Positions 1 to 64,000 of a stretch of 64,000 nt of DNA are shown here, one piece after another. The translations under genes were made by a program, and so were the position numbers. The notes beneath the pieces were generated by a model, which worked only from the letters and a program-made list of their open reading frames with translations, was not told the DNA's origin and did not search any database. The stretch is taken from assembly GCA_964016885.1 (NCBI GenBank), contig CAXHJY010000018.1, forward strand, positions 1 to 64,000, in the 5' to 3' direction. Position 1 is the first letter of the stretch. Every line of letters starts with the position of its first letter. This stretch comes from Eledone cirrhosa (taxonomy: Eukaryota).

Positions 1-3000
1 ATCTTATGTCTAGCCCTATCTAAGCTATTCCATGATTTGCTCCTGTATAGTGGGCAAATTCCTTTCATGTCCAGTTCTATGAGGGTCTTATACTTTTCCA
101 TGGCTCCTTCGTATACTCTGACTCTGTCTCTTTGGTTGTAGCCAGAGAACTGCATGCGGTTGATGAAGTGTTGGATGTGTCCTTCCATTTCTGTTGGGTC
201 GCACATGCTGGACACATTCTTCATCACTCGTACCAAATCTGCGATCAGAATATTAAACTTAGCACTACTGGACATTGCTGAGTTTTTGAGTATCAGGTAT
301 TTGGAGGCCATGGGTTTAGCATAGTGTGAGTGGAGAATTTGGGCTCTCTCGTCTATAGTGTTAATCCAGAGTTCTGTGTCTAATACAGGTAGTCTATTGT
401 TAGGGTGTTTGGAAGGGAAGTCTATAGTTACAGTTATACTCTGGTGTATGGAATTAGCTATCTGCTGGATGCTTTCCATCGTGCTACGTTCTAAATCAAA
501 CTTGTTAGTGCTCTCTAGTGGGGGTGTTCTTATAACTATATTGATATCGTCTACATAACGAGAGTACATGATGAGGTCTATGGAGCTATTATTAAGGAGA
601 TCTTTAAGTCTCCTTTCCCACCATACCATGAAAAGGTTGGCAACATCGCCAGCTATGCTGACGCCGATGGCTGCTCCCTCATTTTGGGTGTAGATTTTCT
701 CATTGAACTTAAATATGTGGCCCTTTAGGGTAGTTTTGATACTAGCCCCTATTGCATGTGCGACCATTTTTCTTACCTGATCAGTGTTTTGGGGGGTCCG
801 TATAGCTTTGGTCCACCCAATCCACCTTCCTATGGGAGTCTTTTTAGCCATTGAGGTTATGGTGGGGGGTCTACCTCTTATAGGTCTACTAGGGCAGAAA
901 CATCTAAGGTCATGGCTGTCTAGGTAGTCAGTGTCGTAGGTAAGTCTAAGTAGGAGGCCCAGTTCGTCTGTGTCGACGTCGCAGAACTCCACCTCACTCT
1001 CAATGATCATCTCCACACATCTTTTCACAGCAAAATCAATGTTAATGGATGGGTACAGTGACACCACATCCATGCTGCCTATTATGCAGTTGGATAGGCT
1101 CCTGTTTTTGTTGCACTCACTGATTCTGCTGAGGAGGTCCTCTGTACTTTCACATACATCTGGGGACATCTTGATTATGGGGCGTATAACCATTGAGAGG
1201 AAGTAGGAGATCCTGTAGTTGCTAGCTATATTAGCTCCGCATACAGGTCTTGTTGGTGGTCCTATTGTCGGGTCGTCGACTGTCTTGTGGTCTTTGCGGA
1301 GCCCATACAAGGGTGGTATGCCATTGTTAGACGCCTGGAAGTTGTTGGCAGTGCGTCTGCTTGGCTTTAGGATGTCAGTCCACATCATCATGTGAGCGTT
1401 GAGGATTTTTTCTCTCCCATCGTGTGTTAGTTGTGCAACTTCGCTCGTGTTGGTGATGTGGGGTTGCATTGCCTCGATGTAGTTCGGCATGCTATCTATT
1501 GACATCCTACCAGACTTATCTGTGGGTAGACACACTACCTCACCATCCCTTGTGCGCTGCTTGAGGCTAACCAAGCCTTCTACAGGTTTTATCCCAAGTT
1601 GTTGGGCCTCTGGTCTGCTCTGTCTCATAGTGTACCTGTCTACTACTTGTCTAATCTTATTTCTAGCTATGGTGAACTGTGCCTCCGTCTCGTCATCTAT
1701 TTGTTGTGGTATGCAAACTCTTTTATTAAAGGGTAACCTCGTAGGATAGATATTACCCATCTTATATGTTTTGTCAGCTGGGTTGAAAAATAGTTTCTCT
1801 AAGGGGTTGTCGTTATTTCTATCGTCATAGTTGTGTGTGTTGCTATTATTGTTATCATGGTGGTTGTTGTTTCTATCCTTAGCATTAATATTATTATTGT
1901 TATGATTGCTAGATGTATTGTTGTTTACTTCACCGTTATTGTTGTTGTTGTTACTGCTATTTCTACCATTGTGGTTGTTACTATTATTATGTTTCTTGTT
2001 TTTGTTGATGTTGCTACATGTACTATTTCCATTATTACCACTGTGGTTATTGTTGTTGTTGTTGTTCGTATTGTTACCGTTATTACTACTGTGGTCACTG
2101 TTGCTGTGTCTGTGGTTAACGTTTCTATTATTATTATTATTGTGGTTGTTGTTGTTCTGTCTATCGCTAGTATTATTACCATTATCACTATTTCTCACTT
2201 TCCTGCCATTGTTATGGTTATGGCTGTTATTTCTATACCCAGAGTTATTGTTTATATTACTACTACCGTTATTATTGTTGTTGTTGTTTACCTTTGCATT
2301 CCAACGTATTTTTGTGAAACACTTTTCCAGCTCCGTTTTGCATTCCATAGGATTAATCTTTTTGTAGATGGCAAATTTTGGTGGTAACTTTAGGATTTGT
2401 TGTTCTTGTTCACTGATTAAAGTGTTCCCATAGATATTTACTGTGTGGTCATTGGTAAATTCTTCCGGTAGTTTTACATCACTCATACGGATGTTGTCGA
2501 TGTTATCTGGGTATTTTTGAGAATATTCGATTTTCCTTTCTTGTAGTTTTTTCTTATTCATCCATTCTAATTTCTTCTTGAAATGCCTACAGCATTCGTT
2601 TTGAGCATATTTCGTTTCGCGTCGGATGACGCTCATGAAGTCATCTCTCTCGTTTGCTGTGATGAGATTTCGGATTTCCTTACCGTTGATGCGTTTTTGT
2701 CTGTAGAGTGCGTTGACTTTTGTGTATGTTGTTCTTTTCATATTAACTGTTATTGTGTGTTTTAGCCGTTCAGCTTGTGTTTTGTTCAATAATAAATTAT
2801 TTACTTGTTTTGATATGTTTGTTGTGTATGTTTTGGAGGAAACACAGTGTTTTAAGAAGCGGATTTGTTCTGTTGTTATTGTAGTTTTTATATAACAGAA
2901 AACAGTGTCTTTCAATAACCTTTCAGCTTGGCACAAGCTAATGCCATAGCGGCGATGAATTAGTTTTGCGAGGTTTTTTATATGAAATCGTGTGTCGAAA

Positions 3001-3029
3001 CAGATATTGTTATATTTGGGGAGGGTCAT
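1..3029 (-). CDS. PLE family A RT/GIY-YIG polyprotein, cut by the window edge
   Basis: ATG (cat at 3027-3029) begins [10 protein letters not shown]; reverse complement of 7398-10426, open to position 1. Confidence 0.9.
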   Translation of the reverse strand, partial: MTLPKYNNICFDTRFHIKNLAKLIHRRYGISLCQAERLLKDTVFCYIKTTITTEQIRFLKHCVSSKTYTTNISKQVNNLLLNKTQAERLKHTITVNMKRTTYTKVNALYRQKRINGKEIRNLITANERDDFMSVIRRETKYAQNECCRHFKKKLEWMNKKKLQERKIEYSQKYPDNIDNIRMSDVKLPEEFTNDHTVNIYGNTLISEQEQQILKLPPKFAIYKKINPMECKTELEKCFTKIRWNAKVNNNNNNNGSSNINNNSGYRNNSHNHNNGRKVRNSDNGNNTSDRQNNNNHNNNNNRNVNHRHSNSDHSSNNGNNTNNNNNNNHSGNNGNSTCSNINKNKKHNNSNNHNGRNSSNNNNNNGEVNNNTSSNHNNNNINAKDRNNNHHDNNNSNTHNYDDRNNDNPLEKLFFNPADKTYKMGNIYPTRLPFNKRVCIPQQIDDETEAQFTIARNKIRQVVDRYTMRQSRPEAQQLGIKPVEGLVSLKQRTRDGEVVCLPTDKSGRMSIDSMPNYIEAMQPHITNTSEVAQLTHDGREKILNAHMMMWTDILKPSRRTANNFQASNNGIPPLYGLRKDHKTVDDPTIGPPTRPVCGANIASNYRISYFLSMVIRPIIKMSPDVCESTEDLLSRISECNKNRSLSNCIIGSMDVVSLYPSINIDFAVKRCVEMIIESEVEFCDVDTDELGLLLRLTYDTDYLDSHDLRCFCPSRPIRGRPPTITSMAKKTPIGRWIGWTKAIRTPQNTDQVRKMVAHAIGASIKTTLKGHIFKFNEKIYTQNEGAAIGVSIAGDVANLFMVWWERRLKDLLNNSSIDLIMYSRYVDDINIVIRTPPLESTNKFDLERSTMESIQQIANSIHQSITVTIDFPSKHPNNRLPVLDTELWINTIDERAQILHSHYAKPMASKYLILKNSAMSSSAKFNILIADLVRVMKNVSSMCDPTEMEGHIQHFINRMQFSGYNQRDRVRVYEGAMEKYKTLIELDMKGICPLYRSKSWNSLDRARHK

Positions 3030-3215
3030 ATTTGCGTAATATTGCCAGAATTAATAACAGAACACACTCACTGTTTGGTTGGTTTTCGCTTCTCGCTGTC
3101 TTTTATATATATGTATCTGCGATCTAACTTACTCGGTCCTCAATGTTGCCATTGACTGACCGGCGGTCAAAAATAATACAGATACAATATAGACAAACAC
3201 ATATATATATAGTTT

Positions 3216-3256
3216 ACATAAATCTTTCGTTGCACATCTGCAACATCGTCAGTGGT
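3216..3256 (-). ncRNA. Minimal type I hammerhead ribozyme motif (family A pLTR)
   Basis: Reverse complement of CTGACGA-T-GTTGCA-GATG-TGCAAC-GAAA-GATT-TA. Confidence 0.6.
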
Positions 3257-3526
3257 GTTATATTCATTGTTCCTCCTGTTGTGTTGTATGTCTACGCCAT
3301 TTTTTTTTTGTTCAGTCTGTCTATATATTTATTTATTTATTTGCTTGTTTGTTTATCTTATTTTATTTTGTCTTCTTTGCGCATGCGTTTGCGTGTGTGT
3401 ATAGTGTTATGTGTGATGTGTGACTAGTGTGTATAGTGTTGTGTCTGCTGGGTGACTAGTGTGTGTTTATGTGCTTGTGTATGTATTTATTTATCTTATT
3501 TTATTTAATTTAATTTACTTATTTAT

Positions 3527-4333
3527 TTATACTTCTCTTAGGTCAGTGTTGTTTGTTTGGGTGTTGTTGTTGTTCCACTCATTCTTTCTGTTTAGCTTTG
3601 GTCTTCTAATTTCTATTTCACTGGCCTCTCTGATTTGCCTATCTGCTGGGTCATTCCTATGTTTAGATATTATTCTAATTTCTATGTTGTCTATGTTACC
3701 GTCATGATGTTGTCTAGCATGTTCGTATAGTACTGACCCGTTTTTTCGTCCTTTTAGTTCCCCCCAGTGTTGGTCTATCCTTTCACCTATGCTACGAGCT
3801 GTCTCACCTATGTATGTTGTTGTCGTGTTTCTGCAAGTACCCTCTGTACATCTTATGCTATAGACTACGTTTCTAGTTTTACAGTTTATCCGGGGGTTCA
3901 CCTTACATATGATACATTTCCTATTGGTACAGTGGGTTTTCTTAAAAGGGTAGGTTTTGCTGATCAGGGATTTTATGGTGGTTCCTGGCTTTTCTACCAC
4001 CTTTATTTTTAAGTGGGTCTTTCTCAGGGCCTTTCTACACTGGTTAGCTAATTTCCCTCCAGGGGTGGCGTCCACAAACATGACACTCTGATATCTCTGG
4101 TTGTCGTACCATGATGTGGCCTTCCCTATCTTATGTCTAGCCCTATCTAAGCTATTCCATGATTTGCTCCTGTATAGTGGGCAAATTCCTTTCATGTCCA
4201 GTTCTATGAGGGTCTTATACTTTTCCATGGCTCCTTCGTATACTCTGACTCTGTCTCTTTGGTTGTAGCCAGAGAACTGCATGCGGTTGATGAAGTGTTG
4301 GATGTGTCCTTCCATTTCTGTTGGGTCGCACAT
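3527..4333 (-). CDS. 5'-truncated PLE ORF: end of thumb, Cys linker and GIY-YIG endonuclease (starts MCDPTEM)
   Basis: Identical to the C-terminus of the 1209-aa ORF; truncated at the inversion junction. Confidence 0.6.
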   Translation of the reverse strand: MCDPTEMEGHIQHFINRMQFSGYNQRDRVRVYEGAMEKYKTLIELDMKGICPLYRSKSWNSLDRARHKIGKATSWYDNQRYQSVMFVDATPGGKLANQCRKALRKTHLKIKVVEKPGTTIKSLISKTYPFKKTHCTNRKCIICKVNPRINCKTRNVVYSIRCTEGTCRNTTTTYIGETARSIGERIDQHWGELKGRKNGSVLYEHARQHHDGNIDNIEIRIISKHRNDPADRQIREASEIEIRRPKLNRKNEWNNNNTQTNNTDLREV

Positions 4334-6901
4334 GGTAGAAATAGCAGTAACAACAACAACAATAACGGTGAAGTAAACAACAATACATCTAGCAATCATA
4401 ACAATAATAATATTAATGCTAAGGATAGAAACAACAACCACCATGATAACAATAATAGCAACACACACAACTATGACGATAGAAATAACGACAACCCCTT
4501 AGAGAAACTATTTTTCAACCCAGCTGACAAAACATATAAGATGGGTAATATCTATCCTACGAGGTTACCCTTTAATAAAAGAGTTTGCATACCACAACAA
4601 ATAGATGACGAGACGGAGGCACAGTTCACCATAGCTAGAAATAAGATTAGACAAGTAGTAGACAGGTACACTATGAGACAGAGCAGACCAGAGGCCCAAC
4701 AACTTGGGATAAAACCTGTAGAAGGCTTGGTTAGCCTCAAGCAGCGCACAAGGGATGGTGAGGTAGTGTGTCTACCCACAGATAAGTCTGGTAGGATGTC
4801 AATAGATAGCATGCCGAACTACATCGAGGCAATGCAACCCCACATCACCAACACGAGCGAAGTTGCACAACTAACACACGATGGGAGAGAAAAAATCCTC
4901 AACGCTCACATGATGATGTGGACTGACATCCTAAAGCCAAGCAGACGCACTGCCAACAACTTCCAGGCGTCTAACAATGGCATACCACCCTTGTATGGGC
5001 TCCGCAAAGACCACAAGACAGTCGACGACCCGACAATAGGACCACCAACAAGACCTGTATGCGGAGCTAATATAGCTAGCAACTACAGGATCTCCTACTT
5101 CCTCTCAATGGTTATACGCCCCATAATCAAGATGTCCCCAGATGTATGTGAAAGTACAGAGGACCTCCTCAGCAGAATCAGTGAGTGCAACAAAAACAGG
5201 AGCCTATCCAACTGCATAATAGGCAGCATGGATGTGGTGTCACTGTACCCATCCATTAACATTGATTTTGCTGTGAAAAGATGTGTGGAGATGATCATTG
5301 AGAGTGAGGTGGAGTTCTGCGACGTCGACACAGACGAACTGGGCCTCCTACTTAGACTTACCTACGACACTGACTACCTAGACAGCCATGACCTTAGATG
5401 TTTCTGCCCTAGTAGACCTATAAGAGGTAGACCCCCCACCATAACCTCAATGGCTAAAAAGACTCCCATAGGAAGGTGGATTGGGTGGACCAAAGCTATA
5501 CGGACCCCCCAAAACACTGATCAGGTAAGAAAAATGGTCGCACATGCAATAGGGGCTAGTATCAAAACTACCCTAAAGGGCCACATATTTAAGTTCAATG
5601 AGAAAATCTACACCCAAAATGAGGGAGCAGCCATCGGCGTCAGCATAGCTGGCGATGTTGCCAACCTTTTCATGGTATGGTGGGAAAGGAGACTTAAAGA
5701 TCTCCTTAATAATAGCTCCATAGACCTCATCATGTACTCTCGTTATGTAGACGATATCAATATAGTTATAAGAACACCCCCACTAGAGAGCACTAACAAG
5801 TTTGATTTAGAACGTAGCACGATGGAAAGCATCCAGCAGATAGCTAATTCCATACACCAGAGTATAACTGTAACTATAGACTTCCCTTCCAAACACCCTA
5901 ACAATAGACTACCTGTATTAGACACAGAACTCTGGATTAACACTATAGACGAGAGAGCCCAAATTCTCCACTCACACTATGCTAAACCCATGGCCTCCAA
6001 ATACCTGATACTCAAAAACTCAGCAATGTCCAGTAGTGCTAAGTTTAATATTCTGATCGCAGATTTGGTACGAGTGATGAAGAATGTGTCCAGCATGTGC
6101 GACCCAACAGAAATGGAAGGACACATCCAACACTTCATCAACCGCATGCAGTTCTCTGGCTACAACCAAAGAGACAGAGTCAGAGTATACGAAGGAGCCA
6201 TGGAAAAGTATAAGACCCTCATAGAACTGGACATGAAAGGAATTTGCCCACTATACAGGAGCAAATCATGGAATAGCTTAGATAGGGCTAGACATAAGAT
6301 AGGGAAGGCCACATCATGGTACGACAACCAGAGATATCAGAGTGTCATGTTTGTGGACGCCACCCCTGGAGGGAAATTAGCTAACCAGTGTAGAAAGGCC
6401 CTGAGAAAGACCCACTTAAAAATAAAGGTGGTAGAAAAGCCAGGAACCACCATAAAATCCCTGATCAGCAAAACCTACCCTTTTAAGAAAACCCACTGTA
6501 CCAATAGGAAATGTATCATATGTAAGGTGAACCCCCGGATAAACTGTAAAACTAGAAACGTAGTCTATAGCATAAGATGTACAGAGGGTACTTGCAGAAA
6601 CACGACAACAACATACATAGGTGAGACAGCTCGTAGCATAGGTGAAAGGATAGACCAACACTGGGGGGAACTAAAAGGACGAAAAAACGGGTCAGTACTA
6701 TACGAACATGCTAGACAACATCATGACGGTAACATAGACAACATAGAAATTAGAATAATATCTAAACATAGGAATGACCCAGCAGATAGGCAAATCAGAG
6801 AGGCCAGTGAAATAGAAATTAGAAGACCAAAGCTAAACAGAAAGAATGAGTGGAACAACAACAACACCCAAACAAACAACACTGACCTAAGAGAAGTATA
6901 A
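4332..6901 (+). pseudogene. 5'-truncated copy of the PLE ORF (from within the Asn-rich region through RT and GIY-YIG)
   Basis: Identical to the 1209-aa ORF from ...GRNSSNNN onward; the upstream residues in the ORF track come from the inverted arm. Confidence 0.85.
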
Positions 6902-7040
6902 ATAAATAAGTAAATTAAATTAAATAAAATAAGATAAATAAATACATACACAAGCACATAAACACACACTAGTCACCCAGCAGACACAACACTATACACA
7001 CTAATCACACATCACACATAACACTATACACACACGCAAA

Positions 7041-7132
7041 CGCATGCGCAAAGAAGACAAAATAAAATAAGATAAACAAACAAACAAATAAATAAATAAA
7101 TATATAGACAGACTGAACAAAAAAAAATGGCG
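7041..7132 (+). promoter_or_regulatory. Candidate pLTR promoter motifs: NRF1-like CGCATGCGCA and YY1-like AAAATGGCG (present in every unit)
   Basis: Motifs at 7041-7050 and 7124-7132; the same motifs occur in the same order in the otherwise divergent family B pLTR. Confidence 0.45.
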
Positions 7133-7170
7133 TAGACATACAACACAACAGGAGGAACAATGAATATAAC

Positions 7171-7212
7171 ACCACTGACGATGTTGCAGATGTGCAACGA
7201 AAGATTTATGTA
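7171..7212 (+). ncRNA. Minimal type I hammerhead ribozyme motif (family A pLTR)
   Basis: CTGACGA core, stem II GTTGCA/TGCAAC, GAAA, self-complementary AGATTT (with G.U), UA cleavage site; proximal stem I weak (CA/UG). Same position as the clearer family B motif. Confidence 0.65.
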
Positions 7213-7397
7213 AACTATATATATATGTGTTTGTCTATATTGTATCTGTATTATTTTTGACCGCCGGTCAGTCAATGGCAACATTGAGGACCGAGTAAGT
7301 TAGATCGCAGATACATATATATAAAAGACAGCGAGAAGCGAAAACCAACCAAACAGTGAGTGTGTTCTGTTATTAATTCTGGCAATATTACGCAAAT

Positions 7398-10300
7398 ATG
7401 ACCCTCCCCAAATATAACAATATCTGTTTCGACACACGATTTCATATAAAAAACCTCGCAAAACTAATTCATCGCCGCTATGGCATTAGCTTGTGCCAAG
7501 CTGAAAGGTTATTGAAAGACACTGTTTTCTGTTATATAAAAACTACAATAACAACAGAACAAATCCGCTTCTTAAAACACTGTGTTTCCTCCAAAACATA
7601 CACAACAAACATATCAAAACAAGTAAATAATTTATTATTGAACAAAACACAAGCTGAACGGCTAAAACACACAATAACAGTTAATATGAAAAGAACAACA
7701 TACACAAAAGTCAACGCACTCTACAGACAAAAACGCATCAACGGTAAGGAAATCCGAAATCTCATCACAGCAAACGAGAGAGATGACTTCATGAGCGTCA
7801 TCCGACGCGAAACGAAATATGCTCAAAACGAATGCTGTAGGCATTTCAAGAAGAAATTAGAATGGATGAATAAGAAAAAACTACAAGAAAGGAAAATCGA
7901 ATATTCTCAAAAATACCCAGATAACATCGACAACATCCGTATGAGTGATGTAAAACTACCGGAAGAATTTACCAATGACCACACAGTAAATATCTATGGG
8001 AACACTTTAATCAGTGAACAAGAACAACAAATCCTAAAGTTACCACCAAAATTTGCCATCTACAAAAAGATTAATCCTATGGAATGCAAAACGGAGCTGG
8101 AAAAGTGTTTCACAAAAATACGTTGGAATGCAAAGGTAAACAACAACAACAATAATAACGGTAGTAGTAATATAAACAATAACTCTGGGTATAGAAATAA
8201 CAGCCATAACCATAACAATGGCAGGAAAGTGAGAAATAGTGATAATGGTAATAATACTAGCGATAGACAGAACAACAACAACCACAATAATAATAATAAT
8301 AGAAACGTTAACCACAGACACAGCAACAGTGACCACAGTAGTAATAACGGTAACAATACGAACAACAACAACAACAATAACCACAGTGGTAATAATGGAA
8401 ATAGTACATGTAGCAACATCAACAAAAACAAGAAACATAATAATAGTAACAACCACAATGGTAGAAATAGCAGTAACAACAACAACAATAACGGTGAAGT
8501 AAACAACAATACATCTAGCAATCATAACAATAATAATATTAATGCTAAGGATAGAAACAACAACCACCATGATAACAATAATAGCAACACACACAACTAT
8601 GACGATAGAAATAACGACAACCCCTTAGAGAAACTATTTTTCAACCCAGCTGACAAAACATATAAGATGGGTAATATCTATCCTACGAGGTTACCCTTTA
8701 ATAAAAGAGTTTGCATACCACAACAAATAGATGACGAGACGGAGGCACAGTTCACCATAGCTAGAAATAAGATTAGACAAGTAGTAGACAGGTACACTAT
8801 GAGACAGAGCAGACCAGAGGCCCAACAACTTGGGATAAAACCTGTAGAAGGCTTGGTTAGCCTCAAGCAGCGCACAAGGGATGGTGAGGTAGTGTGTCTA
8901 CCCACAGATAAGTCTGGTAGGATGTCAATAGATAGCATGCCGAACTACATCGAGGCAATGCAACCCCACATCACCAACACGAGCGAAGTTGCACAACTAA
9001 CACACGATGGGAGAGAAAAAATCCTCAACGCTCACATGATGATGTGGACTGACATCCTAAAGCCAAGCAGACGCACTGCCAACAACTTCCAGGCGTCTAA
9101 CAATGGCATACCACCCTTGTATGGGCTCCGCAAAGACCACAAGACAGTCGACGACCCGACAATAGGACCACCAACAAGACCTGTATGCGGAGCTAATATA
9201 GCTAGCAACTACAGGATCTCCTACTTCCTCTCAATGGTTATACGCCCCATAATCAAGATGTCCCCAGATGTATGTGAAAGTACAGAGGACCTCCTCAGCA
9301 GAATCAGTGAGTGCAACAAAAACAGGAGCCTATCCAACTGCATAATAGGCAGCATGGATGTGGTGTCACTGTACCCATCCATTAACATTGATTTTGCTGT
9401 GAAAAGATGTGTGGAGATGATCATTGAGAGTGAGGTGGAGTTCTGCGACGTCGACACAGACGAACTGGGCCTCCTACTTAGACTTACCTACGACACTGAC
9501 TACCTAGACAGCCATGACCTTAGATGTTTCTGCCCTAGTAGACCTATAAGAGGTAGACCCCCCACCATAACCTCAATGGCTAAAAAGACTCCCATAGGAA
9601 GGTGGATTGGGTGGACCAAAGCTATACGGACCCCCCAAAACACTGATCAGGTAAGAAAAATGGTCGCACATGCAATAGGGGCTAGTATCAAAACTACCCT
9701 AAAGGGCCACATATTTAAGTTCAATGAGAAAATCTACACCCAAAATGAGGGAGCAGCCATCGGCGTCAGCATAGCTGGCGATGTTGCCAACCTTTTCATG
9801 GTATGGTGGGAAAGGAGACTTAAAGATCTCCTTAATAATAGCTCCATAGACCTCATCATGTACTCTCGTTATGTAGACGATATCAATATAGTTATAAGAA
9901 CACCCCCACTAGAGAGCACTAACAAGTTTGATTTAGAACGTAGCACGATGGAAAGCATCCAGCAGATAGCTAATTCCATACACCAGAGTATAACTGTAAC
10001 TATAGACTTCCCTTCCAAACACCCTAACAATAGACTACCTGTATTAGACACAGAACTCTGGATTAACACTATAGACGAGAGAGCCCAAATTCTCCACTCA
10101 CACTATGCTAAACCCATGGCCTCCAAATACCTGATACTCAAAAACTCAGCAATGTCCAGTAGTGCTAAGTTTAATATTCTGATCGCAGATTTGGTACGAG
10201 TGATGAAGAATGTGTCCAGCATGTGCGACCCAACAGAAATGGAAGGACACATCCAACACTTCATCAACCGCATGCAGTTCTCTGGCTACAACCAAAGAGA

Positions 10301-11027
10301 CAGAGTCAGAGTATACGAAGGAGCCATGGAAAAGTATAAGACCCTCATAGAACTGGACATGAAAGGAATTTGCCCACTATACAGGAGCAAATCATGGAAT
10401 AGCTTAGATAGGGCTAGACATAAGATAGGGAAGGCCACATCATGGTACGACAACCAGAGATATCAGAGTGTCATGTTTGTGGACGCCACCCCTGGAGGGA
10501 AATTAGCTAACCAGTGTAGAAAGGCCCTGAGAAAGACCCACTTAAAAATAAAGGTGGTAGAAAAGCCAGGAACCACCATAAAATCCCTGATCAGCAAAAC
10601 CTACCCTTTTAAGAAAACCCACTGTACCAATAGGAAATGTATCATATGTAAGGTGAACCCCCGGATAAACTGTAAAACTAGAAACGTAGTCTATAGCATA
10701 AGATGTACAGAGGGTACTTGCAGAAACACGACAACAACATACATAGGTGAGACAGCTCGTAGCATAGGTGAAAGGATAGACCAACACTGGGGGGAACTAA
10801 AAGGACGAAAAAACGGGTCAGTACTATACGAACATGCTAGACAACATCATGACGGTAACATAGACAACATAGAAATTAGAATAATATCTAAACATAGGAA
10901 TGACCCAGCAGATAGGCAAATCAGAGAGGCCAGTGAAATAGAAATTAGAAGACCAAAGCTAAACAGAAAGAATGAGTGGAACAACAACAACACCCAAACA
11001 AACAACACTGACCTAAGAGAAGTATAA
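7398..11027 (+). CDS. Penelope-like retrotransposon polyprotein, 1209 aa: N-terminal domain, Asn-rich insert, reverse transcriptase, Cys linker, C-terminal GIY-YIG endonuclease
   Basis: RT motifs LYGLRKDHK, RPV, SMDVVSLYPSI, QNEGAAIG, SRYVDD, LPVLD; linker CTNRKCIIC...C; endonuclease NVVY..C....C...YIGET.R...R...H...H...E...LNR. Confidence 0.97.
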   Translation: MTLPKYNNICFDTRFHIKNLAKLIHRRYGISLCQAERLLKDTVFCYIKTTITTEQIRFLKHCVSSKTYTTNISKQVNNLLLNKTQAERLKHTITVNMKRTTYTKVNALYRQKRINGKEIRNLITANERDDFMSVIRRETKYAQNECCRHFKKKLEWMNKKKLQERKIEYSQKYPDNIDNIRMSDVKLPEEFTNDHTVNIYGNTLISEQEQQILKLPPKFAIYKKINPMECKTELEKCFTKIRWNAKVNNNNNNNGSSNINNNSGYRNNSHNHNNGRKVRNSDNGNNTSDRQNNNNHNNNNNRNVNHRHSNSDHSSNNGNNTNNNNNNNHSGNNGNSTCSNINKNKKHNNSNNHNGRNSSNNNNNNGEVNNNTSSNHNNNNINAKDRNNNHHDNNNSNTHNYDDRNNDNPLEKLFFNPADKTYKMGNIYPTRLPFNKRVCIPQQIDDETEAQFTIARNKIRQVVDRYTMRQSRPEAQQLGIKPVEGLVSLKQRTRDGEVVCLPTDKSGRMSIDSMPNYIEAMQPHITNTSEVAQLTHDGREKILNAHMMMWTDILKPSRRTANNFQASNNGIPPLYGLRKDHKTVDDPTIGPPTRPVCGANIASNYRISYFLSMVIRPIIKMSPDVCESTEDLLSRISECNKNRSLSNCIIGSMDVVSLYPSINIDFAVKRCVEMIIESEVEFCDVDTDELGLLLRLTYDTDYLDSHDLRCFCPSRPIRGRPPTITSMAKKTPIGRWIGWTKAIRTPQNTDQVRKMVAHAIGASIKTTLKGHIFKFNEKIYTQNEGAAIGVSIAGDVANLFMVWWERRLKDLLNNSSIDLIMYSRYVDDINIVIRTPPLESTNKFDLERSTMESIQQIANSIHQSITVTIDFPSKHPNNRLPVLDTELWINTIDERAQILHSHYAKPMASKYLILKNSAMSSSAKFNILIADLVRVMKNVSSMCDPTEMEGHIQHFINRMQFSGYNQRDRVRVYEGAMEKYKTLIELDMKGICPLYRSKSWNSLDRARHKIGKATSWYDNQRYQSVMFVDATPGGKLANQCRKALRKTHLKIKVVEKPGTTIKSLISKTYPFKKTHCTNRKCIICKVNPRINCKTRNVVYSIRCTEGTCRNTTTTYIGETARSIGERIDQHWGELKGRKNGSVLYEHARQHHDGNIDNIEIRIISKHRNDPADRQIREASEIEIRRPKLNRKNEWNNNNTQTNNTDLREV

Positions 11028-11296
11028 ATAAATAAGTAAATTAAATTAAATAAAATAAGATAAATAAATACATACACAAGCACATAAACACACACTAGTC
11101 ACCCAGCAGACACAACACTATACACACTAGTCACACATCACACATAACACTATACACACACGCAAACGCATGCGCAAAGAAGACAAAATAAAATAAGATA
11201 AACAAACAAGCAAATAAATAAATAAATATATAGACAGACTGAACAAAAAAAAATGGCGTAGACATACAACACAACAGGAGGAACAATGAATATAAC

Positions 11297-11338
11297 ACCA
11301 CTGACGATGTTGCAGATGTGCAACGAAAGATTTATGTA
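11297..11338 (+). ncRNA. Minimal type I hammerhead ribozyme motif (family A pLTR)
   Basis: Identical to 7171-7212. Confidence 0.65.
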
Positions 11339-11523
11339 AACTATATATATATGTGTTTGTCTATATTGTATCTGTATTATTTTTGACCGCCGGTCAGTCA
11401 ATGGCAACATTGAGGACCGAGTAAGTTAGATCGCAGATACATATATATAAAAGACAGCGAGAAGCGAAAACCAACCAAACAGTGAGTGTGTTCTGTTATT
11501 AATTCTGGCAATATTACGCAAAT

Positions 11524-14500
11524 ATGACCCTCCCCAAATATAACAATATCTGTTTCGACACACGATTTCATATAAAAAACCTCGCAAAACTAATTCATCG
11601 CCGCTATGGCATTAGCTTGTGCCAAGCTGAAAGGTTATTGAAAGACACTGTTTTCTGTTATATAAAAACTACAATAACAACAGAACAAATCCGCTTCTTA
11701 AAACACTGTGTTTCCTCCAAAACATACACAACAAACATATCAAAACAAGTAAATAATTTATTATTGAACAAAACACAAGCTGAACGGCTAAAACACACAA
11801 TAACAGTTAATATGAAAAGAACAACATACACAAAAGTCAACGCACTCTACAGACAAAAACGCATCAACGGTAAGGAAATCCGAAATCTCATCACAGCAAA
11901 CGAGAGAGATGACTTCATGAGCGTCATCCGACGCGAAACGAAATATGCTCAAAACGAATGCTGTAGGCATTTCAAGAAGAAATTAGAATGGATGAATAAG
12001 AAAAAACTACAAGAAAGGAAAATCGAATATTCTCAAAAATACCCAGATAACATCGACAACATCCGTATGAGTGATGTAAAACTACCGGAAGAATTTACCA
12101 ATGACCACACAGTAAATATCTATGGGAACACTTTAATCAGTGAACAAGAACAACAAATCCTAAAGTTACCACCAAAATTTGCCATCTACAAAAAGATTAA
12201 TCCTATGGAATGCAAAACGGAGCTGGAAAAGTGTTTCACAAAAATACGTTGGAATGCAAAGGTAAACAACAACAACAATAATAACGGTAGTAGTAATATA
12301 AACAATAACTCTGGGTATAGAAATAACAGCCATAACCATAACAATGGCAGGAAAGTGAGAAATAGTGATAATGGTAATAATACTAGCGATAGACAGAACA
12401 ACAACAACCACAATAATAATAATAATAGAAACGTTAACCACAGACACAGCAACAGTGACCACAGTAGTAATAACGGTAACAATACGAACAACAACAACAA
12501 CAATAACCACAGTGGTAATAATGGAAATAGTACATGTAGCAACATCAACAAAAACAAGAAACATAATAATAGTAACAACCACAATGGTAGAAATAGCAGT
12601 AACAACAACAACAATAACGGTGAAGTAAACAACAATACATCTAGCAATCATAACAATAATAATATTAATGCTAAGGATAGAAACAACAACCACCATGATA
12701 ACAATAATAGCAACACACACAACTATGACGATAGAAATAACGACAACCCCTTAGAGAAACTATTTTTCAACCCAGCTGACAAAACATATAAGATGGGTAA
12801 TATCTATCCTACGAGGTTACCCTTTAATAAAAGAGTTTGCATACCACAACAAATAGATGACGAGACGGAGGCACAGTTCACCATAGCTAGAAATAAGATT
12901 AGACAAGTAGTAGACAGGTACACTATGAGACAGAGCAGACCAGAGGCCCAACAACTTGGGATAAAACCTGTAGAAGGCTTGGTTAGCCTCAAGCAGCGCA
13001 CAAGGGATGGTGAGGTAGTGTGTCTACCCACAGATAAGTCTGGTAGGATGTCAATAGATAGCATGCCGAACTACATCGAGGCAATGCAACCCCACATCAC
13101 CAACACGAGCGAAGTTGCACAACTAACACACGATGGGAGAGAAAAAATCCTCAACGCTCACATGATGATGTGGACTGACATCCTAAAGCCAAGCAGACGC
13201 ACTGCCAACAACTTCCAGGCGTCTAACAATGGCATACCACCCTTGTATGGGCTCCGCAAAGACCACAAGACAGTCGACGACCCGACAATAGGACCACCAA
13301 CAAGACCTGTATGCGGAGCTAATATAGCTAGCAACTACAGGATCTCCTACTTCCTCTCAATGGTTATACGCCCCATAATCAAGATGTCCCCAGATGTATG
13401 TGAAAGTACAGAGGACCTCCTCAGCAGAATCAGTGAGTGCAACAAAAACAGGAGCCTATCCAACTGCATAATAGGCAGCATGGATGTGGTGTCACTGTAC
13501 CCATCCATTAACATTGATTTTGCTGTGAAAAGATGTGTGGAGATGATCATTGAGAGTGAGGTGGAGTTCTGCGACGTCGACACAGACGAACTGGGCCTCC
13601 TACTTAGACTTACCTACGACACTGACTACCTAGACAGCCATGACCTTAGATGTTTCTGCCCTAGTAGACCTATAAGAGGTAGACCCCCCACCATAACCTC
13701 AATGGCTAAAAAGACTCCCATAGGAAGGTGGATTGGGTGGACCAAAGCTATACGGACCCCCCAAAACACTGATCAGGTAAGAAAAATGGTCGCACATGCA
13801 ATAGGGGCTAGTATCAAAACTACCCTAAAGGGCCACATATTTAAGTTCAATGAGAAAATCTACACCCAAAATGAGGGAGCAGCCATCGGCGTCAGCATAG
13901 CTGGCGATGTTGCCAACCTTTTCATGGTATGGTGGGAAAGGAGACTTAAAGATCTCCTTAATAATAGCTCCATAGACCTCATCATGTACTCTCGTTATGT
14001 AGACGATATCAATATAGTTATAAGAACACCCCCACTAGAGAGCACTAACAAGTTTGATTTAGAACGTAGCACGATGGAAAGCATCCAGCAGATAGCTAAT
14101 TCCATACACCAGAGTATAACTGTAACTATAGACTTCCCTTCCAAACACCCTAACAATAGACTACCTGTATTAGACACAGAACTCTGGATTAACACTATAG
14201 ACGAGAGAGCCCAAATTCTCCACTCACACTATGCTAAACCCATGGCCTCCAAATACCTGATACTCAAAAACTCAGCAATGTCCAGTAGTGCTAAGTTTAA
14301 TATTCTGATCGCAGATTTGGTACGAGTGATGAAGAATGTGTCCAGCATGTGCGACCCAACAGAAATGGAAGGACACATCCAACACTTCATCAACCGCATG
14401 CAGTTCTCTGGCTACAACCAAAGAGACAGAGTCAGAGTATACGAAGGAGCCATGGAAAAGTATAAGACCCTCATAGAACTGGACATGAAAGGAATTTGCC

Positions 14501-15153
14501 CACTATACAGGAGCAAATCATGGAATAGCTTAGATAGGGCTAGACATAAGATAGGGAAGGCCACATCATGGTACGACAACCAGAGATATCAGAGTGTCAT
14601 GTTTGTGGACGCCACCCCTGGAGGGAAATTAGCTAACCAGTGTAGAAAGGCCCTGAGAAAGACCCACTTAAAAATAAAGGTGGTAGAAAAGCCAGGAACC
14701 ACCATAAAATCCCTGATCAGCAAAACCTACCCTTTTAAGAAAACCCACTGTACCAATAGGAAATGTATCATATGTAAGGTGAACCCCCGGATAAACTGTA
14801 AAACTAGAAACGTAGTCTATAGCATAAGATGTACAGAGGGTACTTGCAGAAACACGACAACAACATACATAGGTGAGACAGCTCGTAGCATAGGTGAAAG
14901 GATAGACCAACACTGGGGGGAACTAAAAGGACGAAAAAACGGGTCAGTACTATACGAACATGCTAGACAACATCATGACGGTAACATAGACAACATAGAA
15001 ATTAGAATAATATCTAAACATAGGAATGACCCAGCAGATAGGCAAATCAGAGAGGCCAGTGAAATAGAAATTAGAAGACCAAAGCTAAACAGAAAGAATG
15101 AGTGGAACAACAACAACACCCAAACAAACAACACTGACCTAAGAGAAGTATAA
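11524..15153 (+). CDS. Penelope-like retrotransposon polyprotein, second full copy (1209 aa)
   Basis: Translation appears identical to 7398..11027. Confidence 0.97.
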   Translation: MTLPKYNNICFDTRFHIKNLAKLIHRRYGISLCQAERLLKDTVFCYIKTTITTEQIRFLKHCVSSKTYTTNISKQVNNLLLNKTQAERLKHTITVNMKRTTYTKVNALYRQKRINGKEIRNLITANERDDFMSVIRRETKYAQNECCRHFKKKLEWMNKKKLQERKIEYSQKYPDNIDNIRMSDVKLPEEFTNDHTVNIYGNTLISEQEQQILKLPPKFAIYKKINPMECKTELEKCFTKIRWNAKVNNNNNNNGSSNINNNSGYRNNSHNHNNGRKVRNSDNGNNTSDRQNNNNHNNNNNRNVNHRHSNSDHSSNNGNNTNNNNNNNHSGNNGNSTCSNINKNKKHNNSNNHNGRNSSNNNNNNGEVNNNTSSNHNNNNINAKDRNNNHHDNNNSNTHNYDDRNNDNPLEKLFFNPADKTYKMGNIYPTRLPFNKRVCIPQQIDDETEAQFTIARNKIRQVVDRYTMRQSRPEAQQLGIKPVEGLVSLKQRTRDGEVVCLPTDKSGRMSIDSMPNYIEAMQPHITNTSEVAQLTHDGREKILNAHMMMWTDILKPSRRTANNFQASNNGIPPLYGLRKDHKTVDDPTIGPPTRPVCGANIASNYRISYFLSMVIRPIIKMSPDVCESTEDLLSRISECNKNRSLSNCIIGSMDVVSLYPSINIDFAVKRCVEMIIESEVEFCDVDTDELGLLLRLTYDTDYLDSHDLRCFCPSRPIRGRPPTITSMAKKTPIGRWIGWTKAIRTPQNTDQVRKMVAHAIGASIKTTLKGHIFKFNEKIYTQNEGAAIGVSIAGDVANLFMVWWERRLKDLLNNSSIDLIMYSRYVDDINIVIRTPPLESTNKFDLERSTMESIQQIANSIHQSITVTIDFPSKHPNNRLPVLDTELWINTIDERAQILHSHYAKPMASKYLILKNSAMSSSAKFNILIADLVRVMKNVSSMCDPTEMEGHIQHFINRMQFSGYNQRDRVRVYEGAMEKYKTLIELDMKGICPLYRSKSWNSLDRARHKIGKATSWYDNQRYQSVMFVDATPGGKLANQCRKALRKTHLKIKVVEKPGTTIKSLISKTYPFKKTHCTNRKCIICKVNPRINCKTRNVVYSIRCTEGTCRNTTTTYIGETARSIGERIDQHWGELKGRKNGSVLYEHARQHHDGNIDNIEIRIISKHRNDPADRQIREASEIEIRRPKLNRKNEWNNNNTQTNNTDLREV

Positions 15154-15424
15154 ATAAATAAGTAAATTAAATTAAATAAAATAAGATAAATAAATACATA
15201 CACAAGCACATAAACACACACTAGTCACCCAGCAGACACAACACTATACACACTAGTCACACATCACACATAACACTATACACACACGCAAACGCATGCG
15301 CAAAGAAGACAAAATAAAATAAGATAAACAAACAAGCAAATAAATAAATAAATATATAGACAGACTGAACAAAAAAAAAAATGGCGTAGACATACAACAC
15401 AACAGGAGGAACAATGAATATAAC

Positions 15425-15466
15425 ACCACTGACGATGTTGCAGATGTGCAACGAAAGATTTATGTA
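15425..15466 (+). ncRNA. Minimal type I hammerhead ribozyme motif (family A terminal pLTR)
   Basis: Identical to 7171-7212. Confidence 0.65.
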
Positions 15467-15671
15467 AACTATATATATATGTGTTTGTCTATATTGTATC
15501 TGTATTATTTTTGACCGCCGGTCAGTCAATGGCAACATTGAGGACCGAGTAAGTTAGATCGCAGATACATATATATAAAAGACAGCGAGAAGCGAAAACC
15601 AACCAAACAGTGAGTGTGTTCTGTTATTAATTCTGGCAATATTACGCAAATATGACCCTCCCCAAATATAA

Positions 15672-15686
15672 AAATATATATGTATG

Positions 15687-15723
<37 letters not shown>

Positions 15724-15802
15724 GTATGTATATATATATATATGTATGTATATATATATATGTATGTATATATATATATATATGTATGTATATATATATA
15801 TG

Positions 15803-15855
<53 letters not shown>

Positions 15856-15907
15856 ATATATATGTATGTATGTATGTGTATATATATGTATATATATATA
15901 TATATAT
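15672..15907. repeat. (AT)n/(GTAT) microsatellite
   Basis: Direct reading. Confidence 0.95.
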
Positions 15908-16120
15908 CGTTTCTGAATTTGTTTAGCAAGATTCTTTATCTGAAATCGTGTGTTGAAACCGATATTGTTATACTTTGGGAGGGTCATGTTGCCAATAAGA
16001 AACACACGCACCAGTTGCTTTCACTTCAATTTAATTTAATATATATTTATAAATTTACAAATTTATAAATTTCTGGTTGGTTGGTTGGTTCCACAACCAG
16101 ATAGTTGTTTATATATATAT

Positions 16121-16165
16121 AGTCATAGTTCTTTCGTCACACACTCTGTGACCTCTTCAGTGACT
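16121..16165 (-). ncRNA. Type I hammerhead ribozyme motif (family B)
   Basis: Reverse complement of 17180-17224. Confidence 0.8.
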
Positions 16166-17179
16166 GGGGATTTCTTTCTTCGTTTCTGTGCCTTTCCTTT
16201 CTTCTATCCTACGCCATTTTGTTTGTGTGTGGGTTGCGTGCTCAGTTTGCGCATGCGCCACATCCGGGTGTCTGTGTGTGTTTGTGTTCATTTTTCTATT
16301 TTTCTATTTATATTTGTTTGTTTATTTATTTATTTATTGTTGGTTGGTTGTTTGTTCTATGTGTGTGTGTGTTTTCATTTTGTCTTGTGTGTGTTTTCAT
16401 TTTGTGTGTGTTTTCAATTGTAAGTTGTTTGTTCTATGTGTGTGTGTGTTTTCATTTTGTCCTTAATTGTAAGTTGTGATGTTGCTGTTCCACTCATATT
16501 TTCTATTTAATTTTGGTTTTAATTCTTTTATGCTTACTGCCTCTGTAATTTGCCTAAACATTGCGTCTTTCTTGTGTGTGGATTCTATTTTTATTTCTAT
16601 GCTCTCTAATTTACCCCTGTGTTCTATCTTACTCGTAGTATAGGGGAACGAATAAATGAACACTGGCGAGACCTCCAAGATAGTAAAGAATCATCTGTGC
16701 TCTACCAACATGCTAAGATAGAACACAGGGGTAAATTAGAGAGCATAGAAATAAAAATAGAATCCACACACAAGAAAGACGCAATGTTTAGGCAAATTAC
16801 AGAGGCAGTAAGCATAAAAGAATTAAAACCAAAATTAAATAGAAAATATGAGTGGAACAGCAACATCACAACTTACAATTAAGGACAAAATGAAAACACA
16901 CACACACATAGAACAAACAACTTACAATTGAAAACACACACAAAATGAAAACACACACAAGACAAAATGAAAACACACACACACATAGAACAAACAACCA
17001 ACCAACAATAAATAAATAAATAAACAAACAAATATAAATAGAAAAATAGAAAAATGAACACAAACACACACAGACACCCGGATGTGGCGCATGCGCAAAC
17101 TGAGCACGCAACCCACACACAAACAAAATGGCGTAGGATAGAAGAAAGGAAAGGCACAGAAACGAAGAAAGAAATCCCC

Positions 17180-17224
17180 AGTCACTGAAGAGGTCACAGA
17201 GTGTGTGACGAAAGAACTATGACT
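17180..17224 (+). ncRNA. Type I hammerhead ribozyme motif (family B)
   Basis: AGTCA-CTGAAGA-G-GTCACA-GAGTG-TGTGAC-GAAA-GAAC-TA-TGACT: perfect stem I (AGTCA/TGACT) and stem II, complete core. Confidence 0.82.
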
Positions 17225-17374
17225 ATATATATATAAACAACTATCTGGTTGTGGAACCAACCAACCAACCAGAAATTTATAAATTTGTAAATTTATAAAT
17301 ATATATTAAATTGAAGTGAAAGCAACTGGTGCGTGTGTTTCTTATTGGCAACATGACCCTCCCAAAGTATAACA

Positions 17375-19570
<2,196 letters not shown>

Positions 19571-19575
<5 letters not shown>

Positions 19576-21207
19576 TTCAAAATATTAACAAAAATAGACA
19601 TTCGTGTGATCAAGTATATTTTATTATACATATTTCAGAGGTACTGAGCTAACTTGAACAATACGTCCTCATCAGATAAAATAAGATGAATCATGACATA
19701 CCCTGACATAGTAGATGGTTAAGATTCAGTCACGGTAGTGAATAACATATGCCAAAACTCAATATTTATATACCTTAAGATTGAGACATGAAAACATTTA
19801 CATATAATACAGAGGGTGCGTGTGAGAAAGCTTAAAAATACATAATAGCAATTTACATAACTGTTAGAGATTCAAATAATTTAAATTATTGAAGAAAGAA
19901 GAAAGACAGAGAGAAACAGATGAGGAGAAAATATATTTACTAGAAGTATAGAAAGCAAAAGAGAATTGATCAAGGATAGAGAGACAAGGAGTAATAATTT
20001 TTATAGTATAAAGCATAGGGAGGTTTGTATTGTCGTGGATGAATAGGGTGTGATTAGATAATGCAAAAATTATATATATCTATACAAACACATGAATATA
20101 CATTTAGGCATAGCTTTGTGAAGGAGTAAACTCAAATTTTTTAATTATTGAATTATCTAGAGGTATCCATCAATCTAAATATTAAATATATCTGGGTGTA
20201 AATTTCGAGTCCTTAGTTAATTAGAAATATACTAACAATTAATTATATACACTACATATATCCAAATGTATCCGGCTGAACGTTAAATTTCAAATCATTT
20301 ATTTATGTTAGTTCAGAATAAGGAATTAATCAAAATGTATAATATTTCAGGCTATAAATGTTTATAAATATCTATATTAATATTAAAGTATACTATCATA
20401 TTTAATTTATAAAATCATATTTGAAGTATTTGCAAACATGAGAAGGAAGACTTAATATTTTCATCTTCACGAAGGTAATCCATATTAAATTATATTATCT
20501 TATATTATATAAAAAAAACTTTTTATATTGAAATAATAGACATTATATAATTTAGAAAATAATTACAGTTATAACTTTAAAAATTTAAAATTAACAATTA
20601 GTATCTAAAGGCCTTATAATTAAACTTAAAAAAGGGTATTATTAAATTAGATATATGCATTTGTCTAAATATATACAAAGAGCATATTGTCTAAAGTTCA
20701 AGACGATATTAGTCAGTTATACATAACATAATATAATATAATATAGGAAATAAGTTACTGTTAATATTGTTAAAAATTAATGTTATTATATTAGGATCAT
20801 GTAATACATATATACTATAAATATACACATCAAACTTCATGAATCATAAGGATACGAACCAGATTCAAAGTAAAAAAGTAAATTGCTTGCGATCATAAAA
20901 GTGCCAAATATCTAATCTATACAATTTTAAAATACAAGAAAATTTTTTTAAGGATCTATATTGTAGTATAATATCATATTTAAAGTGTCTGCAAACACGA
21001 GAAGGGTAAAGCTTAAGATTTTCATTGACCCGAAAGTAATCCGAATTTAATTAAATAAAATAATAATAATCGTTATATAATTTAGAAAATATTTAACAAT
21101 TATAACACTAGAATGTCCTTAATTATCTAAAGTACTTATACATGTAGCTAAAAGCATGTTATTATACTAGATATACACATTTGTCCAAATATACATAGAG
21201 TATTCTG

Positions 21208-21210
<3 letters not shown>
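19571..21210 (-). mobile_element. Non-coding AT-rich hammerhead-bearing element (probable PLE pLTR or non-autonomous derivative)
   Basis: Bounded by (AT)n; hammerhead near its 3' end; terminal ~95 bp repeated at 21958-22052; internal degenerate duplication (about 20415-20690 vs 20972-21208). Confidence 0.55.
19619..19681 (-). ncRNA. Type I hammerhead ribozyme motif
   Basis: Minus strand: TTTTAT-CTGATGA-GGAC GTATTG...CAGTAC CTCT-GAAA-TATGTA-TA-ATAAAA; 6-bp stem I, self-complementary stem III. Confidence 0.72.
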
Positions 21211-22440
<1,230 letters not shown>

Positions 22441-22505
22441 CAAGGGCGGTGCCCCAGCATGGCCTCAGCCGGATGGCTGAAACAGGTAAAAGAGGTAAAA
22501 GAGTA
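22441..22505 (+). mobile_element. 3' tail fragment of an octopus-type SINE/LINE
   Basis: GGCGGTGCCCCAGCATGGCC...GCTGAAACAGGTAAAAGAGGTAAAAGA resembles the common octopus SINE 3' end (recalled, not searched). Confidence 0.55.
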
Positions 22506-22773
22506 TGCTATTTTCATCATTTCTAAAAATAGCAAAACAATTGATGCTTTGGATATGATTAATTATTGGTCGTTAGACATGCTCAACCAGCCGTGACGCT
22601 TAAACCAATCAGCTTTAGTAATTCAGTGAAACTACACACTGATTGGTCGAAATACAGTTTGCAAGACTTAGGATTCTGGAGCCACTTTTCCCTGTATAAA
22701 ATGTATAAAAGGTAGAAAATTTACCCATCTTATTACAGTTGGAAATTGCAAATTTGACTGTCACCACATATTA

Positions 22774-22812
22774 TGAACCTGAAGATTGCGAAAGCATGAA
22801 AGTACTTGTTCA
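22774..22812 (+). ncRNA. Minimal type I hammerhead ribozyme motif in a pLTR-like segment
   Basis: TGAAC-CTGAAGA-TTGC GAAA GCAT-GAAA-GTAC-TT-GTTCA: stem I TGAAC/GTTCA, GNRA-capped stem II, palindromic AGTACT. Confidence 0.78.
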
Positions 22813-22971
22813 ATTAACACTTAGAATTTAATATTCTATCATACTATTTCATTATAATACCATTATAAATTTTAAAGGATTGTAAATAAAACGAGTAAAT
22901 CAGACAAAGTTGGAATTCCTCTTATTAATATAATCTTCTATACACAATCATACACACCCGTGTATATTTAT

Positions 22972-23031
<60 letters not shown>

Positions 23032-23041
23032 ATATATATAT

Positions 23042-23123
<82 letters not shown>

Positions 23124-23131
23124 ATATATAT

Positions 23132-23543
23132 ATGGTGGCTGCCAACTCGTTTTTGAGTACGGCCACTACTTTATATCAATATAGGAGGACCCCTACCGTT
23201 GCGCTGAACGTGTGTGACTTTTTAGTCCAGCCAGCGACTTGAAAACTCTGATACAAACACTACACTAGTGACAATTATTGATACATAGTGCTGGGCCATT
23301 GGTACCATGTGACGACAAGTGCAGAGAGATCTCCAGATATAAAGCAATGCCTGCTGTGCCATGAAGCTTTTATAGTGAGCAAAGGCACTGCACAAAGTCA
23401 GTCCCACTCTCTTAACCAAGATGATATTTACCAAAAAGAAGAACAAGTCAACATCATTGGATACCATCAGGGTTGCAGTTGCTATATCAGAGTTTTCCTT
23501 CTCCTAGAATTCTGCATTGACAAAGGCTAAGGGGTCATCTCTC
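23132..23543 (-). mobile_element. 3' fragment of an RTE/BovB-like LINE with C-terminal C2H2 finger, copy 1
   Basis: Minus strand encodes [20 protein letters not shown] then a short 3' UTR abutting (AT)n; closely similar copy at 25016-25424. Confidence 0.55.
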
Positions 23544-23581
23544 CCGGATGATGTATATATACATGTATATATACATATATT

Positions 23582-24944
23582 TAGCGTACAGGTTGGGGTC
23601 CACCAGGGCTCTGTTCTTAGCCCTCTCCTGTTCATCATAGTCCTGCAGGCAATAACGGAGGAGTTTAAGACCGGATGCCCTTGGGAACTCCTGTATGCAG
23701 ATGACCTCGCACTTATAGCTGAATCTATGGTAGAACTAGAGAAGAAATTCCAAACTTGGTAGCAGGGACTAGAAAGAAAGGGTCTCAAAGTCAACATGAC
23801 AAAGAGTCCTTGTAAGTAGACGAGAAAACAGAACCCAGATCCACTCATTATGTAGGAAAGGTGTAAGTAGGAACTCCATTCTCTGCCCCAAATGCAAACA
23901 ATGGGTACACAAGAGATGTAGCGGCATCTCGGGAAGCTTAATTAAGAATGTAGGCTTCACATGTAGCAGCTGTGCTGGGACAGCAATCAGCAAACAGCCA
24001 CAGGAAACAAGTACCACTAATCTCTGGGAGGGCTCTGTAGAAACAGTAGACAGCTTCTGCTACCTAGGTGACCGAATTAGCAGTGGAGGTGGGTGTTCAG
24101 CAAGTACAATAACTAGAGTAGGAATGGGATGGAAGAAGTTCAGGGAACTATTGCCACTGTTAGCTGCAAAAGGCTTCTCCCTCAAAATGAAGGCAGACTG
24201 TATGATGCGTGTATCCGAACAGCAATGTTACATGGTAGTGAGACCTGGGCGCTGAAGGTGGAAAACTTACGTAGATTAGAAAGAAACGAAGCCTGCATGC
24301 TCCGATGGATGTGTAATAGCAATATACACGAACGGCAAAGCATAAATGAATTGAGAGAGAGACTGAGCATCAGAGGAATCAAATGCTATGTGCAGGAGAG
24401 GCGGATGCGTTGGTATGGACATGTGATGCGTATGAAGGGTGACAGCTGCATAAAAAGGTGCAGAGCACTAGAAGTCAATGGAAGCCGCGGAGTGGGGAGA
24501 CCCAAGAAGACCTGGGATGAGGTGATAGGGGCCGACCTTACCCAGTTGCACCTCTAAAACGCGATGACACATGACCGAGACCTCTGGCGTCACGCAGTAA
24601 TACAGAGTACCCGACCTCCCATGGGTACAAGCTGAAGCATATAGACAATATGACCCCATACCCTCCCACTGCAAAGTGGTCGTGGAGCTGCCACGGCAAA
24701 AAAACCACCCAGCCCACACTGCAAAGTGGACGTGTAGGCGCCACGGAAAAAAGCACCCATCACTCACTGTAAATGAGGTTGGTGTTAGGAAGGGCATCCA
24801 GCTGTAGAAACCAAGCCAAAATCAGTTCCTGCATGAGCAAGGAATGGCCAGCCGACCAGACACTGCCCACAACAGGACAACCCGTCCAACCCATGCTAGC
24901 ATGGAAGAACGAACGTAAAACGGTGATGATGATGATGATGATGA
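23582..24944 (+). mobile_element. 5'-truncated, frameshifted RTE-clade LINE (RT C-half, 3' UTR, (GAT)n tail)
   Basis: GVHQGSVLSPLLF, LLYADDL, C..CKQWVHKRC, MLHGSETW, RWYGHVMR, RGVGRPKKTW; ends in gatgatgat. Confidence 0.9.
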
Positions 24945-24951
24945 TATATAC

Positions 24952-25014
<63 letters not shown>

Positions 25015-25015
25015 C

Positions 25016-25424
25016 ATGATGGCTGCCAACTCATTTTCGAGTACGGCCACTACTTTATATCCATGTAGGAGAACTCCTACCGATGCGCTGAACGAGTGTG
25101 ACTTTTTAGTCCAGCCAGCGACTTGAAAACTCTGGTACAAACACTACACTTGTGACAATTATTGACACATAGTGCTGGGCCCATGGTACCATGTGACGAC
25201 AAGTGCAGAGAGATCTCCAGATATAAAGCAATGCCTGTGCCATGAAGCTTTTATAGTGAGCAAAGGCACTGCACAAAGCCAGTCCCACTCTCTTAACCAA
25301 GATGATATTTACCAAAAAGAAGAACAAGTCAACATCATTGGATGCCATCAGGGTTGCAGGTGTTATATCAGAGTTTTCCTTCTCCTAGAATTCTGCCTTG
25401 ACAAAAGCTAAGGGGTCATCTCTC
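25016..25424 (-). mobile_element. 3' fragment of an RTE/BovB-like LINE, copy 2
   Basis: [22 protein letters not shown]; same two endpoints as copy 1. Confidence 0.55.
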
Positions 25425-25502
25425 ATACATACAAATATATATATATATATACATACATATATATATATATAAACATATATATATACATATATATATATAT
25501 AC

Positions 25503-28646
<3,144 letters not shown>

Positions 28647-28705
28647 ATATATATATATATATATACATACATATATATATATATACATACATATATATAC
28701 ATATA

Positions 28706-31700
28706 AGTATTGAAGTTTCCGTTGAAAATTGAAAAAGTCATAGGAGTGAAGAGTGCTCTATGTAAGTACCAGAGCAAAATTTAATGTATAATAAACAATA
28801 CAATATAATTACCTCATTACCAGAGGTTTCCCGAATAAGACGAATACGAAAAACGTCCTCATTCGTTCGTCGGACAAGGCAATTTAAAACATACTGAAAT
28901 ATTTGAAAAGTCTCCTCAAGAAATGCGGGCAAAAAATATATAAATTAACGGCAAAAAATATATAAATTATAGTAATGCAAGAGATATATAAAAAAAATTG
29001 ACATTGTAGATTTCTACCCGTCTATCACTCAGACTCTTTTAGCGAAAGCCTTAATTTTCGCTAGAAAGTTTACCAATATTTCTGATATTGAAAGAATGTC
29101 ATCTTGCATGCGAGAAACACCCTACTCTTTACTGACAATGACACTTGGGTAAAAATATCTAACCCAGAGAACCTATTCGATGTCTCAATGGGTTCTTTTG
29201 ACACTGCTGATGTTTGTGATTTAGTCGGCATATTCCTCCTACACACACTTAAAGAAAAATTCCTTAACCATATTTTTGGGCTTTATCGCGACGATGGTCT
29301 AATACTTTCCCATACCACCATAGGCCATAACTTAGATAGATTAAGGAAACACTTAATAAAAACCTTCGCTAGTTTTAATCTTAAAATTACTATTGACACT
29401 AACCTTCCAATGTTAATTTTCTAGATATAAACCTAGATCTGCCTACTGCTTCTTATAAACCATACCATAAACCTAATGAAAATTTAAAATATATAAATAA
29501 AGGCTCTTGCCATCCTCCTATAGCTTTTTAAAAACCTTATCCCTAATATTAGCCGTAGGATCTCCACCCTCTCTTCCTCAGAAGCTATTTTCAATAAGGC
29601 ATCCCATACTATAATAAAGCCCTTCAAAATAGCGGATTTAGCGAACCGATTAAGTACATATCCAACAATACTAACTCTATTAAACATAATAATAGGAAAA
29701 GAAAAATAATCTGGTTCACACCCCTACTCTCTAGCAGTTAAAACTAATGTAGGCAAAAAATTCCTAGAGCTCTTAGATAAACATTTCCCTATAACACATA
29801 GATACTATAAGATCTTCAATAGAAACTGTGTCAAAATCAGCTACTCTTGCGGTCCCCCTATTTAATCTTATATCATCAATAAGAAATCACTCAGAGAACA
29901 TCAAAATTGCTCCTGTAGAGTCAATAGTGAATGCCCATTACAAGGTAAATGCAACACCAAAGCCATTGTATATGCGGCTAAAGTGACAACCATCAGCAAC
30001 AACCAACCAGCCACCAGCGAACGATATGTGGGTATGACACAAGACAAATTCAAAACGCGTTATTACTCAGATGTCGCATCTTTCCGACATCCAGAAAAAA
30101 GATTCACAACAGCTCTGGCTAGCAGAATATGGGATTTGAAAGACCAAGGTATCCAATATAAATTGGATTGGTCAATTTTGAACCAATCTAAAGAATATGC
30201 AACAGGAACAAGAAGATGCACACTCTGCATAAGTGAAAAATATTGGATTTTACAGAACCTTAAATCACCAAAAACCTGCCTAAATACAAAAAAAAGAAAT
30301 TTTCACCAGTTGCCCACACATGAAATCACACTTGCTTTCCAGCTCATATAAACTTAACTCACTTTCAGATACTTATCCTCCATAAACTCTTATTCTTCAC
30401 TTTCCTTAAATTATCCTCTTTACAGACTTCTCTTTCTGATTTACTTTCATTTTTAACTTTATTTTTCATTTTATTTTTATTTTTACTTCACATCCACCAG
30501 TAACCCCCCCCCCTACTTTTCGATTCACTTACTTAATATCTTCACATTCCACATTTTACTTCCCCATTTTCTTTCACTTTCCTGATAATACATGTCACTT
30601 GCGTTTTCCACTCCAGATATATTCTGTTGTTTCGCAGCCGATTTTATATTTGTACTCATTCATTAATACGGCTGGTTTATAATCTGTATCTATGCGTGTG
30701 AGAGTGCATATGTGTGTATACGTTCTGTATATGTATACGAACGCCTCCGTATGTGTGCGTGCGTACGTATATATATGTGTGTGTATGTGTGTTTTTATAT
30801 CTATGTTTTTTTATATCTATGTTTTTTACATACTTATTTATACGTGTGTGTGTATGCGGGTGAATGTATGTGTATGTGTATGTATATGTGTGTGTATGTA
30901 TATGTATATATGGGTGTGTATGTATATATGTATATATGTATATACATATATAGTCGCGTACGTACGTGTGATTAGATATACATGTGGCGATATATATATA
31001 CTTGCCTCGTGTGTATGTATGTATGCATGCATGCGCTTTTGTCTGTACGTATTTGTGTGTATAAATATTTTTTTATATATATGAGTGTATGTATGTGCGT
31101 ACCTATGTTTGTTTTCTTTTCTCTAGTGTTAATTGATTACTTTCTCTTTGATTTAAAAATGTTTTTCTTTCTCATATATTGTTTCATTTTTATACATATA
31201 TCGAGAATGACACTTCTTTTTATTATTACACTCCCTTCCCTCTTTATCTTCCGCATATAAGTGACCGCACGTGTGTGTGTGTTTATACGCGTGCTTTCAT
31301 ACTCGTATGTGTATTTAATACCTGTATCTGGATGCGTGTTAACTATATTATCTTACAATTTCCTTTTTCAACTCATATTATATACGTATTTGTGGTCACA
31401 TATACACAAATATACTTGCCCTCATATATGTACTTACGCACACATTTTCACCATACACATGCATTTGTACATACACACATATGTAGATTTGTGAGTGTAT
31501 ATACATACTTATACACATACCCTAATTATATTTCCTTATTTTATTTTTTTATATATCTCTTGCATTACTCTTATTTATATATTTTTTGCTCGTTAAACTC
31601 TTGCATTTCTTGAGGAGACTTTTCAAATATTTCAGTATGTTTTAAATTGCCTTGTCCGACGAACGAATGAGGACGTTTTTCGTATTCGTCTTATTCGGGA

Positions 31701-31743
31701 AACATCTGGTAATGAGGTAATTATATTGTATTGTTTATTATAC

Positions 31744-31747
<4 letters not shown>
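28706..31747 (+). mobile_element. PLE family D, degenerate RT plus GIY-YIG with inverted 5' copy of its 3' end (arms 28782-28998 and 31543-31747)
   Basis: DIVDFYPSI, FDVSMGSFD.ADVCDLVG, GLYRDDGL, YVGMT...FKTRY, CTLC.SEK; frameshifts and stops; both ends in (AT)n. Confidence 0.9.
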
Positions 31748-31801
<54 letters not shown>

Positions 31802-33159
31802 TATACAAGCAATACACACCTATCAATTTCATCCCTTCGGCATACACACAACCACACCCATGACACACCTGGACCCACCTAACACCCTTTTCCTAACTTC
31901 CTTTCCTAACCTCCGTAATTTACATTGTGTGCACGCTATAGAATTTCTGGCCACCCATTTCTGATATATGTTTATATATACATAAACACATGTCTAGATA
32001 GATAATTGATATAATGAAATGCAAAGATACATAAATATATTTACAGATAGATAGATAGAGAGATAGATAGATGGAGAGAGAGAGAGAGAGGGGAAACAAA
32101 TCAATAAAAAGATTGAAGGTTGTAAACAGTTTTAGTTATAGTAGTCTCTAAATCATACTAAACCCTTCTAATATTGAACACTGATGTGTAACACTGCAGA
32201 ATACAATTTGAAGAATTTAGTAGTTGTAGCATTTAGTGAGTGTAGCTAGCTGCTGAAATATTCTGCTAAACACTCGAAATAAAACTTAAGTGAATCTGCT
32301 TGAATAAACATTGAAATAAAATTTCTGCAGTACAAATATAATATAGCAAAAGTGACTTGATATTTTATTTCATGGATTTTCATACTGTCATTCCAGCCCA
32401 TTGAATTTGGCAGTAAATTTTTATTTGTAGGACAGGGTTTGTGTGAGCTGAACTCTACAATGTAAGTATTGATAAGTTCATCCAAATGCCATTTCTTTAA
32501 AAATCAAACACCAACTGAAATTCAGATAAGCTGAAATGATCATTGTATCTTTTCTGAATGATAGCATTGAATTTGGCAAGTTCTTGTAATGAAGGAAATT
32601 CATGTCACATAGCCAAATAATTTGTGTTTTGAGCAGAACACAGTTTCAGAAAGTAGTTAAAAAGTTCTTTCTTGAGAAATTTGAACAACATCATGATTGA
32701 TATGAAAACAATTAGGGTAAGAATGAAAGAAAATAGATTCTGGTGATAAATTTAAAAATATTTGTTCTTTTTGTTTTCATTACAGATTAAAAAGTAGAAT
32801 AAAAAGTAGACCCATCGTCTGATAACACTATCCTTGTATAGAAGATAGAAAAAATATCAATTTAGTGTAAGCACAATTGTTATAAACATTATCTTTGCAC
32901 ATATTCCAAGTTGGACACTATATTCTTAAGTAAACACTTAGTCAATACAATACATCTTACTCACTCTGTCTAGAGATGATTAATTTTTTAAACATGTCTG
33001 CAAGTAGGAAAAAGTTAACGCATCTTGGAAATTTCACTAACCACAACAATATCTTATAGATGGAAGAGAAGAACATGCCAGGTGCTAATATACTAAATGA
33101 ACATTTTAGTGGCAAGGAATAAAAGATTATTCAATTATATATATATATATATATATATA

Positions 33160-33337
33160 ACTTTTCAAATACAAGTCGATGTTGTACGGTATGTCAAATC
33201 TATTTATCTATAAAACTGTTTATATTGTATTTTGTCTGAGGAAGGCATAGCATATTGTTAATATGATATCCCTGAAATATATATAATGAAATAAATATGG
33301 TTTTATAAATATAGTTTCCATTTATTTATTTAATATC

Positions 33338-33340
<3 letters not shown>
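33160..33340 (+). mobile_element. Short hammerhead-bearing PLE 3'-end fragment between (AT)n tracts
   Basis: Same family as 49341-49759, same 3' endpoint. Confidence 0.75.
33228..33293 (+). ncRNA. Type I hammerhead ribozyme motif
   Basis: TATTTTGT-CTGAGGA-AGG...CATATT GTT AATATG...CCT-GAAA-TATATA-TA-ATGAAATA. Confidence 0.78.
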
Positions 33341-33426
<86 letters not shown>

Positions 33427-33428
<2 letters not shown>

Positions 33429-34028
33429 GGAGGTGAGTTTTATTGTAGCACAATAAAGCAATGCAAATATATAATAAATTCCTTTTCGCACATCTTATTA
33501 AACCCTTCAATATATAAACCTTAAATAAATAGTATTCTTAATTCCTTTTTCTTTAATCATAAGCATCACCATTCATAAACCTCATTAACTTTTAATTTCT
33601 TAATTTTTTAAATTATGTATTATCTTACAATGTTTTTTTAAATTTTTCTGTGAGACAGTGTTTGTCAGTATTAAAGGTTATCTCTCACTCATTTTCTCCT
33701 CCTCTCTCATACTTCCTTCTTATACTCCTCCTCCGTCATCCTTTCCTTATTATTATATTTTTTTCTTCTATCTATATTCTTTCTTCCTCTTACTTACCCT
33801 TTCCTTCCCCCCTTCCTTTCCTTTTTTCCAATCTCATATATCCATTTTATTTTATTTTTCATATGTTGATTTAACACTTCACTGCTCGCAAGTGTTTTTT
33901 AAGCTTCATATCATGTCTCCCTATTTTATCTGATGAGAACGCAAATATCATCCCATGATGATATTTGTTTTTGAAATGCACATAATAAAATACATGGAAC
34001 TCTTTTAACCATCTTTTGATTTTATATT
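33427..34028 (+). mobile_element. Pyrimidine-rich hammerhead-bearing fragment (probable PLE pLTR) between (AT)n tracts
   Basis: Hammerhead about 35 nt from the 3' (AT)n junction; flanks resemble the 19619-19681 motif. Confidence 0.55.
33922..33992 (+). ncRNA. Type I hammerhead ribozyme motif
   Basis: TATTTTAT-CTGATGA-GAAC GCAAATATCATC CCAT GATGATATTTGT TTTT-GAAA-TGCACA-TA-ATAAAATA: 8-bp stem I, 12-bp stem II hairpin. Confidence 0.82.
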
Positions 34029-34040
34029 ATATATATATAT

Positions 34041-34852
34041 ATATTGTTATACTTTGGGAGGTTCATGTTGCCAATAAGAAACACACGCACCTGTTGCTTT
34101 CACTCCAATTTATTATAAATTCAAAATTTTTTTTTTTAAATTAAAAAAAAAAAATTTATAAATTTCTGGTTAGTTGGTTGGCTCCACAACCGGACGGTTA
34201 TTCATATATTGTCAAAGTTCTTTCGTCACACATTCTGTGACCTCTTCAGTGACTGGGGATTCTTTTCTTTGTTTTGTGCCTCTCCTTTGTTCTGTCCTAC
34301 GCCATCTTGTTTTTGTGCGTGTTGTGTGCTTAGTTTGCACATATGTTACATCCGGGTGTCTGTGTGTGTTTTTATTTGTTTATTAAGTGAATGTTACTGG
34401 TTGGTTGTTTGTTCTATGTGTTTTCATTTTGTCCTTAATTGTAAGTTGTGATGTTGGTATTCCATTCGTGTTTTCTATTTAATTTTGGTTGGAGTTCATC
34501 TATGTTTATTGCCTCTGTGATTTGTCTAAACATTGCGTCTTTTACGTGTGTAGATTTTATTTTTATTTCTATGTTCTCTAATTTGCCCTTATGTTCTATT
34601 TTAGCATGTTGGTGGAGTACAGATGATTCTTTTCTATCTTGAAGCTCTCGCCAGTGTTCATTTAACCGTTCTCCTATACTACGAGCTGTCTCACCTATGT
34701 ACACTATATTCTTATCTCTACATTGTCCTTCAATTGGAGTGAAAGCAACTGGTGCATGTGTTTCTTATTGGCAACATGACCCTCCCAAAGTATAACAATA
34801 TCGGTTTCAACACACGTTTTCAGATAAAGAATCTTGCTAAACAAATTCAGTC
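34041..34852 (-). mobile_element. Older PLE family B copy (GIY-YIG C-terminus plus pLTR on minus, short inverted end 34732-34852); hammerhead motif at 34211-34254 (-)
   Basis: YIGETARSIGERLNEHW...; inverted arm encodes [25 protein letters not shown]; flanked by (AT)n. Confidence 0.9.
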
Positions 34853-34892
34853 ATATATTTATATATATATATACGTTAAACGAAGATGATGA

Positions 34893-34976
<84 letters not shown>

Positions 34977-34978
<2 letters not shown>

Positions 34979-35203
34979 GTAGAACACTGGGGGGGGGGGG
35001 GGGGTTATATCCGTAGTAGTAGAGCACTCAGTACATGGGACGAGTTTGGTAGAAGTAGTTCCACAACAGTTAGTTCACCATTACTGAGAACAATTGTTTC
35101 ACCTTATTCGGATCATCAGCTTGGTTTAAACTGAGCTGATGATCCGAATAAGGTGAAACAATTGTTCTCGTAATGGTGAACTAACTGTTGTGAAACTACT
35201 TCT
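34977..35203. mobile_element. Tiny palindromic insertion of two divergent hammerhead motifs (35086-35121 minus, 35133-35169 plus)
   Basis: Arms 35051-35121 and 35134-35203; GAG-CTGATGA-TCCGAATAAGGT-GAAA-CAATTG-TT-CTC with palindromic ACAATTGT. Confidence 0.78.
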
Positions 35204-35499
35204 CTCTCTCTCTCTATATATATATATATGTAGTGACATATGGTGTATTTTGGGCATTTGGGAGTTTGCCGAACTCTCTTATTCATCATTATGCTTGTGT
35301 AACAGAACTGTATGTATAGATCCATAACTCTTGGTGGAGTCATAGGGGCATCATCATGTCAAAGTCTTTGGTACTTTAAATCTGATGGAGCTCATCCCCT
35401 TTCCAGGTCTAAACACAGCTGATATCTTCCAGAGAACAAGAAAATGAGAGAGAAAAAGTAATAAAGATATACAGAGGAAGAATCAAACCCAGTATATGT

Positions 35500-35632
35500 C
35501 TGGTGTGATTTTATTGACCTCAAAAGGATGAAAAGCAAAGCTAGTCCCAGTGGGATTTAAACTCAGATTGTTGGAACAAACACAGCAATGCTTTCCATTC
35601 ATCATTCCAAAGACTCTACCAATTTGCCACCT
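35500..35632 (-). mobile_element. Degenerate tRNA-derived SINE
   Basis: Similar to 25827-26006 (ttttattgacc...aaggatgaaaagcaaag...gggatttaaactcag). Confidence 0.6.
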
Positions 35633-36129
35633 CCTCTAATTATAGGACTATTCTATCACAGCTGATTTGGGCTAAACCACAATATATCTACATTTTACAG
35701 CAAATAGTGGAACTATTCCAGTGTTAGGTTATTTTCTCTTTTAATTTTTAGTTTAAGGAGATGTAATATCTAGAACTTTTGTGAGCACTTCAAGAATGGT
35801 ACGAGGAACCCCTTGTTGACATTTACTTTTGAAACTGCCCACTGACAATGTTTCTATAACCTTATAGCCCCCCCCCCCCAAAAAAAAATATTTGAAATCA
35901 AATCTTAAGACGGAAAAAGTAAGTTGCTATAATTTGCATACATACCTATAAAATTGTAAAACTATAAATTTATTAAAATTTTCAGTAGAAATGCATTCCC
36001 ATTTTTATTAACTTGTAATTCATTCTTGATACTAAAGGTGTTTTCTAACCAAAATTAAAAAAGTGTGACTTTTAGTCATGAAAATGGCAGAGTTATGGCT
36101 AGATGCTTTAATATATCTGCATTAATAGG

Positions 36130-36345
36130 ACTGTGGATTGACAGAATTGGTTGACTGTCAGATAAAATGCCATTGCAGTATTTGTTCTGATTCGTGATAT
36201 TCTAAGTTCTAATCCTGCCAATGTCAACTTTGCTTTGGGTCGATAAAACAAAGTATCAATTAAGTACTGGGATTGATTTCTAAACCCATGCTAGCGTGGA
36301 TGATAGATGTTAAACGATGATGATGATGATGATGATGATGATGTC
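36130..36345 (+). mobile_element. Degenerate SINE plus (GAT)n LINE-type tail
   Basis: aagttctaatcctgccaatgtcaactttgc...gataaaacaaagtatc; acccatgctagcgtgga...gatgatgat. Confidence 0.5.
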
Positions 36346-37299
36346 CGTGTCCTAAAATTTACTGGCCTTGCGCCTAAATTATAAATCAATATATCTATAT
36401 TTCTTCTTTAAAATCTGGAGTTAATATCTTTACATATATTTGCTCTTTAGAGTTATTTTGTTTGACATTTCTCTATATATTAACTGTTAACCCTCTAACT
36501 TCAAATTAAATTAACTTATAATTTCAAATGCTATCGCATTAAAGATCTGCTAGATATTTTTTCTGTTTTCTATTTTCAATGGAAGTATATTATTAGAACA
36601 TTTATAATCAATTGTAGATAATGATTTACAATGTCTAGTAAGTTTGATCCGTATCAATAGTTATATATGTACTGAGTTGGTAGATCTGTGCCAAACTAAT
36701 GGAAAATTCAATGATTAATTACATTATTAGTCTTGGCATTTATGTTTTTATTTAGACAATATTTCAATTCGTATGTTTTCCTGTCAAGTGTCATAATATT
36801 TTCCATTTATAAATTTTCCTTCAACCAAGTCTGAAACTGTGTTTCTTTATTACAAAGTTAGGAAATAAAACCTAGCATGAACAAAAGTGTGTGTGTGTGT
36901 GTGTATGTGTGTGTGTATGTGTGTGTGTATGTGTGTATGTGTGTGTATATGGATGTGTGTATGTATGTGTGTTAATTTGGTTTTATTAATTTCTCAGAGA
37001 GAGGAGAGAGAAAGAAGAGAGAGGACAGAGAGAGAGGAGAGAGAGAGGAGAGGAGATAGAGGAGAGATAGAGAGAGAGAGGAGAGACAGAGAAAGAGCTG
37101 GTTTCTAATAAAACAAGAAGACTCTTTCAACGGAATTTAGACATCAAATAGGTAATTATGAATATATGTCTCTGTATGTGTTTGTGTGTGTGTGCAGGTT
37201 TGGATATCATTTCATGTATGGCTCTGTTTTGAGTTATATGTGGACATATACATATATTTCTAGGTAATTCCCTAATGCCATGATAAATTACACCCAATA

Positions 37300-37457
37300 C
37301 AGTGAAATTCCGTTATAATGAAATTCACGGGGTATAAAAAAAATTTGTTGTAATGAAAAATTCTTTATAATGAGATTGACATAACACATCGAATGTGTGG
37401 CAGGGCATTGAAAAATATTTCGTTATAATTGTATTTGTTATAACGGAATTTTACCTG
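37300..37457. mobile_element. Tc1/pogo (Tigger-like) MITE
   Basis: TA|CAGTGAAATTCCGTTATAA...TTATAACGGAATTTTACCTG|TA: terminal inverted repeats with TA TSD. Confidence 0.75.
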
Positions 37458-38454
37458 TACATCCTGTGAAGTTTGGTGCAATAGAAAAGACATTCAGCTG
37501 TAAAAACCATATCAAAACTGGAATGTATGTAAACACGATATGATTCTATATATACACAAACACATACACATGTGTGTGTGCCTTTGTAGTGATGTTTGTT
37601 TATGCACACATAAAGGATACATTTTGCAGCTTTGTTATAGGGCTGGTCAGGGGTATATACCATACTTTAAACTGTGTTAGTCACAAGAAAGGCATCTATC
37701 TGGCTAAAGAAAATCTACCTCATAAAAGTTTCATATGACCCACCTTAGCATGTAAAAGTGAACCTAAAAATGAGGACGAAGATAATACAGAGGAAGGAAA
37801 CAGCATAAGAGTATGACTAAGAAAAAACTGGCCAGAAGTAGAAAGAGTTGATCTCAGAATACTGAACCTCATAGAGGAGATGACAAAGGACAAAAAAATG
37901 CAACAAGTGGAGGAAAGATGCACTGGAGAAGACTTGTCCACAATATCGAAATATAGATGTAAAAATGATGGTGGATGGTAATGGTGATATATATATAAAT
38001 GTATATATATATATATATGGGTGTGTAAAAACACTGGTCATGATCAGCAAACACACTAATGAAAAGTCAAAATGTAGTATGACTATAAGTATATAGTTGA
38101 GGCTAGTAATCTGCTCAGTTTCATTCATTTTATAATAAATATATCATTTGAGTAGAAATGTAATTAAATGGAGACTGACATATTTTACTGGCTTACAATG
38201 TCAAGACTTGATTTTGAACAAAACAAAACTACTAAATATCAAACCAGCAATGCTATGAAGCAGTATTTCTTGTAATTTTCAGTGAAAGACTATTATAAAT
38301 ATACTCAGTATTGCTTTTTCATTATTTTTGTCAGGAAATACATACTTTCATTTTTTATATCAAATGTTTGTTTTGTTGTTTGTGAAGTGAAAGATGCAAA
38401 GAATATATTAAGAGTGTTGAGATGTTTGAGCTCGTAAGCAGCTCCGATACTTAC

Positions 38455-38589
38455 ATTAACATTTCTTTTTGAAGTTGAATTTGGTTTCCAGTTGTATTTA
38501 TTAAAGATCCATTCGTAATTCTCAGGAGCACCATCTGTTACTAACATGATTGCTTTGTTACAACAAGTTTCATTGTTGACTTTGTTTTG
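38455..38589 (-). CDS. CACNA2D: Voltage-gated calcium channel alpha2/delta subunit, VWA-domain exon (QNKVNNETCCNKAIMLVTDGAPENYEWIFNKYNWKPNSTSKRNVN)
   Basis: ttttcag acceptor and gtaagt donor, 135 nt, phase 0/0; CNKAIMLVTDG...IFNKYNW matches alpha2delta. Confidence 0.9.
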
Positions 38590-41297
38590 CTGAAAATGAA
38601 ATGGTACATTAGTTCATAAATTATATTTAGGAAAATAGAATAAGGAAAAGTATGTATAAGTTGTAATAGAGAAAGAAGTTGGAATGAATACTGGGAAAAG
38701 AGAAGACTGACAATAGATTGAAGAGAAATAATGAGGTGAATAAAGTAATATCTAGAAGAAAAAATAGAATAAAATTATTGAAACTGAACATATAGTCATA
38801 TTGGCAATCATCACATAATTACAAGCTTTATGTTTGATCAAAACTTCATACAAGGATGTCTATACATTCACAAAACGTTATTAAAGATATTTGCTCTTGC
38901 TTTGTAAAAGCATATATATATAGATGGATACGTATGCTATGAATATAAAAATGTAGATATAGTAAAACTGTATCTGAAAATAAATACTAACAAGAAAACA
39001 CTTCTCTCACACATTTTTATTGTGTCTGCCTTTCTGTATTGATTGGGTTGAATATCCAGACATCTACACACACAGGTTATACACACACACAGAGGAACTC
39101 AAACACACACACAAAGAGGAACACACACACACACACGTGTGTGTTACAATGGCCGAGTAGATAAAATGATGGCATCTCCTTCATCTTTTCCCCATCTCCT
39201 ATCATCTACTTTTTCTATCATTATCATGTTATTGTTGCAATCTATTATCTCTGCTATCATTATTACTCTCTTTTCTTGTAAGATCTATGATAGTTATCTA
39301 GCATCACCATGTTCTTTTTTCTTCTGTCATCATTGTCTTCTTCGCTCATTCTTCTCCTTCTAGGTGAAGTGACCTACTGAAAATATGCAATCAAACTTGC
39401 CAGTGAGGTCAGCTTCGTACAGCTTGTGAATGAAGGTCAGGAATAGAGGTGCTGATAGGCTAAACTTACAAGATCTAGTTCATAACAATTTTTGCTGTGA
39501 CATTCTGCTTGTGATTGTTGTACTTTTTGCAGATGCATTTTTCATTTCTATTGGTCTTTGGTATAGTAGTTTGTAAGCATGTATCCCATAATAGGCACTG
39601 AACTATGTCCACAAATGTGGTAAATACTTCAAAATATAAAATAATTGAGCACTATCAGTCTCTTTCTGATGGGTTTGTCATTGAACCTAAAGTAGTGGAA
39701 ACTTCTAGCATCCTTGGTTCCTGTACCATCTCCCTACTCCTATTAAGATGGAGTTGGCCACCTACAGGAGTGAGTCCCATGAGTCCAAATGGCTATTTCA
39801 ATGTGTCTCCCTCACCATCCTCTGGGGTAATGTTTTCTCTATTCTACCTGCAGTGACCATGGGGTGCCATGTACCTGGGATACATTTGAGATCATTCTCC
39901 CACATTGTCCAGGCATATAATTTTACATCTATACACACTGGTATATAAATATTTTAGAAAATAAAAATATAAAAGACAAGCAATGGGTAAAGTTCCTGTA
40001 AAAATACAGGTGAGTGCAAAGGATCAACTACAATGAAAGCTCTAGAATTTGTTATAGTTTGAAGACATTTGAAATCTGATTCATGCTGGTTATGCAAACA
40101 TATTTTGTGAATAAATAACAGTGGCACTGTTTCACAGTTAAAGAATAATCTACAAACAATTGTAAGTATAAGCTGGATGCCTTTTTCTATCGCTAATCAT
40201 ATAAAAAAGAAATAGGAATGGAACCTAGCCAAACCTAGTCAGGAAGAATTGTGTTTCTTGCTCAGAGTACAATACAACGGTTGTAGTAAAGTTTGAAATT
40301 AAGACAATGTAGTTAGTTGCCCAGAATTTTCACCTCATAGTCATTATATCTCTTCACCATAAAATAGCAATTTAACAATGAATACTACTGGAAGTATAAA
40401 TATACATTAAAGAAGAGAATAATAATATGGCTATAAATGCTAGGTATTGCTTCTACATGATAATTACAATAGAAGAAAGTCAAATATAATGTGAAATAAA
40501 TTAAGTAATTTGTATTGAAAAGTGTCTAGACTAAAAGATGGCAAGTTGTTTTTCCTACTACTTATCGCCAACTAAATAAAGAGAGGATTAAATGATTGAA
40601 GTAGGTGGAATTCTGTTGGTTTTATTCATTCCTTTTGATTTAACCTATTTCTGTTATACAATATGGTGAATTGACAGTGATATTCACAATTTATGTCTGT
40701 TTTACCACGTTTGCATAGTTTGGACAGAGCTTTTTGGGACAGTGTTTTGTGACAAGATACTCTTCCTGGTGCCAACCCTTTTAGTCTCTTCTTATGACAT
40801 ACAGAGAAACAGGTATTTATTCTAAAAACTGGGATACAAACAAAACACAGGTAATAACTAAAGTCTTGAGATTGTATAACATTTTGAGATTTAATCTTTA
40901 GACAATGTAACAGTCATTTAACTCTTTAGATTAAAGCTAAGCATTTGTCTTTTGCATTATGCATATATATCTTGGAAAATTATTTTACCCTTATTTTCAA
41001 TGAGACCAAACATTGCACACATTTTTGGTTGGAATAAACGAGATGAAAGGCAGTTCCACATTCATTGAATAAGTTCATAGAATAAAGGACAAAACTGTGA
41101 AAAATATTTGGTGCAAATGATAAAAGAGAGATGTAATATGGTAAGGAACTGATAGATAGGCACCGACAGAGTTTCTTTAAGTAGAGGACATAACCAGCAA
41201 CTTCAGAACTTATTGTTAAACAAAGTAAACAGTTTTCTAAATTTAGTCTAATACAACTGTATATTCTCAATTTGAACCACATTTATTACATCTATAG

Positions 41298-41619
41298 CAG
41301 GGTTTCTCAACCTGAGTGATATCCCATACTTATGAGCGATTTCAACTGTTAGGTGGGTGATGAGCAACTGAACAGAAAATGTTGGGCAATTGGAAATTTT
41401 GGTGGATGATATAAGATTTTGAGTATTAAGAAGGTTTCAACATATGCTACCTGAAATAAATATTTAAAGGATATATGCAAAGAACCTGTATAAAAAAAAC
41501 AACAGGGGACTAAATAGGAATAACAAAACAGTAACAAATTTTTACCAAACATTTTTGGGCAGTGGAAAACTTTTCTATGTGAAAGTGGGCAACGATGCAA
41601 AAAAGCTTGGGAACCCTTG
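41298..41619. mobile_element. hAT (Charlie-like) MITE
   Basis: Imperfect TIRs CAGGGTTTCTCAACCT / AGCTTGGGAACCCTTG; perfect 8-bp TSD ATCTATAG. Confidence 0.8.
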
Positions 41620-42559
41620 ATCTATAGGAACAAAACAATAATCAATTGTTATCCTTCCTCACCCAATGCTACATTCTAAGATAAAAAATATCATATAGCT
41701 AAAATTGTTTAGTTGTGTGAGTGTGTGTCTGTGAAACATATACACCAGGTCTGAACACAAAAAAACTAAACTCCCACTGTTACTGCCTTTGTCTCCCCTG
41801 CTCTCTCCATCTCCCATGGGTGCCCATGTGCTGGCTGCTCTGTGGCTCCCAGTGAACAGAATAGGCATTTTCCCAGAGACATGCTAGATGAGCCATTCCA
41901 GCTCGCAACTGTAATCTTTTTCTATTACAATTTAGTATTTCTTCCTTAATTATACTCAAGAATCCACCTCCCCCTCATAATCACCATCGCCGTCATCATC
42001 ATCATTATTATCATCAACATTATATATTTTTTTTCCATGCTTGAATGGGTTGAATAGGTCTTTTCCAGCATATCATCTTGTCACTTGTGGTTGTCTTTGC
42101 TGAATCTCAAAAATGTTGCAACAAAAGACAACCACAATGGCAAGATGATGTGCAGAAAAATACCTGTTCAACACTGAAAATGATCTCAGAATGGTGAACC
42201 TCACAAAGGCGGTGACAATTCTGAGATCAGTTTCACCACATATTTTTATATTTTTCTTAGTCTTCCTCTTTTTCTGGTTCCTTGCACTTGGACTACTTGG
42301 CACTTCTTTACCTGTCACCCAGCCTTCACACATACAACACATATCTGTATGGGCTCAGTCGTTTCTCTTGCACACTATATCCAGCTTTTCTCTCAGCTTA
42401 TGTGTGCTCCACTCTTAATGCACATTAATATTATACATCCCGTGGCACATACTTGCATCATTTCTTTTCAGCCTTCACACATCCTTTTCATTTAACACCC
42501 ATGTTTTGCTTCCATACAACACCACATTATGCACATAAGGATTATATAATATATCCTTT

Positions 42560-42670
<111 letters not shown>

Positions 42671-44279
42671 TAATAGCTCCCTGAACTTTTTATAGCTTCC
42701 TGAACTTTTTCACAATGTTGATAGTAATATGTGAAATGTTTTTTTTTATGGCAGTGTCCTTTGCATGCTATTGTTCAAAGATTGTTGGTTCAAAGCTTGT
42801 TTTTATAACTCATTCGTCTTCCCAGTTACTTTAAGCTCACAGAAAATTATAGACATACATCACTGTTGATCTTACATGTTGGTCTGGTTTTCTTATAAAA
42901 TGAAATACATCAATAAATATCTTTACACATACATAGGCATATCCAACAATAATTTATTCATGAAGTCTAATACCTTTTCTTTTAATATTTGTACATAAGC
43001 AGTCATTTATATATAAGCAAATGGAAATAAATCTTCAGATATACTGCTATATATTAATGGGTGTAACTAAAAAAAAAAAGAAATAACAAAAAAAATTCGT
43101 TTTTATTATAAATTACATTCCTAAGATGTAACTGGCTTCTTTGTTGACAATCATTTGATGGCTTGCACACTGTACTGAATATTTGTCAATGTTTAACATC
43201 AAGAAATACTTTATTGCCACTAAAAAAGTTCAAAGATAAAGTTGTTTAAACCAGCAGTAACTCTGTCAGTATTAACCCTAATTATATTTCAAAAGTAGTG
43301 TTGCAGAAAGGTTTACTATTTTAGAGACTTTAGAAGTAATACTAAAAGCATGAATAAAATAAAACCGTAACCTAGTGGATATTTTTATTTGTTTACAAAG
43401 TTAAAAAAATGGGAGGGAGTGGGTGGGGGGTGAGCATATATTCTTCCAGGATTGATTTTTAAAAGTTAATAAAGCTAGATAAAGACAACATTTGGAAAAA
43501 AATATTCACATAGAATATAAATTTTGTATGCCAAAGTTAAATTAAAGAAGAAAATTGAGGATGACTGTTTTTAACTGTCTTAAATTATTTGCACATATAT
43601 ACTTAAATATAAGCTGACCTCCCCCCCATATTATGTCTGAGAATTGAGCAAAAACCGAAACTCCATTTACAAACTGTGGCAGCTAAACAACACAGTTTTG
43701 AAATTCTCATGAGTGGTGAAAATATTTACGAAGTTTTAATATCTAAAGTGTTTTCAGTGTCATTTAGAGTATAGTTTTTGTTTCATAAATCTACTATGTA
43801 ATGACATTTTTAGCATTTTATCCATAAAAATAAGACAATCCCCTCCCATATTTTTAAAAACTTTTATTTCTTTATAATAAAAAAATAAAAAAAATAAAAA
43901 CATGAAAAATTCTAAATTCTAAAATTAATATAATATAAAGAAATGGAGATATATTTTTAGTTTAACCCTTTAGCATTTATATTACTCTATGTACACTATT
44001 GTATTTTCATCGTAAATTCTTTACTTTACATAATATCTCACATAATATCAATAATGTAAATAACATCAATGAGATTTTGATATTATTTATTTTGAGAACA
44101 ATACCTTAACATCAGTATGAATGACCAGTTACAGCTGGTTTGAACAGAAAGAGGTGAGAGAATGCTGGCCAGATATGGCAGGTTTAAATGGGTTAAGGTA
44201 TTATTTAAAAAAATTTTTTTAACTGTTATGGAGATTCTTAAAAACAGTAGTGGGAGATGAAAATGAATAGGAAATAGTT

Positions 44280-44665
44280 GAAAGAGATTAACTAAGAAAA
44301 CACTGTATAAGGATTCAGAGTAGAAGGGCGAGGAAGAGACAGCAAGTGAGAGAGAAGAGAGGCAGAACAAGAAAAAGAGAGGATGAGAAGAGAAATAAAA
44401 CAAAATAAGATTGAAAGAAAAAGTATAATTAAGTCAGAGAAAAACAGTTGGTGCACCTATGCATGTGTACGTGAGTATATGCTTATATGTATAAGGGATA
44501 TTTACGTATTAAAAAGTTCAAATAACAAATGTTTGCTGAGAAAGTTCTCAAGGCAATGCATAAATAAGACTTATGATGATATAGTAAATGTAGAAAAACA
44601 GTGTTTCATTGTAAAATATTTACTGCAGATATTTTAGCACCTTATTTACATAGAATTTGAAATTG
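44280..44665. repeat. Interspersed repeat or old duplication homologous to 63400-64000
   Basis: Shared gacagcaagtgagagag, aaaagtataattaagtca, gtattaaaaagttcaaataa, gttctcaaggcaat, atagtaaatgtagaaaa, cagatattt...tagaatttgaa. Confidence 0.75.
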
Positions 44666-44796
44666 GAGAAAATTGTCAAAATATTAACTCTGAATATCAG
44701 CCCCCCCCCCCCATTTTACCATCGATATTTTGGTCACATATTCCTCAGCTTATATTCTAGTATATATGGTATGGTTCTTAAATGAATATTAATAAT

Positions 44797-45015
44797 GGTT
44801 TCTGATTTAGGCACAAGGCCAGCAAATCTGGGGGAGGGAAAAGTAGATTAAATTGAATCCAGTACAATTGCTAGTACTTTATTTTATCGACCTGGTAAGG
44901 ATGAAAGGCTAAGCTAACCTAGGCAGGGTTTGAACTCAGAACGTAAAGGGCGATAACTCTATGTCGCAAAGCATGGTGTCTGGCACTTTACTGATACTGC
45001 CAATCCACTGCCCTC
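44797..45015 (-). mobile_element. tRNA-derived SINE with TSD
   Basis: Similar to 25827-26006; flanking ATGAATAT(T/C)AATAAT. Confidence 0.8.
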
Positions 45016-45635
45016 TAGATGAATATCAATAATGCAAAAATAAATGATAAATCAGAAATTAGGGAATAGGGAAATACAGTAAATATTTAAATATTTTGAT
45101 GTTTTCTTATGTGTATATATGTATTTTTTACTGGTTGAGTTAGTAACTGCTATAGGTAGGGTGAGTCAGACTCAGATTGTAAAGACTAATGAAGAATCAC
45201 ATTACCAGTGGCTTTTTTTTGTAACTGTTGTGTATATACTTGTAAGGGGGATGAGGGAGGGCATAATTTATTCACAACGTGATACTGATACATAAAGACT
45301 CATGCAAAACTAGCAATAGTGCAGGTCCCATTTCAACCTGATATGATTAAAAAATAGATTAAAAATAATCAAGAATTTGTAAGGATTTAGTAATATAACT
45401 TTCTCATTATAAAGCTAGTGTTTCGCACATAACTTAAAGGTTCTTATGTAAAATTATGATGAAATGTTTTTAGATAAATATAAACCCTTTAAGAAATTGT
45501 TTTGTATCATAGAACCAGTAGCAGTTACAAGCAGTTTGGAATGAAAAGGATTAATATATAAATAGGAATGCAAATTCTTTTACTTCAGAAAATTACAATT
45601 GAAGGTTTTTAGATAAAAAATGAACTTTTACTTAC

Positions 45636-45800
45636 TTCAGAAAATAATGTAAATGCTTCTTGTAATGCTTTCTCGAAGTTTGCTATGTTGGATGTTTTCA
45701 TGAATTTTATAGCCCTCTTTAAGCGTAAACGGTTATCCAAGTTAGCAGCTACGAGAGTGCGATTGAAGCAACTATCAACATATCTTGGTTTATCATCAAA
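45636..45800 (-). CDS. CACNA2D: alpha2/delta subunit VWA-domain exon (FDDKPRYVDSCFNRTLVAANLDN...ANFEKALQEAFTLFSE)
   Basis: ttacag acceptor and gtaagt donor, 165 nt, phase 0/0, in frame with neighbouring exons; CF..TLV.AN..N and ANF..AL..AF motifs. Confidence 0.9.
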
Positions 45801-46564
45801 CTGTAAAGACATTGAAAGTAAATATAGATCAATAACAAATGTCAGTATATTATATATTAAATATTCTATGCCCCACACACCATTTTCCTACTATGATAAA
45901 TTCAACAAAAGCACTACCAAGACTAGTGACCTGTTTTTTCACACCCTTGAAAAGGCTTGCTTAACACACAAACTGAAACTGCTTGGTGCTGCAGTTGGGA
46001 TTTTACATATCTCTATATGTATGTATATGTAGTAAAAAAAATCAGCGGATGTGAAAAAAGAAAACAGTGCTGAATCTGGTATGAGAGCTTATATATTGGT
46101 AATATAAACATTTGGGAGCACTTTTGTTGTGTGTATGGATATAATATAATATATAATATAATATTATATATATATATATATATTTATTAAAATAAAAGAT
46201 TAAAGTTTAAGCATATATCCATAAAGCAATTGGAATAGATGTAGTATAACATGCACAAATTGAAGTTATCTGAATACAGTATAAGAATATGATAAGCTAA
46301 TCTTAAAATGTCCATGACACAATATATTAATAAAGAGAGTCCATTACAATCGTAGAAAACAAATCAATGGGAATGTCTTATATTTTAGACACTAATAGCA
46401 AATATATTGCTGTATCTTTTAAATCACATGTGATAAGATGTGAATGAATAAGATAGAAATGTATGAGAGAGAGAGAGAGAGGGGGGGGGGGGGGAGAGAC
46501 ACCAGTATATGCATTCCTAGTAAGTCATCAAAAAGAGAAGATTTTTCCATTGAACTATATACAT

Positions 46565-46642
46565 ATAAGGTGTTCCAAATATGTATACACACTTCAACAC
46601 CATTATAATCAATATGTGTATACATTTTTTGGGGACACCCTG
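46565..46642. mobile_element. Short Tc1/mariner-like MITE
   Basis: Imperfect inverted repeats GGTGTTCCAAATATGTATACACA / TGTGTATACATTTTTTGGGGACACCCTG. Confidence 0.55.
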
Positions 46643-46654
46643 CATATGTGTGTA

Positions 46655-46694
<40 letters not shown>

Positions 46695-46737
46695 CATATG
46701 TATGTATCTACATCTGCATGTATATCTGTCTATCTAT

Positions 46738-49306
46738 CCGGTCTTTGCGAGACCTGGATGGACGGGCGATTCTTGAGCCTAAGCAGATGTGTGAGGCCTT
46801 TCAAAGGCACTTTGCCCGACTGTTCGGGAGGGGCGGGGAGCCGGTTGGGAACGTGGACTTCGGTCCATACCTCGACGGCCTGCTGCGCCTCTCGGACAGG
46901 GAGGCGAAGTCCTGCGAGGAGCCGATTTCGGCCGCTGAGATAGAGGACGTGCTGAGCCAATGCGGCAAACGCAAATCCCCGGGTCTCGATGGTCTTCCTT
47001 ACGAATTATATCTAGCTATGCCGGACTTGTTCCCCGATCTCCTCGAGGCGGTCTACTGCAACTGGCAACAGAATGGGAGAATTCCCTGTACCGTGACCAA
47101 GGGCGTAGTCACGCTAGTGAGGAAGGACGAGAACAAGGGGGACGAAATAAGTAACTTCAGGCCCATAACTCTGCTAAATACAGAGTTACAGATTTTGGCC
47201 AAGGTGCTAGCAAAGAGGTTGGCGCTTGTCGTGGGCAACCTGGTGGGAGATGCGCAGACATGCGCTATCCCGTCCAGGTCCATCCATGACAACCTCCACC
47301 TCATGCGATACATCATAGAGAGGGTTGGGAACGAACCCGGCTTTGGTGGGGCTCTGATCAACTTGGATCAATCTAAGGCGTTCGATAGGGTCGACCATGG
47401 TTACCTGGATGCGGTGCTAGCGGCGGCAGGCTTCGGACCCGTTTTCAGGGGCTGGATCACTACTATGCACAGCAGCCGCATCTGCTCTAGGGACAAGGTG
47501 AACGGCTACCTCTCGGAGCCGTTCAAAATCGCGCGGTCCATCCGACAAGGGTGCCCTCTCTCCTCCCTTCTGTATGTGTTGACTCTCGAGCCACTACTGC
47601 GGAAGTTGGAGTTGTTGCAGGGCATCCCTTTGGAACCGGGATTGCGGAAAGCGGTGTCAGCCTACGCCGATGACGTGACAGTAATGGTGTCGACGGCCTC
47701 CGAAATCGAGGCGGTCGGCACCTTACTGGAGGAGTACGAAAAGTTCACAGGGGCTAAGCTGAACCGGGACAAGTCGATCGGTTTGCAACTCGGCACGTGG
47801 AGGGGCAGACCGATGCCCTCCGATGGCGTCGTCGGACGCTGGACGGAGGGCCCGGTGAAGTTGCTCGGGGTCTAGTTCAGACCGGACCTCCAGGTGGAGA
47901 AAAACTGGGCGGAGGTTACGAACAGGGTGTTTGCACTGACCCAGAAGTGGGCCAGTTGCAAACTATCCCTGAAAGGTCGGGCGGAGGTGGCGAACACTTA
48001 TATAGCGTCCGTCATCTACTACCGCCTGACCGTAGTGCCCTGCCCAAGGGAAACCCTCACCAAGATGGAGCGCGCGCTCTTCCAATTCCTTTGGAAGAGG
48101 CGGGCTCCTATGGTGAGGAGATCCATCTGCTGTCAACACCCTTCGAAAGGAGGGCTGGGGATGCCGTGGCTAATGATGCGTAAGCACGCATTAAGGCTAC
48201 GGCACCTCTACGTATTCCTCACCGGACAACCGGTGTGGGCCTCGTTTGTGAGACGAACCTTTCCCAGACTCGTCTCACTCACCGAGCTGCAATCCTGGGT
48301 CAAGCAAAGACCGAGAAAACTGGGCGCCTGGCACACTGAGTGTGCCCAGGCGCTCACCGCCCTCTGGCAGGCGGATCCGGTTATCAGTGGAGACTCCACC
48401 GCAACATTCTATAGAGGGCTGGTACGCAGCAGGTGCGACGACGCCCTTGGAGAAGCCCTAGACATGGAGGAGGACGAACTGGCCAGCCTGTTCGGTAGGA
48501 CATTCAGCCCGGGACCTATGGACAACTTCCAGAAGTCCCTGGCCTGGCAGTGCTACCGAGGGGCTTTACCCGTTCGAGAAAGGCTCTACAGACACGGGCG
48601 CCCGGGTAGGGACCCCGCCAAAAAGATCTGTCCCAGATGCGTGTGTGACGAGGAAACCGTTGCACACGCATTGGTACACTGCTCGGGCGTAGCCGATCTG
48701 TGGGGCTATGTCGAACAACTGCTGTCAAGGGTGGGACCGATCCGGTTGACCACCGAGTCTATTGTAATGATCAAGCCGCCTCCCCCCTTCAAAGATGAAG
48801 CAGAGGCGGTGTTTCTGTGCGTAATAGCCATGGCGAAAGAGGTTGTATGGTGGACGCGTCTGAAAGGACTGAGGTCAGGCACCTTTCTCTCTGGCCAACA
48901 ACTGGTCCGTTTCTTCCGATATCATTTCGGAAGAAGGATCAGGATGGAGAGAGAGGTGCTGCACCCCAGTCATTTTTATGAAAGGTGGGTGAAAGTGGCG
49001 AGAATGGCCCGTGTGAATGGGCCTTCTCTTTACATAAGCCTGTAGGTGGAAAAGAGGAAGGAACGAGGGAGCACCCCCTCTCTGTGCTCCTGAGGAAAAG
49101 GGTTGCACACTTTTTTCGGGGGTGTGTGCGACCCCCCAAGGCGCCTCCTCTCTATTGAGGATTTTGTTAAAAATTTTATTTTTTGTTATATCTTATTTTA
49201 TTTTTATATTTTGTTATTGCCTCCTCCGTATTGAGGATGCCTTTTTGTGTAAACTCCCCCCTTTGTACTTGTCCCACTTTTGATGCCCTAGTGGCAAATA
49301 AAAGAA
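46738..49306 (+). mobile_element. 5'-truncated L1/Tx1-like LINE: ORF2 RT plus C-terminal Cys/His domain, one in-frame stop
   Basis: KSPGLDGL, NFRPITLLN, LDQSKAFDRV, SIRQGCPLS, AYADD, CPRC...ETVAHALVHC; TAG at 47873-47875, frame continues to 49045; AATAAA at 49297; GC-rich. Confidence 0.93.
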
Positions 49307-49340
49307 ACATATCTATCTATATATATATATATATATATAG

Positions 49341-49753
49341 AAAGTTATATTTAAAATTGTTGGGTTACAACTAGTAAATATTTATAACTGATATAAAAGC
49401 ACTCGACAAATATTTGGAGTATATTTACAATATTAAATAAATGGAAACTATATTTATAAAACCATATCTATTTCATTATATATATTTCGGGGATATCATA
49501 TTAACAATATGCTATGCCTTCCTCAGACAAAATACAATATAAACAGTTTTATAGATAAATAGATTCGACATACCGTAACAACCTCTCCAAATGCAAGTCG
49601 GTGTTGTTACGGTATGTCGAATCTATTTATCTATAAAACTGTTTATATTGTATTTTGTCTGAGGAAGGCATAGCATATTGTTAATATGATATCCCCGAAA
49701 TATATATAATGAAATAGATATGGTTTTATAAATATAGTTTCCATTTATTTAAT

Positions 49754-49759
<6 letters not shown>
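49341..49759. mobile_element. Palindromic hammerhead-bearing PLE-end insertion (arms 49426-49582 and 49603-49759; motifs at 49469-49534 minus and 49651-49716 plus)
   Basis: 157-bp apparently perfect inverted repeat with 20-bp spacer; same family as 33160-33340; flanked by (AT)n. Confidence 0.82.
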
Positions 49760-49795
<36 letters not shown>

Positions 49796-49839
49796 TACAT
49801 GTGTATGTATCTACATCTGTATGTATATATATATATATC

Positions 49840-51250
49840 TCATCATCATCATCATCGATTTTACATCCATTTTTCCACGCTTGCACGGGTTGGATGGATC
49901 CTTCTCAGCATGGCATCTTTCCACTTGTTACATTCCTTTGTCATCTCCGCTGTGAATCTCAGTAATTTGAGGTCAGCTCTCACAAACTCTGCCCAGGTCT
50001 ATCTTGGTCTACCTCTATTGCAGCTTTTTTCTACTGCCATTTCCCAACTCATCCAAGCTCTGCCTTACATTACACATCCAACGGAGCATGGTTGCTTCAT
50101 TTCTCTCCAGTCTATGCATGTCTTCCAGTCACAGCCCATGTTTCACTACTATCCAGTATTGCACTTCGCACTCAGGCATCATAGAATCATCCTTTTGTAT
50201 GTAGGGAGAAAACTTTTGTGGTGAAAAGTGGGGGTAGCTCTGTAAGCTTTTTTCTATCTTATCCTTATTCTAGCTATTATGCTCTCAGAGCATTATTAAT
50301 TACATTGCCTAGATAGCATAAGCTATCAACCATGTCTATGGGTCCTTCTTAGGACTGGAATAGGTTTACATCACTGGTACTCTTCCCCTCAAGTACCCCA
50401 GTGTATCTTCTACAAACAAATTCTTCCATTTCTGTTAATCTACTTGTTTCCTATAACATCTCTTGTGTACTCAAGATTTACATTGTGTACATCGAATCGA
50501 GTTTATGACTATTCCCTTTCTACATATTGAGCAAGGCCACTTCCCTAAAGGAATCCTGATTCCTATCTTTTCTCCTACTCACTAGCACTTTAGTTTTGTC
50601 TAAGTTTACTCTCAGACCTTTTGATTCCAAATTCTGTTTCCATAGTCGGAACTTATTTTCTTGTTTTTCAATGGATTCGGCTATAAGGACAAGATCATCT
50701 GCATAGAGAAGTTCCTCTGTTATAGCCTGGAGTGCTATAATTAATAGTTGTGGGCTAATAACTGAATCCTGATGAACTCCTACTTGTACCTTGAATTCCT
50801 CACTAAAATCACTTTACTAACAGCTTATCTGATTATGGTTTGCACTGCTCTCACCAACCATTCTTCTACACCTAATTTCCTTAAGGATTCCAAGATAATA
50901 GATTGAGGGACTCTGTCAAAGCCTTTTCTAGATCAATGAAAGCTAGGTATAGTGGCTTATTTTTGGCTAGGAATTTCTCTTGAAGTTGTCTCACTAAAAC
51001 GAGGGCATCTGTAATACTTTTCCCAAGCATGAAACCAAACTGCATCCCATATAATTTGACCCTTTCTCTAATTAGTTGCATTATAACTATTTCCATCACT
51101 TTCATAACTTGGTCCATTAATTCTATCCTTCTATATTTGCTCCTTTTTTGGGCAACTCTTTTGCCCTTGTCACAAGCAATTTATGACTGTGCTGCTGTGC
51201 CATTCATTGGGTATGACATCGCTTTTAGCATCTCAGCAACTATCTCTGAT
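49840..51250 (-). mobile_element. Degenerate RTE-clade LINE
   Basis: QFGFMLGKSITDA...RQLQEK...LYLAFIDLEKA; further down VHQ.SV.SP and LLYADDL remnants; (CAT)n tail at 49840-49856. Confidence 0.82.
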
Positions 51251-51279
51251 GTAAAAAGATGATTATTATATATATATAT

Positions 51280-51930
51280 GAATGGAGTAGAAAGATCCAG
51301 GAAGACCTGGGATGAGGTGATAAAAGCTGACCTTGTGCAATTGTACCTCTCAAAGAAAATGATTCAGGATCGAGATCGTTGGCATTATGCAGTAATATAG
51401 AAAACCCACCATACCTACCGCATTGACTCAAACACACCTAGTAGGCAAATTTTACCCACTTAACCACTATATCCCCTTCCATACACCCCCATGCCCCTAG
51501 ACCACCCTCCCACTTCTGTCCACACCACCCTTACACTAAAATTATGTTGGTATCACAAAAAACATCCAGCCAAAACTGTAAAGTGGTCATGTAGGTGTTA
51601 TGACAAAAAGCACCCAGCCCACACTCTAAGGTGGTTGTGTAGGTACCACAACTAAAAGCACCCAGCCCACACTCTAAGGTGGTTGTGTAGGTACCACAAC
51701 TAAAAGCACCCAGCCCACACTCTAAGGTGGTTGTGTAGGTACCACAACTAAAAGCACCCAGCCCACACTGCAAATGTGGTTGGTATTAGGAAGGGCATCC
51801 AGCCATAGAAATCTAGCCAGAAACAGTCTTATATGAGTAAGACATGGTCACCTGACCCAACTTGCCTCAAATGGGACAACCCATCTAACTCATGCTAACA
51901 TGGAAAATGGACGTGGATTGATGATGATCA
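51280..51930 (+). mobile_element. RTE LINE 3' end and 3' UTR with 48-bp tandem repeat (51606-51770)
   Basis: Homologous to 24478-24944; unit AAAAGCACCCAGCCCACACTCTAAGGTGGTTGTGTAGGTACCACAACT x3 plus partial. Confidence 0.8.
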
Positions 51931-53683
51931 TGATAGAGTCTGGGGTGCTGAACCAAGGGGACCACTAATCATGTGAGTACTTGATACAGGATATATATAA
52001 ATATATATATATATATATGAAAAAGAAAAGAAAAATTTCATTATTTATCAGGTCAGTATTGTACATGAAGTAATCGTTTCATGGAAAACAGATGTAAAAT
52101 GATGGTTATAATGATGATGATTATGATGATGATGTGATTAAGAATTAGACTATAATGATTTTAGTTCTCCTTAAATTCTTTTCATATATAGGCATTATTT
52201 ATTACATTATATGCTGTTTGACAAGCTTAAACTTTAATAGATTTTGGTTAGCATTGACCTGCCAATAAATTTGTTTAAATTGCCTTTAAATCATTGAAAA
52301 TCTTTTGACATTACATTCAAAGTTTCAAAATTATACCCCATCAGACTTCAAAGACACAATAATGAGAATTTTCAACCACCCAAAACCTTAGAGACAATGC
52401 TGAAATGAATTGGGTCTTCTCGAAAATAAAACTTGTCAACTGTCTCCATTGAATAATTTGAGAAGGACAATAGTCTTTAGTCTTTGCATTCATATATCAT
52501 TCATATTATTAATTAAATTACCATATATTACACACTTCAGTTTAAATCTCCCTATCAGTAATTTTGATATTACACAACATCATTTGTACACCCATAGAAA
52601 ACCACTAATTAAATAATATTGATTTTATGCTTAGTAGTAGGGTTTTAATATTTCTCACATTATGTTATCTTTTAGACACAAACTGGATCTTTCTGGAGTA
52701 CTCAGATCAAAACTAATTTGTAACAGCTTTATAAACTATTGTACAGAGTAAAGTAACTGAGGATTGAGATTTAGAAGACATATGGTCGGCCTGGATATCC
52801 ATATTGTTTAAAAACCATTCCTTCATACCTAACACTAACATTGTTCAACAGTTCACAGAACATGAGTCCCTATGAAAACCATTCCCTATATCAACAAATA
52901 TAAGGTGGTGTTTCTACTTTATTTCTCTTCTAGAATATGTCATCAGAGGTTCTATATAAAATTATATACTTTATCTATTTTCATTAGAACTCTTCATTAA
53001 AAGTAAAATGGAAAATATTTCTTCTTAAAACATAGTACTCTTACTTTTAATGAACTTAGTCTTACAGATACAAAATGGTTTTTGCATATTTGATTTTACT
53101 GCATTTTAACTTTGCTTTTACATGTACAATTTCCATTCCTCATATAGACATTGATTTAAAAAACAAAAAAAAAACAAAACAAAAAAAACGGGCAGTCACT
53201 CCAAGTAGAGCTGCTAATTCTCCAAATTGAGAGACCACAGTTCCGATACTATGGGCATGTGGTTAGAATGTCTCAGGATAGAATCGTTGGACAGATTTTA
53301 TGGGCGAAACCAACAGGTAGGAGACCCAGGGGTAGACCCCCATGAGCTTGGCTGGTCGTGCTTAGGGATCCAGCTGGCTCAGTTGGAGATGGTTTCCCTC
53401 TCTCAAGAATAAGTGAAAGAAGAAGAAGAGAACAAAAAACCATGATACACATTATAAGATGGAAACTACAATTATCCTTCATCAACTTTTATTTGATAAG
53501 AGATTTATCTACAAAACATTCAGTGTTTTAAAATATATAAATAAATAAAATAAATAAAAAATAACCCTATTTATCACATTAAAAAAATTAATAAAAAACA
53601 CTATTAATATCTTTCTTCCTTCAATTTTATCTATTTTTTTCCAAATTAAGTTTTTTTCAGCTTTAGCTAAAGGCAATAATTAC

Positions 53684-53834
53684 CTGAATGATGTTGAAGT
53701 AGTCATATACTGTGAGTGTATCCAATATTTTATTTACTGTGCTCTGTGCAATTATCATACGGGATCCGGTCATACTTCCACTAGAGTCCAAAAGTATGAT
53801 GACATTTTTTGGTGCTGCAGCTCCTTGGATATAC
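53684..53834 (-). CDS. CACNA2D: alpha2/delta subunit exon with MIDAS motif (YIQGAAAPKNVIILLDSSGSMTGSRMIIAQSTVNKILDTLTVYDYFNIIQ)
   Basis: ctgtag acceptor and gtaatt donor, 151 nt; WYIQGA.PK..ILLD.SGSM and ILDTL..DYFN are diagnostic; missing from the ORF track. Confidence 0.93.
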
Positions 53835-53907
53835 CTACAGAAGAAGATTAATTACCTTAATTGTGATAAATGTTAAGCATTATAATAGCTGGTAAATAGA
53901 ATGAATA

Positions 53908-53943
<36 letters not shown>

Positions 53944-54214
53944 TTCAAAAGTATGAATAAAACAGTAAATCTATCGCATCATCAATATCTTGATATGGAA
54001 CTAAAGAAATCATTATTATATAAAAGAAATAAAGAAATATTTTGATATGGAATATATTTTCTGAAATCTGTATGTATGGAATCATCACCCGTGGTGTGTT
54101 TTTATGGTTGCTGTAGTAATACACAGCATTTCTTGGTCATTTTAAACCTGGCAGAGAAGGTGAGGAAGTGATAGAGATCAAGGGATAAAGAGGAAGAATA
54201 TATCCCAGTATGGG

Positions 54215-54356
54215 ACTGGTACTGGTACTTGTTTTATCAACCTTGAAAGGATGAAAAGCAAAGTTGATCTTAGTGGGATTTGAATTTAGAAAGTAGGAAC
54301 AAATACCACAAAACACTATTTCTGGCATTTTGACGTCACTGCTAATTTGCTGCCCT
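54215..54356 (-). mobile_element. Degenerate tRNA-derived SINE
   Basis: ctggtacttgttttatcaaccttgaaaggatgaaaagcaaagttg...gggatttgaa. Confidence 0.6.
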
Positions 54357-56639
54357 TTAGTAAATCTACTATGGGTCTTAATATAAGAATAGAATACATT
54401 AATAAGTGTAGGTTGCTTTTAGAGGATTCATTTCACTTAATTGCTATTGACAAGTCAAAGAAAGAGAAATATTATAGTTTCCATGGTAATAGTTTCATTG
54501 GATTGGAACAATGCATTTTTTTTTAGACATTTGCAGGAAATCTTGGAACCAGTGTTTTATAATGAAAACAAATTGAACTTTATTCCAATACACATTAATA
54601 AGTAGGATGTAGGGGAATAATCTACAAATAATACTGTAATCTTGATGCTGGAATATAATTTCTAGTCTTCCATATCTAATTTTATTTTCTTCTTCCTTTT
54701 TTTATTTTTGCTATTTTCATTTATTGACATAAATTGGAGATGAGTGTTTTCACAACATTATTTGTTTTTACAAATAAAAATAACAAGAGTATAATGTTGG
54801 TGTATTATGTTGTTAAGAAGAGAAATTGGTTTCAACATTTCAAACAGGAAGATCTTTGTCAAGGAAAACATCCTCATCATCATTTAATGTCTGTTTTCCC
54901 TGCTAGCAAGGGTTGGATGGGTCTTCACAGATTGAGCCAGTTCTCAAGCAGAGCTACTGACAAACCAAATGGACAGAGGGGTTTGCATTTCGCATACAGA
55001 CGATCTACTGAGTGCATTTTATTGTGACACTAGCACTCGGGAAGTGGTTATGTCTTTGACATAACTGAAGGATCCTGCCAATCCTTTTTAGGCAAACTTT
55101 CTATGGCTGGAGGCCATTCACATCACCAACCACTTTACAGTATATATTGGATGTGTTAATCATCTAGATTACTAACACTAGAGGGGTTGTCATGTTTTTG
55201 ACACAAATGAAGTGTCCTCCCAAATATTTGTTTCACAAGCTTTTTATGACAGAAGAAAAAATAAGAATTAATAAAAAATGATTTTATGTATGTTACTAAA
55301 CAAGCATGGTTGGCAAATGGTGGAATGGAAGTTGAGAGAGGCATATGTATCTGTAGATTCTGGCAGAGAAGTGTGTAAGAGGAGATAAGTCACTGTTGGT
55401 TCTGTGTAGTAGACTTAATTGTGAAGCTAAGCAGTGTCAACAATAGGCATGTAAGTAGAAGAGAGGAGGAAGAAAACGAAGGAATGAATGAGTAGTGGGG
55501 CAATGAGACAAACTTGCATGAATGGATGAGTAGCAGAGATGCAAGAAAAAAGGAAGGAAGGAAGGAAGGAAGGAAGGAATAAGTATATAGTAGTGAATGC
55601 AAGTGGAGCAAATGTATGTTCAGACAATGGTATGTTTATATGAGCAGATAGATAGAAAATTCAGATTGTGTAGATGTGAATGAAAAGGGAGAAATCAAAA
55701 GAAAAATAATTGATTGTTCTTTCCAGTCAGAAAGGCCATCCATAACTAGAAGAAGAAAAAATATTCCCAGAGGAATTGTATGCAACAAAACGATGATGTT
55801 AGAGAAAACCAAAGCTGAAAGGATAATGAATGGTATGTTTAAAGTAGTTGAAAGATTTTTCAAAATCTATCACTATTGCATCACACATCTAGCAGATACT
55901 GCCTGAATCAATAATTTATCAAACAAGCAGTCACACTAACCACTACACCAATTCCTTATTTTGCAAGACATTTCTCTCAGTTTATGTATTTCCCAAAGGA
56001 GTTGACTTGTAACAGTTTAAGTGAAACATTAACAGGATCAATCTCCCTGGTTTCAGAAGGCCTGTGAAAACCATGGACACTGTACCTCCCTCCAGATTTA
56101 CCAAATAAAAAAACAACTGCCCAGTGAACCTATATAATAAGGCAGCCATGATAATGGTATGATAATGTTCGTTTAGAATTCTGGAATTCACATTACATTA
56201 AATTCTGATCTTTATTAAAAAGAAAAAAAGAAATATATATATAATATAAATGAATTAGAATAAATTACCATTAGAATATATATAATAGACAAAATTATAT
56301 AATACCTAACTTGTTTTATCTTTTTAACCAGATTTAAGATATTTGGCAACCATGAGTAAGAATTGAGAGGAAGTAGCTATTATGTTGCAAGCTTTCTTTT
56401 TAGATTTGTATCAAGTAATGTAATCATCATCATCATCCTCATTATCATCATCGTTGTTTTAACATCCAATTTCAATGCTGGCATGGGTTGTTACTGGGGT
56501 TAAACTGGCCATGTGACCATGTCTAGCTCATACATTCCATATTTGGCATACTTTCTAGGACTGGATACCTTACATCAACCACCTTACCAGGAGTATTGGG
56601 TACATCAGTGCTACCACTTTACAGAGTGGATAAGAAAGG

Positions 56640-57143
56640 TTGTCACATGATCATCCCTATTGTAAAGTCCTCTTAGACCCTATATTGAATCTCATCAAAT
56701 GTATTACTTATGTCTTAATGCTTGTACTGGTGGTCAGATATTATTGTATATCACCTCAAAATCACAATGCTTTGAAGTTTATACTCTAGCACTATCTCAA
56801 TAGTTCAACTGGAAAACTTAGTCCAGTGTAAAAGATAGCATAATGGTTGCTATATGTACTTTAAATAAATAAACTAAAAATACAAAGATAAACAAAAACC
56901 CAATATATCTTCTATAAACCCCAGCTATTTATCAGCTATTAAATATTTTAGCAAAACTCTTCACTGGACAACAAAGATTGTCACATGATCATCCATATTG
57001 TATGGTCCTCTTAGACCCTATATTGAATCTCATCAAATTTATTACTTATGTCTTAATGCTTGTACTGGTGGACAGGTATATCACCTCAAAATCACAATAC
57101 TTTGAAGTTTATACTCTAGCACTACCTCAATAGTTCAACTGGA
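56640..57143. repeat. Local direct duplication of about 170 bp (56640-56814 and 56978-57143)
   Basis: ttgtcacatgatcatcc...tagaccctatattgaatctcatcaaat...caatagttcaactgga occurs twice. Confidence 0.85.
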
Positions 57144-59664
57144 GTAAAAAGAATTTAAATAATTATTATGTCTTTCGTTCAGTGTGAAACAAAATTAATT
57201 CTATAAGAAAATTTTCAATTTAGATTTATTTGAAATAGCAAGGAATATCATTCTCCACGCCTCCAAAAGTAAGGGAGTGACATTCTCCTGTGTTCCCATA
57301 ATACTACACAATTATATACAGGAACTTAACAACACTAGTAAAAACGTAATTAGGAGGAGCCAGTGGGAAGACGGAGTTAAAGAAATGGGAGGTAGCTAGC
57401 AAAGGGGATAACAGTTGGTCAATGTATTTAGAGATGATTTTGGTTGGGAAGTGGCAAAGTGGAAACAGTGGGCTAATATACATCATGGCTTGAAAAATCT
57501 TGGAGAGGAAGTTAATAGGGGAGGTTCATGGTTTGTAAATGATAAGGGTAGTAGCTATGGAAGGGTTACTGAGTAACTGGAGCACTTAAGGCTTACAGAG
57601 ATCAGTTTGGCATAAAACAGTAGTACTTTATTTGCTTGCTGGTTTGACACAATAGTGTAATGTCGCTATCAAATACAGGGGAGTGAGACCAGTTTTAATT
57701 CAGACATACTAATATATCTTAACTGCTTTCAGGAATCAAATCAATTTTATCCTTACTGGTGAACAGGTCTAATGCACAGACTAATACCATCTGACCAAGT
57801 GAAACAAAGACAGCAAAATAATTGAAGTATCAACCGACTTTCTACGTTGAAATAATGACAAGCTGTCATCAAGTCTCAATAAATCTCAAGTTATCCTTAT
57901 CACCATCGCCACCATTACTGTTCAACATCTATTTTCTATGACTGCATAGGTTATCACATGTTGACTATCAATTTTGTCTATATCTGATGGCCACTCCTTG
58001 TCGTGGTGGAGGTGGTTGCATGGTCCAATGACTTTGAGAGCAATACCATTGTCAGTTCTAAGTTCCTGGTAGGGCCACCCTTGTTAGCAAGGTCGAAGAC
58101 AAGGACCCAGACTATGTGCAACGAATCCCCAAAGACCCCAACAGTGGAACAAGCGGAGCGGATGAAGAGGGCTATGCATGACGAACATGCGACAGAAGGT
58201 GCCACTTAAAACTATAATCAAGTCAATGGCAGTCTGTTGCAGTATCATGAGTTGATCCTGCATGCTTCATTCCATATTTCCAACAGAGGAACGTCATGAA
58301 ATCAAGTGTGTGACTCACTTCCTAGCAAGCTGAGGCCCACCTTAAACAAATTCACACCATCGGCACATTTTTCTACTATGATTTTCTTTCACCTTCAGCC
58401 AGTGAAATCATCATCTAAACTTTTACACATACAAAAAAAAAAAAAAAAATTCAATGCTAATATTTTGGGTGAAACATTTTCTGACAAGCAAAATGTAACC
58501 AATGTAAGGAAATATTATATCATGGAGTGTGAATTAAGGTTCTAATATTGATCATACATAGCACATCCAAAGTGCTATCAACTTTCAAATAGGTTTGTCT
58601 ATTTCCAAGTATAGCAGAGCGTGAGTGTAACTGATCAAAGCCACGCTAACATTTAGTCTGCCAACTCTAAGATTTTAGATCTGTAGGTCATAAGATACTT
58701 GTTTGTAAAAAATAAAAGGCAAATAAATGAAAATAAATATAACCTCCCCCATAAAAAACAAAAACAAAAACTGAAAATCCACAAAAACAAAAATGAAACA
58801 AAAACAGGAACAAAAAACAATTACTGAAGAATAAAATCAAGGGTAAATTAAAAATAGCTATGATGATTATGATGACGTTGAAGTTAATAGAGATTCCAAA
58901 GTTGCTGTTGATGATGATGATGATGGTGACAAAATAATCTTCTCTAACAAGATAAACAGCAGATTTCAATTAATCTTTAGTGAACATACATTTAGGTAGC
59001 CATATTGGTTCCAGTTTGTTTTAATGTGAACAACTGTCTATTGTCATACTTTATTTTCTAAAGATTGGACTCACTACTGTTAGAATGATTTCAATTAGTT
59101 CTCAACAAAACACTTCAGGATGTTTTCAAACTGTTGAAATCAACATATGTACAATACATGATGAATAGAACAAAACAGCCTCTATTCTCTTCTATACCAG
59201 CTGAGATCCACAACTAAACAGACTATTGCTTTAGGACAAAGAACTAACTTATAATTGTAATGTATTTTTTAAAGAATATCTAAGCACCAAAATACAAAAC
59301 TTGAGAAAATAACATAAACCCTTGTTTACCATTGTGTTATTCAGAAACTAAAATTTCTGTTCTGAGACAAGCAAAAAAAAAATCAATAGCCATCTAATCC
59401 AGCAAGACATAGTCCATGATAGAAAATAACCTTTGGTGTTTTGTTTCAATTTTCAGTTGTCATTATTATTGATTGAGAATATGGAGATAAGTTATGAAAT
59501 ATGGATACATTTGATATGCATGTGTACATACATGCATGCACATGCACATTCACACATGCATGCAGATGCACACAAACATACAAGCATGTACAAACAAGCA
59601 TGCAACATCCTTGTTTAACAGTAAGTCGTGCTTTTTGATATACCTTATCAACATTATGTGAAGG

Positions 59665-59900
59665 TGTGTGGATTGGCAGTATTGGTAGAGGGTTGACTTT
59701 GCCTTTCATCCTTATGGGGTTGATAAAATAAAGTACCAGTAATGTACTGGGTAATTGCTGGCCTTGTGCCAAAAGTAGAAACAATTATGTGAAGGTGTGT
59801 GGCTTAGTAGTTAAGGTACTGGGCTCATGGTCATGAATTCAATTTTCAGACTGTTGTGTCTTTGAGCATGATTCTTTATTTCACATCTTCTGCAGTCAAT
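59665..59900 (+). mobile_element. Internally deleted SINE followed by a second SINE 5' fragment
   Basis: ggattggcagtattggtagagg...ttgactttgcctttcatcc...ttgtgccaaaagtagaaaca, flanked by repeated attatgtgaaggtgtgtgg. Confidence 0.6.
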
Positions 59901-61794
59901 TCACCTCTGCCCAGGAAGTTGGTTAATATACTTAGATATTTAAGGAATTTTTGAAGTAACCCTATCTAAACCTGCATAAATCTTTATATATTGAAAGTTC
60001 TACTAATTTTGATTTTCAACTGTCTCGAGGGATCCCTAAAATCATATGTCTTGCCTCAGAGACAGGATTGAATCTGAAATCTTTTGATCAACTCTTCATC
60101 CCCTTAATCCCAAAGCTTTAAATCATCAAGGCATATCATTATCTGGGACTAATGAGATCCATCATCAATCTTGACAATAACCTTCGTTTTGATAACAAGA
60201 AATGAAATGGATGAAAATAAAGAATACAATTTACATTAAACACACAAAAAATAAATCATGATTCAGATAATTAGAACAATTGCAAAGGAAAAAAAGAATC
60301 AGTTAATAGTATTGTTTAAAGACAGCATTAATCAAAATGATTCCTAGAACTCTTAAACGGCAAGATGGAAATATTTCAGTAATAATAAATAAATGAATAA
60401 ATAAACACAACAAAGTATTGTCAATTATAAATCAGAGGTCATAAATTATATTCACATTAAATAGAATTTGCTATTAATTTAGATACTGACTCTTTCACTA
60501 ATTTAGTACAGTTATGCTATGTCTTCAGCAAGCCATTTACAAAATCAATATTTTTGCTGAACTTTGCCAATGATATAGAAGAAATGAGTACGATTGGAAA
60601 ATTATGTTACTAATATCAAATTTTGGGCTAGAAAACAATAACTAAACAAAGCTGTCAGAAAAATGGCTGTTGAATTTTATCAACCTATACTGTAGTGGTA
60701 GAAGCTTATAGACATATCAGTTAAGAAACTAGAATGTTGTTCTTGCTAAACTGATAGAAAACGATGCTAGACTGAAGAAAAATATTGTATGAATAATTTT
60801 CTTTCTATTTTTCATTGGAAATAGCAAAAGTAAGGGAAAACAGGGAGGATGGAGTAGCAGACTCTACACCCTGGTCCAGGAAGTATACCTCAATTGTGCT
60901 CCATTGACAAAATAGCAAAGGGATCACAGCAGAGATGGAAAAAGTAACTTAAAATCTATATGATACCAGTAAAGATTGGTCTTCCTTTTCAAGGCTAGAA
61001 AATACCCCACCCCCAGCAATTACTGTTTAAAAAGCTGAGGTAAGATTAACAACTGACTACTGCTCCCACATCTGTGACAGTGTTACTGCTACCCAGATAG
61101 ACATCCTAACTCACATGCAAAGAAAAGCAACTGATATATCAACACACTCCAGCATTTGGCTCACAGACATTCTGCATTTTCGATTGCTTTGATGGTAGCC
61201 TCTTCACTCTTAAGTTGGCTGATATCATGCCAACTGTACTTAGGCTTGCCTGACTTACTCCTATTGTCCAACCACCAGGACCTACACTAATCATTAAGCT
61301 AAGTTATTCCTCCCCATTTCTGGAATTCCATTTCTGCAAATGGTTTTCCTGCAGATGTAAATTTGTGACTATTCAAGGGGAATGTTAATTGTATTGGCCT
61401 CACCATAAGCCCAGCCCATTTGTCTTGATCAATCCAAATAATCTAATTTATTAATAAATGTATCCAGCATGGTGACATGTTTAATTGTCCACTCCATTGA
61501 GTAAACATGTAATGTAATTTGAAAAGTTCCCAATCTATGTATATTTCTATAAAAATGTTTGTACCAAATATTTCATGCAAAATATAGAGCATGATATACA
61601 AGAGTAAATATGGTATGCAATAAAAACACAAATGCTGGAATTTTCTATACCTCCACTAACTGAAGAAAACACAGCAGATAGTTCTGATCACAATGATGAT
61701 ACATAGATATGCAAATACTTGCATATACAGATATATACATATAAATAAATATGCATGCCTGCCTGCTTACCTAACTGTCTGTCTGTCTGTTTAT

Positions 61795-62240
61795 ATATCA
61801 TCAACATTGATTAGCATCTATTTTTCCACACTTGCATTGGTTGTCAGGTTGGGTGAGCATGTTTTGCGCATATGGACCTATATTTTGGGTTGGTTTCTAT
61901 GGTTGGATGCCCATCCTAATACCAACCACATTACAGTATGGGCTGGGTGCTTTTTATCGTGTCACCAAAATGACCATCTAACAAGGTGGACTAGGTGCTT
62001 TTTCATAGTGTTACCATCATAACCACCTTACAGTGGGAACTGGGCACTTTTTGTCATGTCATCAGTACAACCATTTTATAGAGTGGACAGGATACTACTT
62101 TTTTTGTGTTGCCAGCCCAACCACCTCCCATGGTGGAGTGGGAGATTTTGTCGTTGTGGCACCAGATCACCATACAGGGTGAATTTACTGTTTGTTTTTT
62201 TGTTGCAACAGCAGCATGGTAGGAGATCAGATGTGGTGCA
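61795..62240 (-). repeat. Degenerate RTE/SINE 3' UTR with ~45-bp tandem subrepeats
   Basis: ttggatgcccatcctaataccaaccac then repeated aaccac.ttacag..tgg.ctgggtgctttt units, related to 51606-51800 in reverse. Confidence 0.55.
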
Positions 62241-62599
62241 TGTCCAGCTTTCCATGAAGTATATCAGGGGTATGAGTAAGGTTTGGTGGGAAGGTGTAAA
62301 TAACTTTTAGATGGATGAGGTGAGTGGGGGACACACACATATACATATAAATACATACATTTACACACTCATATATATATATATATCTACACACACATAC
62401 ATACACAAACATCTATATAGGAAAGGATAGGAGCATAGTCGTGGGCATTTTAAACCTAGCTAAGGAGCTTGCTTCACAAACATGTGCTTCTGGGTCCAGT
62501 CTTGCTGTATGGCACCTTAGTTAAGTGTCTTCTACTATAGCCTGGGATTGACCAATACCTTGTGAATAGAATTTGGCAACTGCAGAAACCTATCATAGA

Positions 62600-63355
62600 C
62601 CCCTACCATATACTTCCTCCCCAAATTCCATAAACCAGACACACAGGCTGTCCCATTATCTTTGCATGCAGTTGTCTAAACAAATTTATTTTTGGCTTTC
62701 TTGGACTCCATCTTTGAACCCCTAGTAGCCCCCCTGCCATCCTACTTCTCCAACACCAATCATGCCCTCCGCCTCTTTGATTCCTTTATCTTCCAATCTG
62801 GCCCATCACCCCTTATCTTCACACTCAATATCAAGTCCCTCTATACTGTCATCTCCAGTGCCGAGGGCCTCATGACTCTCCAACATTTCCTTGATCCTCG
62901 TACATCACCTCAGCCTTCCACCTCCATCCTTATGCACCTGGCTGAGCTTATTCTCACCCTTAACTGTTTCTCTTTTTGGGTGAGATGTACCCAACTTCAG
63001 ATGGGGATGGGAGTGGACATGGGCACAAGATTGGGTCCAAATTATGCCAACTTCTTTCCTGGCTATGTTGAGGCCCAAATCTTTTTCCAATATACTGGCC
63101 CCACTCTCGAGCTATCAGACCTTATATTGATGATGGCATTGGCACTACTTACCCGAGTACAGCTCGACTCCATCCTCTCCTTCTTCTGTTCCTTCCACCC
63201 CACTCTTTACTTCACTACCTCTATCTCTTCTACTTCCATCCACTACCTGGATATCTCTGTTTCTATCAACCACTCCAATTGCTCCCTCATCATGTCAGCT
63301 TTCTTTAAATCCACTAACTCTCATGCCTACCACGACTTCACCTCCTTCCACCCAA
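62600..63355 (+). pseudogene. Degenerate PLE reverse transcriptase fragment (distinct family)
   Basis: YFLPKFHKP, LPSY..NTNHAL, FTLNIKSLYTVI, MGTRLGPNYAN, frameshifted YIDD, YLDISV. Confidence 0.8.
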
Positions 63356-63664
63356 ATTTTTGTTTACTTCTGGCCACTCACATACTAAGAGTACTTTGAA
63401 AGCAAGAAATTGAATAAGAGAACTTTGTATAGTGATTCATAGAGTAGAAGACAGAGGGAAAGACAGCAAGTGAGAGAGGGGAGGGTAGAGTGAGAAAAAG
63501 AGAGGGCGAGAGTGATAGAAGGGAGAGAGAAAGAAAACAAGCAAAATAAAGGAAAAAGTATAATTAAGTCACAGAGAAAAACAGGTGCACATGCACATGT
63601 GTGCATATGTGTGTGTATGCATATATGTGTAAAGGATGTTTATGTATTAAAAAGTTCAAATAAT

Positions 63665-63851
63665 TGTTTCTACTTTTGGCACAAGGCCAGCAATTACCCA
63701 GTGTATTACAGGTACTTTATTTTATTGACCCCGTAAGGATGAAAGGCAAAGTTAACCTCAGCGGGATTTGAACTCAGACCGTAAAGGGACGTAACTCTAT
63801 GCTTCAAAGCACGGTGTCCGACTCTCTACCGATACTGCCAATCTACCGTCC
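63665..63851 (-). mobile_element. tRNA-derived SINE with 17-bp TSD inside the 63400-64000 repeat
   Basis: TSD TAAAAAGTTCAAATAAT; the paralogous site near 44510 is empty. Confidence 0.88.
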
Positions 63852-64000
63852 TAAAAAGTTCAAATAATAAAAGAATTGTGGTGAATGTTCTCAAGGCAAT
63901 ACATTAATAAAAATCATGACAATATAGTAAATGTAGAAAATCATTGTGAAATAATCACTACAGATATTTTCGTACCTTATTAACGTAGAATTTGAAGTTA

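Follow-up and report, generated by a model that had tools for sequence, protein, structure and literature searches.

Tandem copies of Penelope-like elements (PLEs) have been tied to self-cleaving RNA since Cervera and de la Pena (2014) tentatively proposed that the RNA cuts itself, is ligated into a circle and is then reverse transcribed beyond unit length, which would explain their head-to-tail arrangement, and described a short palindromic helix III as well as a 2-bp helix I in D. virilis. The Neptune and Nematis clades are defined, in the part of PMC8557442 used here, by a CX2-5CxxC linker between reverse transcriptase (RT) and endonuclease. The same part of that source describes Naiad and most Chlamys PLEs as being without canonical hammerheads and nevertheless producing tandem and inverted insertions. 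In the anole, a PLE did not need its hammerhead to insert in vitro, and RNA-seq gave no reads ending at the cut (PMC11167929). For retrozymes, circular RNAs have been demonstrated and proposed as RT templates, according to portions of PMC7229834 and bioRxiv 10.64898/2026.07.22.740005.

The window analysed here, a stretch of 64,000 nucleotides, is the start of an unplaced 99,000-bp contig (C45) and opens inside a very young, two-armed Penelope-type insertion of about four near-identical units, which is flanked by (TA)n at either end. Its first base (unit position 3029) exactly adjoins the contig end at C4:275,261,029 (unit position 3030), and the inverted arm runs on into scaffold C4 with a second spacer, then a +69 end and then (TA)n. 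Once C4 and C45 are joined, the insertion totals ~16.8 kb, with 1.33 units inverted and 2.75 direct. The features of the window are:

1..4334, minus strand: inverted arm, with unit 2823-4126 (4334-3030), then the ORF at unit 1-3029 (3029-1)
3030..3526, minus strand: inverted-arm spacer, the body of the pseudo-LTR, A-run of 10
3214..3257, minus strand: inverted-arm copy of the type I hammerhead motif
4329..4334, no strand: head-to-head arm junction, joining unit 2823 to unit 1057-1060 with an exact overlap of 3 nt
4332..6901, plus strand: ORF truncated at its 5' end, the partial turn that lies innermost in the direct arm
6902..7397, plus strand: spacer B, A-run of 9, G>A at 7004 and 7084
7170..7213, plus strand: putative type I hammerhead, predicted cut between 7208 and 7209
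7398..11027, plus strand: first intact 1209-aa ORF
11028..11523, plus strand: spacer C, A-run of 9, hammerhead core at 11301
11524..15153, plus strand: second intact 1209-aa ORF, identical in sequence to the first
15154..15651, plus strand: spacer D, outermost and presumably first copied, A-run of 11, hammerhead core at 15429
15652..15677, plus strand: outer end of the direct arm, ORF +1 to +26, C>A at 15672, probably the short priming site
15678..15905, no strand: (TA)n-type microsatellite target, shared with nearly all loci examined

The initial annotation had read positions 1-15671 as head-to-tail units with four spacers in tandem. The repeat period of 4126 bp stands, and so do three of the tandem spacers, whereas 1-4334 lies on the minus strand and the spacer with the A-run of 10 is part of the inverted arm, which had been overlooked together with the two-sided priming. 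The arm junction is found twice in the assembly, the second copy (C2:348,856,397) having a different right end and flank, and a comparison of the C45 flank with 70 kb around that copy gave no long homology. None of the short-read contigs of four runs over 4290-7420 bridges this stretch, and the junction is absent among the joints listed; X1 depth drops ~20-fold there from the 3' end of the ORF to its middle, as 5' truncation predicts. A run presumed to be RNA has two records on 4290-7420.

Each of the four spacers bears one hammerhead motif, as had been noticed before, with CTGA at 3252 (minus strand), 7175, 11301 and 15429. At 7170..7213 the core CUGACGA/GAAA is joined to a 6-bp stem II and a stem III of 2 bp with self-complementary AGAUUU, so that, as judged from sequence, the motif has the core, stem II and short palindromic stem III of a type I hammerhead in its PLE variant. 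Proximal stem I, for which 4-6 bp closing the cut site are expected in this type, comprises 2 bp in this family versus 5 bp in a neighbouring one; a distal extension of stem I is predicted, and overall folding gave z = -0.13. Over 14 sequences of the two families pairing reaches 100% in stem II, where two pairs differ on both sides from one family to the other, and 96% in stem III; kinship among the sequences inflates the shuffle control of this comparison. Rfam, run over 1-20000, did not detect the hammerhead, its sole matches being microsatellite-driven miRNA. Genome-wide, the hammerhead has 8,475 exact matches.

The two complete ORFs (7398-11027 and 11524-15153) are indeed identical, and their 1209-aa product consists, in order, of an N-terminal domain, an Asn-rich insert, a telomerase-like RT, a CX4CX2C linker and a GIY-YIG-type endonuclease with CCHH. 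The protein had no match in Pfam, in a PDB sequence search (single protein) or in a phage collection, and a profile search returned weak RT matches. Its AlphaFold model (pLDDT 89.9), for which the top six Foldseek matches are telomerase RTs (best E 8e-9), places the RT closest to telomerase RT, as in EN+ PLEs. The endonuclease is recognised at motif level, a profile match being absent, from VVY-x-C-x4-C-x-YIG followed by R, H, HH, E and N; Y676, C680, C685, Y692, R703, H707 and H723 are at least 90% conserved among 52 homologues. The linker preceding it, C-TNRK-C-II-C, has conserved C653 and C658, and by this motif rather than by an RT tree the element is probably a PLE of the Neptune/Nematis type. 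Partial tandems with pseudo-LTRs, an inverted 5' copy and an optional tail, as expected of EN+ PLEs, are all found.

Alignment of the units bore out A-run lengths of 10, 9, 9 and 11 in the four spacers as well as the two G>A changes at 7004 and 7084, which had been given as the only differences; the one substitution to be added is C>A at 15672, within the last 26 nt. The A-run lengths, previously taken as a trace of slippage on each pass, are weak evidence of passes, since consensus error in the assembly or replication slippage gives them too. Both spacer-B alleles were scored in sampled loci, and the 7084 G>A allele recurs on C4, in the inverted arm's outer spacer, and is thus not a simple per-pass error. 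A strand-biased deaminase behind the G>A changes was rejected for want of family-wide support (26 G>A vs 19 C>T).

How turns relate to each other was followed in other loci of the family. Adjacent turns showed 58 differences over 61,869 sites, 5 of them present at another locus, and divergence amounted to 0.051% from turn to turn versus 0.083% from arm to arm (14 loci). At 13 of 23 loci, variants are common to the locus's own turns and absent from the other young loci sampled. A private 138-bp spacer deletion is repeated in each of the three spacers of one arm and is missing from all others among 160 pieces; splicing was rejected as its source, the deletion being flanked by 17-nt direct repeats. 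No scar of their own was seen at the cut site of 37 inner spacers, and where two inner spacers have an insertion there, the outer spacer has the same insertion. Exceptions exist. At C1:181.30 Mb the arms differ, the innermost direct turn has a rare allele of the other arm, and three changes of the outer inverted spacer are missing from the inner spacer; at C2:74.89 Mb a rare allele is found in both outer turns and is missing from the inner one, the pattern that a linear template would give. These two loci and the present one, with its 7084 allele, break strict single-template copying and need a second template or conversion, while the arm divergence at C2:46.1 Mb and C1:90.09 Mb suggests two RNAs.

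Multi-turn arms recur, and their lengths fit a constant stopping rate: a first turn was completed by 4/71 arms, a second by 4/63 and a third by 1/4, and genome-wide completion is 382/8,475 (4.5%). At least four further multi-turn arrays stand on C1 in gap-free sequence with (TA)n on both sides, so that the check whether other loci never exceed 1.x units, suggested in the initial annotation, found multi-unit arms again and again. First-pass and second-pass stopping rates are alike in five of the six segments compared (Fisher p 0.49-1.0); the sixth, 1760-2399, shows a difference (8/24 vs 0/12, p = 0.03 in one test out of six), which we count against a re-read template and, with it, the circle. 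Upstream of the spacer A-run, 38 of 63 second-pass arms enter the previous ORF; by analogy with Penelope of D. virilis, such arms would run past the promoter. None of the 63 second-pass arms ends within 5 nt of the predicted ribozyme cut. Co-travelling RTs were considered and dropped, arm lengths not being clearly correlated (rho 0.21, p 0.23, n=33).

The outer ends of the arms follow a rule. Of 58 loci with two arms, 56 combine an end at about +26 on one arm with an end at +60 or more on the other (mostly +69/+84), and the present locus, with +26 on the direct and +69 on the inverted arm, agrees with it; no stable fold was found at the priming sites. In L1 twin priming an inverted 5' arm is joined head-to-head by microhomology, the second primer anneals internally, and the two arms adjoin each other on the RNA. 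Here, unlike in L1, arms begin at the same fixed site pair and copy overlapping sequence; twin priming of the L1 type was rejected, as the inverted arm ends at +69, the direct arm starts near 1057 and outer ends in the family are fixed near +26 and +69/+84. A linear, hammerhead-cut monomer would yield only 215-273 nt of cDNA from these sites, and hence an intact or re-ligated template is required.

Taken together, the arms were likely made by an RT that passed over a seamless RNA of unit length more than once. That one unit was copied repeatedly, as first read from this locus, is borne out by the length distribution, the seamless spacers and the shared private variants, and we hold with good confidence that some seamless, re-read unit template was used, of whatever kind. 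As to its nature, a ~4.1 kb RNA circle made by the predicted hammerheads is the best single candidate, at somewhat below even chances; the 2-bp proximal stem I counts against it, as do tandems of PLEs without hammerheads and the dispensability seen in the anole. A spacer-ORF-spacer copy would be transcribed from its upstream spacer; two hammerheads would cut, probably as a paired dimer and possibly assisted by protein, and the monomer would then be ligated. The protein would cut both (TA)n strands, and the two DNA 3' ends would serve as primers at two AU/UA-ending sites ~45-60 nt apart in the ORF start, a short one at +26 and a long one at +69 to +85. Each RT, which would need strand displacement, might then drop off at ~0.7-0.8 per kb, leaving ~5% to complete each turn. 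The two cDNA ends would finally be joined through microhomology, and now and then a template switch or fold-back copying would take place between the arms. The whole scheme, a double rolling-circle reverse transcription in an autonomous eukaryotic retrotransposon, in which two RT subunits primed from both (TA)n break ends start ~45-60 nt apart and run independently on a hammerhead-made 4.1-kb circle, is put forward tentatively, as a minority expectation. If true, it would explain all at once how pseudo-LTRs are regenerated, why the tail is one-sided and why one arm is inverted.

Re-reading could also proceed without a ribozyme. On a linear RNA with redundant ends (spacer-ORF-spacer plus +84), an RT that has reached the 5' spacer would resume in register at a 3' spacer, either of that molecule or of another one, in an LTR-like strand transfer. 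Such a switch by homology leaves no scar, accounts for turn homogeneity and occasional second-template alleles, covers the tandems of hammerhead-less PLEs and has a counterpart in template jumping, seen as one-turn internal deletions. It would, however, have to be near-perfect, which is demanding for an enzyme in which, to our knowledge, no RNase H has been recognised. The excess of second-pass stops that it expects at the RNA 5' end is not seen at 3840-3901, the candidate start region (4/42 vs 9/71 on the first pass, p = 0.76), and the rare alleles it expects, common to the two outer spacers and missing from inner ones, numbered 0 in spacers (24 variable sites, 14 loci, low power). We regard it as unlikely, and no less so a long linear multimeric RNA that was reverse transcribed once, arising by read-through of multi-unit masters or by rolling transcription of a one-unit DNA circle from spacer-spacer recombination. 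This scenario, outlined by Frangieh et al. (PMC11167929) and raised in the review PMC6765202, dispenses with ligation and fits C2:74.89 Mb, and transcription round a DNA circle would mimic all genomic patterns observed. Read-through of chromosomal masters, though, is unable to lengthen arrays; arms with at least two full turns are rare (the 4/63 above; ~24 expected genome-wide), neither master-specific differences in siblings nor turns more diverged than arms were found, and the thrice-repeated private deletion requires re-reading of a single unit at some stage.

Changes in DNA after insertion, by unequal crossover between spacers and gene conversion between inverted arms, are much less probable than either. 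Hairpin-mediated conversion fits the allele that the inner turn of one arm has in common with the outer turn of the other, and two other loci show local duplication of junction-containing segments; yet these events presuppose a more-than-unit arm, arrays are as frequent as RT drop-off alone predicts, and the longest are among the least diverged internally (0-2 substitutions per pair of 4.1-kb turns). Comparably improbable is that the unit number here is a product of assembly, by mis-threading through identical inverted arms. The junction occurring twice with different right ends, both copies at contig starts, speaks for it, as does C45 measuring exactly 99,000 bp, evidently cut from a C4 contig within the array, and so do the short-read contigs, none of which bridges 4290-7420. 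Against it, spacer B is set apart by its substitutions, C4 and C45 together give the family's usual +69/+26 pair, and the multi-turn arrays on C1 described above are free of gaps, with (TA)n on both sides; it touches the unit count here and leaves the family pattern untouched.

Neither the circle mechanism, proposed in 2014, nor the architecture of the element is new. The 2014 proposal came without insertion statistics; the present family adds genomic tests of it, by the rate of stopping, by scars and by the private variants that turns share, together with some exceptions. Very young, with thousands of copies and intact ORFs, it keeps a countable record of each copying run and makes the suggestion sharply testable. 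The rule of short-site and long-site arms, counted here, is one that any PLE mechanism must account for. With Neptune/Nematis-type EN+ PLEs, in the part of PMC8557442 used, the element shares a single ORF with RT then GIY-YIG-type endonuclease, the CX2-5CxxC linker and CCHH, partial tandems accompanied by a 5'-truncated copy in inverse orientation, a tail at one end, (TA)n targeting and a pseudo-LTR hammerhead. That part focuses on 1.x-unit tandems and gives tails of 30-40 nt, whereas here arms reach up to 3.1 units with geometric frequency, the end rule is counted and tails measure 43-59 nt. Poseidon PAc of the anole (Frangieh et al. 2024, PMC11167929) likewise has both strands cut and extended at an AT-rich target; its RT begins at two internal sites within the ORF start, by which the tail is defined, and a dimer is predicted. 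Its start sites did not differ between strands in vitro and its hammerhead is at the ORF start, whereas here the arms use mutually exclusive sites and the hammerhead lies 189 nt upstream of ATG. Non-LTR retrozymes, as far as the portions of PMC7229834 and bioRxiv 10.64898/2026.07.22.740005 extend, share tandem units with one type I hammerhead each. They are non-autonomous, non-coding units of ~170-400 nt with canonical, efficient hammerheads, in contrast to the present unit of 4126 nt, whose intact 1209-aa ORF encodes its own RT and endonuclease.

Unit positions are numbered from the ATG of the open reading frame (ORF; window 7398 = 1), so that the spacer occupies 3631-4126 and +n denotes position n in the next ORF. 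Comparison of the window with itself gave a plus-strand period of 4126 bp over 4329-15677 and an inverted copy at 1-4334; the purely head-to-tail arrangement of the initial annotation therefore fails for the first 4.3 kb, and the insertion consists of two arms:

1-4334, minus strand: inverted arm, unit 2823-4126, then 1-3029 at the contig start
4329-15677, plus strand: direct arm, unit 1057-4126, two full units, +26, then (TA)n

The ORFs of the units in the window are identical, and the differences listed initially (G>A at 7004 and 7084; A-runs of 10, 9, 9 and 11) were nearly complete, with C>A at 15672 to be added. The window corresponds to G000:C45:1-64000 of a 99,000-bp contig, and its first base continues in register the last base of a contig of scaffold C4 (minus strand, last unit position 3030). 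The joined locus of ~16.8 kb with five spacers reads (TA)n, +69, an inverted arm of 5.5 kb, the junction, a direct arm of 11.3 kb, +26 and (TA)n, its unit count resting on the assembly, as public data comprise short-read contigs only. It is a real, very young insertion of a Penelope-like element (PLE) with an already known architecture; that its unit number is an assembly product is very improbable.

In the 1209-aa ORF, an Asn-rich insert and RT motifs are accompanied by a CX4CX2C linker and an endonuclease of GIY-YIG type with CCHH; the element is of Neptune/Nematis type under the motif definitions in the accessible text of PMC8557442. The insert, in frame and of (AAC/AAT)n character (window 8136-8630, ORF codons about 247-410), is comparable to Asn-rich inserts known from rotifer PLEs (PMC3846280, in part). 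Best matches of a structure model (residues from window 4541; pLDDT 89.9) were telomerase RTs. The hammerhead has a full core, a stem II of 6 bp and a stem III of 2 bp, whose AGAUUU should be able to pair with a second hammerhead copy; cleavage is predicted at 7208/7209, the position proposed initially. Stem II covaries between this family and a neighbouring one, and proximal stem I has 2 bp here versus 5 bp there. The A-run followed by TGGCG (window 7118-7132 and equivalents) resembles a YY1-type motif.

A related PLE family has left an older two-armed insertion in the (TA)n tract that also holds the young one (window 15914-17377; a further occurrence lies near 34207-34257, minus strand). This insertion carries a hammerhead of its own, with a stem I of 5 bp and cores at 16160 (minus) and 17185 (plus), and its ORF start is nearly identical. 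Repeated CTGANGA...GAAA motifs at 33224-33310, 33918-34000, 49526 (minus), 49659 (plus), 19675 (minus), 35119 (minus) and 35136 (plus), some divergently paired, may be hammerheads that belong to other repeat families. A degenerate (TA)n/(TATG)n microsatellite of several kb at 17277-23100 produces long spurious reading frames, and a GC-rich island (56-57%) lies at 47000-49000. Near-identical sequence was present in the public sequencing runs X4, X5 and X7, labelled as other organisms (58-73% of sampled words), X4 contigs matching long ORF parts with 0-3 differences; close relatives or recent transfer are possible readings.

Genome-wide, the exact hammerhead 31-mer had 8,475 matches and the exact 27-mer at ORF +86 had 382, and the surveys were drawn from the first 100 of each. 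Of the 81 clusters formed by the first 100 matches to the hammerhead, 58 entered the first-pass sample, in which two-armed and long loci are over-represented because all 16 multi-hit clusters but 42 of 65 singles were taken; removal of one duplicate left 71 arms. The second-pass sample comprised all 61 clusters of scaffold C1 among the +86 matches listed, with 63 arms; 17 of 20 traced downstream continue across the unit and end normally. Ends were scored by hand from BLAST tables, three in diverged copies being approximate.

Turns 1, 2 and 3 were completed in 4/71, 4/63 and 1/4 arms, the genome-wide ratio being 4.5% (382 versus 8,475 matches). About 24 arms with at least two full turns are expected genome-wide, so the window locus belongs, as a fresh case, to a tail that is to be expected and is not a one-off. 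Other arrays of the kind for which rolling-circle reverse transcription was initially suggested lie on C1 at 14.38 Mb, with 3.1 turns, and at 124.46, 181.30 and 307.33 Mb. Stops at unit 3840-3901 were 9/71 in the first versus 4/42 in the second pass, and in four other segments 9/62 versus 6/38, 18/53 versus 14/32, 11/35 versus 6/18 and 12/16 versus 7/11; one of six segments differed (8/24 versus 0/12, p = 0.03). Beyond the spacer A-run, 38/63 second-pass arms extend into the previous ORF, none of the 63 stops within 5 nt of the predicted cut, and none of 37 inner spacers has a scar of its own there. If RNA starts in the upstream spacer here too, as it does for Penelope of D. virilis (PMC2377424, in part), the second-pass pattern is out of reach of an ordinary linear transcript from a 1.x-unit copy. 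A seamless unit template that is read repeatedly is, in our judgement, likely. Unit 3840-3900, where 9/71 first-pass arms end, could mark a start of transcription or a pause of the RT. Internal deletions or skips were seen inside arms of L030, L065, L070 and L106/L173; the inner turn of L030 and of L070 retains the part that was skipped, so template skips arise during copying or later.

Turns differed at 58 of 61,869 sites in 33 same-strand pairs, two of which are not true turns (660 sites, no differences). Five of the 58 differences, two of them at an alignment-ambiguous site, recurred in another of 64 young loci, and 13 of 23 loci had variants common to their own turns and absent elsewhere in the sample of 64 loci, drawn from what are probably thousands. 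A 138-bp deletion common to the three spacers of one arm at C1:181.30 Mb is unique to that arm among 160 pieces. Divergence in the 14 loci with both comparisons was 0.051% for turns and 0.083% for arms. The 14 loci with at least three pieces have 24 variable sites, of which 20 are singletons and four are shared in patterns that one circle would not produce: position 3145 at C2:74.89 Mb (both outer turns, not the inner one), 2092 (confined to one arm) and 2413 (the inner turn of the direct arm together with the other arm) at C1:181.30 Mb, and 3813 at the window locus (spacer B, 6902-7397, and the outer spacer on C4). These four would be explained by switches of template, by fold-back copying where the arms join or by conversion between the inverted arms. 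In-register switching on a linear redundant RNA as the general mechanism is unlikely. Equally unlikely are long multimers, including transcripts of DNA circles; later DNA amplification is a rather remote explanation. The accessible text of PMC11167929 favours a multi-copy mRNA.

As to what closes the loop, a hammerhead-made circle, a tentative choice to which we give slightly less than even weight, is favoured because each unit has one conserved ribozyme, neither stop nor scar occurs, and a cut but unligated monomer could yield only 215-273 nt. The weightiest counter-evidence is that the hammerhead of an anole PLE is dispensable in vitro (PMC11167929) and that tandem-forming Naiads lack one (PMC8557442).

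Both ends could be read in 58 two-armed loci (seven unreadable ones were omitted), and 56 of these combine a short end at +12 to +31 (mostly +26) on one arm with a long end at +60 or farther on the other (mostly +69, +71, +84, +85; p = 1e-14 versus chance pairing). Common ends fall on AU/UA, which could pair with a (TA)n primer. Arms differed at 68 of 75,108 sites in 54 overlapping pairs; they usually carry the same variants and hence usually derive from one template sequence, C2:46.1 Mb and C1:90.09 Mb being apparent exceptions. Atypical outer ends followed by (TA)n (+148 and unit 2304; L093-L094 at C2:46.11 Mb, L143/L177) suggest occasional priming at other AT-ending sites. Both exceptions to the short/long rule are one member each of a duplicated-junction pair. 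The junction 30-mer of the window (4318-4347) recurs at G000:C2:348,856,397, where the copy starts after a gap, has 12 in the A-run of spacer D (15154-15651 in the window), ends at +84 and has a different flank; this copy could reflect either mis-joining or genuine duplication. Three inversion junctions are present twice (window/C2; L015/L179, C15:42.40 Mb; L079/L080, C1:36.13-36.14 Mb), their copies always having one short and one long end (+26/+84, +30/+79 and +26/+71, respectively); assembly duplication, duplication through (TA)n and re-copying through the junction are candidate causes.

The initially proposed mechanism is plausible and already published, the circle model being found in PMC4209133 and repeated in PMC6765202 (both in part), and the family lends it circumstantial genomic support, with exceptions. 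Other literature in point includes PMC2377424, PMC7229834, PMC6431247 and bioRxiv 10.64898/2026.07.22.740005. Neither stopping rates across turns nor a counted short/long rule for PLEs was found in listings of the openly accessible literature; subscription papers and supplements may have them. According to the accessible texts, a PLE tail often occurs at one end only (PMC8557442) and both strands were extended in vitro from two internal sites (PMC11167929); the short/long rule sharpens the former and fits the latter. Inverted arms were attributed in PMC3846280, as far as accessible, to self-priming on an antisense template, a model that the fixed short/long ends of the present family do not need.
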